Source: an uncultured Chloroflexia bacterium (GTDB lineage Bacteria; Chloroflexota; Limnocylindria; QHBO01). Taken from it: 64,000 nt of DNA. Shown here in pieces: positions 1 through 64,000 of the stretch. A program made the position numbers and the translations under genes. The notes under the pieces are model-generated. The model worked only from the letters and a program-made list of their open reading frames with translations. It was not told where the DNA came from and did no database searches. The stretch is taken from the NCBI GenBank assembly GCA_963805645.1, contig CAWDVA010000006.1:192078-256077 (forward strand). The letters are read 5' to 3'. How positions within the stretch are numbered: the stretch's first letter is position 1; each line of letters begins with the position of its first letter.

Positions 1-21
1 CCGGTCGAGCCGCTGATCCGG

Positions 22-1098
22 GTGGCGGCTCGCATGCCGGAGGGTCGTCTCCGCGGCCCGGAGGAAGCGCGCGCGGTCGTGCGCCGGGCGAACGAGCGGT
101 TCCGTCGCCGCCGGGCACGAGGCCGTATGCCGATGCGTCCCGCCTGGCTGCCCATCGACCTGGAGACACGACAGGTGACCGGCGCCGACATCGCGTCGGC
201 CGCGGAGCGGGACCTGGGTCGCCTGCCGCCCCGCTTCGTGCGGGGCCTGACCGGGCTGCTCGATCCCGAGGAGCGCATCCTCGCCACCGTGGAGCGGCCA
301 CCCGAAGCCGGAGGCGGGCTCCTGGCCTGGCGCCGACAGCGTGACCGCCGCGCGGCGCTGCTCATGCTCACCGACCGGCAGCTCCTCTGGCTGGTGGACC
401 ACGTCGCGCCCAGCCGGTACCTCCTGGACTGGGGCGTGGATGCCCAGCTCCTGCCGATCGAGCGCCTCCGGGACCTCCGCCTGCGATTCGGGGCGGAGGC
501 CGGCAGCGCACCCACCGGTCTCCTGGTCAGGACCGATGCCGGCGAATCCGCGTTCCCGTTGCCGGCCGACCTCGAGCCGGAGGCGCGGGCCCTGGGCGAG
601 GTCCTGGCGCGGTTCCTCCCCCGGGAGGGGGTGGGGGCGGTCCGCCGCCGCTACCCGGTGGAGGCGATCCCCTTCGACCCCGAGCCTGCCCAGCGCTTCG
701 GGCAGGGTGACGAGGCTGTCGGACGGGTCGCCGGCCTTGCCGCGTCGGCCGCGGCCACGCCCCTCGCCGCGTTCTATGCCCCGCGCCGCGAGCGCGTGAA
801 GCAATCGGTTGCCGTGGTCGTCACGGAGCGCGAGATCCTCGCGGACGTGGCCGGCCGCGGCCGGCCAGCCGGGGACGGCACCGTGGTGCGCGTCCCGCTC
901 GAGACGCTTCGGCTGGTGAGCCTGGCGCTCTCGCCACTCATGGGACGCGTGGAGCTGCACGCGGGAGGCACGCCGCTGCGCTTCAGCTACCCGTCGCCGC
1001 TATCCGAGCCCGCCACCGCCTTCGTCCGCACCTGCCGGCGAGCCTGGGCCAACGTCGCCACCGCACCGGGGCCGGGCATTGCGGACTTCAGCGGATGA
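22..1098 (+). CDS. hypothetical protein (possibly 5'-partial; no in-frame stop between window start and the GTG at 22)
   Basis: Long ORF with protein-like composition in the six-frame track. No recognisable domain. The reading frame is open back to nt 1. Confidence 0.4.
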   Translation: MAARMPEGRLRGPEEARAVVRRANERFRRRRARGRMPMRPAWLPIDLETRQVTGADIASAAERDLGRLPPRFVRGLTGLLDPEERILATVERPPEAGGGLLAWRRQRDRRAALLMLTDRQLLWLVDHVAPSRYLLDWGVDAQLLPIERLRDLRLRFGAEAGSAPTGLLVRTDAGESAFPLPADLEPEARALGEVLARFLPREGVGAVRRRYPVEAIPFDPEPAQRFGQGDEAVGRVAGLAASAAATPLAAFYAPRRERVKQSVAVVVTEREILADVAGRGRPAGDGTVVRVPLETLRLVSLALSPLMGRVELHAGGTPLRFSYPSPLSEPATAFVRTCRRAWANVATAPGPGIADFSG

Positions 1099-1362
1099 AG
1101 GCACGGTCGTCCAGGCACGCCATCCACCGCCCGTGGATGTGGTCCTCGACGCCGGCCGGGCGGCAGATATGGTCCGGGGAGAAGTCCATCGGTCGCCCAA
1201 CCAGCCGCGGTGCGCGCTCGCGCCCCCATTGGTCCGGGGTGTGATAGCCCGGACGAGCGGTGGTGGATCGGCCACCCCATCGGTATGGTCGCAGCTGGGC
1301 ACACGAATCCGAGCGCTGGCGACGGCCCCGAGGGGCCCCAAGCGAAGGAGCGAACAGGACCG

Positions 1363-1746
1363 ATGCAGGGCGTCCAGGCACGCGAATGGCGTCGATTCGG
1401 CTTCGGTGGTCCACCCGAGCCGTGGGAGCAGGAGGCACAGCGAGAGCTCGATCGCCTCGCGACCTCGTACTACCTCGATGTCGTGCAGCTGCGACCACGA
1501 GCCTTCGCTGCCGCCACCGATCCCGAGGCGCGCCGGCGTCTCGAAGAGCTGTACGCCACGGCCGTGCGCCACAAGCACGAGATCGACTTCACGCTGCGCC
1601 ACTGGGCCACTCCCGTGGAGCGCGCGCGAGTTGACGACCGCCTTGGTCAGCTGATGCGCATCGGCCGCCGGTTCCGCGCCTTCGTGGAAGCGTCCCGCCC
1701 TGAGGACGGCCCGGATCCCGCCGACGAGGCCGCGGCCGTCGCCTGA
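1363..1746 (+). CDS. small hypothetical protein (127 aa, helical, Glu/Arg-rich)
   Basis: ATG at 1363 is preceded by an AAGGAG Shine-Dalgarno sequence. The translation (MQGVQAREWRRFGF...) has protein-like composition. It is in frame within track ORF 1210..1746. Confidence 0.5.
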   Translation: MQGVQAREWRRFGFGGPPEPWEQEAQRELDRLATSYYLDVVQLRPRAFAAATDPEARRRLEELYATAVRHKHEIDFTLRHWATPVERARVDDRLGQLMRIGRRFRAFVEASRPEDGPDPADEAAAVA

Positions 1747-1752
1747 TTGATC

Positions 1753-1786
1753 TGTGGGGCCCCGGCCATCCCGGCCGGGGACCCCA
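1753..1786 (+). terminator. GC-rich hairpin immediately after stop of 1363..1746 (no U-tract)
   Basis: gtggggccccggcc-atcc-cggccggggaccccac forms a stem of about 13 bp with one bulge. Confidence 0.3.
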
Positions 1787-1818
1787 CGCCAACCCCACAT
1801 GGCCGCTCCCGCGCCACC

Positions 1819-1884
1819 CATCGCCGGTGCGCGTGACATCCATCGCCGGTGCGCGTGACATCCATCGCTGGCCCCCGGCGCCAC
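1819..1884. repeat. 22-bp tandem direct repeat: 2 perfect copies plus 1 degenerate copy
   Basis: catcgccggtgcgcgtgacatc occurs at 1819-1840 and 1841-1862. The variant catcgctggcccccggcgccac follows. A gcgccacccatcgccg motif also recurs at about 1812, 1878 and 1945, giving a 66-67 bp period. Confidence 0.8.
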
Positions 1885-1964
1885 CCATCGCCGGCCCCCG
1901 CGTCAACCCCGCATTGCCGGGACCCCGCGTTGCCGGCCCCCGGGGCGCCACCCATCGCCGCCCC

Positions 1965-2240
1965 GGCGCCACACGTGGCCCGCGTGGGAGAACGCATAAG
2001 GGCCTGCTCCCCCGCCGCGGCACACTCGGTGCGCGTGGCACGGGCAGCAACTACCCCCACGGGCGCCGTCCCACAACGGGGGCGTGTGCCCGAGCGAATT
2101 CCGGCGCCACACGTGGCCCGCGTGGGAGAACGCATAAGGGCCTGCTCCCCCGCCGCGGCACACGCGGTGCGCGTGGCACGGGCGGCAACCACCCACACGG
2201 GCGCCGTCCCACAACGGGGGCGTGTGCCCAGCGAGATCCG
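1965..2240. repeat. about 138-bp tandem direct repeat, 2 copies at about 95% identity
   Basis: ggcgccacacgtggcccgcgtgggagaacgcataagggcctgctcccccgccgcggcacac... is present at 1965 and again at 2103. Confidence 0.85.
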
Positions 2241-2275
2241 GGCGCAGGCTCGCCACGCCCCGATACACTCCTCGC

Positions 2276-3271
2276 GTGGCACCCCGGCTCCCCACCCCGA
2301 GCGACATCCTGGCCGCGGCCGTTCGGCTGCGCGGCATCGCCCTCGACACACCCCTCGAACCGGCACCGGCGCTCGCCGCGGCGAGCGGGGCCGCGGAGGT
2401 GCGCCTGAAGCTCGAGGCGCTCCAACCCACCGGCAGCTTCAAGACCCGCGGCGCCCACAACCGGATCGCCGTCCTGGCGGAGGCTCGCCGCCGTGGCGAC
2501 GCGCCCGACCTGCCCGTCGTGGCGGCATCCTCAGGGAACCACGGGATCGCCGTGGCCCAGGCAGCCACGCGGTACGGCCTGCCTGCCACGATCCTGGTGG
2601 GCACCAGCGTCTCGCCCGCCAAGTTCGAGCGGCTCCGCGCGCTCGAGTCGGACCTCGTGACGGTCCAGATCGCAGGCCGCGACAGCGACGACGCGGAGGC
2701 GGAGGCCCGACGGCGCGACGAGATGGGCGCGGCGACCTACGTGCCGCCGTACCACGACCCCGAGGTGATGGCCGGCCAGGGCACCATCGGGCTCGAGATC
2801 CTGCAGGCCTGGCCGGAGTGCGACGCGATCCTGGTTCCCGTGGGCGGGGGCGGGCTCATCGGCGGCATCGGCACCTGGACCAAGGCGGTGCGGCCGGGCC
2901 TGCGGCTCATCGGCATCCAGCCGGCGGCCTCGCCGCCCATGTACGCGTACCTGGAGTCCGGGTCCACGAAACCCATGCCCATCGCCCCAACCCTGGCCGA
3001 TGGCGTAGCCGGCAACATCTGGCGCGGCAGCATCACCTGGCGCGTGTGCCGGCAGCTCGTTGACGAGGTGGTGCTGGTGGACGAGGACGAGATCGCGGCG
3101 GCCATGCGCTGGTCGCTGCTGGAGCAGCATGTGCTCCTGGAGGGCAGCGCGGTGCTGGGCATCGCCGCGCTGCAGGCCCGTCGCGCCACGGGGCTCGAAG
3201 GTCGGCGGGTGGCCGTGGTCTGCACCGGGCGCAACGTCGACGAGGCGACCCTCCGGCGCGTCCTGGAGTAG
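2276..3271 (+). CDS. PLP-dependent threonine/serine dehydratase-like enzyme (fold type II, catabolic type, no ACT domain)
   Basis: SFKTRGA lysine motif, SSGNHG motif and a glycine-rich GGGGLIGG loop. The GTG at 2276 is in frame. The track start at 2222 lies inside the tandem repeat. Confidence 0.8.
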   Translation: MAPRLPTPSDILAAAVRLRGIALDTPLEPAPALAAASGAAEVRLKLEALQPTGSFKTRGAHNRIAVLAEARRRGDAPDLPVVAASSGNHGIAVAQAATRYGLPATILVGTSVSPAKFERLRALESDLVTVQIAGRDSDDAEAEARRRDEMGAATYVPPYHDPEVMAGQGTIGLEILQAWPECDAILVPVGGGGLIGGIGTWTKAVRPGLRLIGIQPAASPPMYAYLESGSTKPMPIAPTLADGVAGNIWRGSITWRVCRQLVDEVVLVDEDEIAAAMRWSLLEQHVLLEGSAVLGIAALQARRATGLEGRRVAVVCTGRNVDEATLRRVLE

Positions 3272-4321
3272 ATGGTGGCCCGGACCCGCCTCACCCTCCA
3301 GGCGATCGACCTCCACTGCGGCGGCGAGCCGCTGCGCCTGATCACGGCCGGCTTCCCGCCTGTCCCGGACCTCCCCATCCTGGAGCGCCGTGCCTGGGTG
3401 CGGGAACACGCGGATCACGTGCGGCGGGTCGCCATGTACGAGCCGCGCGGCCACCGCGACATGTACGGCGCCGTGATCCTGCCGCCGCATCGCGACGACG
3501 CGGACCTGGCGATCCTGTTCATGCACAACGAGGGCTTCTCCACGATGTGCGGCCACGGGACGCTGGCGGTGGCGACCGCGCTCGTGGAGGAGGGACTCTT
3601 CCCGGCGACCGAGCCCGAGACGGTGATCCGCCTCGAGGCGCCGGCCGGGCTGGTGACGGCCCGCGTGGATGTGCGCCGGACCGATGGCGGCGCCGCCGAA
3701 GTGACCGGGGCCCGCTTCGCGAACGTGCCCGCCTACCTCGCTGCGCGCGACCTCGAGGTGCGGGCCAATGGCCTGCCCGAGGTGACGGTCGACATCGGCT
3801 TCGGGGGCGCGTACTACGGGATCGTGGAAGCAGCGGATCTTGGCCTGCGGATCGTGCCATCCAACGTGGAGGCGCTCACCGGCGCCGGCGCGGCAATCAC
3901 CGAGATCCTGCGCCGCGAGCACGTCCCGGCCCATCCGTTCGACGCGGAGATGAGCTTCGTCTACGGCACGATCATCGTCGACCGCTCCCCCGCCGGTTCC
4001 GGCGACGGACGCGCGGAGGGCGCCGACTGGCGCAACGTCACCATCTTCGCCGACGCGGAGGTGGATCGCTCACCCTGCGGATCCGGCACGTCGGCGCTGC
4101 TGGCCCAGGCCGCGGCGCGCGGCCGGATGGGGGTGGGCGACGAGATCGCGAACGCCTCCATCACCGGCGAGATCTTCACTGGCCGGATCGACGGTGAGAC
4201 GACGTTCGGTCCGCACCCGGCGGTGGACACGACCATCGGCGGTCGCGCGTACCTGACCGGATACCAGACGCTGGTGGTGGACGAGCGGGACCCGCTCGGC
4301 GGCGGCTTCCTCCTGCGCTGA
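3272..4321 (+). CDS. proline racemase / 4-hydroxyproline epimerase family protein (both catalytic Cys present)
   Basis: MCGHGT and DRSPCGSGTSA motifs. The start ATG abuts the TAG stop of the upstream gene (TAGATG). Confidence 0.8.
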   Translation: MVARTRLTLQAIDLHCGGEPLRLITAGFPPVPDLPILERRAWVREHADHVRRVAMYEPRGHRDMYGAVILPPHRDDADLAILFMHNEGFSTMCGHGTLAVATALVEEGLFPATEPETVIRLEAPAGLVTARVDVRRTDGGAAEVTGARFANVPAYLAARDLEVRANGLPEVTVDIGFGGAYYGIVEAADLGLRIVPSNVEALTGAGAAITEILRREHVPAHPFDAEMSFVYGTIIVDRSPAGSGDGRAEGADWRNVTIFADAEVDRSPCGSGTSALLAQAAARGRMGVGDEIANASITGEIFTGRIDGETTFGPHPAVDTTIGGRAYLTGYQTLVVDERDPLGGGFLLR

Positions 4322-4324
4322 GCA

Positions 4325-4365
4325 GGGCCGGCAGGACGTTGGCGGGCGCAATGTATCGCCGGCCC
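4325..4365 (+). terminator. hairpin gggccggc...gccggccc followed by TTGTG
   Basis: 8-bp GC stem enclosing a 25-nt loop, immediately after the racemase stop. Confidence 0.3.
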
Positions 4366-4402
4366 TTGTGCATCGCGACGACCCGTGCCTAGCATCCCCG
4401 CC

Positions 4403-5059
4403 ATGACTACCCCGAACCCGTCGCCGCTCGCGCCCGAGGAGCATCGCGGGAGCGGTGGGGCCGCCATCCTGGGCGCGCTCCTCATCGTCCTGGGCCTGAT
4501 CTTCCTGGCCGGCCAGTACCTGAATCTCGACATCGGCCGGTATGGCTGGCCGCTGTACGTCATCGGTCCCGGGCTGGCGCTCATGCTGCTTGGGCTGACC
4601 CAGCGGGGCGGGAGCGGTCTCGCCATCGGCGGAACGGTCATCACCGTGCTCGGTCTGCTCCTCCTCTTCCAGAACGTCACCGACTACTGGGAGAGCTGGG
4701 CCTACGCCTGGCCGCTCGTGGCCCCGGGCGGCAGCGGCCTGGGCATGCTCCTCTACGGGACGCGCGCCCAGAACGCGTCCATGGCCCGGGCCGGGCTGTG
4801 GCAGGTCGTGACCGCGCTGGCCATCTTCGCGGTCGGCTTCGTCTTCTTCGAGGGGATCCTGGGCATCAGCGGCGGGCGGTTTCCGCTGCCTGACTGGGTC
4901 GCGCCCAGCATCGTGATCGTCCTGGGGCTGGCGGTCCTGGTTCGCGGCTTCACCGCTCGAGCCGACGCGCATGCCGGAGAGTCAGACCTACCCTCCTGGG
5001 ATGCCAGGTCAAGCCGCCCGGGCCCATCGTCCGACCAGGGTCCCGACGAGGAGCGCTAG
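4403..5059 (+). CDS. hypothetical integral membrane protein (about 4 TM)
   Basis: Hydrophobic segments such as ILGALLIVLGLIFLAG, VITVLGLLLLF, VVTALAIFAVGFVFF and IVIVLGLAVLV. The start is ATG at 4403 or the upstream 4385. Confidence 0.5.
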   Translation: MTTPNPSPLAPEEHRGSGGAAILGALLIVLGLIFLAGQYLNLDIGRYGWPLYVIGPGLALMLLGLTQRGGSGLAIGGTVITVLGLLLLFQNVTDYWESWAYAWPLVAPGGSGLGMLLYGTRAQNASMARAGLWQVVTALAIFAVGFVFFEGILGISGGRFPLPDWVAPSIVIVLGLAVLVRGFTARADAHAGESDLPSWDARSSRPGPSSDQGPDEER

Positions 5060-5126
5060 GCGGTAAGCGCGCAAGGAGCCCGGGGTCCGACGGAGCGCCT
5101 CGTCACGCGCGTTCAGGCGCTCGTCG

Positions 5127-5771
5127 GTGCTGTTCGTCACCTGTCAACGCCCTGTTGCTGGTGATACTCTTCCGGGCGTGACCCTGAACGAGCACCCGGA
5201 GCCCGGGGGCCGGGAGCCGGCGCCGGCAACGGCGCTCCACCGGCTGCAGGACTTCGTGAACACCAACGACATCGAGGGCGGAAACGACGCGCTTGGCACG
5301 CCGCAGCAGCTCCGCGACTGGCTCGTGGCGGCCGGCGCCCTCGAAAGAGGGGGCCGCGTCACGCCCGAAGAGCACGCGCGGACGCTCGCCGTGCGCGAGG
5401 GCCTGCGGGCGCTGGGTCGCGCGAACAACGGGGAGCCGCTGGATGCGCACCTCGTCGCGGCCATGAACGCCGCGGGAACGGTCCTGCCGCTCGTCGCGGA
5501 CGTCACCGACTCCGCAACCTGGCGCCTCGCGCCCGCGGGGCGCGGTGTCGACGGGTTCCTCGCCGGCCTGCTGGGAACCCTTGTGAACGCCATCGCCGAT
5601 GGCAGCTGGTCGCGCGTCAAGGCCTGCCGCAACGACACCTGCCGATGGCTCTTCTACGACCAGTCCCGGAACCGCTCGGGCACGTGGTGCACCATGGCCA
5701 TCTGCGGCAGCCGCATCAAGGCCCGTGCCTACCGTGCCCGACGGCGCTCCATCCCGGCCACGGGCGCATGA
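5127..5771 (+). CDS. CGNR zinc-finger (ABATE) domain protein
   Basis: The C-terminus reads CRNDTCRWLFYDQSRNRSGTWCTMAICGSRIK, which matches the CGNR motif. The start may be GTG at 5127 or GTG at 5178. Confidence 0.75.
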   Translation: MLFVTCQRPVAGDTLPGVTLNEHPEPGGREPAPATALHRLQDFVNTNDIEGGNDALGTPQQLRDWLVAAGALERGGRVTPEEHARTLAVREGLRALGRANNGEPLDAHLVAAMNAAGTVLPLVADVTDSATWRLAPAGRGVDGFLAGLLGTLVNAIADGSWSRVKACRNDTCRWLFYDQSRNRSGTWCTMAICGSRIKARAYRARRRSIPATGA

Positions 5772-6370
5772 CAGACGGCCGTCTCGACATCCAGCCGCTC
5801 ACTCCCGACCGATGGGACGACCTGGCCGCGCTCTTCGCTGAAGCCGGCGCCTACAGCCACTGCTGGTGCACCTGGTGGCGCCAGCCCAGCGCCACGTTCG
5901 ATGCCGGCTGCGCCAACGACGGCGCCGGTAATCGCGCCCTCCTGCGCCGGCTCAGCGACGAGGGCCGCGAGCCCGGCCTGATCGCGTACCGGGACGAGCG
6001 GCCGGTGGGCTGGGCCAGCGTGGGACCCCGGCGGGAGTTCGGTCGCATCCTGCGCTCGCCCATCCTGCGCCCGGGTCCCGACGAGGATCCGGACGACCCC
6101 GCCGTCTGGTCGGTGGTCTGCTTCTGGATGCCGCGCGCGGAGCGGGGGAAGGGCCTGGCGACGACGCTCCTGGGAGCTGCCGTCACGCACGCGGCCCAGC
6201 GCGGCGCCAGGACGCTGGAGGCCTACCCGGTCGACACCGGCGCCGAGCGGCGCCCCGCGGCGGGCCTCTTCACCGGCCCGCTGGCCATGTACAGGCGCGC
6301 GGGATTCCAGCTCGTGCCGGAACGCTCATCGCGGCGCCCGGTGGTGCGGCTGGCCCTCACGCGCGGCTGA
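5768..6370 (+). CDS. GNAT family N-acetyltransferase
   Basis: The ATG at 5768 overlaps the upstream TGA (ATGA). The sequence shows the RGKGLATTLL acetyl-CoA-binding-like motif. The track ORF 5645 has a spurious N-terminal extension. Confidence 0.75.
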   Translation: MTDGRLDIQPLTPDRWDDLAALFAEAGAYSHCWCTWWRQPSATFDAGCANDGAGNRALLRRLSDEGREPGLIAYRDERPVGWASVGPRREFGRILRSPILRPGPDEDPDDPAVWSVVCFWMPRAERGKGLATTLLGAAVTHAAQRGARTLEAYPVDTGAERRPAAGLFTGPLAMYRRAGFQLVPERSSRRPVVRLALTRG

Positions 6371-6411
6371 GACCGAGGCCTGATCCGCTCCGAGCGGTCA
6401 CCGGGTTGTCA

Positions 6412-6463
6412 CAGTGGCCACTGGGTCGTCGCAGTGGCCACTGGGTCGTCGCAGTGGCGCCCG
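6412..6463. promoter_or_regulatory. Two perfect 12-bp palindromes CAGTGGCCACTG at 6412-6423 and 6432-6443, with a degenerate third copy at 6452-6463; candidate dimeric-TF operator
   Basis: The sequence is directly self-complementary. The 20-bp centre-to-centre spacing equals two helical turns. The sites lie 42 bp after the GNAT stop, inside the 430-bp kgd leader. Confidence 0.5.
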
Positions 6464-6634
6464 GCCCTCCACAGCGGCCTCATGACCCGGCGGTGCGGCT
6501 CGACTTGCCACCTGCGGATCACCGTAGCGTTAGGCGACTCCACGGCTCCGTCCCGTCACCGGGGGCGGCTCTCCTGAGCGTGGGCGGCGCTGCCCACCGA
6601 GCCGATGGTGCACCCCGAAGTCGTCCAACGCTGC

Positions 6635-6720
6635 TGACATGCGCGCCTGACGAGTCGGGAGGGTCCCGGCACCAATCACCGCCGCTAACGCGATTGACAT
6701 CCGCGCCTGAAGAGTCGAGA
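6635..6720. repeat. Two copies of a 26-bp motif, tgacatNcgcgcctgaMgagtcgRga, spaced 60 bp apart
   Basis: The copies are at 6635-6660 and 6695-6720. The second begins with TTGACA and is followed by the 10-bp palindrome cgctcgagcg. Confidence 0.4.
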
Positions 6721-6809
6721 CGCTCGAGCGCCGGGGCGCGCGGCGACCCAACGTGCGCCTCTCGCTCCCGCGCTGACTCGCCCGGCGCCGTCGCCTATGC
6801 TTGCGGGTG

Positions 6810-9800
6810 ATGGCATCCCGCGACACGATCGACTCGAAACCGGTCGCCGGGGACGAGCTCCCCGACGACCTGAACCTGATCAACGCCGGGTATATCGCCC
6901 AGCTCTACGAGGCGTACCGGGCGGATCCGGCGTCCGTTGACCCGGAGTGGCGCACGCGCTTCGACGCCGGGTTCGCCGGCATGGAGCCCCTGGCAGCCGC
7001 ACCGCCGACCACCGACGGGTCCGGCGGCGAAGCGTCTTCGGCAGACGCGGCGCCCCCGGCGGAGCAGGCCCTGCCACCCGGCGCCACCCCCATTCGCGGC
7101 CCCGCGGTTCGGCTGGTGACGAACATGACCGCATCGCTGGGCGTGCCCACCGCCACGAGCTTCCGCGACCTCGAGGTGAGCATCCTGGAAGCGCGCCGGC
7201 GCGAGCTCAACGCCCAGGTCGCGCCGCGCAAGGTGAGCTTCACGCACCTGATCGGCTACGCCATCGTCCGTGCCGCCGCCGAGCAGCGGACCATGACACA
7301 TGCCTTCGCGGAGACGGCCGACGGCCAGCCCCTGCGCATGGACCCCGGGACGCTCAACCTGGGCCTGGCGGTGGACGTGGAGCGGCCGGACGGCGGCCGC
7401 TTCCTGGTGGTCCCCGTCATCAAGGGCGCGGACGACATGGACTTCGCCGCCTTCCATGCCCGCTACGAGGAGCTGGTCGCCGGCGCGCGCACCAACCGCC
7501 TCTCGCCAGACGACTTCGCGGGCGGGACCATCACCCTGACCAACCCGGGGACGCTGGGGACCACGGCGTCGGTCCCACGGCTCATGGCAGGCCAGGGCAC
7601 CATCGTGGCCACCGGCGCCATCCGCTCGCTGGCCGGGTCACGGTTGATGACCATCACCAGCACCTATGACCACCGCATCATCCAGGGCGCGGAGTCCGGC
7701 CTGTTCCTGCGGCGCATCGACGACGCGCTGGCGGGGCGCGACGGCTTCTACGAGGAGGTCTTCGCCGCCATGGGCGCTGCCCTCGGTCCGGCGCCGGCGC
7801 CGGCGCCGGAGTCGCTGACCGCCGCGCCACCGGTTTCTGCCGCCCCGACGCAGCCGGCCCCGGCTCCCGGAGCTGCGGCGGACGACCTGCGCCACATGGC
7901 CGCGGCCATGGCCCTGGTGGGCGCCTATCGCCTCTACGGCCACCTGGGCGCCACGCTGGATCCGCTGGGCGGCGATCCGCCGGGCGATCCGGCCCTCGAT
8001 CCGGCCTTCCATGGCCTGACACCGGAGATCATGGACCGCATCCCCGCCGGACAGCTGGGCGTCCATGTCGGCGGCGAGACGTTGAGCGAGGTGCTGGCCG
8101 CCCTGCGCCGCACGTACACCGGCACCATCGCCTACGAGGTCGAGCATCTCGGCAACCACGCCGAGCGCGCCTGGCTGCGGCGGGTGATCGAGTCCGGCGC
8201 GCATCGAGCCCCGCTGACCGCCGACGAGCAGCGACGCCTGCTCGAGCGCCTGACCGCCGTGGAGGGGCTGGAGCGCTTCCTCCATCGGGCCTACCTGGGC
8301 CAGAAGCGGTTCAGCATCGAGGGCCTGGACGCCATGGTGCCCATGCTCGACCTGATCCTGGAGATGGGGGCCGCGCAGGGAACCCGGCGCGCGGTGATCG
8401 GCATGGCGCATCGCGGCCGCCTCAACGTCCTCGCCCACACGGTGGGGATGAGCTACGACGCGATCCTGGCCGAGTTCGAGGCCGGGCGCCCGGACGAGGC
8501 GGTCATGCCCGACACCGAGGCGGACGACGTCAAGTACCACCTGGGCGCCGACGGCGTCTTTCCCTGCACCGCGGGCGAGGTCGCCGTCTCGGTGATGCCC
8601 AACCCGTCCCACCTCGAAGCGGTGGACCCCGTGGTCGAGGGGCGCGCCCGCGCCGAGCAGACGGACCGCTCGGCCTCACCCGCGAGGGTGGACACGCGCC
8701 GCACCCTGCCGATCCTGATCCACGGCGACGCGGCCTTCGCGGCGCAGGGCGTGGTGGCCGAGTCGTTCAACCTGTCGCGGCTCCCCGGGTATGCCAACGG
8801 CGGGACCGTCCACATCATCGGCAACAACCAGATCGGCTTCACCACCGGCGCCGACGAGGCGCGCTCCACCACCTACTCGTCGGACCTGGCCAAGGGGTTC
8901 GACGTGCCCATCGTCCACGTCAACGCCGACGACCCGGAGGCGTGCCTGGCGGCCGCGCGCCTGGCCATGCTCTACCGCGCCGAGTTCGACGCGGACATGG
9001 TCATCGACCTGGTGGGCTACCGCCGCTACGGCCATAACGAGGGCGACGAGCCGGCCTACAGCCAGCCGATCATGTACGAGAAGATCGCGACGCATCCCAG
9101 CGTGCGCGATCGGTACCTCGAACGCCTGGTCGCCGATGGCATCGTCAACGCGGACCAGGCGGCGGAGGACGCCAAGGCGCTCGCGCGGGCGTTCGCCAAG
9201 CGCCAGGCAGCGGTGCGCAAGCGCGCCACGGAGCCCGCGCTCGACCGCGGGACGGACGCGCTCCCGCGCGATGGCGGTGCAGACCCGGAGACCGCCGTCC
9301 CCGCCGACGTGCTGCGCTCGCTCAACGACCAGCTGCTCAGCTGGCCGGACGGGTTCAGCATCAACACCAAGCTCGAGCGACAGCTGGAGCGGCGACGCGG
9401 CGCGTTCGATGCGGACGAGCCGCGCATCGAGTGGGGGCACGCGGAGTCGCTGGCGCTGGGCTCGCTGCTCCTGGAAGGGACGCCCATCCGCCTCTCGGGG
9501 CAGGACAGCGTGCGCGGCACGTTCTCGCAGCGCCACCAGACCCTGGTCGACACCCAGACCGGCGAGCGCTACACGCCCATCCAGCACCTCGACGGTGCAC
9601 GGGCCAGCTTCGAGCTGCACAACTCCCCCCTGAGCGAGTACGCGGCGCTGGGCTTCGAGTACGGGTACGCCGTCACCGCGCCCGAGGCGCTGGTGCTCTG
9701 GGAGGCACAGTACGGCGACTTCGCCAACGGGGCGGAGATCATCATCGACCAGTTCCTCATTGCCGGGCTGGCCAAGTGGCGCCAGACGTCACGGCTCACG

Positions 9801-10463
9801 CTGCTCCTCCCGCACGGCTACGAGGGGCAGGGGCCGGAGCACTCGTCCGCCCGGCTGGAGCGCTACCTGGCGCTTGGCGCGGAGGGCAACATTCGCGTCG
9901 TCTATCCCACCACCCCGGCCCAGTACTTCCACCTCCTGCGCCGCCAGGGGAGGCACACCGAGCTGCGCCCCCTGCTGGTCATGACGCCCAAGTCGCTCCT
10001 CCGCCTGCCGGCGGCAGCCTCGCGGCTGGGGGACCTGACCGATGGCGCCTTCCACCGGGTCCTCGACGATCCCGAGCACGCCGACGACACGGCGAGGTCC
10101 GCGGTCCGGCGCGTGATCCTGTGCACCGGCAAGCTCTACTACGACCTGATGGGCTCGGAGCACCGGGCCGCGCTGCCCGAGGTCGCCGTGGTCCGTGTCG
10201 AGCAGCTCTATCCCTTCCCCACCGAGACGCTGCGCGCCGTCCTGGCCCGGTACCCGGCGGCCGAGAAGGTGACATGGGCCCAGGAGGAGCCGCGGAACAT
10301 GGGCGCCCGCAAGTTCGTCATGCCCAAGATCCGGCACCTCGTCCCGTTCAAGATCCCGCTGGGCGACGTCAGCCGGCCGGAGCGCTCGCGCCCGGCGGAG
10401 GGGTATCCCGGCGCGCACGCGACGGAGCAGGCCCGCATCGTTCGCGAGGCGTTCGGCGCCTGA
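6810..10463 (+). CDS. kgd: multifunctional 2-oxoglutarate dehydrogenase E1 with fused N-terminal E2 succinyltransferase domain (Kgd/OdhA type)
   Basis: About 1217 aa. An E2 catalytic DHRIIQG(AES)G motif is followed by a long TPP-dependent E1 domain. The N-terminus resembles actinobacterial Kgd. TTG 6801, GTG 6807 and ATG 6810 are all in frame. Confidence 0.9.
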   Translation: MASRDTIDSKPVAGDELPDDLNLINAGYIAQLYEAYRADPASVDPEWRTRFDAGFAGMEPLAAAPPTTDGSGGEASSADAAPPAEQALPPGATPIRGPAVRLVTNMTASLGVPTATSFRDLEVSILEARRRELNAQVAPRKVSFTHLIGYAIVRAAAEQRTMTHAFAETADGQPLRMDPGTLNLGLAVDVERPDGGRFLVVPVIKGADDMDFAAFHARYEELVAGARTNRLSPDDFAGGTITLTNPGTLGTTASVPRLMAGQGTIVATGAIRSLAGSRLMTITSTYDHRIIQGAESGLFLRRIDDALAGRDGFYEEVFAAMGAALGPAPAPAPESLTAAPPVSAAPTQPAPAPGAAADDLRHMAAAMALVGAYRLYGHLGATLDPLGGDPPGDPALDPAFHGLTPEIMDRIPAGQLGVHVGGETLSEVLAALRRTYTGTIAYEVEHLGNHAERAWLRRVIESGAHRAPLTADEQRRLLERLTAVEGLERFLHRAYLGQKRFSIEGLDAMVPMLDLILEMGAAQGTRRAVIGMAHRGRLNVLAHTVGMSYDAILAEFEAGRPDEAVMPDTEADDVKYHLGADGVFPCTAGEVAVSVMPNPSHLEAVDPVVEGRARAEQTDRSASPARVDTRRTLPILIHGDAAFAAQGVVAESFNLSRLPGYANGGTVHIIGNNQIGFTTGADEARSTTYSSDLAKGFDVPIVHVNADDPEACLAAARLAMLYRAEFDADMVIDLVGYRRYGHNEGDEPAYSQPIMYEKIATHPSVRDRYLERLVADGIVNADQAAEDAKALARAFAKRQAAVRKRATEPALDRGTDALPRDGGADPETAVPADVLRSLNDQLLSWPDGFSINTKLERQLERRRGAFDADEPRIEWGHAESLALGSLLLEGTPIRLSGQDSVRGTFSQRHQTLVDTQTGERYTPIQHLDGARASFELHNSPLSEYAALGFEYGYAVTAPEALVLWEAQYGDFANGAEIIIDQFLIAGLAKWRQTSRLTLLLPHGYEGQGPEHSSARLERYLALGAEGNIRVVYPTTPAQYFHLLRRQGRHTELRPLLVMTPKSLLRLPAAASRLGDLTDGAFHRVLDDPEHADDTARSAVRRVILCTGKLYYDLMGSEHRAALPEVAVVRVEQLYPFPTETLRAVLARYPAAEKVTWAQEEPRNMGARKFVMPKIRHLVPFKIPLGDVSRPERSRPAEGYPGAHATEQARIVREAFGA

Positions 10464-10708
10464 CGCGGCCCCTGCCCGCCCTCTCCAGGGCCGGGCGGCA
10501 CACGTCCGGCGAGTGCACCACCGCGCGGAGGCCGCGGCGATCATCCCGGCACGCGTGTGTCGAGTGGCGCGCTGCGCGAGCCCGACCTCAGGCGCCGTGG
10601 CACACGCGGCAGGTGTATCGACGCGGGGTCGGCGCTCGTGTCCGCCGACGCATCAGCCTGCCTTCGCGCGGGCGGGTGTTCGGGTATCCGGGCCGCGCCC
10701 CGTGGCGA

Positions 10709-12280
10709 TCAGTTGACCCGCTTCTCGCGCCCGGTCCAGTACGGCTCGCGCAGCTCCGCCTTCAGGATCTTCCCGGTTCCGCCCTTGGGGAGCGCGTCGC
10801 GGAACTCGATGTCGCGCGGGACCTTGAATCCGGCGAGCTGGGAGCGGACGTGCGCTCCCAGGTCATCGGCGGTGGCAGAGGCGCCTTCCTTGAGCACCAC
10901 GATGGCCACCGCGGCCTCGCCCCACCTGTCGTCCGGCACAGCGACGACGGCGCACTCGAGGACGGCGGCGTGCGAGGCGATGGCGTTCTCGATCTCCACC
11001 GAGCTGATGTTCTCGCCGCCGGAGATGATGATGTCCTTGGAACGGTCCTTGATGACGATATAGCCCCGCTCGTCGATGGTCGCCATGTCGCCGGTGTGGA
11101 ACCAGCCGTTGCGGATCTTCTCCGCGGTCGCTTCGGGATCCCGGTAGTACCCGTCCATCACCAGGTTGGAGCGGACGACGATCTCGCCGATCTGCCCCCC
11201 GGTGGGTGCCACGTCGTTGCCATCGGCGTCCACCACCCGCAGCGCGGTGCCCACCACCGCGTAGCCGGTCATGGCCTTGCGGGCGGCCTCCATCCCGGGA
11301 GCCTCGTGGCTCGTCAGCCAGGCGCGGGGACGTGCGAGGGCGATGACCGGGGTGGTCTCCGAGAGGCCGTAGCCCACGATGGCGTTGCAGCCGAGCTCGC
11401 GCTCGATGGCGTTCACCAGCGTGGGTGAGGCCGGCGCGCCGCCGATCATGGCCTCCTTGAGGCTCGACAGGTTGCGCGTAGCGTGATCGGGGTGGTTCAC
11501 CAGGGCGTTGAAGATGGTCGGCACGCCGAGCAGGTGGGTGACCCCCTCGGCCTCCACCAGGCGCAGCAGCTCGGCCGGGTCGAACTTGCGGAGCATCACG
11601 TGCCGCCCGCCAACGGCCGTCATCCAGTGCGGCGCGCCCCAGCCGTTGACGTGGAAGAGCGGCACCACGTGGAGGATCGTGTCTGCATCGGTGATGCGCA
11701 GCACGATCGCCGTCGAGAGCGCGTGGAGATGCAGGTTCCGATGGGTCAGCATCACGCCCTTCGGCCGCCCGGTGGTGCCCGACGTGTAGAAGAGCTCGGC
11801 CATGGCGTTCTCATCGATCTCCGGCGCCCGGTACTCGGTGGAGGCCTCGGCCAGAAGGGCCTCGTACTCGTCCGCCGGGCCCTCCATGCGCACCCAGCGC
11901 ACCTCGCTGGCGAGTGAGGGACGGAGGGCGGTCACCATCGGCTCGAAGTCGGTGTGGTAGAAGACGACCTTCGACCCCGCGTGACCCAGGATGTAGCCGA
12001 TCTCGGCCGCCGCCAGCCGCACGTTCAGCGGGTTGAGCACCGCGCCCACCTCCAGCACCCCGTAGTAGGCCTCCAAGAGCTGGTGGGTGTTGTAGGTCAT
12101 GAAGCTGACCCGGTCGCCGGGCCGCACCGCCAGACCGCGCAGCGCATTGGCGAGCCGATGGGTTCGCTCCGCGTACTGCGCGTAGGTGAAACGCTTCTCG
12201 CCGTCCACCACGGCCTCGACGTCGCCGAAGTAGGCGGCAGCTCGATCACGAAACTCCAGGACGCTCAACGGGACGCGCAT
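10709..12280 (-). CDS. AMP-dependent acyl-CoA synthetase/ligase (FadD-like)
   Basis: YTSGTTGRPKGV AMP-binding motif, and GYGLSETT and GWFHTGD motifs. Confidence 0.85.
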   Translation of the reverse strand: MRVPLSVLEFRDRAAAYFGDVEAVVDGEKRFTYAQYAERTHRLANALRGLAVRPGDRVSFMTYNTHQLLEAYYGVLEVGAVLNPLNVRLAAAEIGYILGHAGSKVVFYHTDFEPMVTALRPSLASEVRWVRMEGPADEYEALLAEASTEYRAPEIDENAMAELFYTSGTTGRPKGVMLTHRNLHLHALSTAIVLRITDADTILHVVPLFHVNGWGAPHWMTAVGGRHVMLRKFDPAELLRLVEAEGVTHLLGVPTIFNALVNHPDHATRNLSSLKEAMIGGAPASPTLVNAIERELGCNAIVGYGLSETTPVIALARPRAWLTSHEAPGMEAARKAMTGYAVVGTALRVVDADGNDVAPTGGQIGEIVVRSNLVMDGYYRDPEATAEKIRNGWFHTGDMATIDERGYIVIKDRSKDIIISGGENISSVEIENAIASHAAVLECAVVAVPDDRWGEAAVAIVVLKEGASATADDLGAHVRSQLAGFKVPRDIEFRDALPKGGTGKILKAELREPYWTGREKRVN

Positions 12281-12343
12281 GGCTCAGTCGGTCCTCGTGC
12301 TGCAATGGGAGATCAGCATACGGCCGCCCGCCATACTGGCGCC

Positions 12344-13399
12344 ATGCAGGCGACGCCGCTTCTCGAGCGCTACCGCCACCTCCTCGCGCACCCAGACGAC
12401 GAGCCGTTCCCGCTCACCCTGGGCGAGGGAGGCACCCCGCTGATCCGTGCCCGCCGGCTGGGCGAGGCGCTGGGCCTGGATCGCCTGTACCTGAAGTTCG
12501 AGGGAACGAATCCGACCGGGAGCTTCAAGGACCGCGGCATGGTGCTGGCCGTGACCCGGGCGGTGGCGCGCGGCGCACGAGCCGTCGTCTGCGCGTCGAC
12601 CGGGAACACGGCCGCCTCCGCCGCGGCCTACGCGGCCGCGGCGGGGATCCCCGCCTTCGTCCTCCTCCCCGCCGGCAAGGTCGCCCGCGGCAAGCTTGCC
12701 CAGGCGCTGGTGGCAGGGGCGCGGCTGGTGATGATCGACGGGAACTTCGACCAAGCGCTCGAGGCGGTCCGCCGCCTGGGCGAGGAGGGGGTGGCGGCCG
12801 TCGTCAACTCCATCAACCCCGACCGCCTCGAGGGACAGCAGACCGGCGCCTGGGAGATCTGCGACGCCCTGGATGCGGCGCCCGACGCACTGGCCCTCCC
12901 CGTCGGCAATGCGGGGAACATCAGCGCCTACTGGCGCGGCTTCAGCCGGTACGCGGCCGAGGGCCGGACCGCGGGCCGTCCGCGGATGCTTGGATTCCAG
13001 GCGGAGGGCGCCGCGCCGATCGTGCGCGGGGCACCGGTCGCACAGCCGGAGACGGTGGCGACCGCGATCCGCATCGGCAATCCCGCCTCCTGGCAGCTGG
13101 CGGTCGCCGCACGCGACGAGTCCGGCGGGACCATCGCGGCGGTGAGCGACGAGGAGATCGTGGCGGCGCAGCACGACGTCGTGCGCCTGGAGGGGGTCTT
13201 CTGCGAACCCGCCTCGGCGGCGGGCGTGGCCGGGGTGCGGCAGCTGGTCGCGGACGGGCGCCTCCATCGGTCCGACGCGGTCGTCTGCGTGCTCACCGGC
13301 CACGGCCTCAAGGACCCCGACGCGGTGCAGGCGGAGGAGGGCAGCCTGACGCCGGTGCCGGCCGAGCTCGGCGCCATCCGCAAGGCGATGGGCCTCTAG
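12344..13399 (+). CDS. thrC: threonine synthase
   Basis: TGSFKDRG PLP-lysine motif at 352 aa. ATG at 12344 is the plausible start. The track ORF extends spuriously upstream. Confidence 0.85.
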   Translation: MQATPLLERYRHLLAHPDDEPFPLTLGEGGTPLIRARRLGEALGLDRLYLKFEGTNPTGSFKDRGMVLAVTRAVARGARAVVCASTGNTAASAAAYAAAAGIPAFVLLPAGKVARGKLAQALVAGARLVMIDGNFDQALEAVRRLGEEGVAAVVNSINPDRLEGQQTGAWEICDALDAAPDALALPVGNAGNISAYWRGFSRYAAEGRTAGRPRMLGFQAEGAAPIVRGAPVAQPETVATAIRIGNPASWQLAVAARDESGGTIAAVSDEEIVAAQHDVVRLEGVFCEPASAAGVAGVRQLVADGRLHRSDAVVCVLTGHGLKDPDAVQAEEGSLTPVPAELGAIRKAMGL

Positions 13400-13414
13400 C
13401 CGGCCCGGGTCCCG

Positions 13415-15055
13415 TCAGTCGGCCGGAGAAAGGCGACCGGCGATCACGGCCTCCGCGGCGGCCCCGCTCTGCGGGTAGCCGGTCACCACCTCGAGGAACG
13501 GCACCCGCTCGAGCGCCAGGAGCTCCGTCTCGGCGACGGCCACCACAGATGCGGTGCGCGGCACGTCGCGCAGCAGCGCGATCTCCCCGAACCCCTCGCC
13601 CGGACCGAGCTCGCGGACCGGCTCCCCGTCCACGAGGACGCGGACCCGTCCCTCCGCGACGACGTAGTACCGATCCCCCGGCTCGCCCTGGCGGATGATC
13701 TCGGCGCCGGTGTCTGCATGAGCGGGGACCAGGTTGGCTGCCAGCCGCTCGAGCACGAGCGCGGAGAGCGGCGCGAAGATCGGGATGTCGCGGAGCAGGG
13801 TCAGCTCCACGAGGTGGACCTCCGAGGCCATGTCGATCTCCCGGAGGGAGCGGGCCGCGAGGAGGACGGCAACCGGCAGCAGCAGACCGGTGAGCACGAA
13901 GGCGCCATGGGGTCCGAGCGCCGCCACCACGAGGGAGGCTCCCATGGAGCCGGCCGCCAGCGACGCCATGCTGACCCCCTCGAGGACCCCGAAGATCCGG
14001 GCCAGCATGGCGTGCGGTGCGACGCGCTGCAGCAGGGTGCGCCCGGCGACGTCCATCACGCTGCGGCCGGCGCCTGCGACCATCAGGAGCGAGACCGCAA
14101 GGAGCAGGCTCGACGAAACGCCCAGGAAGGCGAGCGGCAGTCCGTAGACCATGGCGCCCAGGCCGTACGGGACGGCGAGCCTCGGACGGCCGATGAGCGT
14201 CACGGTGAGCGCCACTCCCAGCAGTCCGCCCGCGCCGATCACCGCGCCGAGGTAGCCGACGGCGGGATCGTCGAGGGAGAGCAATTCGAGCGCGAGGACC
14301 ACCACGAGGACGTCCATGGCTCCCCACACCACGTCGGAAAGGGCGAAGAGTCCGGCGACCGGGCGGAGCCGTCCGGGCCCGAGCAACGCCCCGAACCCGT
14401 CCACCAGGGCGGCGACGGGACGGCCACGCACGCCGGCCCCCGCGCCGGCGGGCACGGCAGTCCTTCCCACGGCCAGGGCGACCAGCGCGCCGGAGGCGAG
14501 GACGACGGCACCGAAGACGGCGAAGACCGGCGCGATGCCGCCGATGGCCAGGCCCAGCCCGGCGAGACCGGGGCCGACGAGGAGCGACCCGTTCTCGATG
14601 ATCCCGCTCGTGACGTTCGCGGCGGTGAGCTCGGCCGGGGTATCGGCGAGTGCCGGGATGAGGGCCGCCTGGAGCGGACGGGTCAGGGTCATCGCGGCGT
14701 TCGCCAGCGCCGCGAGGGCGTACACCGGAACGACCGGCAGGCCGGCGCCGATGGCGGCCGCGAGCGCGATGATCGACGTGCCCTGGAGCACGTACGCGAG
14801 CACGAGCATCCGGTCCCGGCGGTATCGGTCCCCCAGCACGGCGGCAACCGGCGCCAGGACGGCCGCCGGCGCGAGCTGGACGAGCACGGCGATGCCGACT
14901 CCGGTGGCCCCGCCCACGTTGAAGGCGTAGACCAGCATCCCGATCCACTCGACCCACTCGGCGAGGGCGAATCCCAGGTACGCCGCCTCGATCGCGGCGA
15001 TGCGCCGATTCCGCAGCACCGCGAGGAGCACGCTGAGCGACGCACCGAGCGCCAT
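13415..15055 (-). CDS. MFS transporter fused to C-terminal CAP-type cyclic-nucleotide-binding domain
   Basis: The N-terminal about 400 aa are highly hydrophobic with 12 TM segments. The C-terminus carries GEGFGEIALL...RTASVVA, the cNMP-binding cassette. Confidence 0.8.
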   Translation of the reverse strand: MALGASLSVLLAVLRNRRIAAIEAAYLGFALAEWVEWIGMLVYAFNVGGATGVGIAVLVQLAPAAVLAPVAAVLGDRYRRDRMLVLAYVLQGTSIIALAAAIGAGLPVVPVYALAALANAAMTLTRPLQAALIPALADTPAELTAANVTSGIIENGSLLVGPGLAGLGLAIGGIAPVFAVFGAVVLASGALVALAVGRTAVPAGAGAGVRGRPVAALVDGFGALLGPGRLRPVAGLFALSDVVWGAMDVLVVVLALELLSLDDPAVGYLGAVIGAGGLLGVALTVTLIGRPRLAVPYGLGAMVYGLPLAFLGVSSSLLLAVSLLMVAGAGRSVMDVAGRTLLQRVAPHAMLARIFGVLEGVSMASLAAGSMGASLVVAALGPHGAFVLTGLLLPVAVLLAARSLREIDMASEVHLVELTLLRDIPIFAPLSALVLERLAANLVPAHADTGAEIIRQGEPGDRYYVVAEGRVRVLVDGEPVRELGPGEGFGEIALLRDVPRTASVVAVAETELLALERVPFLEVVTGYPQSGAAAEAVIAGRLSPAD

Positions 15056-15059
15056 GGGC

Positions 15060-16187
15060 TCAGCTCCGTCCGTGTGCGGCGAGGACTTCGATCAGCCGAT
15101 CGTGCGGGAGGGCGTGAGCGGTGATCCCGTCCCTCCCGGTCATGGTGTGGGCGGCGAGCAGCGCGTTGACGATGGCCTCCTCCGTGGCCTCGATGGCCGC
15201 CCAGAAGAGCGGCCCCAGGCGGTCGTCGCGCACGGCCGAGACGTCGTAGGTCGGGCCACTCCCGGGCGCCGCGGTATCCACCGAGGCGTTGCCGGTGGCG
15301 AAGGCGATCACCAGGTCCCCGCTCGAAGGCTCCCCGGCGCCGCCCGCCCGACCGATGCCCAGCGCCGGACGCTGGGCGAGGCGAGTGCACTGGTGGGAAA
15401 GGAGCGGCGCGTCGGTGGCAACCACCACGATGATGGACCCTGCGCCCGGTGGGGCCGATGAGCCGGGCAGGGGCACCACCTCGGGGCCGATCGCCTCGCC
15501 GACCGGCACGCCGGCGACGCTCAGGCGCGAGCGCCGGCCGTAGTTGGCCTGGACCAGGACGCCCACCGTGTAGCCGCCATCGGCCACCGGAATGACGCGC
15601 GACGCGGTGCCGATGCCACCCTTGAAGCCGTGGCAGATCATCCCGGTGCCGCCGCCCACGTTTCCCTCGGGCACGCGGCCGGGCGCGGCCGCCGCCCAGG
15701 CCTCCTCGAGGTGAGCCGCGGTGACGTGGAACCCGTCGATGTCGTTCAGGACGCCGTCCCAGGTCTCGCCCACCACCGGAAGCGACCAGAGCCGTGCGTC
15801 CGCGCCCCGCTCCCGTCGCTCGAGGGCGATGAGCGCATCCCGCACCGTGCCGACCGAATGCGTGTTCGTCAGCGCAACCGGTGACGTCAGCAGGCCTGCC
15901 TCGCGAACCCACTCCAGCCCGGTGAGCTCCCCGTTGCCGTTGAGCCGATGGCATCCGGCGAAGGCGGGCCGTGGCCAAGGTTCTCCGGGTGGCACCACGA
16001 CCGTGACCCCGGTTCGGACCGGACCGGCGCCGACCCGGAGCGGTCCGTCGCCGCGCTCGATGGTGGCGTGCCCGACCCGGACGCCGGCGACGTCGGTGAT
16101 GGCGTTGGCCGGACCGGGGTCGAGCTGGCCGATGCGAACGCCGAGATCGCGCGCCCGGGCGGGCGGGTCCCGGTCAGTCGATGCCAT
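15060..16187 (-). CDS. DmpA/S58-family self-processing L-aminopeptidase-like protein
   Basis: N-terminal GxLxPGPANAITDVAGVRVGH signature and internal GGGTG. Confidence 0.75.
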   Translation of the reverse strand: MASTDRDPPARARDLGVRIGQLDPGPANAITDVAGVRVGHATIERGDGPLRVGAGPVRTGVTVVVPPGEPWPRPAFAGCHRLNGNGELTGLEWVREAGLLTSPVALTNTHSVGTVRDALIALERRERGADARLWSLPVVGETWDGVLNDIDGFHVTAAHLEEAWAAAAPGRVPEGNVGGGTGMICHGFKGGIGTASRVIPVADGGYTVGVLVQANYGRRSRLSVAGVPVGEAIGPEVVPLPGSSAPPGAGSIIVVVATDAPLLSHQCTRLAQRPALGIGRAGGAGEPSSGDLVIAFATGNASVDTAAPGSGPTYDVSAVRDDRLGPLFWAAIEATEEAIVNALLAAHTMTGRDGITAHALPHDRLIEVLAAHGRS

Positions 16188-16635
16188 CGTCGCCGGCGCG
16201 GTTCGTCACCGCGACGCCGGAACCGACGATCAGCACGCTGAATGTCAGCGTGGGCGCGTCCGGCGGCAGGTCGTCCTGTCCCTGGAGCTCGATCGCGAGG
16301 CCCTGGGTCAGGCCGCGACGCACGACCTCCACGCGGCAGCCGGCGGGGAGTCGGATCGCCACGCCGGACATGAGGGTGGTGACCTCCAGGCGGGCGCCCC
16401 CGGGGGCGAGCTGCACCCCGCTCAGGTCCAGGTCGGCGCCCGCGAACCAGGTCGCAAACGTTCCGCCGCGGAACGCGGAGGCGCGGCTGCGGAGGGCGAG
16501 GCTGTCGGCAATGACCACCAGGGCCAGCTCGTCGCTCGTCTCGTCCCCGTGGGAGGGGATCAGGGCCCGCGCCGCCAGGGCCGAGCCGATCAGACCGGTG
16601 AAGATGCCCAGGGCGAAGAGGAGAATCCGGCGCAT
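16174..16635 (-). CDS. small membrane-anchored protein (N-terminal TM, beta-rich C-domain; LiaF-like?)
   Basis: MRRILLFALGIFTGLIGSALAA is a transmembrane anchor. The gene overlaps the downstream start by 14 nt. It sits between a REC gene and a peptidase gene. Confidence 0.5.
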   Translation of the reverse strand: MRRILLFALGIFTGLIGSALAARALIPSHGDETSDELALVVIADSLALRSRASAFRGGTFATWFAGADLDLSGVQLAPGGARLEVTTLMSGVAIRLPAGCRVEVVRRGLTQGLAIELQGQDDLPPDAPTLTFSVLIVGSGVAVTNRAGDDGID

Positions 16636-16639
16636 GGCG

Positions 16640-17038
16640 TCATGCTAGGGCCTTGCACCCGCACGCGGCCAGTGCCGCTGCCACGAACTCCTCCGGTGCC
16701 GACGCCTTTGGCAGGTAGCCGTCCGCGCTGGCCAGCAGGGCGGGGCGCTCGAGCGCATCGGACCAGCCCATCAGGATCACGCTGGCGCCCGGGGCCAGGA
16801 CACGCGCGGCGCCGATCAGGGCCTCGCCGGCATCGATCTCGGGGAGGCGCGGGTCCACGAGCACAAGCGACGGTTGCAGCTCCTCCACGACGGCCAGCGC
16901 CCGGGGAACGTCGCCCGCGGTGACGACGACCGGAACGCCGGCCAGGGCGAGCAGGTCGGCGAGGGACTGTCGAACCCGACGGTCGGCGTCAACGACGACG
17001 ATCCGCAGATCCTGGACGGGGTCTCCTTGATGGGGCAC
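16640..17038 (-). CDS. stand-alone response-regulator receiver (CheY-like) protein
   Basis: IVVVDAD...LVLVDPRLPE...YLPK show the acidic pocket, phospho-Asp and conserved Lys. There is no output domain. Confidence 0.7.
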   Translation of the reverse strand: MPHQGDPVQDLRIVVVDADRRVRQSLADLLALAGVPVVVTAGDVPRALAVVEELQPSLVLVDPRLPEIDAGEALIGAARVLAPGASVILMGWSDALERPALLASADGYLPKASAPEEFVAAALAACGCKALA

Positions 17039-17100
17039 GTGCCCATTCTTCGCCTGGACGCTCGCGCGCGCGTCGGCCGAGTAGCGGTGGCGGCGCTACG

Positions 17101-20100
17101 TCATTCGGCCGAGGACCCGGCCGAGGGCGCCGGCTCGGTCTCGTCAGCGGACTCGGCGGGGATGCGCCAGGTCACGCTCACCGCGGTGCCGTGTCCGGGC
17201 CGGCTGGTGACCGCGAACTCCGCCCCGATCCGCTCCGCCCGCTGGCGCATGCCGACCAGTCCCAGGTGGCCACGCGGCGTGTTGGCGGGGTCGAAGCCGA
17301 TGCCGTCATCGGTCACCGACAGGCGGATCTCGCCGCCGATGCGGGCCAGCAGGATCCGCGCCGACGAGGCGTTCGCGTGCTTGACGACGTTGTGGAGGGC
17401 TTCCTGCCCGATGCGATAGAGGGTCTCCTCCGCCTCGGAGGGCAGGCGCTCGGGGAGCCCCGTGTCGGCCTCCACGGTGACGGAGAGCCCGGTCCTGCCC
17501 TGCACCGCGGCGGCGTGGGTGCGCAGGGCCTGCTCCAGCCCGTCCTGCTCCAGGCTCTTCGGCCGGAGCTCGAAGATGAGCGTGCGCATCTCGGCCAGCG
17601 CGTCCTTCTGGAGGTCCCGCAGCTCCGCCAGCTTCCCGCGGGCGGCGCCCGGGTCCTGGTCCAGCAGCAGCTCGAGCGAGCGCATGGTGAGACCCATGCT
17701 GAAGAGCGCCTGGGTGACGCTGTCATGCAGCTCGCGCGCGAGGTTGCCGCGCTCCTGGGACGCTGCGATCTCCGCCGCCTGGGCGCGCAGGTCCACTTCG
17801 AGGCGCTCGCGGACGCTGATGTCTCGGACCGCGCCGTGCGCGCCGACGACCTTGCCGTCGACGATTTCCGCGATCCCCGTCGTCTCGGCGGGGATGGGAT
17901 GGCCGTCGCGATGCCGCAGATGGAAGCGGATCATGAGGTCCGGCTCGGTGTTGTCCACCATCCGCTGCCACTCCTCGTTCACGCGGTTCCCGCTGTCGGG
18001 GTGGACCAGGATGCGGAAGTGCTTGCCCACCAGCTCCTCGGCCTTCCAGCCGGAGAGGCGCTCGATGGTCTCGGAGAAGTACGTCAGCGTCCCGTCGGCG
18101 CGCGCGGACCAGATCGTGTCCGGCGAGTTCTCAACCAGGTGCCGGTAGCGGCGCTCGCTGCTCTCGACCTGTGCCCACAGCCGCGCGTTGCTGACCGCCA
18201 CCGCGGCCTGGTTGGCCAGGGTTCCCAAAAGCTCCGCGTCGTCCGCGTCCCACGCGTCGGGGCGCTGCGCGTCCATGAGCATGGCGCCCAGCCAGCCGTG
18301 CTCCCCGATCAGCGGCGCCGCCAGCACGGAATGGATGCCCTGGTCCCTCACCCAGGCGTCGGCTTCCGGCGAGTGCCTGAACCCCGGGTCGTTCAGGTAG
18401 TCCCCGGTGACGACCACGCGACCCTCGATCAGGGCCCTTCCGGCGATGCCCTGGTCCGGCTCGTCGAGGTCGGGCGAATCCGGGGGCGGCGCATCGGTCG
18501 GGCGACCGAACGTGTGGGCCAGCCGCAACCCCGGGCCGGGCTCGGTGACGAGGTCCATCTCGCCGCCATCGGCCTTGAGCAGTCGGGCCGCCTCGTCCAC
18601 CGTGCGCTGGAGGATGACCGCCGGATCGCGCATGGCCGTCAGCTGCCGGGCGATCTCCGACAGCGTCTGCTGCGCGTCGACCCGGCGTGCCAGCTCATCG
18701 GTCTGCCGGCGAAGGTCGTTCTCCAGCGTGACCCGCTCGCTGATGTCGCGGGTAGACCCGTGCACGCCCACGAACGCGCCGTCGCGCTCGATCCCGATGG
18801 CGCGCGTCTCGACGGGGACCACGCCACCGCCCTTGCGCATCAGCCCGAAGTCGACGCGTCGCTCGGTCGAAGGGTCCGAGACGATCGCCGCCCACTCCGC
18901 GCCGATCGCGTCGAGCGACTCGGGAGCGATGATGCTCATGAACGGCCTGCCGACCAGCTTGTCCGGCTCCCAGCCCGCGATGGCGGCGATGGCGTCGGAG
19001 ACGAAGGTGAAGGCGCCGTCGGCGTCGATCTCGTAGATGATGTCCGGCGCCTGCTCCACCAGGAACCGATAGCGGCGCTCCGACTCGTGGATCTGCTCCA
19101 CCAGGGTCGCGTTCGACAGGGCGATGGCACCCTGGTCTGCGAGGCGCTGGAGAAGGTCCAGCTGCTCCGGGTCGATCGAGCACGGCTTGCGGTACGAGAC
19201 CGCCAGGGTGCCGAGAATCTCGCCGCCGGGCGCGCGAAGCGGCGCGACCGCCATGCCGCGCAGGCCCATCCGCTCCGCGGTGTGCTGGTCGTCGGCCTCG
19301 TGGGGGATGCGCGGGTCGACCATGTAGTCCTCGGTCCACACCGCCCTGCCCAGCGACGCCGCGAGACCGTTCATCCCGCCGGCCACCGGGAAGGCCTGCG
19401 ACGCCAGCCAGCGCCGCGTGCGGGCGTCCGTCCCGCCAGCGATGACCCGTGGCCGCAGGAACGCGCCGGAGCCGTCGGGCACGGTCAGGTGCGCGCCGTC
19501 GGAGGCGAGGAGGCGATGCGCGGCGTCCACCACCTCCTGCAGAACCTCGGCCGGGTGACGCAGGGCGGTGATCCGGGCCGCGATCTCGCCAAGCGTGCGC
19601 TGGGCCTCGACCCGCCGCGCCAGCTCGTCCGCGCGCCGCCGCAGGTCCTCCTGCAGCCGCTCGTTGGCAAGCGTCACGGCGGCGTGGTTGGCGAGCGCCC
19701 TCAGGAGCCCGAGCTGCGCCGGATCGAAGGTGTGCGCCCGTCCGATGAAGACTCCCAGCGCCCCGAGGGACTCCCCGTCGGCGACGAGCGGCGCAACGGC
19801 CATGGCCCGCATCCCGGCGGTCTCCACGATCTGGTCCGCCACGTCGGAATGGGTGAATCCCGCGTCGTTGGGGTAGTCCTCGGTGGTGACCAGCTCCGCG
19901 CGGGCGAACGCGGTGCCGAACATGCCGACGCCCACAGGGAGAGTCAGCCCGTGGATCAGGCGACGGGCGGTGCGGTTGCGGATCCCCGCATCCCGCGCGA
20001 ACCGCAGCACGTTCGCATCCGCGTCGTACAGGTAGATCATCGCGCCGTCCGCCTGGAGCAGGCGCGCAGCTTCCTCGGCGGCGCCCTTCAGCACCGCGGA

Positions 20101-20151
20101 GACGCTCGCTGCGTGATCGGTTGGTCTGAAGCGGCGGCTCGGCTCGCCCAT
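17101..20151 (-). CDS. cytoplasmic multi-sensor histidine kinase: GAF-GAF-PAS-GAF-PAS-HisKA_3-HATPase_c
   Basis: 1016 aa with no TM segment. A C-terminal HDSVTQALFSMGL H-box (NarX/LiaS type) and an ATPase region with GLVGMRQRAERIGAEF. GAF/PAS spacing is seen around the ERRYRFLVE and ERRYRHLVE PAS linkers. Confidence 0.85.
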   Translation of the reverse strand: MGEPSRRFRPTDHAASVSAVLKGAAEEAARLLQADGAMIYLYDADANVLRFARDAGIRNRTARRLIHGLTLPVGVGMFGTAFARAELVTTEDYPNDAGFTHSDVADQIVETAGMRAMAVAPLVADGESLGALGVFIGRAHTFDPAQLGLLRALANHAAVTLANERLQEDLRRRADELARRVEAQRTLGEIAARITALRHPAEVLQEVVDAAHRLLASDGAHLTVPDGSGAFLRPRVIAGGTDARTRRWLASQAFPVAGGMNGLAASLGRAVWTEDYMVDPRIPHEADDQHTAERMGLRGMAVAPLRAPGGEILGTLAVSYRKPCSIDPEQLDLLQRLADQGAIALSNATLVEQIHESERRYRFLVEQAPDIIYEIDADGAFTFVSDAIAAIAGWEPDKLVGRPFMSIIAPESLDAIGAEWAAIVSDPSTERRVDFGLMRKGGGVVPVETRAIGIERDGAFVGVHGSTRDISERVTLENDLRRQTDELARRVDAQQTLSEIARQLTAMRDPAVILQRTVDEAARLLKADGGEMDLVTEPGPGLRLAHTFGRPTDAPPPDSPDLDEPDQGIAGRALIEGRVVVTGDYLNDPGFRHSPEADAWVRDQGIHSVLAAPLIGEHGWLGAMLMDAQRPDAWDADDAELLGTLANQAAVAVSNARLWAQVESSERRYRHLVENSPDTIWSARADGTLTYFSETIERLSGWKAEELVGKHFRILVHPDSGNRVNEEWQRMVDNTEPDLMIRFHLRHRDGHPIPAETTGIAEIVDGKVVGAHGAVRDISVRERLEVDLRAQAAEIAASQERGNLARELHDSVTQALFSMGLTMRSLELLLDQDPGAARGKLAELRDLQKDALAEMRTLIFELRPKSLEQDGLEQALRTHAAAVQGRTGLSVTVEADTGLPERLPSEAEETLYRIGQEALHNVVKHANASSARILLARIGGEIRLSVTDDGIGFDPANTPRGHLGLVGMRQRAERIGAEFAVTSRPGHGTAVSVTWRIPAESADETEPAPSAGSSAE

Positions 20152-20162
20152 GGGTGCTCGCC

Positions 20163-21413
20163 TCAGGTCGCCATTCCGTGCTCGACGGCCCAGAGTGCCG
20201 CCTGGGTGCGGCTGGCCAGCGCCAGCTTCCCGAGGATGTTGCTCACGTGGGTCCGGGCCGTTCGTTCGGTGATCCCCAGGGCGTGGGCGATCTCCTTGTT
20301 GCTCGAGCCCCTGGCCAGGTGCGCGAGAACTTCCTTCTCCCGGTCGGTGAGCGGCTCAACCGGCTGCTCCGTCTTGCGGGCGCGCAGGCGCTGCGCCAGC
20401 ATCCGCGCCACGGCCGCGTCCAGGTGCACCTCGCCGGCGTGGGCCGCGCGGATCGCGTTGGCGACCTCGTCCGCATCGGCGTCCTTGAGCAGGTACCCCG
20501 ACGCGCCGGCTTCCAGCGCCGATGTCACCTTCTGCTCCTCGATGAAGCTCGTGACGGCCACGATCTCGACGCCCGGCCGCGACTCCTTGATCTTGCCGAT
20601 GGCGGTGATGCCGTCCATCTTCGGCATGAGCAGGTCCATCAGGATGACGTCCGGCTGCAGCCGGTCCGCCAGCGCGACCGCCTCCTCGCCGTCCTCCGCC
20701 TCCCCCACCACCTCGATGTCGCGGAGCAGCTCCAGGAACCCCTTCAACCCCCGCCGGACGACCGCGTGGTCGTCGACCAGCATGACCCGGATCGGGCCTT
20801 CGTCGCTCACGTCCTCCATCTCCCTCGGCGCGTACGCGGTGCTCATGGGCAGGTCGGGCGCGGGAAGCACCGCATGTGCAGTATGCAGGAGCTGGTAGAC
20901 GTGCACCGGTTCGGTGATGTCGCGAAGCCGGTGGGTGCCCAGGTCCCGTGGCCGGAGCTCGTCCGGCAGCCGGCCGGCGGCCACGGCCAGCACGGCCTCG
21001 CTGATGAGCGTCTCGCCCCCATGCGCCAGGCTGAGGATGCGCGCGGCGCGGAAGAGCGGCGGGCCAAAGAACCGGTCGCCACGACGCTGCGCATCGCCCG
21101 TGTCGAGCGCGGCGCGCACGCGCAGGTGCCCCACATCCCCCCAATCGGCCTCGAGCAGGTCGCGCGCGAGCTCGATGGCGGCCATCACGGCTTCCGCGCC
21201 ATCGTCGAAGGCGGCGTAGGCCGCATCACCGACACGCTCGAAGACTCGGCCGCCGTGGCGTTCCACGGCTTCGGCGACGTACGCCTGGTGGCGCGCGAGG
21301 ACCTCGGCTGCCCGCTCCGGGAAGCGCTCCGAGATGCGCGTGCTTCCTTCGACATCGGTGAACAGGAAGGTGATGGGCGTTGGGCGTTGGGCGGTTTCCA
21401 CGGCAGGGAGCAT
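20163..21413 (-). CDS. response regulator with N-terminal class III nucleotidyl-cyclase homology domain, receiver and LuxR/NarL HTH (CHD-REC-HTH)
   Basis: FLFTDVEGST, ERVGDAAYAAF and GPPLFRAARIL...ITEPVHVYQL make up the CHD. IRVMLVDDHAVVRRGL and ILMDLLMP form the REC. LTDREKEVL...LGITERTARTHVSNILGKL is the LuxR HTH. ATG at 21413 (MLPAVE). The track ORF carries an implausible Arg-rich 146-aa extension. Confidence 0.75.
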   Translation of the reverse strand: MLPAVETAQRPTPITFLFTDVEGSTRISERFPERAAEVLARHQAYVAEAVERHGGRVFERVGDAAYAAFDDGAEAVMAAIELARDLLEADWGDVGHLRVRAALDTGDAQRRGDRFFGPPLFRAARILSLAHGGETLISEAVLAVAAGRLPDELRPRDLGTHRLRDITEPVHVYQLLHTAHAVLPAPDLPMSTAYAPREMEDVSDEGPIRVMLVDDHAVVRRGLKGFLELLRDIEVVGEAEDGEEAVALADRLQPDVILMDLLMPKMDGITAIGKIKESRPGVEIVAVTSFIEEQKVTSALEAGASGYLLKDADADEVANAIRAAHAGEVHLDAAVARMLAQRLRARKTEQPVEPLTDREKEVLAHLARGSSNKEIAHALGITERTARTHVSNILGKLALASRTQAALWAVEHGMAT

Positions 21414-21566
21414 ACCGTCGGACCCCCGGGGCCTGTCCCCGGCCGAATGACGTAGACGGGCATGGGCGAAAGAGCCGGGCCGCGTTCGGGACCCATGGCC
21501 GACGCGCCGGAGACCACGGCAGGCGACCATGGCGCCATCAACAGCACCGAGACGGAGGACGAACCG

Positions 21567-21770
21567 ATGTACGCGACAGCACGCATTGCCGACGCGCTCA
21601 TCACCCCGCCGATTCCCTCGCCACAGCCCCGGTACGTCGCCCGGGCCGACGACGAGGAGCCGCCGGTCCGCTCGACCACGAGCGTCCGGCAGGTCCGGCG
21701 GACGATCGAGGGCGCGGCGGCGGCCGCGTGGCTCGCCTTCGTGCCGAGGATGCGCAACAACCCGCGCTGA
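21567..21770 (+). CDS. small hypothetical protein (67 aa)
   Basis: A GGAGGA Shine-Dalgarno sequence lies 7 nt before ATG 21567. The ORF sits in the divergent intergenic region between the signalling operon and tag. Weak support. Confidence 0.25.
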   Translation: MYATARIADALITPPIPSPQPRYVARADDEEPPVRSTTSVRQVRRTIEGAAAAAWLAFVPRMRNNPR

Positions 21771-21992
21771 CGACCGCGCCAGGCGCCGGCTGACGGCCGC
21801 GCCGGGGGCGCTCCGCGACACGAACGCAGCCGAGACGAATACCCGACACACCCGAACGGCGGGCCCGGCCGAGGGCCCGCCCGTCCCGTCGTCCCGGAAG
21901 GGCCTGGCCCCGCGCCTTCCCGGAATTTCGACCGGCTATCCTCGTGACTCGTGAGCACCGCCGCACCCATAACCGCACCGCCCGAGAGCCAC

Positions 21993-22574
21993 ATGCGCTG
22001 CGCCTGGGCCCCGTTGGACGACCCGGCATACCTCGCCTACCACGACACCGAGTGGGGCGTGCCTCTGCACGACGAGCGGCGGCTCTTCGAGATGCTCGTC
22101 CTGGAGGGCGCGCAGGCGGGGCTTTCGTGGGCGACCATCCTGCACCGCCGCGAGGGCTACCGACGCGCGTTCGCCGGCTTCGACCCGGAGTCAGTGGCGC
22201 GCTTCGGACCCGATGACGAGGCGCGGCTGCTCGCCGACGCTGGCATCGTCCGCAACCGGGCAAAGGTCCGCGCCGCCATCGGCAACGCGCGCGCCTGGCT
22301 CGCCCTTCGCGAGGCCGGCATCGATCCGGTGTCCCACCTGTGGTCGTTCGTCGGCGGCGCGCCGAGGGTGAACGACTGGCGGACCGTGGCCGAGATGCCT
22401 GCCGAGACCGATGCCTCCCGGGCGATGTCGCGAGACCTGCGATCGCACGGGTTCGCCTTCGCGGGCCCGACCATCTGCTACGCGTTCATGCAGGCGACGG
22501 GGATGGTCAACGACCACGTGGTGGGCTGCTTCCGGCATCGGCAGCTCTCCACGCCCGGGCGGACGGACGGCTGA
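21993..22574 (+). CDS. tag: DNA-3-methyladenine glycosylase I
   Basis: MRCAWAPLDDPAYLAYHDTEWGVP...ICYAFMQATGMVNDHVVGCF aligns with E. coli Tag, including the zinc-binding Cys/His residues. Confidence 0.85.
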   Translation: MRCAWAPLDDPAYLAYHDTEWGVPLHDERRLFEMLVLEGAQAGLSWATILHRREGYRRAFAGFDPESVARFGPDDEARLLADAGIVRNRAKVRAAIGNARAWLALREAGIDPVSHLWSFVGGAPRVNDWRTVAEMPAETDASRAMSRDLRSHGFAFAGPTICYAFMQATGMVNDHVVGCFRHRQLSTPGRTDG

Positions 22575-22618
22575 GCGGACCGACACCCGGGGACGACCCG
22601 CGGATACACTCGCCGCAC

Positions 22619-23548
22619 ATGACCGCCCTGACCCGCATCGCCAGCGTGGAGGTCCCCGCCAGCTCCGCGAACCTGGGGAGTGGCTTCGATGCGTTTGCCG
22701 CCGCGCTCTCGCTCAAGCTGCGCGGGGAGCTGCACCGGGGCGACGAGCCGGGGATCCTGCTCACCGCTCGCGGCGAGGGCGCCCCGCCCGATGACGCCGA
22801 CCCCGAGGAGAACCTGGTGATCCGCGCGTTCCGGGCGGGGCTGCGCGCCGCCGGCGGTGCTCCGGGCGGGGCCGGGTCGTGGCGGATCGAGGTCGCCTCC
22901 ATGATTCCGGCTGCCCGCGGCCTGGGGAGCAGCGCGGCGGCCATCGTCGCGGGCCTGCTGCTGGGAACGGCGGCCGGTCGGCGATCGCCGCACCCGGACG
23001 AGATCCTCGCCCTGGCCGCGGACCTGGAGGGACACCCGGACAACGTGGCCGCCACCCTCTACGGCGGCATCACCCTGGCGGTGACCAACCGGAACGCGCC
23101 GGCCACCCTGCGACGGTTCCGCCCGCCCGAGCGCTGGATCCCGGTCGTCTTCATCCCGGTGACGGAGAGCCGGACCCACGAGATGCGGGCCGTCCTGCCC
23201 AATGTCGTGAGCCTGGCCGATGCCACGGCCCAGGCGGCCCACGCCGCCCTCCTCGCCACCGCGATCGCCACGGCCGACGCCGCCCTGCTGCGGAACGCGA
23301 TGGACGATCGGCTCCATCAGCCGTACCGGCTCGCCCGGCTGGAGGAGAGCAGGCGCCTGATCGAGGTCGCCTACGAGCACGGGGCGTCCGGCGCCTGCCT
23401 CTCCGGCGCCGGCCCCAGCGTCCTGGCCATCTGCGACTCTCCCGCGATGGCGCACGGCGTGGAAAAGGCGTTCAACGCGGCCGGCGTGCGCGGGATGGCG
23501 ACCCGGCTGCGTTTCGACGAGATCGGCGCGCGCATCACCACTGCCTGA
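22619..23548 (+). CDS. thrB: homoserine kinase (GHMP family)
   Basis: PASSANLGSGFD N-terminal motif and the GHMP ATP loop PAARGLGSSAAA. ATG at 22619. Confidence 0.85.
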   Translation: MTALTRIASVEVPASSANLGSGFDAFAAALSLKLRGELHRGDEPGILLTARGEGAPPDDADPEENLVIRAFRAGLRAAGGAPGGAGSWRIEVASMIPAARGLGSSAAAIVAGLLLGTAAGRRSPHPDEILALAADLEGHPDNVAATLYGGITLAVTNRNAPATLRRFRPPERWIPVVFIPVTESRTHEMRAVLPNVVSLADATAQAAHAALLATAIATADAALLRNAMDDRLHQPYRLARLEESRRLIEVAYEHGASGACLSGAGPSVLAICDSPAMAHGVEKAFNAAGVRGMATRLRFDEIGARITTA

Positions 23549-23625
23549 CCGCGGCCGTGGCCCGGCGTTGACAGGGGGGCTACGTTGGGGAGCACCACAC
23601 CCGATTTCGGCAAGGAGAGAGTCCC

Positions 23626-24999
23626 GTGCCAAGACGTCGTTCCGTGCTGTTCATCGCCACCCTGGTCGGCGCGCTGGCCCTGCAGCTGGTCGCCATCGGT
23701 CCGGTGCAGGCCGCACCGGCGCTCCCGGGCTCCATGGCCTCCACCGGCGATTCCATCACGCGGGCATTCGCCACGCGCACGGGCTTCTTCTGGTTCACCG
23801 ACAACCCGGCCGCCTCCTGGTCGACCGGCACCAGCAGCAGCGTCGACAGCCACTACAGCCGCATCCTGGCCCAGACCTCTGCCATCTCCGGCAACAGCTG
23901 GAACGACGCGGCCACCGGCGCGGTCATGGCCGACCTCGCGGGGCAGATGCAGAGCGCGGTCAGCCAGCACGTGGAGTACGTGACCGTCCTCATGGGCGCG
24001 AACGACGTCTGCGCCGACAGCGTGTCGCAGATGACCTCGGTGGCGACCTTCACCTCCCAGCTCCAGTCCGCCCTCGCGGTGCTGGCCAGCGGCGACCCGA
24101 CGGCAGACGTCTTCATCGCCAGCATCCCGGACGTCTACCACCTGTGGGACGTCCTGAAGGACAACAGCTCGGCGCGCTCTGCGTGGAGCACGTACGGCAT
24201 CTGCCAGGCCATGCTGGCCAATCCGCTCTCGACCGCGCAGGCCGATGTCGACCGCCGCGCGACGGTGCGCCAGCGGAACATCGACTTCAACGGCGCGCTG
24301 GCCAACGCCTGCACCGCCTATGGACCGAACTGCCGCTTCGACGGCAACGCGGTCTTCGGCTACCCGTTCGCCGCCTCGCAGATCAACACCCACGACTACT
24401 TCCATCCCAACGTCTCCGGGCAGGCGGTGCTTGCCTCGGTGACCTGGGATGCGGGCTTCTGGGGCTCGGCGACCCCGCCGCCGAACAACCCGCCGACCGC
24501 CGCCTTCAGCACGTCGTGCACGAATCTGGCCTGCACCTTCACCGACCAGAGCACCGATGACGGGTCGATCGTCGGATGGAGCTGGAGCTTCGGTGATGGC
24601 GCGATCTCCACGGCCGCCAGTCCCGGCCACACCTATGCCACCGCAGGGACGTACGCCGTCACCCTCACCGTCACCGATGACGGCGGGCTCACGGACAGCA
24701 CCACGCAGCAGGTGACCGTCAGCTCCGGGACCGACGTCGTCACCCTGAGCGCCACCAACACGCAGACCATCACGAAGAACAAGCTGCAGATCAACCTGGC
24801 CTGGAGCGGAGCGAACCGGGCCACGCAGATGGACGTGTACCGCGACGGCTCGCGCATCGCGACCACGACCAACGACACCACGACCGGCAAGGGCAACTAC
24901 ACGGACTCGGTCAACGCTCGCAAGAGCCGGACCTACACCTACCAGGTCTGTGAGGCCGGGACCCAGGTCTGCTCCAACGAGGCCCCGGTTACGACCTGA
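23626..24999 (+). CDS. secreted SGNH/GDSL-family hydrolase with C-terminal PKD and Ig-like domains
   Basis: Signal peptide MPRRRSVLFIATLVGALALQLVAIGPVQA. GDSITRAF is block I and DYFHPN is the catalytic D-x-x-H. WSWSFGDGAISTAASPGHTYATAGTYAVTLTVTDDGG is a PKD domain. An AAGGAGAG Shine-Dalgarno sequence lies 5 nt before GTG 23626. Confidence 0.75.
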   Translation: MPRRRSVLFIATLVGALALQLVAIGPVQAAPALPGSMASTGDSITRAFATRTGFFWFTDNPAASWSTGTSSSVDSHYSRILAQTSAISGNSWNDAATGAVMADLAGQMQSAVSQHVEYVTVLMGANDVCADSVSQMTSVATFTSQLQSALAVLASGDPTADVFIASIPDVYHLWDVLKDNSSARSAWSTYGICQAMLANPLSTAQADVDRRATVRQRNIDFNGALANACTAYGPNCRFDGNAVFGYPFAASQINTHDYFHPNVSGQAVLASVTWDAGFWGSATPPPNNPPTAAFSTSCTNLACTFTDQSTDDGSIVGWSWSFGDGAISTAASPGHTYATAGTYAVTLTVTDDGGLTDSTTQQVTVSSGTDVVTLSATNTQTITKNKLQINLAWSGANRATQMDVYRDGSRIATTTNDTTTGKGNYTDSVNARKSRTYTYQVCEAGTQVCSNEAPVTT

Positions 25000-25014
25000 C
25001 CCTCAGCGCGCATC

Positions 25015-25175
25015 GGGTTACGCCCACCGTACCGTAACGTCGGGGAAGGGGTTGATCCGCCGCCTGCGGCGACGCTGGGTTACAGCAGCCGTAACCTGGC
25101 GTCGGGGACGGCGCCGCTCCGCCGCCTCCGGCGACGCTGGGTTACAGCGGCCGTAGCATCCGCCGGCCTGCCGCC
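25015..25175. repeat. Three copies of a 62-bp tandem repeat, each with a GGTTAC-N7-GTAACC-type inverted repeat
   Basis: GGGTTAC occurs at 25015, 25077 and 25139, exactly 62 bp apart. cgacgctgggttacagcNgccgta is shared by copies 2 and 3. The array lies in the 252-bp gap upstream of the ABC-F gene. Confidence 0.6.
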
Positions 25176-25251
25176 CTCACCGCCGCATGGCCCCCCTCGC
25201 CGCCACGCCGAGGGAGCACGGCACCGGACCCACCGGTACCATGCTCCGGCC

Positions 25252-27258
25252 ATGTCCCTGGTCAGCCTGGCCGGCGTCGCCAAGACGTTCGGCGCCCAGC
25301 ATCTCTTCAGCGACGTCGCGCTCCAGGTGAGCGCCGGCCGCCGGGTCGCCATCGTGGGGCCCAACGGCGCCGGCAAGACCACGCTGCTCGAGATCATCAC
25401 CGGCGAGCAGGAGCCCGACGCCGGGACGGTGGCGCGGGGCAAGGACGTGGTCATCGGATACCTGCGCCAGGACGTGGCGGACACCGCGGGCCACAGCGTG
25501 CTCGCCGAGGTCCTGGGCGGGGCCGGGGTGGTGAGCGGCATCGGGCGGCGAATGGGCCACATCGAGGCCGAGCTGACGGAGGCCACCGAGGAGGCCGAGC
25601 TCACCGAGCTGATGGCCGAGTACGGCCGGCTCCAGCATCGGTTCGAGCAGATGGGCGGCTACGGCCTGGAGGCGGAGGCCCGGCGCATCCTGGCCGGGCT
25701 CGGCTTCGGCGAGGCCGATGTCGAGCGCGACATCGGCACCTTCTCGGGCGGCTGGATGATGCGCGTCGCCCTGGCCAAGCTGCTGCTGGCCAACCCGGAC
25801 GTGCTGCTCCTCGACGAGCCCACCAACCACCTGGACCTGGCCAGCGTGGAGTGGCTGCAGGGCTTCCTGGCCACCTACGCCGGGGCGATCGTCCTGGTCA
25901 GCCACGACCGCGACTTCATCAACGAGATCGCCAACCACGTCGCGGAGCTGGCGCGCGGCACGCTGATCGAATACACGGGCGACTACGCCGACTTCGTGGA
26001 GCAGCGCGAGGAGCGGATCGCCCAGCTGGAACGGATGGCGGCCGTCCAGCAGCGCAAGGTGGCGCAGACCGAGCGCTTCATCGAGCGGTTCCGCTACAAG
26101 GCCACCAAGGCGCGCCAGGTTCAGAGCCGGATCAAGGCCCTCGAGCGGCTGGAGCGAGTGGATGTCCCGACGACCAGGGCGAGGGCGGTGCGGTTCCGCT
26201 TCCCCGAGCCGCGGCGTTCCGGGCGGGTCGTGATTCGCCTGGACGGGATCGTGAAGCGCTACGGCGACCACACCGTCTACGACGGCCTGGACCTGCAGCT
26301 GGAGCGGGGCCAGAAGGTGGCGCTCATCGGCCCCAACGGCGCCGGCAAGTCCACGCTGCTGAAGATCCTGGCCGGCGTCCTGCCCTTCGAGGGCGGCGCC
26401 CGCGAGCTGGGCAGCAACGTGGAGGTTGCCTACTTCGCCCAGCACCAGATCGAGGCGCTGGACCCGACGAACTCCGTGTTCGACGAGCTCGCCGGCGTGG
26501 CCCCGCGCATGACCACCGGGGAGATGCGCAAGCTCCTGGGCGCCTTCCTCTTCACCGGAGACGCGGTGAACAAGAAGGTGGAGGTTCTCTCCGGCGGGGA
26601 GCAGACCCGCCTGGCGCTGGCCAAGCTGATGGCCGACCCGGCGAACCTGCTCTGCCTGGACGAGCCCACCAACCACCTGGACATCACGTCGCGCGACGTG
26701 CTGGAGGATGCCCTGAACGCGTTCGCCGGCACCATGGTCCTCATCACCCACGACCGGTACCTCATCCGCAGCGTGGCGAACGCGATCATCGAGGTCTCGG
26801 GTGGCACGGCCACCCTGTACCCCGGCGACTTCGAGTACTACGCCGCCAAGCGCGGGCTCGACATCGAGGCCCGTGGCGCCACGGAGGGGCGCGCCACCCC
26901 GCGGGGCCTGGAGTCGCCGGCCACACGGTCGCGAGAGTCCGCGGCCGCCGCGGCCGCCCGCAAACGGACCGAAGCCGAGGAGCGTAACCGCCGCTACCGC
27001 CGCACCCGGGATCTCCGCGACGCGCTGGAGCGCACGGAGCGCGAGTCGGCCCAGACCGATGCCGACCTCGAACGGCTCACCGAGCGGCTCGCGGATCCTT
27101 CGGTCTACGCCGATGCCGAGACGGCACGAGCCCTGATCGACGAGTACAACGCCGCGCGCGACCGGGGGGACCGGCTGGCGACCGAGTGGGCACGCCTCGG
27201 GGAGGAGCTCGCCGCGGTCGAGGCCGAGGAAGAGACCGCCTCGTCCACGGGTCGATGA
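25252..27258 (+). CDS. ABC-F family ATPase (two tandem ABC domains, no TM; EttA/Uup-like ribosome-associated ATPase) with C-terminal coiled-coil
   Basis: Two Walker A motifs (GPNGAGKTTLL twice), two LSGG signatures, and an inter-domain linker. Confidence 0.9.
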   Translation: MSLVSLAGVAKTFGAQHLFSDVALQVSAGRRVAIVGPNGAGKTTLLEIITGEQEPDAGTVARGKDVVIGYLRQDVADTAGHSVLAEVLGGAGVVSGIGRRMGHIEAELTEATEEAELTELMAEYGRLQHRFEQMGGYGLEAEARRILAGLGFGEADVERDIGTFSGGWMMRVALAKLLLANPDVLLLDEPTNHLDLASVEWLQGFLATYAGAIVLVSHDRDFINEIANHVAELARGTLIEYTGDYADFVEQREERIAQLERMAAVQQRKVAQTERFIERFRYKATKARQVQSRIKALERLERVDVPTTRARAVRFRFPEPRRSGRVVIRLDGIVKRYGDHTVYDGLDLQLERGQKVALIGPNGAGKSTLLKILAGVLPFEGGARELGSNVEVAYFAQHQIEALDPTNSVFDELAGVAPRMTTGEMRKLLGAFLFTGDAVNKKVEVLSGGEQTRLALAKLMADPANLLCLDEPTNHLDITSRDVLEDALNAFAGTMVLITHDRYLIRSVANAIIEVSGGTATLYPGDFEYYAAKRGLDIEARGATEGRATPRGLESPATRSRESAAAAAARKRTEAEERNRRYRRTRDLRDALERTERESAQTDADLERLTERLADPSVYADAETARALIDEYNAARDRGDRLATEWARLGEELAAVEAEEETASSTGR

Positions 27259-28220
27259 CCACGCGGCCGGCGGGCGTCTCTCCGCGGATCACCGGCGCCG
27301 GCCTGGTCGTCCTGGCCTCCGCATGCTTCGGAACCCTGGGCCCCCTCTCCCGCTACGCCGGCGACGCCGGGGTGAGCAGCCTGGCGCTGGTGAGCTGGCG
27401 GGCAGCCCTGGGAGGGCTGTGCATGGTGGCCTTCATCGCGGTCCGGATGGCGGTCGGGCACCGGCCAATCCTCCGCCTCGGCGCGCTGCGCGGTCGTGAG
27501 CGCTGGACGATCCTGGCCGCCGGCGTCGCCAACACCGCCCTCAACCTCTCGGTCTTCATCGCCTTCGAGCGAATCAGCATCGCGCTGGCCCTGCTGGTCT
27601 TCTACCTCTACCCGTCACTCGTGGCCATCGCCTCCGTGGCCTGGTTCGGCGAGCGCCTCGATCCGCTCCGCTGGGGAGCCCTGGCGACGTCGGTGGTGGG
27701 GATGGTGTTGGTGGTCGCCGGCGGCGCCTCGCTGGGCGGCCTCGACCCGCTGGGAATCGGGCTCGCCTTCTTCGGCGCCGTGACCCAGGCGTTCTACGTG
27801 CTGGCCGCCCGCCACGGGTTCGGGCGCATCCCCGGCGGCCAGGCCGCGGCCAGCACGATGCTGATCGCCGCGGCCCTGTACGTGGGGACGGCGGTCGTCA
27901 TCGGCCAGGCGGCAATCCTCGGCCAGCCGATCGCCTCCGCCGCTGCGCTGTGGCCGGTCCTGCTGGCCGGGATCATCGGCGCCGGCATCCCCACGGTGGC
28001 ATTCATCACCGGCATCCGGCTGCTCGGCGCACCGCGGGCCGCCATCCTCGCCACGCTGGAGCCGGTCGTGGGCGTCACGCTGGCCGCCGTGCTGCTCGGC
28101 GAGGCGCCGCAGCCGGTCCAGGTGCTGGGCGGAATGCTGATCATCGCGGCCGGCGTCCTGCTCCAGCTGCGCGCCCCGGACGAGGTCGCGGAGCACGAGG
28201 CGGTCCCCGTCACCGAGTAG
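27255..28220 (+). CDS. EamA/DMT-family transporter (10 TM)
   Basis: The ATG at 27255 overlaps the ABC-F TGA (ATGA). Two EamA-like hydrophobic repeats are present. Confidence 0.8.
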   Translation: MTTRPAGVSPRITGAGLVVLASACFGTLGPLSRYAGDAGVSSLALVSWRAALGGLCMVAFIAVRMAVGHRPILRLGALRGRERWTILAAGVANTALNLSVFIAFERISIALALLVFYLYPSLVAIASVAWFGERLDPLRWGALATSVVGMVLVVAGGASLGGLDPLGIGLAFFGAVTQAFYVLAARHGFGRIPGGQAAASTMLIAAALYVGTAVVIGQAAILGQPIASAAALWPVLLAGIIGAGIPTVAFITGIRLLGAPRAAILATLEPVVGVTLAAVLLGEAPQPVQVLGGMLIIAAGVLLQLRAPDEVAEHEAVPVTE

Positions 28221-29289
28221 CGGTCCGCGCCGGGCGGGCTGCCTGGGCCTCGGCCTCGCCTCGCGGCGCGGTTGCCATCAGGGCGGCGTGCACCGCCCGG
28301 GCCGCCGGATCCGCCTGCTCGAGCGGGACGTCGGCCCACACGACGCGCAGGCTGCCCTCGTCGAACGATCCGGCGCCGTGCGCGGGGATTGGCAGCAGCT
28401 CAGGCATCATGGACGCCGGCCCCACCAGGCTGATCCGGGCGATCCGTTCCTTGCGGTCCACGGCCAGCAGCAGGCGGCCCGGGGCCGGCAGGATGCCGCG
28501 ACGACCGCCGGGCCGCACCTCGGTCATCGGATCCCGGTCGTCCAGCGCCCGCACCACGAGCCGCAGCCGGCCGCGCCGCGCACGCCGCACGGCGACCGGG
28601 TGCACGACCTCGGACCCCAGCTCGGCGAGCAGCTCGAGCTGGCGCGCATCGACGACGTCGAGGAAGCGTGCGCCCGGGACGACGTGTGGATCCGCCTCCA
28701 TGACCCCGCCGGTGTCCTTGAACAGCTCGCAGCGATCCGCCCGCAGCGCAACCGCCAGCACAACGGCCGACAGGTCCGTCCCGCCGCGCCCAAGGGTGGT
28801 GAGCTCCCCGTGGGTCCCGACACCCTGAAACCCCGCCACGACCGGCACCAGGCCCGCCGCCACCGCTCCCCGCAGCGGCCGTGAGTAGACCCGGCGCACC
28901 TCCGCGCCCAGGTGCGCGGCGGCCGTTCGAATCCCCGCCTCCGCGCCGGAGAAGGACCGGGACGGGATCCCGCGCGCCTGCAGGCCCAGGGCGAAGAGCG
29001 CGGCCGAGAGCGCCTCCCCGGTGGCGAGGGCGCGATCCGTCTCGCGTGCGAGCGGCGAATGCGCCTCGTGGTGCGGCTGGCGCAGCGAGCGTCCACCGTC
29101 GGGCAGCAGGACCGCGGCCGACGACAGGATGGTGTCCGTCACTCCCTCGAAGGCGCTCACCACGACGACGGGTCGCTGGCCCCCGGCGCGCTGCGCGGCC
29201 ACCGCGGAGACGGCCGCGGCAATGTCCTCCGGGCGCCGCAGGACCGATCCCCCGAACTTGTCGACGACGATCGGTCCCGGCGGGGTCAT
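28210..29289 (-). CDS. aspartate kinase family protein (short form, single degenerate ACT region)
   Basis: IVVDKFGGSVL...VVVVSAFEGVTD...TLGRGGTDLSAVVLAVAL...DPHVVPGARFL carries the amino-acid-kinase signatures. The product is only 359 aa. Its ATG overlaps the upstream HAD stop (ATGA). Confidence 0.7.
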   Translation of the reverse strand: MTPPGPIVVDKFGGSVLRRPEDIAAAVSAVAAQRAGGQRPVVVVSAFEGVTDTILSSAAVLLPDGGRSLRQPHHEAHSPLARETDRALATGEALSAALFALGLQARGIPSRSFSGAEAGIRTAAAHLGAEVRRVYSRPLRGAVAAGLVPVVAGFQGVGTHGELTTLGRGGTDLSAVVLAVALRADRCELFKDTGGVMEADPHVVPGARFLDVVDARQLELLAELGSEVVHPVAVRRARRGRLRLVVRALDDRDPMTEVRPGGRRGILPAPGRLLLAVDRKERIARISLVGPASMMPELLPIPAHGAGSFDEGSLRVVWADVPLEQADPAARAVHAALMATAPRGEAEAQAARPARTATR

Positions 29290-30032
29290 GGCACCGGCGA
29301 GGGCCGAAAGACCAGCGACGCCAGCTCCGCCAGGCTGCCGATCACCGGCACTCCGGGGGCGTCCGGGGCCGGTGACCCGGCGCCGCCATCGGTCCGGCGC
29401 AGGAGGACGCCTTCCATGCCCGCGGCGCGGGCGCCCACGACATCGGCCTGGTAGGAGTCGCCCACCATCACCGCCCGAGCGGGGGACACGCCGACCCGCT
29501 CGAGGGCGAGGCGGAAGAAGGCCGGGTCGGGCTTGGCGACCCCGGTGGCACCCGAGGCGAGCACGAAGTCCAGGTAGGTCCCCAGGCCCAGCTCGTCGAG
29601 GATCTCCGGCAGCGACGAGCCCCAGTCGGAGACGACGCCGATGATCGGGCTCCCCTCCGCGTCGCCTGTCCGGAGCGCCTGAAGCGCCGGGAGGACGTCG
29701 GGGTAGACGTCCCACGTGTCGGCCGAGAACTGCGCGGCCAGGATCCGCTCGATGAGCGCGCGCCGGCCGCTCATTCCCAGCTCGCGCAGCATGATGTCGT
29801 GGTACCGGCGCCACGTGTCCTCGATGGCGTCGTCCCGTGTCCAGGTGTCGTTGCCGGGCCGGTGGTACTCGTCCCAGAACCAGGTGTCGGCGGCTCGCCA
29901 GGCCCGTCGCAGCTCGTCGGGAGCGGGCGTGACGCCGTGCTCCGCCAGCACCTCGCGCAGGGCGTCGACCAGCGTGCGGCGCGGGGTCAGCAGGGTGAAC
30001 CCGGCATCGAGGCAGACGAGGTCGTATCGCAT
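29286..30032 (-). CDS. HAD-superfamily hydrolase (phosphatase-like)
   Basis: LVCLDAGFTL is HAD motif I with DxG. GVVSDWG is motif II. KPDPAFF...VMVGDSYQADVVGA are motifs III and IV. Confidence 0.7.
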   Translation of the reverse strand: MRYDLVCLDAGFTLLTPRRTLVDALREVLAEHGVTPAPDELRRAWRAADTWFWDEYHRPGNDTWTRDDAIEDTWRRYHDIMLRELGMSGRRALIERILAAQFSADTWDVYPDVLPALQALRTGDAEGSPIIGVVSDWGSSLPEILDELGLGTYLDFVLASGATGVAKPDPAFFRLALERVGVSPARAVMVGDSYQADVVGARAAGMEGVLLRRTDGGAGSPAPDAPGVPVIGSLAELASLVFRPSPVP

Positions 30033-30135
30033 GGGATCCAACACGGTAGCGCACGAGCGGCCCACATGGGACCGATGCCGCGGCCGCCGGCGGTCCTGCT
30101 ACGCTCCGGCGGTGCCGAGCCCGCCTTCATCAGCC

Positions 30136-31050
30136 GTGCTGCGGCGTGTGCGCCGCCGCATCCTGGACTGGTACGCCGCCGCCCACCGCGACTTCCCCTG
30201 GCGCCGAACCACGGATCCCTATGCCGTCCTGGTGAGCGAGGTGATGCTGCAGCAGACGCAGGCGTCGCGCGTCGCGGAGCGATTCCCGCGCTTCCTGGAG
30301 CGCTTCCCGACCGCGGCAGCGCTTGCGACCGCGCCGCAGCGTGCCGTGCTCGCGGAGTGGTCCGGCCTGGGCTACAACCGGCGGGCGCTCGCACTCCAGC
30401 AAGCGGCCGCGATCGTGGCCAGGGATGGCTGGCCAACGGACCCTCCTGCGCTCGAGCAGCTCCCGGGAATCGGGCCCTACACGGCACGGGCGGTGGCGAG
30501 CCTCGCCTTCGGCGTGCCCGCGGGCGTGGTGGACACCAACGTCCGTCGCTGGATCGTGCGCCGCTTCGGGCTGGACCCGGCAGGACCTGACGCCGCACCG
30601 CCAGCCCTCCAGTCCCTTGCGGACAGCCTCGCGGAGCCGGGCTCCACCGCGCCCGCCGGGGAGGTGGCGGACTGGACCCACGCGACGATGGAGTTCGGAG
30701 CAGCGGTCTGCACCGGTCGCGCGCCGGCATGCGAGACCTGTCCGGTCCGGCAGGGCTGTCCGTCGCGGGGTCGCGCGGTTCGGGTGCCGGTCGCTCGCCA
30801 GCCACGCTTCCGTGGCTCGCGCCGTGCGCTGCGCGGTGCCGTCCTGCGGCAGCTGGTGGCGAGCCCGGACCACGCCCTCCCGTTGCGGACGCTCGGCCCC
30901 GATCCGCCATCCGGCATCGCGCCGGCGGGACCCGGGCTCGACGAGGCCGTCGCCTCGCTCGAGGCGGATCGGCTCGTGCACCGCGCCGGCGATCGCCTGC
31001 TTCTGGGCCCGCCGGATGCGCCCGGCGCTGCCGGTACAATCGACGCATGA
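30136..31050 (+). CDS. mutY: A/G-specific adenine DNA glycosylase (MutY family, HhH-GPD plus 4Fe-4S loop)
   Basis: EVMLQQTQASRV, WSGLGYNRRA and LPGIGPYTARAV, followed by the Fe-S loop CTGRAPACETCPVRQGC. GTG at 30136 is in frame. Confidence 0.75.
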   Translation: MLRRVRRRILDWYAAAHRDFPWRRTTDPYAVLVSEVMLQQTQASRVAERFPRFLERFPTAAALATAPQRAVLAEWSGLGYNRRALALQQAAAIVARDGWPTDPPALEQLPGIGPYTARAVASLAFGVPAGVVDTNVRRWIVRRFGLDPAGPDAAPPALQSLADSLAEPGSTAPAGEVADWTHATMEFGAAVCTGRAPACETCPVRQGCPSRGRAVRVPVARQPRFRGSRRALRGAVLRQLVASPDHALPLRTLGPDPPSGIAPAGPGLDEAVASLEADRLVHRAGDRLLLGPPDAPGAAGTIDA

Positions 31051-31694
31051 GCAGCGAGTCCACCATCGTCGATCGCGAGGAGGCGTCGGCCGGGCTGTCG
31101 GTCGCCGTCGGCGCGCCGATCCCGTCCATCGGCCTGCGGGCCAGCGACGGCTATCTCCTCAACCTGCGCTCGTACGTCAAGCGCCAGCCGGTCGCCCTCG
31201 TCTTCTTCGCAGCCCCCACCGCCGAGGGGGCGCAGCTGCGGCGCGGCACGAAGGTGGCGGAGTCCCTGGCTGCCGCACACCGCCGGCTGTCGGCCGCGGG
31301 GATCGCCGTAGTCGGGGTGACCTGCGACAACGAGCGCCAGCAGGCGGAGTGGATCGCCGCCACCTCGTTCCCGTACCTGCTGTTCAGCGACGAGCGCCGG
31401 GCAGCCGTCTCCGTGCTGGGCATCCCCGTCAGCCAGGACGGGGAGAACCACAACGTCGAACAGCCCTGGATCCTGGTCGTGGGCGCGGACGGCCTCCTGA
31501 AGGCCGTCCTGCGTGATCCGGATCCCGAGTATGTCGCGGACCTGGTGCTCGCGGCGGTCCGTCGCTCGCTGGGGTTGGACGACGGCGACGAGCCCCTGCC
31601 GCGCGGCGAGGGACGCGCCGCCGAGGGGCGCGCCGCCGAGGCGTCCGCTCCGGGCGAGAACGCGGCCGGGACCGCGGACCCGCCAACCGCCTGA
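31047..31694 (+). CDS. AhpC/TSA (redoxin) family-like protein lacking the peroxidatic cysteine
   Basis: Thioredoxin-fold spacing (PVALVFFAAPTAEG...VVGVTCDNERQQAEW). The usual T/S-x-x-C position reads AAPT. The ATG overlaps the mutY stop (ATGA). Confidence 0.5.
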   Translation: MSSESTIVDREEASAGLSVAVGAPIPSIGLRASDGYLLNLRSYVKRQPVALVFFAAPTAEGAQLRRGTKVAESLAAAHRRLSAAGIAVVGVTCDNERQQAEWIAATSFPYLLFSDERRAAVSVLGIPVSQDGENHNVEQPWILVVGADGLLKAVLRDPDPEYVADLVLAAVRRSLGLDDGDEPLPRGEGRAAEGRAAEASAPGENAAGTADPPTA

Positions 31695-31701
31695 GCGTCC
31701 G

Positions 31702-32733
31702 GTGCTCGCCGTCCGCCTCCACGCGGCCGGGGAGCCGCTGCGGCTCGAGGATCGTCCGCTTCCCGGCCCCGCCGGGACGCAGGTTCGCGTCGCCGTCGCG
31801 GGATGCGGCGTCTGCCATACGGATCTGCACATCGCGCGCGGCGTGATGACCCGGGTGGAGCTCCCGCTCACCCCGGGGCACGAGATCGCGGGACACATCG
31901 ACGCGGCAGGCCCGGACGCCGCCGCTGCGCTGCACGAGGCGGGACTCGCGGCCGGTGATGCGGTCATCGTCTTCGGCGGCTGGGGATGCGGCCGCTGCGC
32001 CGACTGCCGGGCCGGCGAGGAGCAGCGCTGCCCAACAGGCCGCTCGCCGGGGTTCCAGGAGGACGGCGGCTACGCGGAGGCGGTGCTGGTCCCCCATCCC
32101 CGGCATCTCGTCGCCATCGGTGACCTGGATCCCGTCCGCGCGGCACCCCTGGCCGATGCCGGCGCCACCCCGTACCGCGCGGTGCGGCGTGCCGGACCGT
32201 GGCTGCGGCCCGGGGCACGGTGCGTGGTGATCGGGCTCGGTGGTCTGGGCCAGTTTGCGATCCAGTACCTGCGCCGCGCCGGAGTCGGGCGGATCGTGGG
32301 CGTGGACCCCGATTCGGCCAAGGGATCACGCGCGACCGCCCTGGGCGCCGATGCCGTGATGGAAGGGCCGGACGCCGCCGCGATCCGCGGCGCACTCGGC
32401 GGCGATGCGCACGTGGTCTTCGACATGGTGGGTACCGACGCGACGCTCGAGGAGGCCGCGCCTCTCGTGGCGGCCGACGGGCTGCTCATGCTGGTGGGCG
32501 AGGGCGGCGGGCATGCCCGGTTCGGGTTCAACGCCGCCCTCGAGAGCTGGGTCACCACGACGGCCTGGGCGTCCCTCGCCGACCTGCGTGCGGTCGTCTC
32601 GCTGGCGCGGCAGGGCACGCTGGACTGGGAGGTGGATCCGGTGCCCCTGCGGGACGCGAATGCGGCGCTCGAGCGCCTCTCTCGGGGCGGCGTCCCGGGG
32701 CGGATCGTGCTGGTGCCCGGCGTCACCGCCTGA
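31702..32733 (+). CDS. zinc-dependent alcohol dehydrogenase (MDR family)
   Basis: GVCHTDLH and GHEIAGHI catalytic Zn ligands. Structural Zn Cys cluster CGRCADCRAGEEQRC. GLGGLGQFAIQY Rossmann motif. Confidence 0.8.
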   Translation: MLAVRLHAAGEPLRLEDRPLPGPAGTQVRVAVAGCGVCHTDLHIARGVMTRVELPLTPGHEIAGHIDAAGPDAAAALHEAGLAAGDAVIVFGGWGCGRCADCRAGEEQRCPTGRSPGFQEDGGYAEAVLVPHPRHLVAIGDLDPVRAAPLADAGATPYRAVRRAGPWLRPGARCVVIGLGGLGQFAIQYLRRAGVGRIVGVDPDSAKGSRATALGADAVMEGPDAAAIRGALGGDAHVVFDMVGTDATLEEAAPLVAADGLLMLVGEGGGHARFGFNAALESWVTTTAWASLADLRAVVSLARQGTLDWEVDPVPLRDANAALERLSRGGVPGRIVLVPGVTA

Positions 32734-32830
32734 GGCGCGGCCGCGGGCTGCACCGGTTGCCTTCCCGCGGGACCGGGGGTACAACTACGCAACCATTGGA
32801 GAAGCCCGGGGGCGACCGCGCAACCGCACC

Positions 32831-33409
32831 ATGACCGACGATTCGAACCGGGATGCCTACCGCATCCTCCAGGTCGATCCTGGTGCCCACCAGGTGGTCA
32901 TCCGAGCCGCCTACCTGGCCCTCGCCCGGCGCTACCACCCCGACGGCGACGTGCCCGATCCCGCGTGCATGGCCGACCTGAACCACGCCTATGACCTCGT
33001 CCGGGACGAGGAGCGCCGCCGGCTATACGACGCGCGGCGAGCGGTTCTGGGAACGCAGGCGCCGGCGGCGGCCAGCAGCGTGCCGGTCGGTCCCGGGCAT
33101 GGTCCCAACGGCAGCCCGCCGAGCGATGCGGCTGGGCGGGTGCCGGCCGGCGTCGGAGCCGCTCCGGGGGCCGAGCGCTCGGCTGCCGAAGTGGCCGGTC
33201 CGTTCCGCCGCGCACGACCCGAAACCGGGGCGTCCGACTCGAGCCGGCTCGACTTCGGCCGGTACTCCGGCTGGTCCCTGAGCGACCTCGCGCGCCACGA
33301 CCCCGACTATCTGCGCTGGCTCAGCCGGCACTCATCCGGGCTTCGCTACCGGCAGGAGATCCTGCGGCTGCTACCCGATGGGGCGAACGTGGGACGCGAT
33401 CGGCGCTGA
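32831..33409 (+). CDS. J-domain (DnaJ-like) protein
   Basis: DAYRILQVDPGAH...AAYLALARRYHPD carries the HPD motif. GGAGA Shine-Dalgarno sequence upstream. The C-terminal domain is uncharacterised. Confidence 0.65.
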   Translation: MTDDSNRDAYRILQVDPGAHQVVIRAAYLALARRYHPDGDVPDPACMADLNHAYDLVRDEERRRLYDARRAVLGTQAPAAASSVPVGPGHGPNGSPPSDAAGRVPAGVGAAPGAERSAAEVAGPFRRARPETGASDSSRLDFGRYSGWSLSDLARHDPDYLRWLSRHSSGLRYRQEILRLLPDGANVGRDRR

Positions 33410-33417
33410 GCCGCCGC

Positions 33418-34251
33418 TCAGTCGCGATTGATCAGGCGGGACAGGAAGCCCTTGGGGGCGGGCGGCACGTAGTACGGCGGGCCCACCGATTCGTAGTGCG
33501 CCCGGAGTGCCGGTGCGCGCAGGTCGGTGACGACGAGATCGCGCCGGGAGCCGAGATGCTCGATCGCCAGGGCGTGGAGGCGGTTGCGCGCCACGTCGAA
33601 CTCGGACAGTTCCGCGTCATCTGCCAGCTCGACGCCCACGGTCCATGCCGTGCCCACGCGCAGCAGCCAGGCGCGCTGCACGGCCGGCAGCTCGGTGAGC
33701 GCGGCACGGAGCTCGCCGCCGAATGGCTCGGGAACGCTGGTCGGCTGCTCCAGGGGCGGCAGCGCGCCCAGGGGCCGGCGGGCGCGCAGCACCGCCGGCG
33801 AGGCCAGGTCGATGCCGGCCACGAGGAAGGGAAGGATGCCGGCAGGGATCTCGACCTGCCCGTTCCAGCCCGGGTCCACGATCACCCGCTCACCGGCGCG
33901 CTCTGCCAGCTCCAGGAGCTCCCGGCCCCGGACGGTGACATGGTCGCTGCCGGAGGGACCCAGCTGCTCGAATGCATCCGGGCTGCTGAACGCGGCCAGG
34001 AAGCGGCCCTGCTCGTCAGTTCCGTGACGCATGCCGTCCACGGTCACCCCGGCCGGATCCGGCGATTGGCCGCTGGACGAGCGGATGGGGACGATCAGGT
34101 CTCGACCGAGGAGAGCGGCCGCCCCCTCGGCAGGGGCATCGGCCGGGAGGTCGCCCGCCTGCTCCTGGTCCGGCGGAACCTGCTCCGGAGCCGCCGTATC
34201 GGGCGGCACGGGATCCGGCCAGTCGAGGCCCTCGGGACGCTCGTCGCTCAC
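33418..34251 (-). CDS. SseB-like family protein
   Basis: LIVPI...FLAAFSSPDAFEQL...VIVDPGWNG resembles the SseB domain (FTS-x-x-AL pattern). Confidence 0.45.
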   Translation of the reverse strand: MSDERPEGLDWPDPVPPDTAAPEQVPPDQEQAGDLPADAPAEGAAALLGRDLIVPIRSSSGQSPDPAGVTVDGMRHGTDEQGRFLAAFSSPDAFEQLGPSGSDHVTVRGRELLELAERAGERVIVDPGWNGQVEIPAGILPFLVAGIDLASPAVLRARRPLGALPPLEQPTSVPEPFGGELRAALTELPAVQRAWLLRVGTAWTVGVELADDAELSEFDVARNRLHALAIEHLGSRRDLVVTDLRAPALRAHYESVGPPYYVPPAPKGFLSRLINRD

Positions 34252-35759
34252 GCGGTCACCCCCGATGCGCCCAGCCGCGCCAGCGCGGCGTCGATGCGGT
34301 GCAGCACCCGTTTCCGGCCGAGGAGCGCCATCGAGCCGAAGAGGGGCGGCGAGACGGTCCGGCCGGTGATCGCCACCCGGATCGGCTTGAAGAAGTCACC
34401 GGCCTTCCAGCCATGTGCCTGGGCCGCTTCCCGGCAGCCGGTCTCCAGCGCCCCTGCCCCGAACGCGTCATCGGGGACGGCGGCGATCGCCTCCCGGGCG
34501 CGTCGCAATCCGTCTGCGGTCGCGGCGACATCGGCCTTCTTCGGCAGGAGCTCGTCCACCGGGTATCGCGCTGCCACCTCGTCGTCGGTCTCGGCCAGGA
34601 AGGCGACCAGCTCGCCCGCATCGGCCAGGCGCACGAGGCGCTCGCGGATGAGCGGCGTGACGCCCAGGAGCACCGCGTCGGCCAGGCCGGGAGAGACGAA
34701 CGGGCGCAGGCGGTGCGCCAGCTCCTCATCGCTGAGCGCACGGATGTAGACGCCGTTGAGGTGATCCAACCGGTCCCGGTCGAAGACCGCGCCGCCCTTG
34801 TGCACGCTGGTGAGCTCGAACCGCCGCGTCAGCTCGTCCAGGCTGAAGAGCTCCTCCTCCGTCCCCGGCGACCAGCCCAGGAAGGCCAGGAAGTTCACGA
34901 GCGCCTCCGGCAGGTAGCCCTGGTCGCGGTACGCGCTCATCGCGGTCTGGCTCTTGCGCTTGCTCATCTTGGTCCGGTCGGGATTGAGGATGAGCGGCAG
35001 GTGGGCGAAGACCGGTTCCGGATAGCCCAGGGCTCGGAAGAGCAGGATGTGGAGCGGCGTATTCGACAGGTGGTCCTCCCCGCGGATGACATGGCTGATC
35101 TGCATGGCATGGTCGTCGACGGCCACCACGAAGTGGTAGAGAGGGCTCCCGTCCGAGCGCACGATCACCCGATCGCCGCCCAGCGCGTCCGCCTCGATCT
35201 CGACGTGGCCGCGCACCATGTCCTCGAAGACGATGCGCTCGTCGGGGACCCGGAAGCGAATCGCGGGGCGCCGGCCCTCCGCCTCGAAGTCGGCCCGCTC
35301 CGCATCGGTGAGGTGCCGACAGCGCCCGCTGTAGCGCGGAGGCTGGTGCCGGGCCTCCTGCTCCCGCCGCACCGCCTCCAGCTCCTCCGATGTGCAGTAG
35401 CAGTAGAAGGCGTGCCCGGCATCCAGGAGCCGCTGCGCCTCCGCGGCGTAGCGCTCCGTTCTCTCGCTCTGCCGGTAGGGCCCGTACGCACCGATCTCCT
35501 CGCCGCCGGCGACCTGCGGGCCCTCGTCCCAGGTGATCCCCAGCCAGTGCAGGTTGTCGATGATGTCGCGCTCGTACTCGGGCGTGCTCCGCACCAGGTC
35601 GGTGTCCTCCACCCGCAGCACGTACGTCCCGCCGACATGGCGGGCGAACAGGAAGTTGTAGAGGCTGGTGCGCGCGGTGCCGATGTGCAGCGGCCCGGTT
35701 GGGCTGGGCGCCATGCGCACGCGGATCGGGCGGTCGGAGCCGCCGGAGGGTGAGCTCAT
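34248..35759 (-). CDS. gltX: glutamate--tRNA ligase
   Basis: HIGTARTSLYN is the HIGH motif and KMSKRKS is the KMSKS motif. ATG at 35759. The track TTG at 35822 would add 21 aa. Confidence 0.9.
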   Translation of the reverse strand: MSSPSGGSDRPIRVRMAPSPTGPLHIGTARTSLYNFLFARHVGGTYVLRVEDTDLVRSTPEYERDIIDNLHWLGITWDEGPQVAGGEEIGAYGPYRQSERTERYAAEAQRLLDAGHAFYCYCTSEELEAVRREQEARHQPPRYSGRCRHLTDAERADFEAEGRRPAIRFRVPDERIVFEDMVRGHVEIEADALGGDRVIVRSDGSPLYHFVVAVDDHAMQISHVIRGEDHLSNTPLHILLFRALGYPEPVFAHLPLILNPDRTKMSKRKSQTAMSAYRDQGYLPEALVNFLAFLGWSPGTEEELFSLDELTRRFELTSVHKGGAVFDRDRLDHLNGVYIRALSDEELAHRLRPFVSPGLADAVLLGVTPLIRERLVRLADAGELVAFLAETDDEVAARYPVDELLPKKADVAATADGLRRAREAIAAVPDDAFGAGALETGCREAAQAHGWKAGDFFKPIRVAITGRTVSPPLFGSMALLGRKRVLHRIDAALARLGASGVTA

Positions 35760-35830
35760 CGGTGCTGCGATGGTAGCAGGAGCGCCCGGATGCGCCCGGC
35801 GCGCCGCATCGGTCCAGCACAATACGGGGC

Positions 35831-36562
35831 ATGTTCCTGACCGGGACCCTGCTGAACGTGGCGACCGTGCTCATCGGGACCACGATCGGCGTGCTCGCCG
35901 GCACGCGGATGCCGGCGGCCATGCAGGGCAGCCTCACCACCGGCCTGGGCTTCTTCACGCTCCTGCTGTCGGTGGGGATGGGCCTGCAGATCCTGGGACC
36001 CGACGTCCCGCGGGGTGATGACCTGGCGATCCTGGCGGCCCTGCTGGCGGGGATCGTGGCAGGCGAGCTGCTGCGGCTGCACGACGGCCTGGAGTCGCTC
36101 GGGGCCTGGTTCCAGCGCCGGCTCTCGTCCGGCGCACGGCCCCGCCGCATCGCCGAGGGGTTCGTGACCGCATCGCTCGTCTTCTGCGTGGGCCCGCTGA
36201 CCATCCTGGGCTCGCTCGACAACGGCCTGCGCGGCGACGTGACCCTGCTCTCGGTGAAGTCGCTGCTCGACGGGGTGGCGAGCATGGCCTTCGCTGCCGC
36301 CCTGGGACCGGGGGTCTACCTGTCGGCAATCACCGTGCTCGTCGTCCAGGGCGGCATCGCCGGCGCGGCCTTCCTGCTCGCCGACGTCATGGATGCAATG
36401 ACGATCCTGTCGATCACCGCGGCCGGCGGCCTCATCCTGATGGGCGTCGCCCTGCGCCTCCTGGATCTCAAGGCGGTCCGCGTCGCGAACTTCCTGCCCG
36501 CGCTGGTGCTGGCGCCGATCTTCATCCGCATCGCCGGGCTGATCCGCGACGCCCTGCCCTGA
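35831..36562 (+). CDS. DUF554-family (YqgA-like) membrane protein
   Basis: Typical DUF554 size and hydrophobic pattern (LLNVATVLIGTTIG...GDVTLLSVKSLLDG). Confidence 0.65.
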   Translation: MFLTGTLLNVATVLIGTTIGVLAGTRMPAAMQGSLTTGLGFFTLLLSVGMGLQILGPDVPRGDDLAILAALLAGIVAGELLRLHDGLESLGAWFQRRLSSGARPRRIAEGFVTASLVFCVGPLTILGSLDNGLRGDVTLLSVKSLLDGVASMAFAAALGPGVYLSAITVLVVQGGIAGAAFLLADVMDAMTILSITAAGGLILMGVALRLLDLKAVRVANFLPALVLAPIFIRIAGLIRDALP

Positions 36563-36589
36563 AGACCGGGGCGTCGCGAGGGCTGCGGC

Positions 36590-36964
36590 CTACGAGTCGT
36601 CGCGGTCTTCGAGGCGCAGCACCCGTCGGAACCGTCCGACCCAACCCACCTCCGCCTGCCGCTCCTCCGTGTGCTCCGGCAGGGATGCGAGCTGGTCCGC
36701 CGTGAATGCGACGTCGAGGTAGGACGGAGTCATGAGCGTGACGTCGTCGGCAGGGACGAAGACCTGGCGACCGTTCGCCTCGAGCTGGACGATGATCCCG
36801 TGGAAGATGTCGTCCTCCTCCGAGGCAAGGAGGTCGGCCAGGTAGCCGACCGACTGGGCATCCGCACTGCGGACGGGCGTGCCTTCGCGGACAGCCAGCC
36901 AGGCGATCGGCTGATCGGGCGACAGAGGCTGCTCCTGCGCTTCATGCTCTTCGTTCACGTCCAC
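36590..36964 (-). CDS. small hypothetical protein (124 aa)
   Basis: GTG at 36964 is preceded by a GAAGGGAGG Shine-Dalgarno sequence. The long track ORF is a spurious extension. Confidence 0.45.
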   Translation of the reverse strand: MDVNEEHEAQEQPLSPDQPIAWLAVREGTPVRSADAQSVGYLADLLASEEDDIFHGIIVQLEANGRQVFVPADDVTLMTPSYLDVAFTADQLASLPEHTEERQAEVGWVGRFRRVLRLEDRDDS

Positions 36965-37036
36965 CTCCCTTCGTGTTCGCACCACGCTGGCCCGGACCTT
37001 TCCGGATCCGGCGCTGCGTGCATGCCGGACAGCGTA

Positions 37037-37066
37037 GACCCCCGCCGACATGCGCCGACGGGGGTC
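37037..37066 (-). terminator. hairpin gacccccg...cgggggtc downstream of the asparaginase gene
   Basis: 8-bp GC stem with a 14-nt loop. Confidence 0.25.
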
Positions 37067-37181
37067 AGCACGCCAGACGGGCGGCGTGTCAGATGAACCC
37101 ACCCCCACCCCGGGTCCCATGAAACGGGGTGACCGGCTGGGGCGACAAGAGGCGACCGTCGCAATCGGGCCGCGGGCCTGG

Positions 37182-38243
37182 TCAGGCTGCGGGCCCCGGG
37201 CGCCGGCGGAGTGCGAAAGCGGCCCGGACCTCGCCCGAGTCGTCGCCCCGCGGGTCACGGATGGGCGGCGACGCGTAGTCCCCGAGCCGGTCCAGCGCGG
37301 CATCGTCAAGGATCCCGAGCTGGCGGAGCGCCGCGCAGCTGGCGGTGGAGGCCGCCCGGCGGGCGCCGTCGCCGTCCTCGATCTTGAGGGCCACGCCGAT
37401 GGCGCCGCCCTCTCCGCTTCCGGCATGGCCGGCGAGCACGCCCACGGCATGGACTCCCTCCGCGCCGCCCTTGGCCACGAGGGCTCCCCGGGCGGCGCGC
37501 ATGAGGGCCGTGTCGAACCGGCGTCGCTCACCGGCGACGAGCTCCGGATGGGCCATCATCGCGTCGCGGATCCGCTCGAGCGCGCCGCGGAGCGCGGGGT
37601 CCTCGCAACCGGATGGATCCGCGAGGCGCGCATAGGCGAGCGCCAGGCCATGAAGAGGCAGGCCGAAGGTGACGACACCGCAGCCGTCCGTTCCCGTCTC
37701 GACGGTATCCACTCCCACCCCGGCCAGCCGGGCGATCGTCTCGAGCGCGAGCTGCTGGATGGGGCTCTCGGGATGCCAGTAGCGCTCGACTTCCCAGCCG
37801 GCCGCCTTGGCGTGGAGCGCCATCCCGGCGTGCTTCCCGGAGCAGTTGTGGCGGAGCGGCGTCAGCGGCTCGCCATCGCGCAGCAGACGCTGCGCGGTCT
37901 CGAGGTCGTATGGCGCGTGGACGCCGCACTGCAGGACGTCGCGCGTCAGTCCGCCCTGGCGGAGGAGGGCCTGGACGGTGCGAACGTGCCGATCCTCGCC
38001 CGAGTGGCTGGCGGCCATGATCGCCAGCGCCTCGGTCGGATTGCCGAAGCCGTAGCCGTCGAATCGGCCCGATGCCACGAACGGGGCGAGCTGAAACGGC
38101 TTCGCCGCGGATCGCAGGAAGATGAGCGCGTCGGGATCGCCGGCGGAGGCAACGAGCGAGCCGTCAGCACGAACGACGGCAATGCTGCCGCGGTGACGGG
38201 ACTCCACGGTCCCGCCACGGGTTACCTCGACGAGGACCGGTGG
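37182..38243 (-). CDS. asparaginase II family protein (Rhizobium AnsA type)
   Basis: PVLVEVTRGGTVESRHRG N-terminal signature and LRHNCSGKHAGM. GTG at 38243 is the likely start. 38270 is the alternative. Confidence 0.7.
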   Translation of the reverse strand, partial: PPVLVEVTRGGTVESRHRGSIAVVRADGSLVASAGDPDALIFLRSAAKPFQLAPFVASGRFDGYGFGNPTEALAIMAASHSGEDRHVRTVQALLRQGGLTRDVLQCGVHAPYDLETAQRLLRDGEPLTPLRHNCSGKHAGMALHAKAAGWEVERYWHPESPIQQLALETIARLAGVGVDTVETGTDGCGVVTFGLPLHGLALAYARLADPSGCEDPALRGALERIRDAMMAHPELVAGERRRFDTALMRAARGALVAKGGAEGVHAVGVLAGHAGSGEGGAIGVALKIEDGDGARRAASTASCAALRQLGILDDAALDRLGDYASPPIRDPRGDDSGEVRAAFALRRRPGPAA

Positions 38244-38304
38244 CACCGTACCGCCGCGCCGGCGTACCACCGCGGCGGCCGCCGCGGTACGACTGGCCGT
38301 AGGG

Positions 38305-38934
38305 CTACTGGCCCGGGCCAGTAGCCTGGCGCTCGGTCGCGACCCCCTCGCGATCCTGCTTGCTGAAGATGGACGGGCCGCCGGCCGATGCGCCGGCGTC
38401 CGTGCCGGACCCACCGGACCCACCGGAGCCACTCGACGAGGAGGAGGACGCCTTGGAGGCGGGGGGCGTCGCCGGGCGGGACGGCTCGCGGGTCATGATC
38501 ACGGAGCCCTCCCAGTGGGCACCCTCCTTCACGACCAGCACCTGGGTCTTGACGGCACCCTTGACCCGGCCGGTTGCGCCGATCTCGAAGCGCCCGCCGC
38601 AATCGACGTCGCCTTCGTAGTCACCGTTGATGATCACGTTGTGCGCCTTGATCGCGGAGCGGACACGCGCCTGGGGGCTGATGATCAGCGTCCCCTGGCA
38701 TTCGATCTCACCCTGCGCCTCGCCCTCGATCCGCAGATCGCGATCGCTCACGTACTTGCCGTTGAAGCGGGCATGGGGATCGATCACGCTCTCGTTGCCG
38801 GCCTCCGGCCGGCGAAACTCGGACGGTGTGGGAGTCACGTCGACCTCACTGCTCAATGTGTCGGGATACAGGTTGCCAACGACGTCCTCGCGCGTCAGGG
38901 CGTCGGGCTTCGTGTCACGCTTGCCGAAGACCAT
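38305..38934 (-). CDS. bactofilin (polymer-forming cytoskeletal protein) with Ser/Gly-rich C-terminal tail
   Basis: The repetitive beta-helix core (ECQGTLIISPQARVRSAIKAHNVIINGDYEGDVDCGGRFEIGATGRVKG) is typical of DUF583. ATG at 38934 is preceded by GAGGAGGA. Confidence 0.8.
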   Translation of the reverse strand: MVFGKRDTKPDALTREDVVGNLYPDTLSSEVDVTPTPSEFRRPEAGNESVIDPHARFNGKYVSDRDLRIEGEAQGEIECQGTLIISPQARVRSAIKAHNVIINGDYEGDVDCGGRFEIGATGRVKGAVKTQVLVVKEGAHWEGSVIMTREPSRPATPPASKASSSSSSGSGGSGGSGTDAGASAGGPSIFSKQDREGVATERQATGPGQ

Positions 38935-39120
38935 GTGGAGATCCTCCTCTTCGGGGCGCAGGCTGGGCACGGCTCGTGCGCGATGGGTCGTGCTGGGACG
39001 GCATAGCCTACCAGCCATCGCGCCGGGGAGATAGTCCATGCCTGATGGGTCCGCGGCGCCCCGATTCGGCCGGGCGTCGAGCCGGCCGGGGCACCCGGCC
39101 CAGCCCGTGGAAATGGTCCC

Positions 39121-40254
39121 GTGACGGCCGTCGAGATCGACCCGATCCGCGAGCGATTCCGCGCCTTCGGGCGGGAGCAGGCCTCCGGCCCGCACGGCTC
39201 TCCGCTCTACGTCGAGCTGTGCCGTGGTCTGGCGGAGGATCCGGATACGTGCGCGCTGCTGATGGCAGCGGTACCCGGGCAGCGCATCCCGAACCTGCTC
39301 CTGGCCGCGGTGCACGACCTGCTGCTGGCCGGCGGGGCTGCCGCATCCGATCCGCTGGCCGTCTACTACCCGAGTGTCGTGGGCGGTTCGGCGCATTCGC
39401 CCGACGCCGACGCCTCAGCGCGGTTCCGTGACTTCTGCATCCGGCACCGCGACGAGGTGATCCGAACCGTCGCGACCCGCGCTACCCAGACGAACGAGCC
39501 GCGTCGAGCGGCTGCACTCGTCCCGGCGCTCGGCCGCGTGGCAGCGGAGTCGGGCCGCCCGCTGGCCCTCGTCGAGGCCGGCACGAGTGCGGGGCTCCTC
39601 CTGCAGGCGGACCGGTATCGCATCCGATACGGAGGCGGCGCCACCGGACCTGCCGGTTCCGCGCTGACGCTCGCCTGCCGCGTCGTGGGGCGCCACCCGC
39701 CCCTGCCCGATCACCTGCCGATCGCCTGGCGCGCAGGCATCGACCTGTCGCCCGTCGATGTCGGCGACCCGGAGGGGATCCGCTGGCTGCGGGCGTGCCT
39801 GTGGCCGGAGCATCGTGATCGGGCACGGAACCTGGAGGCCGCAGTGCGAATCGCGCGCGAGGACCGCCCGCTCCTGGTGCGCGGCGATATGGTCAACGAT
39901 CTGCCCCGGCTGGCGGCCCGTGCCCCGGCCGCGGCCGCACTCGCCCTCTTCCACTTCACCGCGCTCGTCTACGTCGAGGCGTCTCGTCGCTCGGCATTCG
40001 TGCGGATGGTGCAGCGGCTGGCCGCGGCACGCGGGAAGCCGGTGTGGCTCGTTGGCTGCGAGTCAATCCGGCTCGTCGAGCGCCTGGGGGCCGACCTGGG
40101 CATCGACCTCCTCGAGGGCAGGCCCGCCGACGTCCCGGACGGCCCCTCCTGCGCGCTCGTGGAGTGGCGGATGAACCCGGACGGGTCCGGCCGCCATCGG
40201 CTCCTCGCGCTGGTGCACCCGCACGGGCGATGGATCGAGTGGCTCGCGGACTAG
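39121..40254 (+). CDS. conserved hypothetical protein (actinobacterial; possibly DUF2332-like)
   Basis: 377-aa ORF with protein-like composition and no recognisable catalytic motif. Confidence 0.55.
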
Positions 40255-40265
40255 AATGCATCCCG

Positions 40266-40997
40266 ATGGCTGACCTCACCGCCCGCTACGGCAACCTGCA
40301 CGTCAGCAACCACCCGCTCGTGGCCCACAAGCTGACCCTGCTGCGAGACAACGGCACCGCGCCCAAGCAATTCCGCGAGCTGGTCCGCGAGCTGAGCTGG
40401 CTCATCGGCTACGAGGCCATGAGCGACCTCACCACCCGTCCCCGCAGCATCGAGACGCCGCTCGAACCCATGGAGGGAGCGGAGCTCGAGCCCCGGGTGG
40501 GCCTCGTCCCCGTCCTCCGCGCCGGCCTGGGCATGGTCGACGCCATGCTCGAGCTGATGCCCACGGCCCAGGTCTGGCACATCGGCCTCTACCGGGACGA
40601 GCGGACCCTGAAGCCGGTCGAGTACTACAACAAGCTGCCGGATGCGGCGACGGTGCAGGTCTGCCTCATCCTGGACCCCATGCTCGCCACCGGCGGCTCG
40701 TCGGCCGCCACCGTGGACATCCTCAAGGCGTGGGGCGCGGCACGCATCAAGCAGGTGAGCCTCATCGCCGCCCCGGAGGGGATCGCGACCCTCTCGGAGG
40801 CACATCCCGACGTCGACATCCACGTCTGCGCCGTGGACCGCAACCTGAACGAGCGCGGGTACATCATGCCCGGCCTCGGCGACGCGGGAGATCGGCAGTT
40901 CGGTACGTTCGCGGGTCCCGGCTCCGAACCCGGCCACGCTTCCGACGAGACCGCGGAGGTGGTCCGCCGCCTGCAGCGCACCCTCGCCGACGACTGA
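40266..40997 (+). CDS. upp: uracil phosphoribosyltransferase with about 30-aa C-terminal extension
   Basis: [22 protein letters not shown]-terminus and [14 protein letters not shown]-binding motif. ATG at 40266. Confidence 0.9.
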
Positions 40998-41076
40998 CCT
41001 TCTCGCACCGGCGCCCGGCCCAGCGGAGGCCGACCCGGCTCGGAACCGGCACTGGACTCCGACACAACGAAACGTC

Positions 41077-41112
41077 CCGAAGGAACCGCCTTCGGCCCGT
41101 TGATGTGATCTC
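41077..41112 (+). terminator. rho-independent-like terminator of upp
   Basis: CCGAAGG-AACCG-CCTTCGG perfect 7-bp stem, followed by cccgTTGATGTGATCT. Confidence 0.4.
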
Positions 41113-41276
41113 CGGTGCCGTTGGCCGCCCCTTCGGGACGCGAGGAGAATATCCCGGGGCCGCGGCGCCCCGCAATACCACTTATCCCCCACTTATTCCG
41201 CGGGCGGCGAAGTTATCCACAGTCCATCCCCAACGAATCGGCCTGGGGCTGTCGTGGCTGCGAGGGTCCGGATGGT

Positions 41277-42287
41277 TCAGCCGGGCGCGACCACCTTCGC
41301 CGGATCGACCCGCGCCAGGGTCCCGTCCCTGGCGGGCACCCACAGCGAGCCGTCGCCGAGCACGACGCGACGCGCCTGCGGTCCGACGCTCGCCACCCCC
41401 AGGACCTCGCCCGTCGCTGCGTCGAGGCGCCAGAGCGTGGAGTCGGCCTGGCAGACGGCCCACAGCGACCCGTCGGCGATGATGACTCCCTCGACGCCGG
41501 CACCCACCCGGACCGCCTGGACGGCACGCAGCGTGGCCGGGTCGACCTGCACGACCCTGGCATCCACGAGGGCCGCGACCCACACGGTGCCGGCCGATGG
41601 CGCGATCCCCTCCGACCCGGCGCCGACCCGCACCCGGTCGCCCACCGTGTTGGTCTGCGGATCAATGCGCCGGATGTCGGCACTGTACGTTCCCGTGACC
41701 CACACCGCGTCCGGGCCGACCTCGACGTGGCGCGGGGTGCCGCCGGTCTCCAGCGTGGCCTCGATCGTCCCGCTCCGCGGATCCATGCGAAGGACCTCCC
41801 CCGACTGCTCGAGCGTGACCCACACCGAGCCGAAGCCGACGGCGAGGCCCTCGACCTTCTCGCCCGCGGGGAAGGTGGCGGTCACGGTGTTCGTTGCCGG
41901 ATCGATGCGCGAGAGCGTGCCGTCCTCGTGGTTCGTGACCCACACTGCACCCTCGCCGGCGGCGACCACGATGGCCCCGGCGCCGACCCTGATACGCGCG
42001 GCGACGCTGTTCGTGGCCGGGTCGATGCGGATCAGCTCCCCGGTGTCGTAGCTCGCGACCCAGGCGGCATCGTCCGCCCAGGCGATCCCGATGAGCTCGC
42101 CGCCCACCTCGATCGTGGCCTGCGTGGCGTCCACGGACGCCGGCGGCGAGGGATCCACCGTCCGCATCGGCTCGGGCGTGGGGGTGGGGGCCGCAGTCGC
42201 GGAGGGAGATCCGCCGGCGGCACTGCAGGCGGTCAGGAGGACGGCGGCGACAGCCAGGGCTGCGGCAGGGCGTGTCATGGCTGGCAT
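41277..42287 (-). CDS. lipoprotein with YVTN-type beta-propeller repeats
   Basis: Signal peptide and lipobox (MTRPAAALAVAAVLLTAC). Repeated x-VWV-x-D-x-G-x-L/V-x-R-I-D-P-x-T-N-x-V blocks. The start is ATG 42287 or 42278. Confidence 0.7.
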   Translation of the reverse strand: MPAMTRPAAALAVAAVLLTACSAAGGSPSATAAPTPTPEPMRTVDPSPPASVDATQATIEVGGELIGIAWADDAAWVASYDTGELIRIDPATNSVAARIRVGAGAIVVAAGEGAVWVTNHEDGTLSRIDPATNTVTATFPAGEKVEGLAVGFGSVWVTLEQSGEVLRMDPRSGTIEATLETGGTPRHVEVGPDAVWVTGTYSADIRRIDPQTNTVGDRVRVGAGSEGIAPSAGTVWVAALVDARVVQVDPATLRAVQAVRVGAGVEGVIIADGSLWAVCQADSTLWRLDAATGEVLGVASVGPQARRVVLGDGSLWVPARDGTLARVDPAKVVAPG

Positions 42288-42329
42288 ACCTTCGCCGCGC
42301 CGGTAAGGTTCAGCGGCTAGGCTTGCCCC

Positions 42330-42746
42330 ATGCCAAAGCGGGTCCTCTTCATCTGCACCCACAACAGCGCCCGGTCCCAGATGGCAGAAGGCATGCTTCG
42401 TGCCTGGGGCGGTCCGGACTGGGAGGCGCACTCCGCCGGCGTGGAGCGAACCTTCGTCCGCCTCGAGGCCATCGGTGTGATGGACGAGATCGGCATCGAC
42501 ATCAACGATCAACAGAGCAAGACGCTGAAGCGATACGCGGGCGAAGCGTGGGACCTGGTGGTCCCGGTCTGCGAGGAAGGCGCCGCGGCGTGCCCCATGA
42601 TCCCGGGCGACCACGTCGTGGAGAAATGGTCCTTCGACGATCCCAGCGCCGCGACCGGCACCGACGAGGAGCGCCTGGCCGTCTTCCGCCGGGTCCGCGA
42701 CGAGATCGCGGCCAGGGTCCGGGAGCTCATCAGCCGCGGCGCCTGA
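42330..42746 (+). CDS. arsC: arsenate reductase / LMW-PTP family (thioredoxin-coupled ArsC type)
   Basis: VLFICTHNSARSQMAEG is the P-loop CX5R. Confidence 0.8.
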   Translation: MPKRVLFICTHNSARSQMAEGMLRAWGGPDWEAHSAGVERTFVRLEAIGVMDEIGIDINDQQSKTLKRYAGEAWDLVVPVCEEGAAACPMIPGDHVVEKWSFDDPSAATGTDEERLAVFRRVRDEIAARVRELISRGA

Positions 42747-42747
42747 C

Positions 42748-43266
42748 GTGTCGACCCCCGTTCCGGTCTGTCCGCACTGCGCGGCGTCGGCAGAGCGACC
42801 GCTCGTCTGCGACCGGTGCGGCTGGCGCTGGCATGCCAACCCCTATCCGGCCGCCGGCGTGCTGATCGAGCGTGACGGCCCGGACGGGGAAGCCCAGGTC
42901 CTGCTGCTGCGGCGGGCCGTGGAACCCGGGTACGGTGCATGGGACCTGCCCGCAGGCTTCCTGGAGCCCAACGAGTCGTCTGAGGACGGCGCTCGCCGCG
43001 AGGGACGCGAGGAGTCCGGCCTCCAGGTCGAGCTCCTGCAGCTGGTCGGCGTCTACTCCAGCCCGGAGGGCAACGCCGTCGCGGCCGTGTACCGCGCACG
43101 ACAGGTGGACCCTGCAGCCACCGTGCGGCCGGACCATGAATCGAGCGAGCACGCGTGGGTGGCACGCAGCGCGGTGCCGGATTGGCTGCCGCGAATGGCG
43201 TTCCGATCCATGGCCGCCGCGCTCGACGACTGGGCGCACGGTCGCGCGGGAGTGGTGCAGGGCTGA
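42748..43266 (+). CDS. NUDIX hydrolase with N-terminal zinc-ribbon
   Basis: CPHC...CDRC is the zinc ribbon. GAWDLPAGFLEPNESSEDGARREGREESGL is the Nudix box. Confidence 0.8.
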   Translation: MSTPVPVCPHCAASAERPLVCDRCGWRWHANPYPAAGVLIERDGPDGEAQVLLLRRAVEPGYGAWDLPAGFLEPNESSEDGARREGREESGLQVELLQLVGVYSSPEGNAVAAVYRARQVDPAATVRPDHESSEHAWVARSAVPDWLPRMAFRSMAAALDDWAHGRAGVVQG

Positions 43267-43276
43267 CGAGCCGGCC

Positions 43277-44251
43277 TCAGGCCATCGCTGCCGGAATCGC
43301 CGCCACCAGCAGCTCCCGCATCAGGCCGGGTTGCTCCAGCCACGGGAAGTGACCGATGCCCGGCAGCACATGGAGCCGCGACCCGGGCACCAGCGCCGCG
43401 GTGGCGCGCGTCGCGTCCACCGGGATCGGGTCCTGCTCGCCATGGATAAAGACGCCGGGCACCTCCAGCCCGGGCAACGCGTGCTCCAGCGTCCGGTGTT
43501 CGAGGTGCGCATGGATCGACGCCCAGGTGGCGAGGTGGCCCGGCAGGTCCATGTCGTAGGCGGGCATCGGCGGCGCCTCGGCGGGCCTGGCGAAGTAGGA
43601 CGGCCAGAGCAGGCCAAGAGCCTCGATCTCCTCCGCCGCGGAAACCTCGCCCGACTCCTCGAGCGCGTTGATCTCCTCGATGCGCGCCCGGCTGGCCTCG
43701 TCCAGCGGCCGCATCAGGTTCTCGCCGAACTCCTGCTCCCCTCCATCGCCCACGGCACCGAGCGCGTCGACCACCACGATCCCCGCGACACGCCCGGGGT
43801 GCATGACCGCCAGGTGCATGGCGAGGTGGCCGCCCCATGAGTGGCCGAGCACCCACGGCCGACCCCAGCCCAGGGCGTCCGCGACTGCCACGGCATCGGC
43901 GACGTGGCCTTCGATGCTCCGGTCTCCATCCGCCACCGACGGGGCGATGCCGCGCTGCTGGTAGTGGACCACCGTGAACGCGGGAGCAAGCTCCGCCGCC
44001 AGCGGAGCGAGGTAGTCGGAGAGGCCCGGCCCGCCGTGGAGGAGCATGATCGGCGGACCCGATCCGGTCCGGTGCCCGACCAGCGCACCGCCGGAGACCG
44101 GGAGGGTGACCTCCTCGCTGCCGGGCCCGATGGCCCCGGCGCCATCGGAGCGATCGCCACCTTCGGCACCCGGGGTTGTGACCAAAGGCTCAGGTGCACG
44201 CCTGCGCATGCGCGCAGTATGCGGTTCGGGGGAAGCCAGCCCATCGGTCAC
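43277..44251 (-). CDS. alpha/beta hydrolase (proline iminopeptidase-like)
   Basis: HGGPG oxyanion motif and GHSWGG nucleophile elbow. The true start is uncertain: GTG 44251 or ATG 44209. Confidence 0.7.
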
Positions 44252-44265
44252 GCGTACGAGGCTGC

Positions 44266-44271
44266 GCTACA
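44266..44271 (+). promoter_or_regulatory. candidate -10 element (TACACT) upstream of mdh
   Basis: TACACT lies about 30 nt upstream of the AGGAGA Shine-Dalgarno sequence and ATG 44302. Weak support. Confidence 0.2.
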
Positions 44272-44301
44272 CTCGAACACAGAGAAGATCGCAGGAGAAC
44301 C

Positions 44302-45291
44302 ATGCCGGACGCACATGTCAAGGTCGCCGTCACCGGCGCCGCGGGTCAGATCGGGTACGCCCTTCTGTTCAGGATCGCCTCTGGCCAGATGTTCGGGCCG
44401 GAGACGACCATAGACCTGCAGCTCCTCGAGCTGGAGGCTGCGCTCCCCGCGCTCGAGGGCGTGGCGATGGAGCTCGACGACTGCGCGTTCCCGCTCCTGC
44501 GCTCGGTGGTGCGCACCTCGTCGGCCGACGAGGCGTTCCGTGACGCCAACTGGGTCCTGCTGGTGGGCGCCGTCCCCCGCAAGGCAGGCATGGAGCGCAA
44601 GGACCTGCTGACCATCAACGGTGGCATCTTCACCGCGCAGGGCCGCGCGATCGCCGCCAACGCGGCGGATGACGTCCACGTCCTGGTGGTCGGCAACCCA
44701 TGCAACACCAACGCCCTGATCGCCTCGGCGAACGCACCGGAGATCCCCGCCGAGCGCTGGTTCGCGATGACCATGCTGGACCAGAGCCGCGGGCGCTCGC
44801 AGCTGGCAGCGAAGGCCGGCGTGGCGGTCGAGGAGGTGCAGGACCTGGCGATCTGGGGCAACCACTCCAGCACGCAGTTCCCCGACTTCTACCACGCCAC
44901 CATCGGCGGCCGGCCGGCCCTCGAGGTTATCGGCGACGAGGCCTGGATGCAGAACGACTTCATGCGCATCGTCCAGCAGCGCGGCGCCGAGATCATCAAG
45001 GCCCGAGGGGCCTCGTCCGCCGCGAGCGCCGCGAATGCCATCGTCGACACCGTCCGCAGCATCGCGCGGCCCGGCGGCGAGCTCTTCTCGGTGGCCATCA
45101 AGGCGCCGGCGGAGGGCGGCTACGATGTCCCGGAGGGCCTGGTCTTCGGCTATCCGGTCAGGGCCATCGCGCCCGGCACCGTCGAGATCGTGCAGCGCAT
45201 TGAGCACGGTCCCTGGGCGCAGGCGAAGATCGACGCAACGCGCAACGAGCTCCTCGAGGAGCGTGAGGCAGTAAAGGACCTGATGCCATGA
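44302..45291 (+). CDS. mdh: malate dehydrogenase (cytosolic/LDH-like MDH family)
   Basis: [15 protein letters not shown] motif and [17 protein letters not shown] Shine-Dalgarno sequence before ATG 44302. Confidence 0.9.
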
Positions 45292-46628
45292 CCGACAAGA
45301 CTGCAGTCCGCACCGCTGACACCAACGGCAACGCGCCGGCTCCCGCCCAGTCCGCCACCCTGAACTTCGGCGACCAGGCAATCGAGCTGCCGATCGTCCG
45401 CGGGTCGGAAGGCGAGACGGCGATCGACATCGGCAAGCTGCGCGCACAGACCGGCCTGATCACCCTCGATCACGGGTATGTCAACACCGGGTCCTGCACG
45501 AGCGCCATCACCTTCCTGGACGGCGAGCACGGGATCCTCCGCTATCGCGGCTATCCCATCGAGCAGCTCGCCGAGAAGAGCTCGTTCCTGGAGGTTGCCT
45601 ACCTCCTCATCTACGGCGAGCTCCCCACGCAGGCCCAGCTGGAGGCGTGGGTCACGAGCATCACGCACCACACCCTCATCCACGAGGAGATGCGGCGCTT
45701 CTTCGACAGCTTCCCGTACGACGCCCATCCGATGGCCGTGCTCGCGTCGGCCACGGTGGGGATGTCAACCTTCTACCAGGACGGCCGTGACCCGTGGGAT
45801 CCGGAGATCGCCGAGCTCAGCATCCGGCGCCTGATCGCCAAGCTCCCGACCCTGGCGGCGTGGTCGTTCAAGAAGGCAATCGGCCAGCCCTACGCCTACC
45901 CGCGCAATGACCTGGACTACGCGTCGAACCTGCTGCACATGATGTTCGCGGTGCCCGCGGAGCCGTACGAGGTGAACCCGGAGGTCGCGAAGGCACTGGA
46001 CCTGCTCCTCATCCTGCACGCCGATCACGAGCAGAACTGCTCGGCCTCGACGGTCCGGATGGTCGGATCCAGCCAGGCGAACCTGTACGCCTCCGTGTCG
46101 GCGGGTATCTCGGCCCTGTGGGGACCGCTGCACGGCGGAGCCAACGAGGCGGTCATCCGCACGCTCGAGCGCATCGTGGCGGACGGCGGGAACATCCAGA
46201 AGTACGTCGACCTGGCCAAGAACCCCGAAACGAGCTTCAAGCTCCCCGGGTTCGGGCACCGCGTCTACAAGAACTTCGACCCGCGCGCCACCATCATCAA
46301 GGGCGCGGCAGAACGGGTGCTCAAGGCGACCGGGGCCACCGACCAGCTGTTCGAGGTGGCGCTGAAGCTCGAGGAGATCGCGCTCCATGACGAGTACTTC
46401 ATCGCGCGCAAGCTCTACCCGAACGTGGACTTCTACTCCGGGCTGATCTATCGCGCCATCGGCTTCCCGAACACCATGTTCACCAACTGCTTCGCCATCG
46501 GCCGGCTGCCCGGCTGGATCGCGCAGTGGCGGGAGATGATCAACTCGCCGGACACCAAGATCGGGCGACCGCGCCAGGTCTTCACCGGAGAGACCACGCG
46601 CGACTACGTGCCGGTCCCGTCGCGGTAG
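45288..46628 (+). CDS. gltA: citrate synthase
   Basis: The ATG overlaps the mdh TGA (ATGA). [20 protein letters not shown] and GFGHRVYK are citrate synthase signatures. Confidence 0.9.
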
Positions 46629-46655
46629 GACCCCTGCGGATACCCCTGCAGATCG

Positions 46656-46685
46656 TTGGCCTTCCCGGTTGCGGGGAGGCCAACC
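46656..46685 (+). terminator. hairpin after gltA (gttggccttccc-ggttgc-ggggaggccaac, one G.U pair)
   Basis: 12-bp stem starting 28 nt after the gltA stop. Confidence 0.35.
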
Positions 46686-46847
46686 GTCCTGCCACCCATG
46701 CCCGGGCGAGTGGCCGCCGGACTCCCCGGTTGACTCCGCCAGTGCCCTGCGGGGGCCGGTGCATACGGGGGGCCGACGGCCCCGCCGGCCGCATCGGCGC
46801 GGAATTCACATGCGGCGCCCGGCCGAATCCGTCATAACTACGCAAAC

Positions 46848-47627
46848 ATGCACTTGACCGTCCTGGGGCGCAGCCCCGCACGTCCAAATCCGGGAGAAGC
46901 CTGCGCCGGGTACATCGTCGAAGGAGGCGCTTCGCGCGTCCTCGTGGACGTCGGTCCTGGCGTCGTGGCCCAGCTCCTTCGGCGCAACACCCCCGATGAG
47001 CTGGACGCGGTGCTGATCAGCCACATGCACACCGACCACTGCCTCGACCTGATCACGCTGCGCTACAGCTATCCGTGGATCGACGTGGCCAAGAAGCGCC
47101 TGACGGTGATCGTCCCGCCCGGCGCGTCCGCCCAGCTCGCCGACCTGGCCCTGGGCGCCGGCTACGCCAACTTCTTCGACAAGAGCTTCATCTTCGTGGA
47201 GCACGACGGGAAGCGGCCCATCGAGGTGGGCGACCTGCGCTTCGAGCCCGATGAGACGCAGCACTACGTGCGCACCTGGGGATTCCGCATCACGGCGAAG
47301 GGGACGGGCGAGGACCCGAACAAGGTCCTGGCCTACTCGGCGGATGCCGGCCCCTGCGACGCGCTGCCGCGCATCGCGGACCGCTCGGACCTCTTCCTGT
47401 GCGAGGCGGCCCTGCGCTCCCTCAAGGAGGACGACCCCGCACCCTACAGCCGCGGCCACCTGCTCCCCTCAGAGGCTGGTTCCGTGGCCCAGTCCTCCCA
47501 TGCTCAGCGGCTGCTCCTCACCCACATCCCCATGGCGGACGGTGGCGAGTGGGCGCTCTCCGAGGCGCGCTCGACCTACGAGGGAGACCTGGGGATCGCG
47601 GAGCCGCTGCGCACCTACGAGGTCTAG
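46848..47627 (+). CDS. MBL-fold metallo-hydrolase
   Basis: HMHTDH metal-binding motif. Confidence 0.8.
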   Translation: MHLTVLGRSPARPNPGEACAGYIVEGGASRVLVDVGPGVVAQLLRRNTPDELDAVLISHMHTDHCLDLITLRYSYPWIDVAKKRLTVIVPPGASAQLADLALGAGYANFFDKSFIFVEHDGKRPIEVGDLRFEPDETQHYVRTWGFRITAKGTGEDPNKVLAYSADAGPCDALPRIADRSDLFLCEAALRSLKEDDPAPYSRGHLLPSEAGSVAQSSHAQRLLLTHIPMADGGEWALSEARSTYEGDLGIAEPLRTYEV

Positions 47628-47635
47628 CTCCCCGG

Positions 47636-47812
47636 CTAGGAAGGGTTGATCCGGCCGCTGTCGCGCAGATGCTCGATGTCGGCGTCCATGTGGACCGCCG
47701 GGTCGTGCTTCGCGGCGTTCAGCCGCCGATCCATGGCGCTCGTGTCACGGAAGAACCGCTGCACGCGGATCGCCAGGCGTTTCAGGGCATGCCGGGGTCG
47801 CATCGGTCCCAT
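47636..47812 (-). CDS. possible small ORF (58 aa) one nt downstream of membrane-protein stop
   Basis: MGPMRPRHALKRLAIRVQRFFRDTSAMDRRLNAAKHDPAVHMDADIEHLRD. No Shine-Dalgarno sequence. Weak support. Confidence 0.15.
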   Translation of the reverse strand: MGPMRPRHALKRLAIRVQRFFRDTSAMDRRLNAAKHDPAVHMDADIEHLRDSGRINPS

Positions 47813-47813
47813 C

Positions 47814-48350
47814 CTAGCGCTCGCCCTCGATGCGGGCCCGAGCGATGTACCGGTCGGCGGCCCAGGTGGCGAGCGCCCAGACCAGGCTCCCGACCAGGGT
47901 GAAGACCACGGCGGCGCCGATCCAGATGGGCGCACCGGACCCGGGCAGGTACCCGAAGAGAAGCATGGAGCCGAAGAAGAAGACGGCCACCATGCCGATC
48001 ATCACCAGCCCGATCTTCGCCGAGGTCCAGACGAACCAGCCCAGCGAGTGACCCTGCGCGCGGCCCGCAAGCCACAGGACGCAGGGCCCCGCAGCGCCGG
48101 CGAGCGCGGTGTACAGACCGGGACCTCCCAGCAGCGCGCCGATGCCGAGGCGCGTCCCCAGGATCATGGCGCTGAAGAGCCAGACCCCCAGGAGCGAGCT
48201 GCCGGCGCCGATCCCCAGCAGCCAGATCAGCAGGACCGTGGCGGTGCCGCCGGAGAGGCGCTCGACCAGCTCTCCCTGGGCATCCGGCACGAGCTGGGTC
48301 GGCCCGTCCTCCGCGATCTGCGGCGGCTCTCCGGGGTGGTCGTGTGTCAT
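47814..48350 (-). CDS. hypothetical membrane protein (4 TM)
   Basis: Hydrophobic helices such as VLLIWLLGIGAGSSLLGVWLF. ATG at 48350. It lies 17 nt downstream of metB-like. Confidence 0.5.
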   Translation of the reverse strand: MTHDHPGEPPQIAEDGPTQLVPDAQGELVERLSGGTATVLLIWLLGIGAGSSLLGVWLFSAMILGTRLGIGALLGGPGLYTALAGAAGPCVLWLAGRAQGHSLGWFVWTSAKIGLVMIGMVAVFFFGSMLLFGYLPGSGAPIWIGAAVVFTLVGSLVWALATWAADRYIARARIEGER

Positions 48351-48367
48351 GGAGGCCAAGGGTAGCG

Positions 48368-49570
48368 CTAGACCGATGTCGTCGCCGCGAACGCGGCGTC
48401 CAGGTCCGACACCAGGTCGTCGGCGCTCTCGATCCCCAGGGAGAGGCGGATCAGGGTCGGGGGCACCGCGAGCGGCGAATCGGCGACGCTCTGGTGGGTC
48501 ATCGCCGCCGGCACCTCGATCAGCGACTCCACCGCGCCGAGCGACTCGGCCAGGGTGAAGAGTCGGGTGGCGCCCGCAACGGCGCGTGCGCGCGCCTCAC
48601 CGCCGGCACCTTCCCCCACTTCGAAGCTCACCATGGCCCCCGGCAGCCGCATCTGCCGCTCCACCAGGTCACGCTGGGGGTGGTCCGGGCGGCCGGGGTA
48701 ATGGACGCGAGCAACCTCCGGCCGCCGGGTGAGCCAGTCGGCGACCAGCGCTGCGTTTGCCGAGGCGCGCTCCATCCTGATCGCAAGGGTCCGCAGCCCG
48801 CGCAGGACGAGCCAGCAGTCGAAGGGGCTCGGGACGGCCCCGGCCGCGTTCTGGTGGAATGCGAGCCGCTCGGCGAGATCGGCGCGGCGAGTGGCCACCA
48901 GCCCGCCGACCACGTCGGAGTGACCCCCAAGGTACTTCGTGGCCGAGTGCACCACCAGGTCCGCGCCCAGGTCCAGCGGACGCTGGATGAATGGCGTCGC
49001 GAACGTGCTGTCGACCACGGTCAGGGCGCCGGCGGCCGCCGCCAGGCGGGCGACGGCGCTGATGTCCACGATCTTGAGGAGCGGGTTGGTGGGCGTCTCG
49101 ACCCAGACCATCCGAACCGGTCCCCCGCCTGCGCCGAGCGCGGCGCTCAGCGCGTCGAGGTCTCGCAGGTCCACCGGCACGGGCTCGATCCCGTAACGGC
49201 GCCAGACCCGGTCGGCCAGCCGCCAGGTGCCGCCGTAGACGTCGTCGCTGACCACGACGCGTTCGCCCGGCTCCAGGAGGTAGAGGACGTTCTGGGTGGC
49301 GGCCATCCCGGAGGCATAGGCGAGGCCGTGGCTCCCGCCCTCCAGCTCGGCGATCGCGGCTTCCAGCGCCCGGCGCGTGGGATTCCCGGTCCGCGAGTAC
49401 TCGAACCCGTCTCGGGTGCCGCCCACGCCATCCTGCTTGAACGTCGTCGCGAGGTGGATGGGCGGGGTCACTGCGCCGGTTGTCGGGTCGGGTGCGGCAC
49501 CAGCATGCACGGTTAGGGTCTCGAAGCGGTCTCGGCGCGCGGGTCGGCCGCCGCCGTGGGTCTGGGCCAT
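48368..49570 (-). CDS. cystathionine gamma-synthase / gamma-lyase family PLP enzyme
   Basis: SATKYLGGHSDVVGG PLP-lysine motif and a Cys/Met-metabolism PLP fold. Confidence 0.8.
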   Translation of the reverse strand: MAQTHGGGRPARRDRFETLTVHAGAAPDPTTGAVTPPIHLATTFKQDGVGGTRDGFEYSRTGNPTRRALEAAIAELEGGSHGLAYASGMAATQNVLYLLEPGERVVVSDDVYGGTWRLADRVWRRYGIEPVPVDLRDLDALSAALGAGGGPVRMVWVETPTNPLLKIVDISAVARLAAAAGALTVVDSTFATPFIQRPLDLGADLVVHSATKYLGGHSDVVGGLVATRRADLAERLAFHQNAAGAVPSPFDCWLVLRGLRTLAIRMERASANAALVADWLTRRPEVARVHYPGRPDHPQRDLVERQMRLPGAMVSFEVGEGAGGEARARAVAGATRLFTLAESLGAVESLIEVPAAMTHQSVADSPLAVPPTLIRLSLGIESADDLVSDLDAAFAATTSV

Positions 49571-49732
49571 GCGGGCGCCATTGTGGCATGCGGACCCGCG
49601 CCACAGGTGGACGGCGCGAGGACCCACCCGGCGAGCGGGCGGCTGCCGGGGTTTCGCCCGCCGGGCCACTCAGGCCCGGGTGGCAAGGCTCGGGTCAGTG
49701 GCCCGTGCCGTGCGTCTCGGGTCTCCCGGCGG

Positions 49733-51272
49733 TCAGCGAGTCCGCGGGAAGCCCAGGTCCACGCTGCTCGTCGCCGGATCCGGCCAGCGCGCGGTGACGA
49801 CCTTTCCGCGGGTGTAGAACGCGATTCCCTCCGGCCCGTACATGTGCAGGTCACCGAAGAGCGACGCCTTCCAGCCTCCGAAGCTGTAGTAGGCGACCGG
49901 CACCGGGATCGGGACGTTGACGCCCACCATCCCCACCTCGACGTCGAACTGGAACTGGCGCGCCGCGCCGCCGTCGCGGGTGAAGATCGCCACGCCGTTG
50001 CCGTACGGGTTCTCGTTGATGAGCTGCACCGCATCGGTGTAGGTGGGAACCCGGACGATCTCGAGCACCGGCCCGAAGATCTCGTTGCGATAGCACTCCA
50101 TCTCGGGTGTGACCCGGTCGAGGAGCGAGACGCCCAGGAAGAAGCCGCCGCCGGCCTGCGAGTAGAGGACGTGCTGGCGCCCGTCCACGACGACCTCGGC
50201 ACCGGCCTCGCGACTCGAGTCCAGGTAGGACGCGACCTTGTCGCGGTGCTCGCGGGTGATGAGCGGGCCCATCTCGGAGGAGGGATCGCTCCCCGGGCCG
50301 ACCTTCACCTTCGGGAGCCGTTGCCTGATCGCCTCGACCAGGGGGTCCGCAACGTCGCCCACCGCCGCCACCACGCTGATCGCCATGCAGCGCTCGCCGG
50401 CTGAGCCGTACGCGGCGGAGACGGCCGCGTCGGCCGCCATGCCGATATCGGCATCGGGCAGGACGACCATGTGGTTCTTGGCGCCGCCCAGCGCCTGGCA
50501 GCGCTTTCCCGCCGCGGTGGCGTGCTCGTAGATGTAGCGCGCGACGGGCGTGGAGCCCACGAAGCTGATGGCGGCCACGTCCGGGTCGGACAGGATGGCG
50601 TCGACCGCCGCCTTGTCGCCGTGGACGACGTTGAAGACGCCATCGGGCAGGCCGGCCTCCTTCAGGAGCTCCGCCATGTAGACCGATGCCGACGGGTCCT
50701 TTTCGCTCGGCTTCAGAACGAACGTGTTGCCGCAGGCGATGGCGTTGGCGAACATCCACATGGGGACCATGGCCGGGAAGTTGAACGGGGTAATGCCGGC
50801 CACCACGCCCAGCGGCTGACGAATCTGGTACACGTCGATGCCGGTCGAGACCTGCTCGGAGAAGCCGCCCTTGAGCAGGTGCGGGATGCCGGTGGCGAAC
50901 TCGATGTTCTCCAGGCCACGGGCCACCTCGCCCTGGGCGTCGGATGGCACCTTGCCGTGCTCCGCGGTGAGGTGCGACGCAATCTCGACGCGGTGCTCCT
51001 CGACGAGGTTGCGGATCCGGAACATGATCTCCGTCCGCCTGCTGATGGACGTGGCGCGCCACGCCGGGAAGGCGTCGGCGGCCGCCCGGACGGCGGCGCG
51101 AACCTCCTGCAGCCGAGGCGAAGTCGACCTCGCGGGCCAGCTCGCCGGTCGCCGGGTTGTACACCGGTCCGGAGCGGCCGGAGGTGCCGGCAACGCGGCG
51201 CCCGTTGATCCAGTGGGGGACCCGCTCGGTTGTCTGCGCGGCGGCGTCGGTGGGCTGGGCGACCTGCGTCAT
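49733..51272 (-). pseudogene. mmsA: methylmalonate-semialdehyde dehydrogenase (MmsA, CoA-acylating ALDH) interrupted by a -1/+1 frameshift near 51108-51117
   Basis: The N-terminal 55 aa (HWINGRRV...VYNPATGELAREVDFASAA) are in one frame. The remainder (EVRAAVRAAADAFPAW...FTRDGG...SFGGWK) is in another frame. The junction is gcaGGAGGtt. Confidence 0.7.
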
Positions 51273-51431
51273 GACGTGGAACACCTCGTCAGCGTTGGTT
51301 CAGGGCCCTTCGAGTGATGATGAAGGGCTGCCGACACCATACCGCCTGCGGCCAGCGTTGTCAGGGCGCGAACCGGAGGGCGCAGTCGCAGCCGCCTGCC
51401 ACCGCGTTGACCCTCGCGCTATCGTCAGCCG

Positions 51432-54056
51432 GTGACTCCCACACCCACGCTCGTCGAGCGTGACACCGCGCTCTCCGAGCTCGCTCGGCTCCTTGCCTCG
51501 GTCCGACAGCGTGGCGCGGGCACGACCCTCCTCGTGACCGGCGAGGCCGGGATCGGGAAGACAGCCCTCCTCCGCCAATTCTGCGAGCAGCAGCCCCCGG
51601 CGACCCGCGTGCTCTGGGGGGCCTGCGACGCCCTCTTCACCCCTCGCCCACTGGGGCCGATCGTGGACATCGCGGAGGTCGTGGGCGGCGAGCTGCGCGA
51701 CCTCGTGGAGGCCGGTTCCCGAGCTCATGAGGTGGCAGGTGGGCTCCTGCGAGAGCTGGCCCGCTCGGCGAGCGCGATCGTCGTGTTTGATGATCTCCAA
51801 TGGGCCGACCAGGCCACGCTCGACGTGCTTCGCATCGTCGCGCCTCGCCTGGACTCGGTCGCGGTGCTGCTCGTGGCGAGCTTCCGAGACGACGCGCTTC
51901 CACCCGCGCACCCGCTGCGGATCGTCCTCGGCGAGCTGGCCACCAACGGACGGCCGGACCGCCTTCACCTCGATCCGCTGACCATCGCCGGCGTCCAACA
52001 GCTGGCCGGCCAGGCCGGGAGAGACGCGGCTGGTCTGTTCCGATTGACGGATGGCAACCCGTTCTTCCTGACCGAGGTGCTCGCCGCCGGCGACGAGCGG
52101 CTGCCGCTGAGCGTCCGCGATGCCGTACTCGCCCGCGCCGCGCGGCTCGAACCGCAGGCCCGCGCCCTGCTCGATGCTGTGGCCATCTTCCCGCGGGCCG
52201 CCGAGCTGTCGCTGCTCGAACGCCTCGCGCCCGACGAGCTACCCGCCGTCGACCAGTGCATCGCGAACGGCATGCTGAGCATGGACGGTGCCGCGGTCGG
52301 CTTCCGCCACGAGCTCGCACGGCTCGCGATCCAGGACGCCATCCCGGCCATGCGGCAGATCGAGCTCCATCGGGCGGCACTCGCCATCATGGTGTCTTCG
52401 CCGAGCCTGCGGCCCGATCCCGCACGTCTGGCGCACCATGCGGAGGCTGCGCAGGACGCCGTCGCCACCCTTCGCTACGCGCGTGAAGCAGCCGAGCAGG
52501 CCGCCGGGTTTGGCGCGCACCGCGAGGCCGCAGCCCAGTACGCCAGGGCGATTCGAGCCGTCGGCGACGGGCAGCCGACGGTGCGCGCGGAACTGCTCGA
52601 GCGCGCCTCCTACGAGGCATACCTGACCGGCGAGTTGGACGAGGCGATCGCCATGGCAGAAGAGGCGCTTGCCCTGCGTCGACGTATCGGCGACCGCGTG
52701 CGCGAGGGTGACGCGCTGCGATCGCTCTCGCGGCTCATCCGCTTCGCCGGCCGCACTGCGGAGGCCGCGATCCACGGCCGGGAGGCGATTCGCCTCCTGG
52801 AGGCGCTGCCGGCAGGTCACGAGCTGGCCATGGCCTACAACAACCTCGCGCACCTTGCGGCCACCGGCGAGGACCGGGCAGCGGCGCTGGAGTGGGGCGG
52901 GCGGGCGCTCGGGCTCGCGCGAGAGCTGGGCGACACCGAGGGCGTGCTCTACGCATTGACGAGCATCGGGTCAGTGGACTTCCAGGCCTTCCTGCCAGCG
53001 GGTCGCGAGCGCCTGGAGGAGGTCATCGAGCTCGCATCCCGGGAAGGTCTCGACGAGCACGCGGGCCGTGCCTACCTGAACCTGGTGTGGTGGGCCACCC
53101 GCAACCGCTGGTACCAACCGGTCGACACGTACCTGGAGCCCGGTCTCCGCTACTGCACGGAGCGGGACGTGGACCTGTGGCGTCTCTTCTTTCTCGCCTG
53201 CGAGGCGCGGGTGGCACTCGATCGGGACGACTGGCCGCGCGCGACCTCCATCGCACGACGCGTCCTCGGAAATGCACGCACGTGGGCGGTCCCCCGCATC
53301 GTGGCGCTCGTCGTGGACGGGCTGGTGGCCGTCCGGAGTGGCGACCGGCGCGGACTCGAGGCCCTGGACGAGGCATTCGCACTGGCCGACCCCAGCGATG
53401 AGCTGCAGCGCATCGGGTGGGTCGCCGCTGCGCTCTGCGAGGCTGCCTGGCTGGGCATGGCAGACCAGGCGCAGGCTGCCGCCATCTCCGAGCGCGCACT
53501 GGCCCTTGCCCTGGAGCGCGAGTCGTGGTGGGTCGTGGGGGAGCTCGAGGGCTGGAGGCGCCGGCTCGGGATCGTCGCCTTGTCGCACGGAAGGGTCCCG
53601 GAGCCATGGTCGAGGATGGCCGCCGGCCAATGGCGCGAGGCGGCCGACGCCTGGGAACGCCTGGGCTGCGGATACGACGGGGCCCTGGTACGCCTCGAGG
53701 CGGGCGACGAATCCTCACTCCGCCTTGCCCACGCACGACTGCTGGAGCTCGGCGCGGCACCGGCGGCGGCGCGAGCGGCGAGACGCCTGCGCTCCGGTGG
53801 CGCCCGCAGCCTGCCGAGAGGACCGCGCGCCGCCACGCGCCGCAACCCCCGTGGCCTCACCGTGCGCGAGGTCGAGGTCCTGGGGCTCCTCAGAGAGGGC
53901 TTGCGCGATCGAGAGATCGCGGAACGCCTGGTGGTCTCACCGAGGACGGTGGGTCACCACGTGTCGTCCATCCTGGGCAAGCTCGGCGTCCGTTCCCGCG
54001 GACAAGCGGTGGCCGAGGCAACCAGGCTGGGAATCGCGACCTCCCAGAATGGGTAG
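51432..54056 (+). CDS. large ATP-binding LuxR-family regulator (LAL/MalT-like: AAA+ P-loop, TPR-like region, LuxR HTH)
   Basis: GEAGIGKTALL Walker A motif. The C-terminus carries LTVREVEVLGLLREGLRDREIAERLVVSPRTVGHHVSSILGKLGV. Confidence 0.85.
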   Translation: MTPTPTLVERDTALSELARLLASVRQRGAGTTLLVTGEAGIGKTALLRQFCEQQPPATRVLWGACDALFTPRPLGPIVDIAEVVGGELRDLVEAGSRAHEVAGGLLRELARSASAIVVFDDLQWADQATLDVLRIVAPRLDSVAVLLVASFRDDALPPAHPLRIVLGELATNGRPDRLHLDPLTIAGVQQLAGQAGRDAAGLFRLTDGNPFFLTEVLAAGDERLPLSVRDAVLARAARLEPQARALLDAVAIFPRAAELSLLERLAPDELPAVDQCIANGMLSMDGAAVGFRHELARLAIQDAIPAMRQIELHRAALAIMVSSPSLRPDPARLAHHAEAAQDAVATLRYAREAAEQAAGFGAHREAAAQYARAIRAVGDGQPTVRAELLERASYEAYLTGELDEAIAMAEEALALRRRIGDRVREGDALRSLSRLIRFAGRTAEAAIHGREAIRLLEALPAGHELAMAYNNLAHLAATGEDRAAALEWGGRALGLARELGDTEGVLYALTSIGSVDFQAFLPAGRERLEEVIELASREGLDEHAGRAYLNLVWWATRNRWYQPVDTYLEPGLRYCTERDVDLWRLFFLACEARVALDRDDWPRATSIARRVLGNARTWAVPRIVALVVDGLVAVRSGDRRGLEALDEAFALADPSDELQRIGWVAAALCEAAWLGMADQAQAAAISERALALALERESWWVVGELEGWRRRLGIVALSHGRVPEPWSRMAAGQWREAADAWERLGCGYDGALVRLEAGDESSLRLAHARLLELGAAPAAARAARRLRSGGARSLPRGPRAATRRNPRGLTVREVEVLGLLREGLRDREIAERLVVSPRTVGHHVSSILGKLGVRSRGQAVAEATRLGIATSQNG

Positions 54057-54154
54057 TCCCGGCGCGAAACCTGCGTAGCAATCCCGATGCGGCGGGGCTC
54101 CGCTCGCTCCCAGTCTGCCTTGTGCGAACAGCCAGGCAACCAGGAGCGTTTCAA

Positions 54155-54529
54155 ATGGAGCAGACATCGACACGAACCATCCCCGTCCGGCGTGACACGA
54201 TGGCGGGAGCAGCGAATGTCCTCGACCGGCGAGGTGCGCGACGATTCGCTCCGCTGCGCTCGATCGCGCTCGGTCTCACCGGAGTCATGCTCGCCGTCGC
54301 GGCCTTCGCCGGCATCACGGCTCTGGAACGCCCAGCATCGACCGCTGCGTCCCATGCGATCGACCTCGCGAACCCCCTGCGCGCCGGCGCGGACGGCGAC
54401 CTTGGTCTGGCCGATCGGCTCCCACCCGCGGTGGCCGCCATCGTCGCCGGTCCCATTGCCGCCTCGAGCGCGCTGCGGTCGGGGCCGGACGCCGACCTCG
54501 GCGTGGCTGACCGGCTACCGGGTCAATAG
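54155..54529 (+). CDS. small exported/membrane-anchored protein with internal D-x-D-L-G-x-A-D-R-L-P repeat
   Basis: AGGAG Shine-Dalgarno sequence 8 nt before ATG 54155. A TM/signal segment (LGLTGVMLAVAAFAGITA). The duplicated motifs are GADGDLGLADRLPP and GPDADLGVADRLPG. Confidence 0.35.
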   Translation: MEQTSTRTIPVRRDTMAGAANVLDRRGARRFAPLRSIALGLTGVMLAVAAFAGITALERPASTAASHAIDLANPLRAGADGDLGLADRLPPAVAAIVAGPIAASSALRSGPDADLGVADRLPGQ

Positions 54530-54646
54530 GCCGCTCCACCAGTGGCACCGGGCAGAGGCCGGGTGCCATCGGATGCCTCCCCGCGCGGCTCCGCGGCCGC
54601 ACGGTCCCTGTCGGCGCCGTCCCGTTCGCGGGGCGGCGCCGCCGCA

Positions 54647-55750
<1,104 letters not shown>

Positions 55751-56641
55751 CGGGCGACGCGTCGCCATCGGTCCGTTCACGGTGCATCCAGGCTCCCGGC
55801 GTGCCCCAGCCACGCCGATGGCGCACGACCAGGAAGATCGCGGCGGCGGCGATGCCCAGGAGGCCCAGCCAGGTGGCGGTGGGTAGCGGCCCGATGAACC
55901 AGTTGTCGACCCGGTACATCTCCAGGTACGAGCGGACCCAGCCGTACCAGATCAGGTAGAGCAGCATGATGTCGCCATCGAAGAGCCGGGCGGCGAAGCG
56001 GCGACCCACGTAGAGGATGATCGCCAGGCCCACGAGGTTCAGGATCGCCTCGTAGGCGAAGAGCGGCACGAAGTGGGTGCTCGCCACGGGGAAGCTGATG
56101 GGATCCCAGGGGGTCCCGGCCCGGTGCGCGGCATCGATCTGGATGCCCCACGGCAGGCAGAACGGGAAGCCCTGCGTGCCGCACTGGGTCACCGGCGGGC
56201 CGTACAGCTCCTGGTTCACGAAGTTCCCGAGCCGGCCGATGGCCTGCCCCAAAAGGAGCGCCGGGGCAAAGATGTCCAGCCAGCGCGTGAAGACCAGGTG
56301 GTTGCGGCGGGTGTACCACCAGATCGCGGCGGCACCGCCGATGATCGCCCCGGGGATGCCCAGCCCGCCGTTCCAGACCTGCGGAATAAGCAAGGGATCC
56401 TTGGAGTAGATGGGGCCCCACTGGTGGATGACGTGGTACAGGCGCGCGGCGATGACCGCCGCAGCGATCACCCACAGGAGCATGGACCAGCCCTGCTCGG
56501 GGTCCTCTCCCCGCCGGCGGGCCTCCGCGGTGCCCAGCACCGCGCCCAGCACGACCGCGCTGGCGATGATGATCCCGTACCAGTGGACTTCGAGGAGGCC
56601 GATGTGGAAAGCGATCGGATCGATGAACATCGGGCGGCATT

Positions 56642-57994
56642 CTACTCCGCTGACGGGTCGGGCCCCGGATCGGTCACCGGGTCCACCGGCACGTCAAGGG
56701 CCATGGGGTCGATTTCTCCGGACGTGAGCGCCTCGGCCGCGACCTCCGCGGCTTCCACGCGCCTCGCCTGTCCCGGGAAGCGCTGGAGCGTGCGCAGCGA
56801 CGGGAAGAGCCAGCTCCACAGTCCGGCGACGGCCATGGTGACCGCCCCGCCCACGAGCACGGCCGGCACCGTCCCGAACCAGGCCGCGGTGACCCCCGAT
56901 TCGAACTCGCCCAGCTCGTTCGACGCGCCGATGAAGACGGCGTTCACCGCGCTCACCCGGCCACGGATCGCGTCCGGGGTGGTGAGCTGCACGAGAAGAT
57001 GGCGGACGTAGACGCTGACCTGGTCCGCCGCGCCCAGGACGACGAGCGCGGCGAGGGTGAGCGGGAAGCTCTTCGAGATCCCGAAGACGAGGGTTGAGGC
57101 TCCAAAGACGGCCACCCCACCGAACATCCACGCGCCAACATGGCGGGTCACCGGGCGCCCGACGAGCACCGCCGCGCAGATCGCCGCGCCCACGGCCGGC
57201 GCGGATCGGAGGATCCCCAGGCCGGTGGGTCCCACCCGCAGGATGTCGCTGGCGTACACGGGCAGGAGCGCGGTGGCGCCGCCGAAGAGGACTGCGAACA
57301 GGTCGAGCGAGATGGAGCCCAGGACGACGGAATGCGAGCGCACGAAGACCACGCCCGAGAGCACGGTGCGCAGGCTCACCGGTTCACGGACCCGCTCGCT
57401 CCGGCCGCCGCCGCGCACCCCCAGCAGGAGCACGGTCCCGAGCGCCGTCATGGTCGCCACCGTCGCGTAGACGACCGCCGGGCCGGCCAGGAAGAGCAGC
57501 CCGCCCAGCGCCGGGCCCGCGATGGTGGCGATCTGCCCGGTCGAGGATGTGACCGCGATGGCGTTGCCAAACTCCTCGGTGGGCACCAGGTTCGGGAGGA
57601 GCGCCTGGCCGGTGGGCATGCTGAAGGCGCGCGCCACGCCGAAGAGGGTCATGACCGCGAAGATGGGCCAGGCCGACGGGAGGCCGGCGATGGTCAGGAC
57701 CGCCAGGAAGACGGCGCAGGCGGTCAGGAGCCCGTAGCAGGCGGCCATGATCCGGCGCCGATCGAAGTGGTCGGCCGCCTGGCCCGCCGGCAGAACCAGG
57801 ACGACGAAGGGCAGGAACTGCGACAGACCGATGAGCCCCAGGTCGAGCGGATTTCGCGTCAGCTCGTAGACCTGGTAGCCCAGCGCCACGATGAGCATCT
57901 GCGACCCAAAGGCCCCCGCCAGGCGAGCCGCCAGGTAGCGCCGGAAGTCCGCGTGGCGCAGGACGGGAGGCAGGCGTCGGGTCATGGGCCGCAC
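56642..57994 (-). CDS. MFS transporter (EntS/YbdA-like, 12 TM)
   Basis: Hydrophobicity pattern and the conserved MFS_1 loop DHFDRRR. Confidence 0.8.
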   Translation of the reverse strand: MRPMTRRLPPVLRHADFRRYLAARLAGAFGSQMLIVALGYQVYELTRNPLDLGLIGLSQFLPFVVLVLPAGQAADHFDRRRIMAACYGLLTACAVFLAVLTIAGLPSAWPIFAVMTLFGVARAFSMPTGQALLPNLVPTEEFGNAIAVTSSTGQIATIAGPALGGLLFLAGPAVVYATVATMTALGTVLLLGVRGGGRSERVREPVSLRTVLSGVVFVRSHSVVLGSISLDLFAVLFGGATALLPVYASDILRVGPTGLGILRSAPAVGAAICAAVLVGRPVTRHVGAWMFGGVAVFGASTLVFGISKSFPLTLAALVVLGAADQVSVYVRHLLVQLTTPDAIRGRVSAVNAVFIGASNELGEFESGVTAAWFGTVPAVLVGGAVTMAVAGLWSWLFPSLRTLQRFPGQARRVEAAEVAAEALTSGEIDPMALDVPVDPVTDPGPDPSAE

Positions 57995-58092
57995 ACGTTA
58001 CCGCAGTCAATCCGCAGACCCGGGCCGTTAGGGTCTGGACGAGTGTCGCGGCAATGCGTATGGTCCGCGGCCTGGAGGAGGGAGCCCCGCCC

Positions 58093-59418
58093 ATGTCCGG
58101 TGCGAGTCCAGCAGCCAGCCCCGTCCCGTCGCGCGCGCGGCTGCCCCTGAACCAGCTCCTCACGCTGTCCATCTACTGGTTCGGCATCCAGACCATCTGG
58201 GGCGGCCTGAACACCATCATCATCCCGGGGCGGCTCGACACCCTGTCGCGCGATACCCAGGGGCTCCTGCTGGCGCTGATCATGATCGCGGGCGCCGTGG
58301 CGCCCATCGTCGTGCAGCCGACGGTGGGGGTGATCAGCGACTACACCGTGACGCGCTGGGGACGGCGCAAGCCCTACATCGTCATCGGCACCCTGCTGGA
58401 CATGGTGTTCCTGGCGGGCCTCGCGATCTCGAGCGACTTCGTGGCCATGATGGCCTTCTACTTCCTGCTCCAGGTGAGCTCGAACTTCGCCCAGGGCCCG
58501 TTCCAGGGCTACGTCCCAGATCTTGTTCCCGCGAACCAGGTGGGGACTGCCAGCGGGCTGATGGGGCTGATGCTGACCGTGGGGACGATCGCCGGCGTGG
58601 GACTCGCGACCGCAGGCGGCTTCATCGGCAACAAGGAGCTCGCGACCATGGCCCTCGGGGGCGTCGAGCTGGTGACCATGATCGTCCTGGTCGCCACCGT
58701 GAACGAGGGCAGCACCGCTCCGCGGCGGACGCAGGGATGGCGCCAGGTCGCCCTGTCAGCCTGGGGTCGCGACATCCTGCAGCAGCGGAACGTGCTGTGG
58801 CTGCTGCTCGTTCGCCTGCTGTTCCTGGGCGCCTACAACTCGACCCTGATCGCCGTGGGCTACTTCCGACGGTCGCATGGCCTCTCCGACACCGATGCCG
58901 ACACCACCGTGTTCATCGGCACGGCGATCGTTGGCGTGTCGACCGCGCTCGCCGCGCTCCCCGGGGGCCGTCTGTCGGATCGGTGGGGCCGACGCCCGGT
59001 GATCTGGCTCGCCGCGGCGGTGGCGTTCGTCGGGCTCAGCGGCGTGGCGATCGCGCCGACTCCGGCCCTGGCCATTGCGGCGTGGGTGCCCTTCGGCATC
59101 GGGATGGGCATCTTCCTGTCGGCCGACTGGGCGCTGATGGCCGACGTGATCCCCAAGGCCACCGCCGGCAGGTACATGGGAATCCTGAACGCGGGGACAG
59201 CCATGGCCGGGCCGGTGTTCATCATCATCGCCGGACCCCTGCAGGACCTGGTCGCGGCCAGCGTGAGCGATCCGCTGGGGCCACGGGCGGCCATGGGCAT
59301 GGCAGCCCTCTTCGTGGCGGGAGCGGCGCTGGTCCTGACGCGGGTCGACCCGCGGCGCGTCGAGGAGGGCGCCGATCTCGACGCACGGCCGCTCGAGCCG
59401 GTGCCTGCGCCGGCATGA
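58093..59418 (+). CDS. MFS/GPH-family transporter
   Basis: 12 TM. DYTVTRWGRRKP and LSDRWGRRP basic loops. GGAGGAGGGA precedes the ATG at 58093. The track start is 58054. Confidence 0.75.
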   Translation: MSGASPAASPVPSRARLPLNQLLTLSIYWFGIQTIWGGLNTIIIPGRLDTLSRDTQGLLLALIMIAGAVAPIVVQPTVGVISDYTVTRWGRRKPYIVIGTLLDMVFLAGLAISSDFVAMMAFYFLLQVSSNFAQGPFQGYVPDLVPANQVGTASGLMGLMLTVGTIAGVGLATAGGFIGNKELATMALGGVELVTMIVLVATVNEGSTAPRRTQGWRQVALSAWGRDILQQRNVLWLLLVRLLFLGAYNSTLIAVGYFRRSHGLSDTDADTTVFIGTAIVGVSTALAALPGGRLSDRWGRRPVIWLAAAVAFVGLSGVAIAPTPALAIAAWVPFGIGMGIFLSADWALMADVIPKATAGRYMGILNAGTAMAGPVFIIIAGPLQDLVAASVSDPLGPRAAMGMAALFVAGAALVLTRVDPRRVEEGADLDARPLEPVPAPA

Positions 59419-60188
59419 GCGATTCCGTGGAGGAGCGCGCGCGGCGGACAGGCCCGCGGGCGCTGTCCGTGCGGGTGACGCCGCGGTATCGGCTCATGCG
59501 CTGGGTGGACCGGCTGGTGGTGGGCACGATCTTCTCCGTGGGGGCGGACGGCCTCGACACGTGGCCGGCGCCGCCCTTCCAGCTGGTCTGCAACCATCAC
59601 GCCGGCTGGGACCCGATGCTCGTCATCGCGGTGACGCCGGCCGTCCCGCGGATCAGCTGGTTCGGCCCGCGCGAGGCGGACTTCGGTCACGGCTTCAAGA
59701 ACCGCGTCATGGCCTTCTTCGGCGGCGTCATCCCGTTCAACCCGGAGAAGACGACCCTCGTCTCCGCGGTGCGGGCCGTGCGGCGCGTCTTCGAGGCTGG
59801 CGGCGTGCTGGGCATCTTCGCGGAGGGACGCGTGGGGTTCCGCGAGTCGTCACTGCTGCCCTTCGAGGACGGCGCAGTCGCCTTCGCAACAGCCTCCGGC
59901 GTGCCCATCGTCCCGTGTGCCATCGTGGGAAGCACGAACCTGTGGTTCCGCCGGCGCGTCACGGTGCGCTTCGGTCCGCCCATTGCCACCGACGGCATGC
60001 GGGGAGCGGTTGGCCGCGCGGAGCTCGAGGAGCGGGTGCGTGCCGGGCTCCTGGCACTCATGCCGGATGCCGAGCCGTCCCTCCCGCGCCGGCGCCCGCT
60101 CGCCTGGATCGGCACGATCCTCGACGGCGCAGAGGATCGCGCGCGCCGCGCCGGCGAGAAGGCGCCGCCCTCCCGAGGCGCCCGCTGA
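59415..60188 (+). CDS. 1-acyl-sn-glycerol-3-phosphate acyltransferase (PlsC/LPLAT family)
   Basis: CNHHAGWD is the H-x4-D motif. FAEGRV and VPIVPCAI blocks. The ATG overlaps the MFS stop (ATGA). Confidence 0.75.
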   Translation: MSDSVEERARRTGPRALSVRVTPRYRLMRWVDRLVVGTIFSVGADGLDTWPAPPFQLVCNHHAGWDPMLVIAVTPAVPRISWFGPREADFGHGFKNRVMAFFGGVIPFNPEKTTLVSAVRAVRRVFEAGGVLGIFAEGRVGFRESSLLPFEDGAVAFATASGVPIVPCAIVGSTNLWFRRRVTVRFGPPIATDGMRGAVGRAELEERVRAGLLALMPDAEPSLPRRRPLAWIGTILDGAEDRARRAGEKAPPSRGAR

Positions 60189-60217
60189 CGCCTCCGGCGC
60201 GCTAGGATCATGACCCC

Positions 60218-60493
60218 ATGCTCCTGCCGCTGCTGTGGACCGTGTTCGTGGTGCTCGCCGTGATCGGCTTCGGGATGATCGCGGCGTACTGGCTCGACGT
60301 CCAGGACCGCCCCGACCTGTCGTACTGGCGGCGGGTCGGGTACTCGGTTGCCGTGATCATCTTCCCGATCACCATCCCGCTCTACGCGCTCTCGAGCGGG
60401 GCGGGGTGGCCGCGAGTGCTCCGAATCGCTGCCTTCGTGCCCGTGCTGGCCCTCGCACTCTTCTTCTCATTCCTGTTCGGCGTGATCCATTGA
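60218..60493 (+). CDS. small membrane protein (91 aa, 2-3 TM)
   Basis: LLPLLWTVFVVLAVIGFGMIAAYW and IAAFVPVLALALFFSFLFGVI. Function unknown. Confidence 0.45.
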   Translation: MLLPLLWTVFVVLAVIGFGMIAAYWLDVQDRPDLSYWRRVGYSVAVIIFPITIPLYALSSGAGWPRVLRIAAFVPVLALALFFSFLFGVIH

Positions 60494-60521
60494 GCCCGCG
60501 GTCCCCGGCTATCATCGACGC

Positions 60522-61943
60522 ATGACACTGGAGATGACCGCGGCCACCGACGCCGCGCTTGACCATGCGCGCGCCGGCCGCGAGAAGACCCTCGCCGACC
60601 TGGATGAGCTCCTGCGCATCGAATCGGTGAGCGCCGACCCCGCGCGGGATGGCGCGGTGCGCGAGGCGGCGCGCTGGGTCATGGATCGCCTGGAGAGCAT
60701 CGGCTTCGAGCATGTCGCGGCACACGAGACCTCCGGCCATCCCATCATCACCGCCGACTGGCTCCATGCCGGCGAGGACCGGCCCACGGTCCTCGTCTAC
60801 TGCCACTACGACGTCCAGCCCTCCGACCCGGAGGAGGAGTGGGTCCGGCCACCCTTCGAGCCACGGCACGAGGATGGGCGAATCTACGCGCGGGGCGCCG
60901 GTGACGACAAGGGCCAGCTGGTCATCCACCTGCGCGCCGCCGAGGCCTGGATGCGGACCGCCGGCCGCCTGCCGCTGAACGTGCGGATCTTCTTCGAGGG
61001 TGACGAGGAGGTTGGGTCGGAGCCGGCCGACCGCTTCATCCTGGAGCACCCCGAGCTCCTGGCTGCCGACGTCTGCGTGGTGAGCGACACCGGGATGCAG
61101 GACGACGACGGCACACCGGCGCTGACCTACGGCCTGCGGGGGATCGCCTACTTCGAGGTGAAGGTCTCGGGCCCGTTCCAGGACCTGCACTCGGGCGAGT
61201 ACGGCGGCGCCATTGCCAACCCGGCCAACGTGCTGGTCAAGATGCTCGCCAGCCTGCAGGACGAGCGTGGCCGGGTCACCATTCCCGGCTTCTACGACCG
61301 CGTTCGCCCGCTGACCGATGCCGACCGCACCGCGTACGCCGAGATCCCGTTCGACCCGGAGGAGCTGCGCGACGCCGTGGAGGTGCCGGCGCTCTGGGAC
61401 GGGGAGGAGGGCTACAGCGTCCTCGAGCGCCTGTCGGCACGCCCAACCTTCGACATCAACGGGATGTGGGGTGGCTACTCGGGCGATGGAGCCAAGACGA
61501 TCATCCCGGCCTGGGCGGCGGCGAAGTTCAGCACCCGCCTGGTCCCGGACCAGGACTTCCACGAGATCGAGCGGATCGTGGTGGACCACCTGAGGTCGAT
61601 CGCGCCGCCGGAGGTGCGGGTCGACGTGCGGGTGATCCACGGCGGCGCCCCAGCCCTGACCACGCTCGACCACCCGGCCGTGGCCGTGGCCGCCGACGCC
61701 CTGGAGGCGGCCTTCGGCCGGAGGCCCGTCTTCCTGCGCAGCGGTGGATCCATCCCGGTCGTCGCGGCGCTGGAGGCTCATGCCGGCCTGAAATCCGTCC
61801 TCGTGGGCTTCGCCTCGCCGAACGGCAACTTCCATGCCCCCAACGAGTGGATGCCCGAGGCGAACGTCCACGTCGGCATCGAGGCCATCGTCCGGCTGTG
61901 GGGCGCAATGGGCGAGATGACGGGAGCGCGGCTGCGAGGCTGA
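60522..61943 (+). CDS. M20-family dipeptidase/peptidase
   Basis: HYDVQP, GAGDDKGQ and EGDEEVGS metal-ligand motifs. Confidence 0.85.
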   Translation: MTLEMTAATDAALDHARAGREKTLADLDELLRIESVSADPARDGAVREAARWVMDRLESIGFEHVAAHETSGHPIITADWLHAGEDRPTVLVYCHYDVQPSDPEEEWVRPPFEPRHEDGRIYARGAGDDKGQLVIHLRAAEAWMRTAGRLPLNVRIFFEGDEEVGSEPADRFILEHPELLAADVCVVSDTGMQDDDGTPALTYGLRGIAYFEVKVSGPFQDLHSGEYGGAIANPANVLVKMLASLQDERGRVTIPGFYDRVRPLTDADRTAYAEIPFDPEELRDAVEVPALWDGEEGYSVLERLSARPTFDINGMWGGYSGDGAKTIIPAWAAAKFSTRLVPDQDFHEIERIVVDHLRSIAPPEVRVDVRVIHGGAPALTTLDHPAVAVAADALEAAFGRRPVFLRSGGSIPVVAALEAHAGLKSVLVGFASPNGNFHAPNEWMPEANVHVGIEAIVRLWGAMGEMTGARLRG

Positions 61944-61954
61944 CGTCGGTGGAG

Positions 61955-62671
61955 ATGGCGGAACGCGACGATCCCTGGCTTCCGATTGGCGCCGCGAGCC
62001 GGCTGGTTGGGGTCGGCCCGGACACGCTGCGTCGCTGGGCCGACGCCGGCAAGGTCCAGAGCTACCAGACCGCGGGCGGCCACCGGCGGTTCCTGCGCTC
62101 GAGCCTCGAGGCGATCACCAGCACCTCGCGCCGGCCGCGCTACGAGACCGGGCAGCTTCCCGATGCGGCATCCACCATCGTGGGCGACGTGCAGCGTCGC
62201 ATGCAGCGCACCGGGTACGCGGGCATGCCCTGGCAGTCGCGTCTCTCTGCCGACCAGCGCGCCGACTTCCGCCGCTGGGGGCAGCGAACCTTCAACCTGG
62301 TGATCGAGTACGTGGCCGCAACCAGGCGGAGCGAGCGTGACCTGCTGCTCGAAGAGGCCGAGCGGATGGGCTCCCTGTATGGGCACGAGGCGTCGGGCGC
62401 CGGGCTGACGCTGGCCGAGGCGGTCGAGGCGTTCCTCTTCTATCGCTCCCCGGTCCTCGAGGCGATCCTCGCCCATCTTCGCCGTCGCGTCGCGGAGGTC
62501 TCGCAGGTCACCGCCGCGGTGCACGAGGCGAACGCCGCCATCGACCAGGTCCTGGTGGCGCTGGTGGCCTCCTATCGCGAGCGCGCGCCCGAGGAGGACC
62601 GCCCGGCGGACGCCGGCAATCGCAAGAGCGCTCGCCCGCCGCGCGCGAATCGGCCGGCTAGCCGACGCTGA
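61955..62671 (+). CDS. MerR-like HTH (excisionase-type DNA-binding domain) transcriptional regulator
   Basis: LPIGAASRLVGVGPDTLRRWADAGKV at the N-terminus. GGTGGAG Shine-Dalgarno sequence before ATG 61955. Confidence 0.55.
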   Translation: MAERDDPWLPIGAASRLVGVGPDTLRRWADAGKVQSYQTAGGHRRFLRSSLEAITSTSRRPRYETGQLPDAASTIVGDVQRRMQRTGYAGMPWQSRLSADQRADFRRWGQRTFNLVIEYVAATRRSERDLLLEEAERMGSLYGHEASGAGLTLAEAVEAFLFYRSPVLEAILAHLRRRVAEVSQVTAAVHEANAAIDQVLVALVASYRERAPEEDRPADAGNRKSARPPRANRPASRR

Positions 62672-63794
62672 GCAGATCGCGCGAGGAGCGGTTCAGCACC
62701 TCGCTGCCATCGGGCGTGCACACCACGATGTCCTCGATGCGTGCGCCCCACTGCCCGCCAAGGTAGATTCCGGGCTCCACGCTGAACGCCTCTCCGGCGC
62801 GCAAGGGCTCGGCATTGCCCTCGACGATGTACGGCTCCTCGTGGGTCTCCATCCCGATGCCGTGGCCGGTGCGATGGACGAAGGCGTCGCCATAGCCGGC
62901 CTCCGCAATCAGCCGCCGGGCGGCCCGGTCGACGTCCTGCGCGGAAACCCCCGGGGTGACGGTGCTGGCTGCCGCGAGCTGCGCCTGGAGCAGCACCTCG
63001 TACAGGCGGTGGAAGGCCGTCGGAACGTCGCCAACGAAGACCGTCCGCGTCGTGTCGGACCCGTAGCCGCGCCGGGTGCCGCCGATGTCGAGGACCACCG
63101 CGTCCCCGGCGGTGATGACCCGCTCGCCCGGCTCATGGTGGGGCGATGCGCTGTTCGGCCCCGAGCCCACGATGGCGAAGTCGGCCGTGTCGTGGCCGGC
63201 CTCGAGGAGGAGCTCGCGGATGCGCGCCGACACGTCTCGCTCGGTGCGGCCGCTGAAGCGCTCGCCGCGGATCGCGTCCATGGCCGCATCGGCGGCACGG
63301 GCCGCGGCCCGCAGGCGGTCCACCTCCGCCTTCGACTTGAGCCGGCGCAGGGCGCTCATGGCGGGCGAGGCCACGACCAGCTCGGCAGGGTCGAGCGCGG
63401 AACGCAGCCGCAGGGCGAAGCGCGCCCACATCTGGTCCTGCACGGCCACCCGCAGGGCCTGCTCGGCGAGAATCTCGCGCACCAGCGCGAAGGGATCGTC
63501 GGTCTCCTCCCACGGGACCATGACGATCCGATCGGCGAGCTCGCCCAGCTCGTGGCGTGCCAGCGGCTCCTCGAGCAGCGGCAGCACCAGGCTCGGGCTG
63601 CCGTGCGCGGGGACGACGAGGCAGGTGAGCCGCTCGAGGGCCGGAGCCGCGTAGCCGAGCAGGTACGTGTAGTCGGGAGAGGGAGTGATGAGCAGCGCAT
63701 CGATGTCGCGGGCAGTCGCCTCGCGGGCGGCGCGCCGCAGGCGCTCGGCGTGGACGGAGGGCGCGAAGCGCGCCTGGGCGAATCCGGTGCTCAT
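62658..63794 (-). CDS. M24-family Xaa-Pro aminopeptidase/dipeptidase
   Basis: HRTGHGIGMETHE and VEPGIY metal-ligand blocks and the pita-bread fold pattern. Confidence 0.85.
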   Translation of the reverse strand: MSTGFAQARFAPSVHAERLRRAAREATARDIDALLITPSPDYTYLLGYAAPALERLTCLVVPAHGSPSLVLPLLEEPLARHELGELADRIVMVPWEETDDPFALVREILAEQALRVAVQDQMWARFALRLRSALDPAELVVASPAMSALRRLKSKAEVDRLRAAARAADAAMDAIRGERFSGRTERDVSARIRELLLEAGHDTADFAIVGSGPNSASPHHEPGERVITAGDAVVLDIGGTRRGYGSDTTRTVFVGDVPTAFHRLYEVLLQAQLAAASTVTPGVSAQDVDRAARRLIAEAGYGDAFVHRTGHGIGMETHEEPYIVEGNAEPLRAGEAFSVEPGIYLGGQWGARIEDIVVCTPDGSEVLNRSSRDLLSVG

Positions 63795-63812
63795 GGCGCG
63801 CACAGCGTACGC

Positions 63813-64000
63813 TACCGGACCGTCAGCGGCACCTCGTCAGCCAGGCCGTCGGTGATCCGCCAGGCCCGCAGCGCACGCTCCGGCGGCGCATCGGCATCGG
63901 CCAGCGTGGCCAGCACGTAGAACGCGTCGGGATACATCGCTGCGCGCCGGTCCGTGGCGGAGGGCACCGCGGGCGAGCGGGTGTGCGAATGGAAGATGGC
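63813..64000 (-). CDS. 3' end of a gene continuing beyond the window (C-terminal 62 aa visible)
   Basis: An open minus-strand frame runs from the window edge to the TAG at 63813-63815 (...AWRITDGLADEVPLTVR*). Confidence 0.25.

Follow-up and report, generated by a model that had tools for sequence, protein, structure and literature searches.

Organisation of the dehydratase/racemase locus

We analysed a 64-kb stretch of DNA (referred to in the following as the window) with a composition of 72% G+C. An intergenic spacer of 529 bp separates the stop codon (1744-1746) of a gene for a conserved 127-aa protein from the GTG (2276-2278) of a dehydratase gene, and an array of nested tandem repeats lies in this spacer. 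The features of the locus are as follows:

1363-1746, + strand: upstream gene for a 127-aa conserved protein (ORF and translation)
1753-1788, + strand: GC-rich hairpin directly 3' of the stop codon of the upstream gene, terminator-like, without a T-run
1789-1800, + strand: left ancestral spacer GCCAACCCCACA, common to the empty-site alleles L008 and L010
1801-2245, no strand: lineage-specific non-coding array of nested tandem repeats, ~445 bp, absent from the orthologous loci of other species
2246-2275, + strand: ancestral promoter-proximal spacer, common to array-less relatives
2276-3271, + strand: PLP-dependent threonine/serine-dehydratase-like gene (PALP) with GTG start, 331 aa (Pfam PF00291, 1.1e-75)
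3272-4321, + strand: proline-racemase-family gene directly 3' of the dehydratase gene (Pfam PF05544, 7e-101)

A Pfam search revealed no family for the upstream 127-aa protein. Its gene has an AAGGAG Shine-Dalgarno sequence 10 nt 5' of the ATG, and 127-aa orthologues were called in L001, L003, L006, L008 and L009. For the dehydratase, an exact 331-aa match (P0001) was present in the protein collection, and the named homologues with ~70% identity belong to Chloroflexota MAGs. An exact look-up of the racemase and dehydratase proteins of the window returned no record. The pairing of dehydratase and racemase is kept in L001, L003, L008 and L009, and the two genes presumably form one operon.

The hairpin at 1753-1788 has a folding energy of -33.5 kcal/mol (z = -4.71), and 0 of 200 shuffled sequences folded equally well. 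Its stem is kept in L001, L003, L006, L008 and L010, with a variable loop. The hairpin is ancestral and lies outside the array. A scan of positions 1600-2500 for consensus promoters and terminators revealed 0 sites, although such a scan is ill-suited to this GC content.

Repeat structure of the array

A preliminary description of the locus had reported a non-coding block of nested repeats of ~490 bp before the dehydratase/racemase pair. This block is real, and the array proper covers positions 1801-2245. Tandem Repeats Finder detected four arrays within the spacer, which are listed here together with a recurring motif and the individual copies of the longest unit:

1811-1826, 1878-1893 and 1945-1960, + strand: 17-nt motif GCGCCACCCATCGCCG(G/C), 3 copies with a 67-nt period
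1818-1868, + strand: 22-bp unit CCATCGCCGGTGCGCGTGACAT, 2.3 copies (Tandem Repeats Finder, 100% matches)
1862-1909, + strand: 23-bp unit, 2.1 copies (Tandem Repeats Finder, 84%)
1906-1937, + strand: 16-bp unit ACCCCGC(A/G)TTGCCGG(G/C), ~2 copies (Tandem Repeats Finder: 1.9 copies at 1906-1936, 93%)
1962-2245, + strand: 138-bp array, 2.1 copies (Tandem Repeats Finder, 93% matches, 1% indels)
1963-2100, + strand: 138-bp unit, copy 1, also present in L009, L029 and L014
2101-2245, + strand: 138-bp unit, copy 2 (2101-2238) plus the initial 7 nt of a third copy

The 22-bp unit had been described as present three times; the copies are perfect, but their number is 2.3. Similarly, the motif reported to recur three times does so, with a period of 67 instead of 66 nt. 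For GCGCCACCCATCGCCG, 3 exact matches were found versus 0.6 expected, and 2 of 100 shuffles reached this number. The 16-bp unit is present in every array-bearing allele. The two 138-bp copies are 97% identical in an ungapped comparison (1963-2091 versus 2101-2229), and BLASTN showed 95.07% identity over 142 nt, in agreement with the ~95% given before. Short direct repeats, CCATCGCCGG and CCGGCGCCAC, are common to the unit ends. The array also contains the complementary 8-mers GGCACACG (2158-2165) and CGTGTGCC (2221-2228).

The array is non-coding. Its GC content is flat over the three codon positions (0.77/0.79/0.75), in contrast to 0.54/0.93/0.76 in the flanking genes, and the long ORFs running across it are therefore by-products of the 72% GC. 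The array consists of head-to-tail tandem copies of units in the range of ~10-150 bp, as is characteristic of a VNTR or minisatellite.

Orthologous loci without the array

Syntenic loci were reached via homologues of the dehydratase, members of its 90% cluster and the upstream 127-aa protein. Six orthologous loci with 79-89% nt identity to the window have a spacer of merely 76-107 bp and no array. The spacers measure 76-77 bp in L008 and L010 (86.5-89% nt identity) and 80-107 bp in L001, L003/L004/L005 and L006 (79-85% nt identity). Their common plan consists of the hairpin, a short variable stretch, CGATACACTC, 5 variable bases and GTGGCACCC.

In L010 (5001-6129), the dehydratase is called with 290 aa and the racemase with just 83 aa, and unrelated genes (RbsD/FucU, a sugar-binding regulator and a RuBisCO-large-like gene) lie 3' of the racemase. 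Either the operon is decayed or rearranged in L010, or the long-read assembly contains frameshift errors.

A putative leaderless promoter downstream of the array

Alignment of the window with L001, L003, L006, L007, L008, L009 and L010 revealed that CGATACACTC (2261-2270) is invariant in 8 of 8 loci (7 distinct sequences). The order is the same in each locus, with 5 variable nt between CGATACACTC and the GTG start, and the sequence 5' of CGATACACTC is almost free to vary. TACACT (2264-2269) within CGATACACTC lies 6 nt 5' of the GTG and is a candidate -10 box of the TANNNT type; the dehydratase gene lacks a Shine-Dalgarno sequence. The comparison thereby exposes what appears to be a well-conserved promoter of the leaderless type (CGATACACTC, 5 nt, GTG).

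In M. tuberculosis, a CGN-TANNNT -10 pattern is found 7-12 bp upstream of transcription start sites, leaderless mRNAs are abundant and there is no -35 consensus (PMC3898074). The locus described here resembles these leaderless promoters in the invariant CGATACACT 6 nt before the GTG, in the absence of a Shine-Dalgarno sequence and in a -35 region that is not conserved. The likeness concerns the sequence adjoining the array and not the array itself. From the conservation we infer a promoter function for this box of the CGN-TANNNT type. The invariant -10-like box near the GTG and the lack of a Shine-Dalgarno sequence also suggest that the dehydratase/racemase mRNA is probably leaderless, with its start placed by conservation, and this would put the array upstream of the promoter and outside any 5' leader.

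The array ends ~19 nt upstream of TACACT and ~30 nt before the GTG. It had been described as running up to the GTG; this has to be corrected, because positions 2246-2275 are conserved native sequence shared with array-less relatives and the repeats stop at ~2245.

A different situation was found in L007 (86.8% identity), in which the sequence 5' of the -10 box (L007 1-85) is unrelated to both the empty site and the array. Since the sister species have an empty site and L007 carries unrelated sequence, the spacer between the terminator-like hairpin and the putative -10 box is a hot spot of change in this group, with at least 4 states among the relatives. The contig of L007 ends in this spacer, which is counted as the fourth spacer state.

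Distribution and allelic variation of the array

The array was found solely in one species-level lineage (95.6-99.3% identity) and always at the dehydratase locus. Its flanks are collinear with those of the relatives, and in the collections scanned it forms a single locus amid unique conserved sequence, as a VNTR does. Over 8 kb, L009 (MAG GCA_964627465.1) shows 99.3% identity to the window, with 99% in the array; it contains both 138-bp copies, and a 100-N scaffold gap interrupts the front part of its array. The same locus was found by an exact 18-mer in a JGI metagenome (L014, 95.6% identity), and an exact look-up of the upstream 127-aa protein revealed two others, L028 (Logan) and L029 (JGI). 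L014 and L028 may derive from the same or related samples. Short-read assemblies break at the array, as seen from the gap in L009 and from the contigs of L014, L028 and L029, which stop inside or at it.

The front part of the array occurs in three allelic forms:

L014 and L028: 22-bp unit x0, no extra 23-bp unit, baseline length
L029: 22-bp unit x2, no extra 23-bp unit, +44 nt versus L014/L028
Window: 22-bp unit x2, with the extra 23-bp unit, +67 nt versus L014/L028

In L014 and L028 the first 17-nt motif is joined straight to CTCCCGCGTCAACC. The differences between the front-part alleles fall exactly on unit boundaries, so that the alleles differ in unit number in the manner of VNTR alleles. 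They are not de Bruijn collapses, because the shared junction is just 10 nt long. The 138-bp unit is present in 2 copies in the window and L009, in at least 1.3 copies in L029 (the contig ends in copy 2) and in 1 copy in L014. The one-copy state of L014 is less secure and could be a short-read collapse, since the contig stops 3 bases past the array and the two copies have 62 identical bases in common. The suggestion of a VNTR-like minisatellite with varying copy number is supported by these data from one species-level lineage, in which the alleles differ by whole units.

Searches for further copies

A BLASTN search with the array against the 64-kb window detected the array itself alone, and a search of L001-L013 (~100 kb of related loci, including ~11 kb of the conspecific MAG) revealed no copy beyond the orthologous locus. 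The proposal to look for other copies of the unit in related genomes by BLASTN thus yielded none in the related loci.

Public collections were scanned with one exact 18-mer, GGAGAACGCATAAGGGCC, and viral contigs with two further exact words. Among 185,579 GTDB representative genomes, a set that evidently does not include the window's own genome, the 18-mer gave 3 matches, all of them chance 18-19-mers (Myxococcales, Armatimonadales and Planktothrix). The same 18-mer gave 12 matches in JGI metagenomes, 11 by chance and one at the same locus (L014). No match was found in viral contigs with the three exact words, nor in plasmids and phages with a distant BLASTN search.

A dispersed repeat family (MIRU-like, BOX, REP or ERIC) is not indicated, as no second locus was found within the 64-kb window or L001-L013. 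A CRISPR array, with identical repeats of 23-55 bp at a constant period and unique spacers, was rejected: the motif has just 17 nt and 3 copies, and the intervals are themselves tandem repeats that share motif sequence. None of the CRISPR repeat families in Rfam was detected at threshold.

Other repeats in the window

Positions 6393-6458 hold another tandem repeat, AGTGGCCACTGGGTCGTCGC (20 bp x3), parts of which are self-complementary. It sits in a 430-bp spacer before a gene (6810-10463) for an oxoglutarate dehydrogenase in which an E2 acyltransferase domain is fused to E1 (PF00198 and PF00676), an architecture of the Kgd/OdhA type. The fused E2-E1 type of 2-oxoglutarate dehydrogenase is known from Actinomycetota. 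In L001, merely 34 bp lie between the genes that flank the 6393-6458 repeat in the window. This repeat may be another VNTR, because a 100-N scaffold gap interrupts it in L009, the conspecific MAG. L030 (the P0124 contig) ends short of this repeat locus.

Also upstream of the oxoglutarate dehydrogenase gene, positions 6627-6725 contain a 39-nt direct repeat with 60-nt spacing and 79% identity, each copy containing a (C/T)TGACAT and a GCGCCTGA(C/A)GAGTCG block. An intergenic 62-bp repeat at 25015-25138 has two copies (77-87% identity), each with a GGTTAC...GTAAC(C/G) inverted motif; it resembles paired operator sites.

Origin of the array

The repeats exist, they are absent from the sister species and their polymorphism is unit-wise. 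The whole-unit differences between samples and the absence from sister species give the array the look of an ordinary bacterial VNTR. We regard it as likely that the array is a lineage-specific non-coding VNTR or minisatellite that has grown inside a short intergenic spacer.

The ancestral spacer would have been 76-107 bp long and would have consisted of the hairpin, a variable stretch, the CGATACACTC box and the GTG of the dehydratase/racemase operon. In one species-level lineage, an additional 250-445 bp separates the hairpin from the CGATACACTC box, built by layered head-to-tail duplication of units of 16, 22, 23, 67 and 138 bp. At their ends the units share CCATCGCCGG and CCGGCGCCAC, short direct repeats of the kind on which replication slippage or unequal recombination would be expected to act, and one of these processes is the most likely mechanism.

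At both of its edges the array passes into ancestral spacer sequence. On the left, 1789-1800 is common to L008, and CCCGCGCCACC at 1808-1818 resembles CCCGCGCGACC in the L003 spacer. On the right, 2241/2248-2275 is common to L001, L003, L006 and L007. At least the front part of the array probably grew in place, as the recurring 17-nt motif includes the left-hand ancestral piece. For the ~250 bp present even in the shortest allele no donor was found, and in-situ growth alone therefore remains a proposal.

The array probably has no dedicated function and is neutral or at most promoter-modulating. A modulating effect on the adjacent promoter is possible, and any effect would most likely be indirect: the array would replace the -35 and upstream region of the promoter and would shift the upstream terminator hairpin ~450 bp away.

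Alternative interpretations

Compatible with growth as a VNTR is the idea that the 138-bp unit arose long ago as a tandem duplicate of the operon's promoter and first ~12 codons and has since decayed. GCTC-CCCCGCCGCGGCACACTCGGTGCGCGTGGCAC in the 138-bp unit agrees with the native GCTCGCCACGCCCCGATACACTC-CT-CGCGTGGCAC at 30 of 37 positions, and CCCGAGCGAATTCC of the unit aligns with CCCGAGCGACATCC inside the gene, with a collinear CCCGAGCGA block. However, this score is within noise, being reached by 55 of 1000 shuffles. Depending on gap costs, it ranks 7th-84th of 5064 or 15th-47th of 2532 among the 100-nt windows of the 64 kb, and some unrelated GC-rich windows outscore the native promoter/start region in comparison with the 138-bp unit. 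We consider such a duplicate unlikely.

The array could also be a tunable regulatory module upstream of the promoter, with binding sites for a regulator or nucleoid protein, similar to a contingency locus. It adjoins the putative promoter where a -35 or UP element would lie, contains the repeated imperfect palindromes CACGTGGCCCGCGTG and CACGCGGTGCGCGTG, and its unit number differs between samples. On the other hand, with 72% GC in the genome, short GC-rich palindromes such as these are indistinguishable from chance, and the operon with the same -10 box occurs in six other lineages without these sequences. The multi-site operator array offered as one option in the preliminary description is disfavoured by the sister species (87-89% nt identity), whose operon lacks these sites; the sites of an operator array would be conserved before orthologous operons, and those of this array are not conserved in the six orthologous spacers. 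Nor is there a candidate regulator gene beside the array. The nearest one encodes a zf-CGNR/ABATE protein (5127-5771), and this gene is also present in array-less relatives. A regulatory module is in our view improbable.

In this tunable-module reading, the operon would be an amino-acid or hydroxyproline catabolic one of an uncultured soil/sediment lineage. Its stronger version, in which gain or loss of 22-, 23- and 138-bp units resets operon expression via the leaderless promoter and makes the locus a minisatellite-based contingency locus, seems quite improbable. Contingency loci are usually built from 1-8 bp repeats. In this version the units might in addition retain decayed promoter and start-codon copies that are still active.

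An insertion at a defined point that is present in one lineage and absent from its sister species, a modular make-up and the lack of a detectable local donor for the interior would fit a small mobile element (non-autonomous, MITE-like or BOX/REP-like) that was inserted between hairpin and promoter, was then partly duplicated and persists as a remnant. Yet no terminal inverted repeats were detected at 1801/2245, the best inverted pair being internal (18 nt, 72%), and no target-site duplication was seen against the empty site. Both edges of the array blend into the ancestral spacer (CCCGCGCCACC versus CCCGCGCGACC in L003), and there is no second copy in the window, in ~100 kb of related loci, in GTDB/JGI (18-mer), in viral contigs, in plasmids or in phages. 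A mobile element is very unlikely.

The array might be transcribed as a tandemly repeated structured RNA, be it an independent small RNA or a riboswitch or 5' leader belonging to the dehydratase operon. This would agree with the GC-rich hairpins that each unit can form, e.g. GGGCGCCGUCCC/GGGGCGUGUGCCC, a hairpin kept in 5 of 5 unit copies. The complementary segments that were thought able to fold in an mRNA leader do exist as the 8-mers GGCACACG/CGTGTGCC, but they probably lie outside any leader, as the array lies upstream of the -10-like box, which is 6 nt from the GTG. Moreover, the orthologous operons do without the array. Folding, as had been suggested, gave no excess over dinucleotide shuffles (z = -1.47 and -0.58 for the + strand, -1.98 and -0.52 for the - strand, i.e. 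-0.5 to -2.0; z = -0.70 for the whole array). The Rfam 15 search, also suggested, returned 0 matches over the whole window at the gathering threshold, and at E<=10 (1600-2500) the best match had E = 0.81 and 17 bits versus a cut-off of 50. Among the five unit copies there are 0 compensatory pairs and one pair-breaking substitution, an analysis that is uninformative because the copies are ~95-100% identical. With no fold excess, no Rfam match, no covarying pair and the indication of a leaderless mRNA, a structured 5' leader finds no backing, and we judge an RNA function of the array to be highly improbable. Within the reach of the searches, the repeat occurs nowhere but at this locus and is without conserved structure, the outcome that the preliminary description had said would speak against it.

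Finally, although the source is a metagenome-assembled contig and repeats are classic for misassembly, an assembly artefact is hardly conceivable and can be excluded for practical purposes because independent assemblies carry the array (L009, L029 from JGI and L028 from Logan), with both 138-bp copies where the contigs reach.

Comparison with known repeat systems

As a lineage-specific VNTR, the array matters little in itself: it extends the list of intergenic VNTRs by one, from an uncultured high-GC bacterium that is represented by metagenome-assembled genomes only. Its practical value is that the array locus, together with the candidate at 6393-6458, disrupts short-read assemblies of this species and might be used to mark strains in metagenomes. 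If unit number affected expression, it would be an unusual minisatellite-based switch; nothing found points there.

BOX, REP/BIME, ERIC and MITE families are defined by a large number of scattered copies, together with conserved hairpins or terminal inverted repeats. The array is similar to them as a composite of short modules, one of which varies in number, but showed none of those defining features in the searches run. MIRUs are a dispersed family with ~40 loci per genome; they are typically located between genes of one operon, and their short ORFs overlap the flanking stop and start codons. With them the array shares GC-rich intergenic tandem units in a high-GC genome and a copy number that varies by strain. 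In contrast to MIRUs, it is found at one locus in the sequence searched, between a terminator-like hairpin and a promoter.

The closest resemblance is to the bacterial VNTR loci on which MLVA typing relies, such as the Yersinia pestis VNTRs and the exact tandem repeat loci of Mycobacterium tuberculosis (PMC3689786). The array differs from these in nesting several unit sizes (16, 22, 23, 67 and 138 bp) instead of repeating one unit many times, and its copy numbers are low (1 to 3), with variation seen between metagenome assemblies only. Like them, it consists of intergenic head-to-tail units of tens to more than 100 bp whose counts differ between close genomes, it breaks or collapses in short-read assemblies, and no function is required to explain it.

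Follow-up and report, generated by a model that had tools for sequence, protein, structure and literature searches.

Six tightly packed genes on the minus strand (g1 to g6, Table 1) lie in the analyzed window, a stretch of 64 kb (64,000 nt), and contain both its sole class III cyclase homology domain and its sole cyclic nucleotide-binding (CNB) domain. The question raised by this locus is whether the six genes form a single unit. According to the original prediction they constitute a self-contained circuit. In such a circuit the kinase g2 would activate the regulator g1, g1 would produce a cyclic nucleotide, and this messenger would gate the transporter g6 and perhaps feed back on the GAF domains of the kinase. 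The joint presence of the two domains in one operon speaks for such a circuit.

Layout of the cluster

Re-inspection of the open reading frame calls returned the predicted arrangement, with consecutive spacings of 11, 62, 4, −14 and 4 nt on one strand, and the operon-like packing was therefore upheld. The 4-nt gaps and the 14-nt overlap are compatible with an integrated unit. Both flanking genes are encoded on the opposite strand: thrC reaches to position 13399 and leaves 15 nt to the g6 stop codon, and tag starts at position 21951. GC3 values are 0.85–0.93 in g1, g2, g4, g5 and g6 (g3 did not pass the filter applied). The nearest syntenic relatives are, by their titles, metagenome-assembled genomes (MAGs) of Chloroflexota/Candidatus Limnocylindria, which corrects the assumed affiliation with Actinomycetota. 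The locus is inherited vertically between thrB and thrC. All predicted domain assignments were recovered, that of g4 as LiaF-like only via its relatives and not by a direct profile match, and the gene order indeed corresponds to no characterized system.

Table 1. Features of the six-gene cluster and the adjacent intergenic region.
Feature	Position (nt)	Residues	Strand	Description
g1	20163..21413		−	416-aa response regulator (Pfam, NCBIfam, Ma1120 match, AF2 model)
g1 cyclase homology domain	20880–21383	~11–178	−	class III, N-terminal
g1 linker		179–203		disordered, AF2 pLDDT <50
g1 receiver domain		208–326
g1 HTH		354–411		LuxR/GerE type
g2	17101..20151		−	1016-aa soluble sensor histidine kinase (Pfam)
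g3	16640..17038		−	132-aa single-domain receiver, GTG start; Response_reg 3.6e-11
g4	16174..16635		−	153-aa membrane-anchored protein, LiaF-like_C (PF09922) superfamily through relatives
g5	15060..16187		−	375-aa S58 (DmpA/BapA-type) self-processing aminopeptidase
g6	13415..15055		−	546-aa MFS permease with C-terminal cNMP-binding domain
g6 CNB domain	13418–13810	~416–540	−
Conserved non-coding block	21732..21825		−	94 nt, g1/tag divergent intergenic region

A regulator with an N-terminal cyclase homology domain

Protein g1 is a NarL-type regulator fused to a cyclase homology domain, as predicted. Pfam reports Response_reg (1.2e-28) and GerE (8e-19) and, marginally, Guanylate_cyc (22.1 bits, cut-off 21.9); the closest solved relative of the cyclase domain is the Mycobacterium avium adenylyl cyclase Ma1120 (PDB 4wp8 and related structures; phmmer E=1.3e-17). 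This match and 511 homologues, many of them titled class 3 adenylate cyclase, make the cyclase assignment solid. An alignment of homologues backs the start at 21413. The AF2 model comprises three folded domains joined by a low-pLDDT linker.

No description of the cyclase-receiver-LuxR HTH architecture was found in the literature searched. In response-regulator censuses, regulators with cyclase output have the order receiver-cyclase. As in these, phosphorylation of the g1 receiver would be expected to govern a class III cyclase that acts as a dimer, but the order is reversed, with the cyclase preceding the receiver and a second output, the LuxR HTH, following it. The Mycobacterium tuberculosis proteins Rv0386, Rv1358 and Rv2488c likewise carry a class III cyclase N-terminal to a LuxR-type HTH, but in them a STAND ATPase/TPR module takes the place of the phospho-receiver of g1. 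Rv0386 shares with g1 non-canonical substrate-defining residues (PMC3466318). In an actinobacterial LuxR census, such cyclase-ATPase-LuxR regulators occur in Mycobacterium only. Many sequence neighbors of the g1 cyclase domain contain AAA_16 or NB-ARC domains, and these STAND-type neighbors mostly have the canonical Lys, Asp and Asn (K-D-N) at the three positions discussed below.

Active site of the cyclase domain

The active-site positions of g1 are D20, E59, D63, R114, F121, R125 and R164; E59, R114, F121 and R125 align with K101, D157, A164 and R168 of Ma1120. The domain retains the two metal aspartates and the transition-state arginine, and the canonical Lys, Asp and Asn are replaced by E59, R114 and F121, making this a non-canonical domain. 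Loss of these catalytic or specificity residues in the subtype with Glu and Arg or His could mean lost catalysis. The domain would then be a pseudo-enzyme serving in nucleotide binding or dimerization, and the operon would have no internal source of cyclic nucleotide. The marginal Pfam score is in line with this, as is the dispensability of the domain, which is missing from the regulators in the related loci L012 and L096 (receiver-HTH part 79% identical to g1). It also diverges more quickly than the remainder of g1 (51–54% versus 77% identity to the regulators of L009 and L010).

A comparison of 225 relatives argues in the opposite direction. Lys occupies the first position in 100 of them, combined with Asp in 99 and Asn in 96 cases; Glu is found in 105, and in these the second position is Arg or His with a single exception, and the third is Tyr, Phe or His in 99. 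The three positions co-vary as a set, from K-D-N to E-(R/H)-(F/Y/H), which is not the picture of random decay. Both metal aspartates and the arginine are present in 100 of the 105 Glu-type relatives, and E59 and R114 never vary among the regulators of the clade, which share about 50% identity. Relatives of 330 aa, whose genes adjoin that of a kinase with 70% identity to g2, consist of cyclase and receiver without an HTH, which leaves the cyclase domain as their only possible output. Moreover, Ma1120, with conserved metal aspartates and arginine, is an active cyclase despite having A164 instead of the canonical Asn (PMC4215837). We therefore regard a pseudo-enzyme as unlikely.

In Ma1120, K101 and D157 specify ATP, where g1 has E59 and R114. 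The guanylate cyclase pattern has Glu at the first position and includes His among the second-position residues (PMC4215837). Judged by its residues, the E-(R/H)-(F/Y/H) signature is guanylate-cyclase-like, and for this reason the product of the g1 domain may be other than cAMP. The engineered guanylate cyclase-like mutant of Ma1120 differs in carrying K to E, D to G and A to Y exchanges and not the E/R pair of g1. Most likely, the g1 domain is a catalytically active nucleotide cyclase whose preferred base is not adenine. We infer guanine as the best fit, since Glu is a hydrogen-bond acceptor and Arg a donor, the reverse of Lys and Asp with adenine.

Kinase and single-domain receiver

The domain order of g2 is GAF-GAF-PAS-GAF-PAS-HisKA_3-HATPase_c, and no hydrophobic segment was found in its sequence. 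The three GAF domains had been listed among the cNMP-associated folds of the cluster. They are present, but the NKFDE motif of cNMP-binding GAFs is absent from them, which speaks against their part in an integrated circuit; GAF domains are generic sensor folds. Over 982 aa, g2 is 70% identical to the kinase encoded 3' of the cyclase-receiver genes in L001–L006. These genes, together with those in L177 and L178, belong to the same Glu subtype as g1 and have no CNB neighbor, a further point against a fixed cyclase-receptor circuit.

Protein g3 consists of a receiver only. It retains the acceptor Asp and the Lys, but its acidic pair is D-A, not D-D. Orthologues are located 3' of the kinase in L009, L010, L012, L087, L091 and L096.

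NCBIfam matches of g2 include LiaS (99 bits). As in the LiaFSR three-component system of Firmicutes, a HisKA_3 kinase and a NarL-type regulator occur alongside a protein of the LiaF C-terminal domain family. The cluster differs in that g2 is soluble without a TM segment, and in that g4 has one TM helix, lacks a direct profile match and is present without a two-component system in L089 and L097.

Membrane protein, peptidase and transporter

No direct family match was found for g4 in Pfam or NCBIfam; 35 of 40 of its relatives (n=468 at E<=1e-3) match LiaF-like_C (PF09922). The AF2 model (pLDDT 93.5) has one N-terminal TM helix (residues 3–26) followed by a beta-rich domain, and the fold gave no significant match to solved structures. 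The assignment of g5 as a self-processing peptidase was borne out by Peptidase_S58 (6.8e-115) and by its best solved relatives, the D-aminopeptidase 5tzb (2.7e-112) and DmpA (1b65). The profile match shared with DmpA and BapA is full-length, the self-cleavage Ser region is conserved, and the nucleophile region G-S...ATDAPL aligns with PDB 5tzb.

Protein g6 matches MFS_1 and cNMP_binding in Pfam, and TIGR00900 with 87 bits, under the family cut-off. Its TM region extends to about residue 405. Across 119 homologues the phosphate-binding cassette FGEIALL...PRTA does not vary, and the best solved matches of the CNB domain are of the PKG/PKA type, so that the predicted permease with a CAP-type cNMP-binding domain stands. 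The M. tuberculosis proteins Rv3728 and Rv3239c have the same organization; we know of no characterized member of these permease-CNB fusions, nor of a description of an S58 peptidase paired with such a permease. The fusions have been listed as a class and as probable allosteric regulators (PMC10710835). The subfamily of g6 is a Chloroflexota expansion with >3000 matches, often paired with an S58 peptidase at this slot.

Cyclase genes are found near g6 paralogues in 9 of 80 metagenomic loci, and in L151 the cyclase gene overlaps the stop codon of the transporter gene. Ten cyclase matches in about 486 kb of flanking DNA compare with no extra ones in about 490 kb of control DNA, a rough control, given the differences in lineage and sampling. 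This enrichment favors an integrated circuit, but the cyclases adjoining the paralogues in L099, L124, L151 and L153 are of the canonical Lys/Asn type, unlike that of g1.

A cyclase together with an effector carrying a cNMP-binding domain on membrane helices is also the composition of a Pycsar-like anti-phage system, and PADLOC gave weak matches (g1 cyclase domain against PycC, 19 bits; g6 against the PycTIR/effector CNB region, ~42 bits). These reflect shared domain folds only: the cyclase sits inside a NarL-type regulator, the supposed "effector" is a complete MFS permease, with a TM region of ~400 residues, from a family of >3000 members, and the locus is vertically inherited. No mobile-element or defense-island context was seen around it. 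A defense function is effectively refuted.

Variable gene content at the same chromosomal position

We compared the slot at the same chromosomal position in related genomes (thrB-tag and thrC as borders). The slot itself is conserved, but its gene content is not. Only one close relative, L087, has the full set (76–92% identity for the six orthologues). L091 has five of the six genes, lacking the peptidase. These two loci favor an integrated unit, but every partial combination was seen as well. The peptidase and transporter genes are accompanied by g4 in L089/L090 and stand alone in L092 and L094; in these loci they directly adjoin tag (45–104 nt) without a two-component system. L097 (g4 and transporter) and L098 (transporter only) likewise have no gene of a two-component system on the stretch from tag to the transporter. 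Conversely, L009 and L010 contain the cyclase-bearing signaling trio with nothing downstream. The trio lacks the cyclase domain in L012, where it is accompanied by the peptidase, and in L096, where transporter and peptidase are present. The occurrence of the cyclase domain thus does not follow that of the CNB transporter. Most two-component loci (L009, L010, L012, L096) have no g4, which in L089 and L097 occurs without a two-component system.

These combinations contradict a self-contained six-gene circuit on one second messenger, which we now consider improbable. On this basis we divide the cluster into two separable modules, A (g1–g3) and B (g4–g6), probably on one transcript. The surrounding synteny is highly conserved, so adjacency says little for or against either reading. 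Since signaling and transporter/peptidase genes still occur together at down to 48% transporter identity (L096), the modules may instead derive from one ancestral unit that was degraded repeatedly.

A conserved element upstream of g1

The 94-nt block between g1 and tag contains a tandem direct repeat of GGCGCGGYCGTCAGC with 23-nt spacing. It is nearly invariant in L087 and L091, where the adjacent intergenic DNA diverges, and tandem GGCGCGGYCGTCAGC copies are present only in the window and these two loci. No Rfam family was found for the block and its RNA fold is not compelling (z = −1.9). The block is thus a candidate for an operator or a promoter element.

A proposed composite operon

With moderate confidence, we favor a composite operon in which modules A and B were brought together in the variable thrB-tag/thrC slot. 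Module A would be a cytoplasmic phosphorelay: the soluble kinase g2 would sense an intracellular ligand and phosphorylate g1 and g3, the latter possibly acting as a phosphate sink or branch. Phosphorylation would dimerize the g1 receiver and switch on LuxR-type DNA binding. Class III cyclases need a dimer, and by way of the flexible 25-residue linker the paired receivers should let two g1 cyclase domains pair as well. Module B would combine a LiaF-like membrane protein and a DmpA-type aminopeptidase with an MFS permease, whose transport would be gated by a cyclic nucleotide bound to the C-terminal CNB domain. In sister genomes without the two-component system, module B would have its own promoter; here the modules are joined at 4-nt spacing, so module A probably co-transcribes module B.

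Module A may also supply the ligand of module B, in which case the coupling would be lineage-specific and optional. Tight packing here and cyclases enriched near transporter paralogues make a local, facultative cyclase-receptor link possible. On the present comparison, the cluster is best described as a facultative assembly and not as a single fixed system.

Organization of the gene block

The six packed minus-strand genes (g1 to g6) were recovered with spacings of 11, 62, 4, -14 and 4 nt, which is exactly the layout of the original prediction. Third-position GC is high in these reading frames (g3 did not pass the GC3 filter), in a window with a G+C content of ~72%. Genes on the opposite strand bound the block on both sides. 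All syntenic relatives keep the same housekeeping frame, with thrC at one end and tag and thrB at the other, and the content in between differs, so that this slot behaves as a variable region. Rfam gave no match anywhere in the 64-kb window. An intrinsic terminator scan found no terminator and a sigma-70 promoter scan returned one promoter-like site, which is intragenic; either method may not apply to this phylum.

Features of the gene block and of its surroundings in the window
Feature	Positions	Strand	Remarks
thrC, threonine synthase	12341-13399	+	TIGR00260, 304 bits; convergent, end 15 nt from the g6 stop
g6, MFS permease with C-terminal cNMP-binding (CNB) domain	13415-15055	-	ORF
g5, S58 peptidase	15060-16187	-	ORF
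g4, LiaF-like membrane protein	16174-16635	-	ORF
g3, lone receiver	16640-17038	-	ORF
g2, GAF/PAS HisKA_3 kinase	17101-20151	-	ORF
g1, cyclase-receiver-LuxR regulator	20163-21413	-	ORF
94-nt conserved non-coding block	21732-21825	minus-strand orientation	two GGCGCGGYCGTCAGC copies 23 nt apart
tag (3-methyladenine glycosylase), then thrB (homoserine kinase, TIGR00191)	21951-23548	+	divergent; tag start 537 nt upstream of g1

The regulator g1 combines a cyclase domain with a receiver and a LuxR-type output

Pfam detected Response_reg (1.2e-28) and GerE (8e-19) in g1; the Guanylate_cyc match was marginal, with 22.1 bits against a cut-off of 21.9. Using phmmer, the N-terminal 206 residues were found to match the solved adenylyl cyclase Ma1120 from Mycobacterium avium (1.3e-17), and nine further solved class III cyclase sequences match the N-terminal part at E<=3e-4. 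The same 206 residues retrieve 511 homologues, many of which are labelled class 3 adenylate cyclase. Because Ma1120 and other solved cyclases match and so many homologues are found, the cyclase assignment is secure despite the marginal Pfam score. The AF2 model of g1 contains confident cyclase (11-178), receiver (208-326) and HTH (357-411) domains and a disordered linker (179-203), with a pLDDT of ~90 over residues 11-178 in this monomer prediction.

The alignment shows no variation at the receiver residues D214, D215, D260, T288 and K310, and g1 carries the acidic pair, acceptor Asp, Thr, Lys and GerE HTH of NarL/FixJ-type response regulators. Its score with the NarL model (192 bits) is below the equivalog cut-off of 250, which denotes membership in the family and not orthology to NarL. 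In the loci compared, either the cyclase domain or the HTH may be missing from regulators that are otherwise orthologous, with 77-95% identity over the receiver-HTH part. An N-terminal extension of g1 to 21851 was rejected, as conservation there is at the nucleotide level and the frame changes between genomes.

Response regulators with cyclase outputs normally carry the receiver domain first. In architecture, the mycobacterial cyclase-ATPase-LuxR proteins (Rv0386 and relatives) come closest to g1; they have no receiver domain. Each component of g1-g6 belongs to a known family; what is new in g1 is the cyclase-receiver-LuxR combination.

The cyclase active site is altered at three positions

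Key positions were fixed by the alignment to Ma1120 and by a mutational study of that enzyme (PMC4215837). g1 has both metal-binding aspartates (D20 and D63); across the regulator clade D63 does not vary and D20 hardly does. The first substrate-specifying residue, K101 in Ma1120, is E59 in g1, and the second, D157, is R114. The canonical Asn position (A164 in Ma1120) is occupied by F121, and the transition-state Arg (R168) corresponds to the invariant R125. Guanylyl cyclases have Glu instead of Lys and C, S, T, H, A or G at the second position, a list that includes His and lacks Arg (PMC4215837). The substrate pair of g1 fits neither the Lys/Asp pattern of adenylyl cyclases nor the full guanylyl pattern, since E59 matches the latter and R114 lies outside the listed residues; the His variant found at the second position in the same clade is among those listed for known guanylyl cyclases. 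In the transition-state Asn-Arg pair the Arg is retained and the Asn replaced by F121; Ma1120 likewise lacks the Asn and is active with Ala at this position (PMC4215837). E59, D63, R114 and R125 are invariant in the regulator clade at ~50% identity, and all g1 orthologues of the fetched loci have the E/R/F set.

We analyzed 225 close relatives of the cyclase domain, collected in two database searches. Lys-type sequences (100 of the 225) have Asp at the second position in 99 cases and Asn at the third in 96. In the 105 Glu-type sequences the second position is Arg (58), His (46) or Gln (1), the Asn position is Tyr, Phe or His in 99, and both metal aspartates as well as the Arg are kept in 100. 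The three positions co-vary almost perfectly while the metal aspartates and the Arg are retained, which points to an active site that is probably changed and not decaying. A Glu acceptor together with an Arg or His donor would present a hydrogen-bonding pattern complementary to N1-H/N2-H and O6 of guanine, and would thereby mirror the way Lys/Asp recognize adenine. We refer to these Glu-type domains as the E-(R/H)-(F/Y/H) or Glu subtype, which is new. Partner domains of the subtype are receiver, FHA and AAA_16/NB-ARC.

Cyclase-receiver proteins of the Glu subtype also make up a second group (308-312 aa, without HTH), seen in two independent assemblies (L177 8001-8927 and L178 8001-8939). The genes of these orphan regulators are set in pyrimidine-biosynthesis genes, flanked by pyrB/pyrC-like genes and by a phosphoribosyltransferase gene, and neither a kinase gene nor a CNB gene lies close by.

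A conserved block upstream of g1

The 94-nt block between g1 and tag is almost invariant in two relatives only, L087 and L091, and the neighbouring intergenic DNA diverges. The tandem GGCGCGGYCGTCAGC pair was found in only three genomes (the window, L087 and L091), the ones having the cyclase-bearing regulator and the transporter together, and the block is a candidate operator. It was not called as an RNA element (folding z = -1.9 and -1.1). A small ORF in the same intergenic region (21462-21770, +) was rejected, again with conservation at the nucleotide level and a frame that changes between genomes.

Kinase, receiver and LiaF-like protein

The g2 protein is a HisKA_3 sensor histidine kinase (HisKA_3 2.6e-16, HATPase_c 1.5e-12, ELHDSV H-box in the translation) with the Pfam domain order GAF-GAF-PAS-GAF-PAS-HisKA_3-HATPase_c. 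Since it contains no hydrophobic segment, it is assigned to the cytoplasm. The NKFDE motif of cNMP-binding GAF domains (PDE/CyaB type) is absent; g2 has no NK dipeptide and no F-x3-DE anywhere. The three GAF domains therefore do not count as cyclic-nucleotide elements here. The cyclase, GAF and CNB domain calls of the original prediction were all confirmed by Pfam, for the cyclase together with the phmmer matches to solved enzymes; of the three cNMP-associated folds it had counted, the (non-canonical) cyclase and the CNB domain remain and the GAF domains drop out. Kinase orthologues span a nearly two-fold length range (861 aa in L096, 970 aa in L091, 1016 aa in the window, 1249 aa in L012, ~1600-1650 aa in L009/L010), owing to differing numbers of tandem GAF (and PAS) domains; the C-terminal catalytic core is conserved.

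g3 consists of a receiver domain alone; among its orthologues the acceptor Asp and the Lys are conserved, with D-A replacing the acidic pair.

For g4 no direct profile match was obtained, and PF09922 (LiaF-like_C) gave none at E<=0.1. Its relatives number 468, and 35 of 40 tested match PF09922 (best 2.7e-08), so that the predicted LiaF-like nature of g4 is supported by transitivity through relatives and has no counterpart in a match to g4 itself. The g4 model (pLDDT 93.5) shows a single TM helix and a beta-rich domain, and a Foldseek search of the PDB with it gave no match below E=0.1. g1-g4 share with LiaFSR the theme of HisKA_3 kinase, NarL-type regulator and LiaF domain (putative in g4), and differ from it in kinase topology, g4 topology and conserved linkage: g4 has one TM segment in place of a multi-pass N-terminal membrane domain, and g2 has none, whereas LiaF is linked to a membrane-bound LiaS-type kinase. 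As to linkage, L089 and L097 have g4 but no two-component system, and g4 is missing from L009, L010, L012 and L096.

A predicted self-processing peptidase and a putative cNMP-receptor permease

g5 gives a full-length Peptidase_S58 match (6.8e-115, 384 bits against a cut-off of 23.9). Its closest solved relatives are the D-aminopeptidase 5tzb and DmpA, to which the nucleophile region was aligned; around the self-processing Ser, GAGS-IIVVVATDAPL in g5 stands against GMGS-IVVTIATDAPL in 5tzb. g5 has the sequence features of the S58 (DmpA/BapA) family and is predicted to be self-processing.

The C-terminal cNMP_binding match of g6 (Pfam, 9.5e-19) contains the phosphate-binding cassette FGEIALL...PRTA, whose residues are invariant, or present in 118 of 119, across 119 homologues with 48-100% identity. 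This cassette agrees with the CAP/PKA-type pattern G-E-x-A-L ... R-[ST]-A and makes g6 a putative cNMP receptor. The permease part passes MFS_1 (55 bits against 33) and remains below the DHA3/MFS_3 (EntS-like) subfamily model TIGR00900 (87 bits against 320), so g6 is an MFS member without subfamily assignment; PF05977 (MFS_3) is recorded for many g6 homologues. A transporter review lists MFS-CNB fusions as uncharacterised regulatory fusions (PMC10710835).

An S58 neighbour was found at none of the 78 non-syntenic transporter loci of the metagenomic set (L099-L176). The pairing of an S58 peptidase with an MFS-CNB permease is thus specific to this slot, and is new.

The six genes are not an obligate unit

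Loci were gathered via relatives of g1 and of g6, and the six proteins and the flanking genes were mapped by tblastn. The g1-based genome scan used patterns in the receiver domain, and most of its 80 loci are consequently unrelated Streptomyces NarL-type regulators; only ~10 were informative. Since the Streptomyces loci match the generic receiver-HTH part only, and the nearest full-length g1 relatives, the syntenic loci and the named g6 homologues come from Chloroflexota / Candidatus Limnocylindria MAGs, the Actinomycetota lineage proposed originally was discarded.

Gene content of related loci between tag and thrC
Locus	g6 identity	Genes found
L087 (closest relative)	85%	all six
L089/L090	70%	g4, peptidase, transporter, from 104 nt off tag; two-component genes missing
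L097	68%	g4, transporter
L091	67%	cyclase-bearing regulator, kinase, receiver, g4-like, transporter; peptidase missing
L092	59%	peptidase and transporter, nothing more
L098	56%	transporter alone
L094	51%	transporter then peptidase (inverted order), nothing more
L096	48%	225-aa regulator (cyclase domain missing), kinase, receiver, transporter, peptidase
L012		regulator (no cyclase domain), kinase, receiver, peptidase; g4 and transporter missing
L009, L010		cyclase-bearing regulator, unannotated opposite-strand ORF, 1600-aa multi-GAF kinase, receiver, then thrC

The flanking genes (thrB, tag, thrC, acyl-CoA ligase and 2-oxoglutarate dehydrogenase) are syntenic throughout. The complete set of six is conserved in the closest relative, and the other slot loci contain partial sets. 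The signalling trio g1-g3 is found without the g4/peptidase/transporter set and vice versa, and presence of the transporter is not tracked by presence of the cyclase domain. In an unrelated context (L001-L006), 330-aa cyclase-receiver proteins without HTH have as their neighbour a kinase that shares 70% identity with g2. The pattern at the slot fits two independent modules, and it also fits an ancestral larger cluster that was repeatedly eroded. In L096, where the transporter is only 48% identical, the trio co-occurs with transporter and peptidase, which speaks for some antiquity; the very high background synteny precludes a firm choice between the two. Under either reading g1-g6 is not an obligate unit. 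The proposed six-gene circuit is therefore supported in its domains and packing, and not in its unity, as the trio and the g4/peptidase/transporter set occur apart.

Several further features were seen at these loci. An opposite-strand ORF of 146-160 aa with high GC3 and no Pfam match lies between regulator and kinase in more distant relatives (L008 11652-12134, L009 11682-12164, L010 9082-9564, L096 4415-4855); the window, with 11 nt separating g1 from g2, does not have it. In L087 (3114-7954) the kinase is split over three called ORFs, and a frameshift affects the regulator HTH after residue ~375, reflecting either an error of the long-read MAG assembly or incipient pseudogenisation of the signalling module. 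L001-L006 contain a second, stand-alone cyclase gene (404 aa; e.g., L001 6754-7968, -), convergent to the kinase and near the 330-aa cyclase-receiver protein.

Cyclases near MFS-CNB transporters

With cyclase and CNB domain HMMs built for this analysis, exactly one cyclase domain and one CNB domain were detected in the 64-kb window, both within g1-g6. A cyclase gene is present in the flank of 9 of 80 metagenomic loci with transporter paralogues (40-68% identity), with 10 matches in ~486 kb; in ~490 kb of control Chloroflexota loci no additional cyclase was found. This suggests, with a crude control, that cyclases generally tend to be located near these MFS-CNB receptors. Those annotated by Pfam beside paralogues are cyclase-STAND-TPR proteins or hydrolase-cyclase fusions. 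Four paralogue-flanking cyclases aligned to g1 (L099, L124, L151 and L153) keep the canonical Lys and Asn and do not belong to the g1 subtype; that of L151 overlaps the transporter stop codon. The other Glu-subtype cyclase-receiver genes (L001-L006, L177 and L178) have no CNB neighbour.

MFS-CNB paralogues often have additional genes with CNB domains as neighbours. In L099 (15-1904) the CNB domain is fused to a PLP-dependent decarboxylase; in L133, L152, L156, L160 and L169 the transporter genes adjoin short reading frames that contain a CNB domain and measure ~140-150 codons from stop to stop. Dense clustering of cNMP-receptor genes in these Chloroflexota is suggested by this.

Proposed mechanism and significance

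PADLOC returned only weak, domain-level matches to the Pycsar anti-phage system (19 and ~42 bits), and this assignment was rejected because architectures and housekeeping context differ. Literature searches on cyclase-receiver-LuxR regulators, on the E/R substrate pair and on Limnocylindria cNMP signalling yielded nothing specific.

Going beyond the observed domain content, active-site residues, packing and modular presence and absence, we infer the following sequence of events. The soluble GAF/PAS kinase would sense a cytoplasmic ligand and phosphorylate g1 at D260, and g3 as well. Dimerisation of the g1 receiver would switch on LuxR-type DNA binding and, via the flexible linker, assemble the cyclase dimer, which would make not cAMP but another cyclic nucleotide, most likely cGMP. 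In this genome g4-g6 would be co-transcribed by read-through, the g6 permease would be gated allosterically through its CNB domain, and g5 may process or supply the transported peptide or amino-acid compound.

The broader proposal would be that the E-(R/H)-(F/Y/H) domains are guanylate (or other non-adenine NTP) cyclases of a clade that is mostly Chloroflexota and has gone unrecognised, many of them activated via a phosphorylated C-terminal receiver, and that the kinase here triggers both transcription and synthesis of a cGMP-like nucleotide that gates the adjoining MFS-CNB permease. We rate this combined proposal as improbable; if true, it would constitute a bacterial path from a two-component system via a cyclic nucleotide to a transporter, with Glu/Arg as a new substrate-recognition pair.

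Tight operon packing of thematically similar domains does not by itself demonstrate a dedicated circuit, and the locus owes its significance mainly to the cyclase subtype and to the regulator with its two outputs, and not to the six genes as a circuit. To our knowledge, MFS permeases with cNMP-binding domains are abundant and uncharacterised; this locus provides one of them with a candidate source of ligand and, in the S58 aminopeptidase, with a candidate metabolic partner. Signalling by cGMP or other non-cAMP cyclic mononucleotides is, as far as we know, sparsely documented in bacteria, and the base specificity of class III cyclases continues to be deduced from two residues. A three-position switch with the catalytic metal ligands retained predicts, in a clean and testable way, a new specificity class. 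With cyclase, receiver and LuxR domains in one protein, a single phosphorylation event would have two outputs, transcription and second-messenger synthesis.

Follow-up and report, generated by a model that had tools for sequence, protein, structure and literature searches.

In the window (the whole stretch of 64,000 nt that was analysed, from an uncultured Chloroflexia bacterium), a run of closely spaced minus-strand genes ends with one encoding a 12-helix transporter of the major facilitator superfamily (MFS) fused to an intact cyclic-nucleotide-binding (CNB) sensor domain, here called MFS-CNB. The fusion is real; the finding amounts to the correct annotation of domains in an architecture already catalogued and does not constitute a new kind of protein or system. 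We think it moderately probable that MFS-CNB is a DHA3/MFS_3-like proton-coupled secondary transporter whose activity is gated by cyclic-nucleotide (cNMP) binding. Homologue clustering places it in a distinct and very large soil-bacterial family of ~550-aa MFS-CNB proteins. The gene and its parts are as follows:

13415..15055, minus strand: MFS-CNB gene, 546 aa, ATG start, last gene of the run
13826..15007, minus strand: 12-TM MFS core, aa ~17–410 (Pfam, AlphaFold2 model, hydropathy, Foldseek)
13430..13813, minus strand: cytoplasmic CNB domain, aa ~415–542 (Pfam, PDB alignment, AlphaFold2 model)
13541..13591, minus strand: phosphate-binding cassette FGEIALLRDVPRTASVV, aa 489–505 (family alignment)

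A 12-helix MFS core joined to a cyclic-nucleotide sensor

Frame statistics gave the ORF a coding-type composition (GC3 0.91, GC2 0.50) and spoke against two overlapping ORFs, 13308..14957 (minus strand) and 13718..15124 (plus strand), which were set aside as shadow ORFs. The ATG of the gene lies 4 nt past the stop codon of an S58 aminopeptidase gene and has a GGAG ∼8 nt upstream, the ribosome-binding site being located within the 3′ end of the S58 gene. The fusion of an MFS protein to a C-terminal cNMP-binding domain, first proposed from the sequence alone, was confirmed by two Pfam matches above the curated cut-offs (MFS_1: aa 30–324, 55.3 bits, E 6.4e-15, cut-off 33.4; cNMP_binding, PF00027: aa 448–524, 67.6 bits, E 9.5e-19, cut-off 27.5). 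Both domains occur in each of the 120 close homologues listed, and among the 150 top cluster representatives >140 have the full length of ∼550 aa, which excludes chance; a gene-fusion or assembly artefact was likewise ruled out by this recurrence of architecture and length. MFS_1 was matched by 32/32 aligned relatives. Overall, the family comprises about 1,500 clusters at 50% identity (∼1,549 at E ≤1e-30), and at least 569 species genomes, the majority of them MAGs of Chloroflexota and Actinomycetota, encode a relative.

The AlphaFold2 model (pLDDT 84.2, pTM 0.78) contains, in order, 12 TM helices, two short helices, an 8-strand beta-roll and two C-terminal helices, in agreement with the full 12-TM core that had been read from the sequence. 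The same reading had placed a spacer of ∼60 aa between the two domains, which the model does not bear out: the end of TM12 lies near residue 410 and the CNB domain begins with a helix at 415, only 5 residues on, so the ∼45 residues ahead of the beta-roll are the CNB domain's own N-terminal helical part. These helices are followed by the beta-roll (443–516), alphaB (517–525) and a short alphaC (528–542), the chain ending ∼20 aa after the beta-roll. Among the top 50 structural matches listed by Foldseek, no single solved chain spanned both the MFS and the CNB domain.

The core has the features of an MFS member, namely two six-helix bundles, a cytoplasmic central loop and motif A, which is represented by a GDRYRRDR sequence between TM2 and TM3 with G75, D76 and R80 invariant in the family alignment. 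Over 264 sequences, Arg126 (LTRP) in TM4 and the intramembrane acidic residues E33, E142, E154, D248 and E359 are conserved as well; together with motif A, we count their retention in favour of a core that is probably transport-competent. Foldseek aligned the core with VAChT and VMAT (TMt 0.80–0.84) and further with LmrP and MFSD10, all four of which are proton antiporters. The closest named MFS families were TIGR00900 (DHA3), EntS, Mef(B) and the ryptide exporter, every one of them at a sub-threshold score; the 87.3 bits obtained for TIGR00900, against a cut-off of 319.6, leave the protein outside DHA3 proper. MFS_3 (PF05977) was reported for 18/32 family members, with MFS-CNB itself not reported at E ≤0.001.

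For the C-terminal region, the sequence-only reading had made its assignment depend on a match to a CNB profile and on the conserved phosphate-binding Arg and Glu. Both were found, as PF00027 scored well above its cut-off and Glu491 and Arg500 are intact. The domain contains a canonical phosphate-binding cassette (FGEIALLRDVPRTAS), and the beta-roll motif that had been quoted is present as GEGFGEIALLRDVPRTASVVAVA, which aligns residue for residue with the CNB cassettes of PKG and PKA. Within the cassette (FGEIALLRDVPRTA), E491 and R500 occur together in 262/264 family sequences; Gly490 and Glu491 are present in all 264, Arg500 in 262, Thr501 in 247 and Ala493 and Leu494 in 260–261, a pattern that we count in favour of a ligand site under selection. 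PKG I CNB-B (4ku8_C) superimposed on the domain with an rmsd of 1.7 Å at 34% identity (Foldseek). Profile searches for an HTH or winged-helix DNA-binding domain gave no match, which sets the protein apart from CRP/FNR regulators, and the CRP equivalog profile scored 18.4 bits against a cut-off of 266. On these comparisons, the sensor resembles PKG/PKA-type CNB domains more than it does CRP/CAP regulators. The earlier label of a CAP-family cNMP-binding domain holds for the fold and the profile but not for the closer affiliation.

The operon and its conserved aminopeptidase

As had been recognized from the sequence, MFS-CNB is the terminal gene of an operon that includes a GAF/PAS histidine kinase. 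The other members of the run are:

20163..21413, minus strand: NarL/LuxR-type response regulator with an N-terminal class III cyclase-homology domain (profile and homologue searches)
∼20877–21386, minus strand: the class III cyclase-homology domain, N-terminal in this regulator
17101..20151, minus strand: cytoplasmic sensor histidine kinase, 1016 aa, GAF-GAF-PAS-GAF-PAS-HisKA_3-HATPase_c
16640..17038, minus strand: single-domain response-regulator receiver (REC), 132 aa, Response_reg 43.7 bits
16174..16635, minus strand: 153-aa protein with an N-terminal TM helix, 14-nt overlap with the S58 start
15060..16187, minus strand: DmpA-type S58 Ntn-hydrolase aminopeptidase, 375 aa (Pfam and PDB matches)

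The order is thus cyclase-homology domain-REC-LuxR regulator, GAF/PAS kinase, REC, 153-aa membrane protein, DmpA-type S58 aminopeptidase and MFS-CNB, with intergenic gaps of 11, 62, 4, −14 and 4 nt. Although the mechanical ORF of the regulator reaches 21851, homologues favour the ATG at 21413. The description of a cyclase-domain and GAF-kinase operon was right about these two components but incomplete, having missed the three genes that separate the transporter from the kinase, including that of the S58 aminopeptidase. The 153-aa protein, which gave no match in Pfam, NCBIfam or PDB, is kept in loci L001, L003, L006 and L012. A promoter and terminator scan of 13000–22200 returned nothing useful.

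The identity of the aminopeptidase is clear from its Peptidase_S58 score (384 bits, Pfam) and its PDB matches (5tzb, E 2.7e-112; DmpA 1b65, E 2e-89). Its G/S self-processing site is conserved (AG-SIIVVVATDAPL), GSI(I/V)V...ATDAPL is shared with 5tzb, and the protein has no signal peptide. The gene adjoins that of MFS-CNB in 11/13 distinct syntenic loci, lying upstream in some of them and, in others, downstream with an overlap; it is missing from the other 2 and from most of a wider set of 80 loci. As judged from gene order, the conserved partner of MFS-CNB is this aminopeptidase and not a cyclase, since the adjacency persists where the order is swapped. The two-component system is missing in 5/13 syntenic loci, and the cyclase domain in most of the 13. 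Furthermore, the surrounding block is also syntenic for the housekeeping genes Tag, GHMP kinase, PALP and Kgd, so part of the neighbourhood conservation may reflect inherited gene order and not functional coupling. A GAF-only gene lies directly upstream of the family member in 24 of the 80 loci.

The cyclase domain that had been assigned to the first gene of the run was supported by homologues (M. avium Ma1120, E 3e-17; trypanosomal, Rv1900c, CyaC and Rv1264 cyclases down to 2e-4) and was borderline in Pfam (21.2–22.2 bits against a cut-off of 21.9, the 22.2 being obtained on the isolated N-terminus). Its six catalytic positions read D, E, D, R, F, R. The two metal-binding Asp residues are retained, as is the Arg of the transition-state pair, in which Phe stands in for Asn. 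The substrate-specifying pair is non-canonical, with Glu, the guanylyl cyclase residue, at the Lys position and Arg at the Asp position. In one study, Ma1120 was active with Ala in place of the transition-state Asn (PMC4215837). The domain is limited to the closest relatives (the window, L001 and L006), orthologous regulators elsewhere being without it. Domain-specific tblastn placed cyclase-homology genes, with mixed substrate residues, within 8 kb of the family member in 17/80 loci, at best a modest enrichment given how abundant such genes are in these phyla. The same searches exposed as single-linkage artefacts a first neighbour clustering that had given 18 loci with an Rv3239c-type protein and 18 with a cyclase-AAA-TPR protein; strict patatin adjacency was left in only 2 loci, and the case for a cyclase linkage is weaker after this correction. 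We found no consistent pattern of guanylyl cyclase-like residues in the neighbouring cyclases of other lineages.

Proposed gating, substrate and ligand

In the mechanism that we favour, a cNMP would bind the phosphate-binding cassette via Glu491 and Arg500, and binding would reposition the N-terminal helices and the C-terminal lid of the CNB domain. These elements are predicted to lie directly beneath TM12 on the cytoplasmic face, attached through a few residues, so that their movement could shift the inward/outward equilibrium of the MFS core and so turn transport on or off in a matter of seconds, without recourse to transcription. MFS-CNB would be translationally coupled to the cytoplasmic DmpA-type aminopeptidase and would stand under the GAF/PAS kinase-LuxR regulator system, the regulator of which carries the cyclase-homology domain. 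This setting could impose two layers of control, expression through the two-component system and activity through the cNMP, on a single peptide- or amine-related transport step. The substrate itself may be peptide- or amine-like.

We favour export as the direction of transport, a guess from the distant, sub-threshold likeness to exporter families; the cytoplasmic aminopeptidase would fit an importer equally well. In such a scheme, which we consider rather unlikely, the core would take up D-alanyl, glycyl or beta-amino-acid peptides or amides for cleavage by the DmpA-type enzyme, the cNMP acting as a starvation signal that opens uptake. It would account for the most conserved neighbour being a leaderless peptidase whose gene overlaps or abuts that of the transporter, and for the leaderless S8 subtilases found near family members in a second lineage, but it sits poorly with the closest named MFS families, all of which are exporters or antiporters, with the lack of similarity to POT/PTR and AmpG peptide importers and with the loci from which S58 is missing.

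Much less probable is a CNB fold without cyclic-nucleotide sensing, serving as a structural or dimerisation module or sensing a different ligand, as some CRP/FNR-family effector domains do. Such a role would suit the short alphaC lid, with the C-terminus close behind the beta-roll, and the lack of a dedicated canonical cyclase conserved adjacent to the gene. Degenerate CNB domains, however, typically lose the cassette Glu and Arg, and here the cassette is essentially invariant in 264 diverse sequences, including these ribose- and phosphate-contacting residues.

Within the favoured reading of a cNMP-gated transporter, the family may be one of bacterial cGMP-gated secondary transporters, although we regard this as improbable. 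Arg481 in beta5 of the sensor aligns with PfPKG R473 and human PKG R297, and Thr501 in the cassette with PKG T317; the pair is present in 176/264 family members. Both residues make PKG CNB domains cGMP-selective; we take them to be the two sites mutated in work on PKG selectivity, of which T317 is named there. Combined with the Glu in place of the ATP-specifying Lys in the operon's cyclase domain, Arg481 and Thr501 make cGMP a live possibility, and the operon could then be a self-contained cGMP circuit, with two-component input to a guanylyl cyclase-like domain and from there to a cGMP-gated MFS transporter. To our knowledge, cGMP signalling is essentially undescribed in the phyla of this family.

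Post-translational switching of bacterial secondary transporters is poorly understood, and the family offers an entry point, being compact (546 aa), very widespread in soil Chloroflexota and Actinomycetota, near-invariant at the ligand site and confidently modelled. Cyclic-nucleotide gating of an MFS carrier, if true, would constitute a new class of bacterial second-messenger effector, and cGMP as the ligand, if true, would extend bacterial cGMP signalling. The operon supplies candidates in the DmpA aminopeptidase, the cyclase-homology regulator and the GAF kinase.

Relation to known transporters and sensors

The protein had been called Rv3239c-like. We take Rv3239c and Rv3728 of M. tuberculosis to be proteins of ∼1,050 aa that combine an MFS core, a cNMP-binding domain and a patatin/NTE esterase, an architecture presumably shared by a 1056-aa MFS-cNMP-patatin protein of locus L085 (4813–7983; patatin 104.8 bits, Pfam), which we used as a stand-in for Rv3239c itself. 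The literature lists Rv3239c as an MFS pump whose substrate is unknown (PMC6300501) and Rv3728 as a membrane esterase/efflux protein (PMC10865251). The order of an MFS core and then a CNB domain is common to both types, and in this loose sense the analogy stands. It does not extend to orthology: the Rv3239c type is about twice as long, Pfam finds no patatin in MFS-CNB, and the BLASTP comparison that had been suggested, run on the stand-in, aligned only the CNB domains (33% identity over 97 aa), the MFS cores being unalignable. That MFS-CNB is an orthologue or truncated form of the Rv3239c/Rv3728 type, a reading encouraged by the shared domain pair and by a three-domain-type protein adjoining the family member in L074 and L085, is refuted at the level tested. 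The two types lie side by side in one genome and so are distinct families, and the length of 546 aa is kept over hundreds of clusters, which rules out a truncation. As far as these alignments go, the two kinds of fusion look independent.

MFS transporters with a C-terminal CNBD, the architecture of MFS-CNB, were catalogued by Willson et al. 2019, as cited in PMC10710835 and PMC8154325. The former, a review, places CNBD-MFS fusions among recruited domains with possible regulatory functions and says of various bacterial MFS fusions that they still await characterisation. The literature searched yielded no experimental study of an MFS-CNBD fusion, only the mention in this review.

For the membrane part, the best sequence neighbours are the DHA3/MFS_3 exporters (TIGR00900, PF05977), such as the Mef macrolide pumps and the enterobactin exporter EntS. 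These share 12 TM helices, motif A, the TM4 arginine and the TM5 GP motif with the MFS core, but they are without a CNB domain and MFS-CNB scores far below their family cut-offs. For the sensor, the best sequence and structure matches are the cGMP-selective domains PKG CNB-B and PfPKG CNB-D (E 1.7e-34 over the whole chain), which likewise have the canonical cassette, the beta5 Arg and the Thr of the phosphate-binding cassette. The last two contact guanine in PKG-type CNB domains (PMC8931422, PMC3765617). Unlike in PKG, the output of MFS-CNB is a transporter and not a kinase, the alphaC lid is short, and the capping-triad Arg of PfPKG is replaced by Ile492.

The CNBDs of the K+ channels MloK1 and SthK also match the sensor (E 1e-13 to 1e-9). 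In these channels and in the sperm Na+/H+ exchanger SLC9C1, the CNBD gates transport. Their membrane modules, a tetrameric channel or an NHE fold with a voltage sensor, are unlike the MFS core; what they have in common with MFS-CNB is a cytoplasmic C-terminal CNBD joined to the last membrane helix.

Domain architecture, predicted structure and family

At the 70–75% G+C of the window, long spurious ORFs are common, and three overlapping ORFs lie at 13.3–15.1 kb. Coding-type composition was found in 13415..15055 (−) alone (GC3 0.91, GC2 0.50). Its 546-aa product contains two Pfam domains, both above their curated cut-offs:

aa 30–324: MFS_1 domain (55.3 bits)
aa 448–524: cNMP_binding domain (67.6 bits, E = 9.5e-19)

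These matches bear out the fusion of an MFS core to a C-terminal cyclic-nucleotide-binding (CNB) domain that a sequence-only reading had proposed, including the expected C-terminal profile match. The beta-roll motif quoted in that reading was likewise found in the product, where each of its positions aligned with those of the phosphate-binding cassettes in PKG and PKA regulatory domains.

An AlphaFold2 model built from 32 homologues (mean pLDDT 84.2, pTM 0.78) contained twelve TM helices, in line with the proposed full 12-TM core, and its central loop included a cytoplasmic helix. TM12 ended at about residue 410, followed from residue 415 by the CNB domain:

from 415: two short helices
443–516: beta-roll
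517–525: alphaB
528–542: short alphaC

The "about 60 aa" previously noted ahead of the beta-roll are therefore no spacer; they are the helical N-terminal section that belongs to the CNB domain itself. Judged from the model, the true linker is only a few residues long, which implies tight mechanical coupling of the CNB domain to TM12. Both termini, and hence the sensor, were placed in the cytoplasm on the basis of hydropathy and of where the Arg-rich loops fall. When compared with the PDB using Foldseek, the membrane part matched the proton-antiport MFS proteins VAChT and VMAT1/2 (TMt 0.80–0.84), LmrP, MFSD10 and ferroportin, and the sensor part matched PKG I CNB-B (4ku8_C; 34% identity, 1.7 Å); none of the 50 matches listed was a structure spanning both domains.

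A word-indexed search returned 3,378 proteins at E ≤ 1e-10, and all 120 homologues listed carried both domains (458–605 aa, nearly all ∼550 aa). An exhaustive search of 50%-identity representatives gave 1,549 clusters at E ≤ 1e-30, and over 140 of the 150 top-scoring representatives were full-length matches of ∼550 aa. Scanning one genome per species revealed a relative in at least 569 genomes, the best 80 of which were all MAGs, from Chloroflexota (Limnocylindria, labelled 'Chloroflexia' by NCBI) and Actinomycetota (Gaiellales, Thermoleophilia, Actinomycetes). Among the matches listed, the closest relative came from an uncultured Chloroflexia MAG (70% identity).

Residue conservation over 264 aligned family sequences
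Gly490, Glu491 (cassette): 264 each
Arg500 (cassette): 262
Ala493, Leu494 (cassette): 260, 261
Thr501 (cassette): 247
Asp76, Arg80 (motif A): 254, 239
Arg126 (TM4): 251
Glu33, Glu142, Glu154, Asp248, Glu359 (intramembrane): 198–250

The cassette Glu and Arg whose conservation the first reading had singled out for checking, Glu491 and Arg500, were thus retained almost throughout. Conservation of the cassette, motif A, TM4 and intramembrane residues makes both protein halves look functional. The nearest named families to the MFS core were DHA3 (TIGR00900), EntS, Mef(B) and the ryptide exporter, all far below cut-offs; Pfam MFS_3 matched 18 of 32 relatives.

The operon and its candidate nucleotide signal

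The MFS-CNB gene is the last of six close-packed genes, with gaps of 11, 62, 4, −14 and 4 nt in order of transcription:

20163..21413 (−): gene 1, regulator with cyclase-homology domain, REC and GerE (mechanical ORF over-extended to 21851)
17101..20151 (−): gene 2, cytoplasmic kinase, GAF-GAF-PAS-GAF-PAS-HisKA_3-HATPase
16640..17038 (−): gene 3, stand-alone REC
16174..16635 (−): gene 4, 153-aa protein with an N-terminal TM helix, overlapping the S58 start by 14 nt
15060..16187 (−): gene 5, DmpA-type S58 aminopeptidase (PDB 5tzb, E = 2.7e-112)
13415..15055 (−): gene 6, MFS-CNB

The "cyclase-domain and GAF-kinase operon" described earlier is therefore real and contains both of these genes, but that description omitted three others (REC, the 153-aa protein and S58). 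The processing site is intact in the aminopeptidase, which lacks a signal peptide. The MFS-CNB ATG lies 4 nt past the S58 stop, with a GGAG within the S58 3′ end. Downstream, a convergent PALP gene stops 15 nt beyond the MFS-CNB stop, and no terminator-like hairpin was detected. As listed, the ORF of this PLP-dependent enzyme (11954–13399, +) is over-extended at its 5′ end (481 aa versus ∼351 aa in homologues) and overlaps the opposite-strand AMP-binding gene at 10709–12280 (−). The 153-aa protein gave no family match in Pfam, NCBIfam or the PDB; it is kept in four related loci (L001, L003, L006 and L012).

The cyclase-homology domain (∼20877–21386) precedes REC and HTH in a NarL/LuxR-type response regulator, an unusual domain order. 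Its Pfam score was borderline (21.2–22.2 bits against a cut-off of 21.9), and phmmer against the PDB gave a clear match to Ma1120, a class III cyclase of M. avium, at E = 3e-17, together with several other class III cyclases. Transferred through the Ma1120 alignment (residue numbers from PMC4215837), the catalytic positions read D, E, D, R, F and R (metal 1, substrate 1, metal 2, substrate 2, transition-state 1 and transition-state 2). Both metal-binding Asp residues and the transition-state Arg are retained. The place of the ATP-specifying Lys is taken by Glu, a feature shared with guanylyl cyclases, and Arg occupies the second substrate position, a pairing with no known precedent. Phe stands in place of the transition-state Asn; Ma1120 is active with Ala at this position (PMC4215837). 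Identical catalytic residues in two related loci, L001 and L006, show that the domain is under selection, and its absence from the orthologous regulators of L009, L011, L015 and L030 marks it as a recent addition to the operon rather than a constant partner of the transporter. The 85%-identical relative L001 (4380–7954) has its GAF/PAS kinase split over three called ORFs of 601, 284 and 286 aa and a regulator without the HTH; frameshifts in this MAG, or errors in its assembly, are the probable cause.

In both sequence and structure, the sensor was matched best by PKG domains. Aligned by HMMER to domain D of Plasmodium PKG, Arg481 falls opposite the beta5 Arg (R473 in PfPKG, R297 in human PKG), and Thr501 aligned with the cassette Thr (T317 in PKG I-beta); we take these to be the two mutated PKG sites, only T317 being named in the source abstract. 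Of the 264 family sequences, 180 have Arg481 and 176 have both Arg481 and Thr501. Taken with the Glu of the cyclase domain encoded in the operon, this pair leaves room for a cGMP reading, but we consider cGMP an unlikely ligand: cAMP is the common bacterial messenger, Ser/Thr after the cassette Arg occurs in cAMP binders too, and neighbouring cyclases of other lineages mostly carry Lys.

Conservation of the neighbourhood

The syntenic set comprises 13 distinct loci including the window, with transporters 48–88% identical. All 13 share one block of Tag, GHMP kinase, operon, PALP and Kgd, in most cases with an AMP-ligase gene between PALP and Kgd. The Kgd-type gene of the window (6801–10463, +) encodes a fused E2-E1 2-oxoglutarate dehydrogenase of 1220 aa, an arrangement typical of Actinomycetota, and stands in a block syntenic with MAGs labelled Chloroflexota. 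The AMP-ligase and Kgd genes of L006 are separated by an inserted IS21-like pair (rve integrase and IstB; 15872–17703).

Eight of the syntenic loci have the two-component system and five lack it. S58 adjoins the transporter in 11 of the 13, lying upstream in the window, L001, L003, L007 and L012, and downstream and overlapping in L009, L011, L013, L014, L015 and L030. That the two genes stay adjacent when their order changes is the strongest sign of functional coupling in this analysis, although the block-wide synteny calls for caution. In the more distant relatives (40–47% identity), these neighbours were all absent.

Gaiellales-type loci showed a second conserved arrangement: ECF sigma factor, 84-aa protein, FTCD_C-like protein, leaderless S8 subtilase, GAF-only protein, a ∼400-nt gap and MFS-CNB. 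This ECF-to-GAF cluster was seen upstream of the transporter gene within L042–L090, from Gaiellales/Thermoleophilia MAGs (e.g. L086:4467–7561); its 84-aa protein has a weak Frankia_peptide/NHase_alpha-like match, and the FTCD_C-like protein is 193 aa long. Across 80 loci, a GAF gene was found in 24 and an S8 gene in 17. A peptidase and a GAF protein thus recur beside the transporter through unrelated genes, S58 and GAF kinase in one lineage and S8 and GAF-only in the other, which is suggestive as two independent observations only. Cyclase-homology genes lie within 8 kb of the transporter in 17 of the 80 loci, which is weak evidence of linkage.

Proposed mechanism and relation to known fusions

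The best-supported reading is a proton-coupled, cNMP-gated MFS transporter, probably an exporter, co-expressed with a DmpA aminopeptidase. The gene, its domains, topology, conservation and gene order are established here, whereas ligand binding, gating, direction and substrate are inferred. On this reading, cNMP binding to the cytoplasmic CNB domain, fixed to TM12, would gate the transport cycle allosterically. The substrate may be a peptide- or amine-like metabolite, and co-expression with the aminopeptidase would be under the GAF/PAS two-component system.

The protein had also been called Rv3239c-like. As a stand-in for Rv3239c we used a 1056-aa protein (L085:4813–7983) with MFS_1, cNMP_binding and Patatin domains, which we take to be the architecture of Rv3239c and Rv3728. 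In BLASTP against the window protein, only the CNB domain aligned (33% over 97 aa), so that the likeness did not hold for this proxy. The ∼550-aa MFS-CNB proteins and the MFS-CNB-patatin proteins would thus be separate families, able to coexist in one genome, and the two fusions look independent in origin. The L085 protein directly adjoins a ∼550-aa family member, and a similar three-domain protein stands beside the MFS-CNB gene in L074 (∼4438–7400; 1046–1056 aa over both loci), placing two different putative cNMP-sensor transporters side by side.

In the literature searched, Rv3239c is described only as an MFS pump of unknown substrate (PMC6300501), and the entry for Rv3728 is a hypothetical esterase/efflux protein of the membrane (PMC10865251). 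MFS-CNBD fusions were already noted by Willson et al. 2019, as cited in PMC10710835, and no experimental study of any such fusion was found in the literature searched. The window protein therefore belongs to a known, uncharacterised kind; its annotation is sound, its operon provides useful context, and the cGMP reading can be tested.

Follow-up and report, generated by a model that had tools for sequence, protein, structure and literature searches.

In PleD, which has the domain order REC-REC-GGDEF, phosphorylation of the receiver (REC) leads to dimerisation, and dimerisation assembles a nucleotide-cyclase active site from two subunits. STAND proteins normally carry an effector as their N-terminal domain, and this effector is activated by oligomerisation. 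In the mycobacterial cyclase Rv0386 the pair of residues that specifies the base is non-canonical (Gln/Asn). To our knowledge only a handful of bacterial systems are known that signal through cGMP or another cyclic mononucleotide that is not cAMP.

According to literature cited in PMC3466318, Rv0386 is an active cyclase that binds its substrate by an alternative mechanism. The Mycobacterium avium cyclase Ma1120 has the Lys (K101) and the base-specifying Asp (D157) but carries Ala164 in place of the Asn, and is active nonetheless (PMC4215837). With the Asn restored (A164N), its adenylyl cyclase (AC) activity falls by about 90% at pH 7.5 and its guanylyl cyclase (GC) activity is lost, whereas the K101E mutant is active and gains GC activity. 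Among the K101E/D157X double mutants, those with reported values (X being C, T or G) are also still active and also gain GC activity, and one Dictyostelium GC has a Glu and His pair (PMC4215837). The metal-binding Asp residues are present in Pycsar cyclases, which have unrelated specificity residues and are active (PMC11224242), and in a model of the cGMP-forming PfPucC the two base-specifying positions are occupied by Glu118 and Lys195 (bioRxiv 10.64898/2026.08.12.744502). Given Ma1120, the Pycsar cyclases and PfPucC, loss of the Lys, Asp and Asn residues cannot by itself mean that a class III nucleotidyl cyclase domain (CHD) is inactive.

The regulator gene, its operon and its homologues

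We examined a regulator gene in a 64-kb window, by which we mean the whole stretch of DNA analysed (64,000 nucleotides). Its frame of 416 codons contains no internal stop (Table 1). The GTG at 21401 (V5) may be the true start rather than the ATG at 21413, and many homologues begin with V/M-(E/D/Q)-T-A. A longer frame with a GTG start extending to 21851 was rejected, as the homologues give it no backing. The local DNA is 72% GC, and a promoter and terminator scan is uninformative at such a composition. An Rfam scan of positions 16000-23000 (E<=1) returned no matches. A tandem repeat of 23 nt at 21766-21809 is conserved.

Table 1. Coordinates of the regulator gene, its domains and the genes that follow it, numbered from the first letter of the window
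Feature	Position	Strand	Evidence or remark
Whole regulator gene, 416 aa, CHD-linker-REC-HTH	20163..21413	(-)	Uninterrupted ORF; stop TGA 20163-20165
CHD, residues 12-177	20883..21380	(-)	Ma1120 match, Foldseek TM, pLDDT, signature, dN/dS
Key CHD codons	D20 21354-21356; E59 21237-21239; D63 21225-21227; R114 21072-21074; F121 21051-21053; R125 21039-21041	(-)	
Flexible linker of variable length and sequence, residues 178-206	20796..20882	(-)	Low pLDDT, hypervariable alignment columns
REC, residues 207-325	20439..20795	(-)	Pfam Response_reg; phospho-acceptor D260 at 20634-20636
LuxR/GerE HTH (DNA-binding), residues 354-409	20187..20354	(-)	Pfam GerE PF00196
Cognate soluble histidine kinase, 1016 aa, GAF-GAF-PAS-GAF-PAS-HisKA_3-HATPase	17101..20151	(-)	HisKA_3 at residues 800-867
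Stand-alone receiver, 132 aa, third gene of the cluster	16640..17038	(-)	Pfam Response_reg, E 4e-11

Pfam clearly recognises the two C-terminal domains (Response_reg at residues 210-322, E 1e-28; GerE, PF00196, at residues 354-409, E 8e-19), and the Guanylate_cyc match to residues 8-93 is borderline at 22.1 bits against a cut-off of 21.9. The NarL-like matches in NCBIfam all lie under their equivalog cut-offs. The phospho-transfer set of the receiver (D214, D215, D260, T288 and K310) is complete, and it is invariant in the homologue alignment. With these receiver residues, a GerE HTH and a HisKA_3 partner kinase in its operon, the protein has what defines the NarL/FixJ regulators, and it is a genuine three-domain response regulator of the NarL family. 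The domain order CHD-REC-HTH given in a preliminary description made from the DNA letters is borne out by the single 416-residue ORF and by the Pfam and structure matches.

Searching the PDB with phmmer matched the N-terminal domain to Ma1120 (E 1e-17, 31% identity), followed by other class III cyclases. In an AF2 monomer model built on 33 homologues, residues 12-177 have a pLDDT above 90 and REC-HTH also scores high, and linker residues 180-204 fall below 50. In Foldseek, the CHD model superposes on Ma1120 with a TM of 0.90-0.92 and an rmsd of about 2 Å, and the C-terminal half superposes on NarL, LiaR and VraR at up to 49% identity; against the closed form of NarL (1a04) the REC-HTH model reaches a TM of 0.80. 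Because of the phmmer match and the superposition on Ma1120, the CHD assignment stands despite the weak Pfam score. In both its palm-like beta-alpha-beta-beta-alpha-beta fold and its sequence the N-terminal domain belongs to the class III nucleotidyl cyclase (CHD) superfamily.

Among the best 120 homologues listed, identity to the query is 62-92%, mostly over 96-100% of its length, and they keep the order CHD-REC-HTH. They come mostly from metagenome-assembled genomes (MAGs) of Limnocylindria (Chloroflexota) in JGI, ENA, NCBI and Logan assemblies, and the genome matches are to MAGs of uncultured Chloroflexia and Candidatus Limnocylindria. An identical protein is already recorded in NCBI/ENA, on a 404-kb contig. 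A precomputed PF00211 match is attached to about 11 of the 120 listed homologues. In JGI such proteins are annotated as 'NarL/FixJ response regulator / class 3 adenylate cyclase', and their NCBI name is 'response regulator' alone. The architecture differs, as had been claimed, from that of REC-CHD regulators and of the mycobacterial CHD-ATPase-LuxR proteins, and we found no paper describing CHD-REC-HTH in the open-access literature text. However, CHD-REC-HTH is common in metagenomes and was already labelled by JGI, so the claim of novelty is tempered.

Compared with the three closest loci (dS 0.5-0.8), the CHD has a dN/dS of 0.08-0.16, with its own dS at 0.6-0.8, and REC-HTH one of about 0.05. 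The linker, whose residues are the hypervariable columns of the homologue alignment, spans 0.2-0.9. As the domain order is kept in the best 120 homologues and dN/dS of the CHD is low, the fusion is neither an assembly artefact nor a decaying remnant. The CHD-REC-HTH fusion is real and selected.

The kinase gene starts 11 nt past the stop codon of the regulator. It lies directly downstream of the regulator in the four loci L001-L004, and such kinases also adjoin proteins with the shorter order CHD-REC. The stand-alone receiver is syntenic in CHD-bearing and CHD-less loci. The CHD-less loci are those of positional orthologues in Limnocylindria whose REC-HTH is 78-81% identical to that of the query. 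They are flanked by tag and homoserine kinase on one side and by the kinase, the stand-alone receiver, an S58 peptidase and an MFS-cNMP gene on the other. An HMM search of the upstream gaps and of the whole CHD-less loci found no CHD remnants, which rules out a decayed or relocated CHD there. Since the kinase, the stand-alone receiver and the neighbouring genes all remain in place around the CHD-less orthologues, the CHD is dispensable for the core pathway. The MFS-cNMP-binding gene at 13415-15055, three genes downstream, was considered as a receptor and rejected, because the CHD-less loci contain it as well.

In a neighbour-joining tree of receivers (no bootstrap), the CHD-less forms are nested among the CHD-bearing ones and HTH-less forms appear at at least three places. 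The receiver is the constant core of these proteins, and the CHD and the HTH behave like separable modules that flank it.

The active site and the variant CHD class

The CHD contains the motifs FLFTD20VEG, FE59RVGD63AAY and GPPLF121RAAR125IL. Close relatives with 42-51% identity are fully canonical, and their VKTTGDG and GDYFGPPLNRAARL align without gaps with FERVGDA and DRFFGPPLFRAARIL of the query. The metal-binding Asp pair is D20 and D63; both are retained in the query and are invariant in the homologue alignment and in all 190 domains of the variant class described below. The transition-state Arg (R125) is likewise retained and invariant, and the basic residue that contacts the gamma-phosphate is retained as R164. 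The alignment with canonical relatives places E59 at the position of the Lys and F121 at that of the Asn, which is Phe or Tyr across the variant class. At the base-specifying Asp (D1018 of mammalian AC, D157 of Ma1120) the query has R114.

The preliminary description had read the metal-binding Asp residues, the change of Lys to Glu and the change of Asn to Phe correctly. It missed the replacement of the base-specifying Asp by R114, and it misjudged the Asp of the GDTVN motif, whose loss it had counted as catalytic. That residue falls at position 118, outside the six catalytic residues and outside the columns conserved in the canonical relatives.

A canonical base pair was taken to be Lys/Asp for ATP, and Glu with Cys, Ser, Thr, Gly, His or Ala for GTP. 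The query pair E59/R114 agrees with neither; the Glu is of the GC type, and the Arg fits neither type. STAND-linked relatives with the variant CHD carry E/H, a known GC pair. We know of no characterised counterpart for an Arg at the Asp position or for a bulky Phe or Tyr at the Asn position.

We gathered 414 CHD domains from the search matches, aligned them with an HMM and read seven positions in each. Two classes dominate, DKDDNR(R/K) and DED(R/H)(F/Y)R(R/K), and the second, variant class accounts for 190 of the 414 domains. Every domain of the variant class (100%) has E59, R/H114, F/Y121 and Y66, and Y66 is variable in the canonical class. D20, G62, D63, R100, G117, R125 and R/K164 are conserved equally in the two. 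In the 150 closest cluster representatives at 50% identity, some of which carry two CHD domains, the variant class makes up about a quarter of the CHD domains (41 of 173).

Domains of the variant class share a mean identity of 0.52 with one another, and canonical domains one of 0.54. In a distance analysis with the four defining columns removed, the nearest neighbour was itself a variant domain for 92 of 94 variant domains. The variant class does not show relaxed evolution, because its internal identity matches that of the canonical class and its nearest neighbours stay within the class. Judged from these alignments, the variant domains look like a coherent clade with an alternative, selected pocket, unlike a drifting pseudo-enzyme. 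The earlier statement that the domain is 'probably catalytically degenerate' is thus unsupported: the Glu, the Arg or His, the Phe or Tyr and Y66 are fixed in 190 of 190 variant domains, and D20, D63, R100, R125 and R/K164 are conserved as in canonical domains. The within-class identities (52% vs 54%), the CHD dN/dS and the precedent of the active Ma1120 also oppose it.

The variant CHD is found in proteins of several other architectures. In CHD-NB-ARC/STAND-TPR proteins, which have about 900 aa, it is N-terminal and carries the E-(H/R)-(F/Y) signature. We scanned nine ERF-class proteins that are not regulators, six of about 700-1040 aa with TPR and three shorter ones without. In these nine, Pfam detects only an NB-ARC/STAND ATPase and TPR beyond the N-terminal CHD. 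CHD-FHA proteins also bear the variant class, and there the CHD is the sole non-FHA domain that Pfam detects. In CHD-REC proteins, which have 310-340 aa and stop just past the receiver without an HTH, it is the sole non-REC domain. One CHD-REC group (P0009, at the three loci L081-L083) adjoins the same kind of GAF/PAS kinase, and no kinase was found near the CHD-REC locus P0026/L084. As the variant CHD is the sole additional domain beside STAND, TPR, REC or FHA, and as the N-terminal domains of STAND proteins are normally effectors, it probably does something once it is brought together.

A proposed switch of specificity and the alternatives

The variant subclass keeps the whole machinery for the metals and the triphosphate (D20, D63, R100, R125 and R164). 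What differs is the set of contacts to the base and ribose (E59, R114, F121 and Y66), and we infer from the alignments that these have been swapped together, which would be a switch of specificity, most likely to GTP, and not a loss of function. A Glu with a basic residue would be compatible with a guanine pocket, since PfPucC has been modelled with Glu118 and Lys195. In our view GTP-directed activity, which the preliminary description had left open in passing, is more likely than a degenerate cyclase.

We give about an even chance to the proposal that the protein is a dual-output regulator, in which a cyclase of switched specificity is assembled by phosphorylation-driven dimerisation. In this proposal the adjacent GAF/PAS HisKA_3 kinase would phosphorylate D260. 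The phosphorylated receiver would dimerise, and the HTH domains would be freed and paired for DNA binding, as in NarL, LiaR and VraR. The same dimerisation would bring the two flexibly tethered CHDs together and complete their interfacial active sites, and the paired domains would make, or at least bind, a nucleotide; the most likely reaction is GTP to cGMP. Induced proximity is the most likely mechanism, because cyclase sites form only across a dimer and the CHD sits on a flexible linker. The linker between CHD and REC is predicted to be disordered and is poorly conserved, so coupling would be by proximity only. The data show the architecture, its conservation, purifying selection, the fold, the residue mapping and the synteny, whereas catalysis, the preference for GTP and the coupling to phosphorylation are inferred. 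Besides the loose linker, several points count against a switched cyclase. The Arg at the Asp position and the bulky residue at the Asn position lack a known characterised parallel, a salt bridge between E59 and R114 might simply occupy the base pocket, the CHD-less orthologues do without the domain, and we found no co-varying cGMP-specific receptor or phosphodiesterase.

For the class as a whole we tentatively suggest, with somewhat less confidence, that D-E-D-(R/H)-(F/Y)-R defines an uncharacterised specificity class that may make cGMP or another non-cAMP signal, or may carry out another nucleotidyl transfer on this palm scaffold. The regulator would then bind DNA and make a messenger upon phosphorylation, and the same output might be used by the CHD-STAND-TPR, CHD-FHA and CHD-REC proteins of uncultured soil Chloroflexota.

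The main alternative, which is the view of the preliminary description and which we think rather unlikely, is a pseudo-cyclase, in which the CHD is free of catalysis and serves as a constitutive dimerisation handle, or as an input that senses a nucleotide or other ligand and tunes the NarL-type DNA binding. Three of the six canonical catalytic positions (K, D and N) are altered, the flexible linker would suit a tether, and the pathway works without a CHD in the positional orthologues. A non-catalytic NTP sensor would likewise keep the metal and phosphate ligands. However, a pure dimerisation handle would need neither the invariant D20, D63, R125 and R/K164 nor the invariant pocket of E59, R/H114, F/Y121 and Y66. 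In addition, the variant CHD is all that Pfam detects besides the STAND, TPR, REC or FHA domains in CHD-NB-ARC-TPR, CHD-REC and CHD-FHA proteins, and the closest active enzyme, Ma1120, is without the Asn and tolerates both K to E and D to X.

A second alternative, which we consider improbable, is that the CHD provides only the metal-binding half of a site, as mammalian C1 does, and becomes active in a heterodimer with a CHD encoded elsewhere. The retention of the metal Asp pair with loss of the K, D and N residues is similar to the pattern of the C1 half, and related genomes do contain canonical CHD genes, such as that of a membrane cyclase next to the kinase in L081-L083. However, no second CHD occurs within the 64-kb window or in the loci L001-L014, and the C2-side residues, the transition-state R125 and the gamma-phosphate R164, are retained. 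Nor would mere loss account for the invariance of the replacing residues.

The idea that the gene is a mis-assembly, or a pseudogenised cyclase remnant before a NarL-type regulator with an internal Met start, could appeal to the borderline Pfam score and to the related CHD-less REC-HTH regulators at the same genomic position, but it can be set aside almost completely, as the frame is unbroken in this gene and in the best 120 listed homologues, which come from many samples, the CHD has a low dN/dS and a confident fold prediction, and the remnant-free CHD-less loci indicate clean presence and absence, not decay.

If the E-(R/H)-(F/Y) class is active, it would add a sizeable family of candidate enzymes, and the present response regulator would have an output on each side of its receiver, transcription on one and a diffusible signal on the other. 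If the CHD is inactive, it would be a clear case of strong selection acting on the 'dead' site of a pseudo-enzyme. The domain is nearly undetected by Pfam, and censuses of domain architecture have probably missed such proteins. The series CHD-REC-HTH, CHD-REC and REC-HTH offers natural controls; full-length and CHD-less regulators are positional orthologues of each other, and at another locus one CHD-REC group adjoins a kinase of the same type.

Comparison with known systems

The Pycsar and Pucsar cyclases (PycC and PucC) resemble the query CHD in keeping the metal Asp pair beside divergent base-specifying residues. However, they form a different clade and are paired with effectors, whereas the query gene belongs to a two-component operon. 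PADLOC matches to PycC are weak and generic (E 1e-4 over residues 15-79). We rejected membership in Pycsar on the basis of this weak score, the lack of an adjacent CNBD-TIR or CNBD-TM effector, and the two-component context.

The C-terminal half is closest to NarL, LiaR and VraR. The REC-GerE part is 40-49% identical to these regulators and has all phospho-transfer residues, and the partner kinase of the query is of the HisKA_3 type. In contrast to the query, NarL, LiaR and VraR have nothing N-terminal to the receiver.

Ma1120 (PDB 4wp3, 4wp8, 4wp9 and 5d0e) is comparable to the N-terminal domain in that it is a compact CHD with the metal Asp pair and the transition-state Arg, and without the canonical Asn. 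It differs in having Lys101 and Asp157 where the query has Glu59 and Arg114. In addition, Ma1120 stands alone, without a REC or HTH domain.

The REC-CHD regulators and PleD are functional analogues, in view of the phosphorylation-driven assembly proposed for the query. In those proteins the receiver comes first and is joined through a helical transducer. In the query, however, the CHD comes first, the tether is disordered, and a DNA-binding domain is present.

Like the query, the mycobacterial CHD-ATPase-LuxR proteins (Rv0386, Rv1358 and Rv2488c) have a CHD from the same broad clade at the N-terminus of a signalling scaffold. Both they and the CHD-NB-ARC-TPR proteins have a STAND/AAA ATPase and no receiver. 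In the query, Pfam finds no ATPase domain between the CHD and the HTH, and REC occupies that place. The receiver would replace the ATPase of the CHD-ATPase-LuxR and CHD-NB-ARC-TPR proteins as the oligomerisation switch.

Conserved intergenic sequence upstream of the regulator

The intergenic region between the CHD-REC-HTH regulator and the tag, the gene that flanks it on its upstream side, contains a block of approximately 92 nucleotides that is nearly identical in the window and in three homologous loci with a CHD regulator and kinase (L001–L003), even though coding dS between these loci is 0.5–0.8. Within the block is a 21-nt direct repeat (GCTGACGrCCGCGCCrGGsGC), with copies at 21766–21786 and 21789–21809 spaced 23 nt apart. 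A scan of window positions 16000–23000 against Rfam (E ≤ 1) returned no match for the block. Its possible roles include those of operator, structured RNA and terminator. The block overlaps a small ORF that has a Shine-Dalgarno sequence (GGAGGA) 7 nt before its start. Both ends of this ORF are retained in L001–L003, and its middle is deleted in L003.

Features near the two-component cluster and at a related locus
Feature	Position	Strand or location	Characteristics
Near-invariant block	window 21730–21821	intergenic, regulator start (21413) to tag start (21951)	nucleotide conservation
Small ORF	window 21567–21770	+	~67 aa, MYATARIADAL...FVPRMRNNPR
MFS transporter with C-terminal cyclic-nucleotide-binding domain	window 13415–15055	-	PF00027, E 1e-18
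Membrane-anchored class III adenylyl cyclase	e.g. L081:7606–8820	-	fully canonical motifs KIKTIGDAYM, YDLWGDTVNTASRME

Variation among homologous loci

L003 (CAVXEH010000003.1), the closest genome homologue, carries a frameshift at about 9107–9125, within the HTH region, as judged from two overlapping tblastn segments and a called protein (P0124) of 391 amino acids in which GerE is absent. The frameshift reflects either a mistake in the assembly or recent pseudogene formation. The complete Limnocylindria-type synteny of tag, CHD regulator, kinase and stand-alone receiver is found in L004, on a contig (JAICUY010000003.1) assigned to a Steroidobacteraceae (Gammaproteobacteria) MAG; this contig is probably mis-binned.

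Positional orthologues of the regulator that lack the CHD occur at Limnocylindria MAG loci L005–L014 and L062. At several of these, approximately 1–1.3 kb of unassigned sequence separates tag from the receiver start. The loci with a mapped kinase (L005, L006, L009, L011–L013 and L062) also have a regulator–kinase gap of 0.8–2.7 kb.

Neighboring cyclic nucleotide genes

The MFS transporter gene, located three genes downstream of the two-component cluster, shows synteny at CHD-bearing and CHD-less loci alike, and therefore has no specific tie to the cyclase domain. In L081–L083, the loci of a CHD-REC protein without an HTH, the canonical adenylyl cyclase gene and the gene for this protein's GAF/PAS partner kinase are convergent, an arrangement that may be coincidental.
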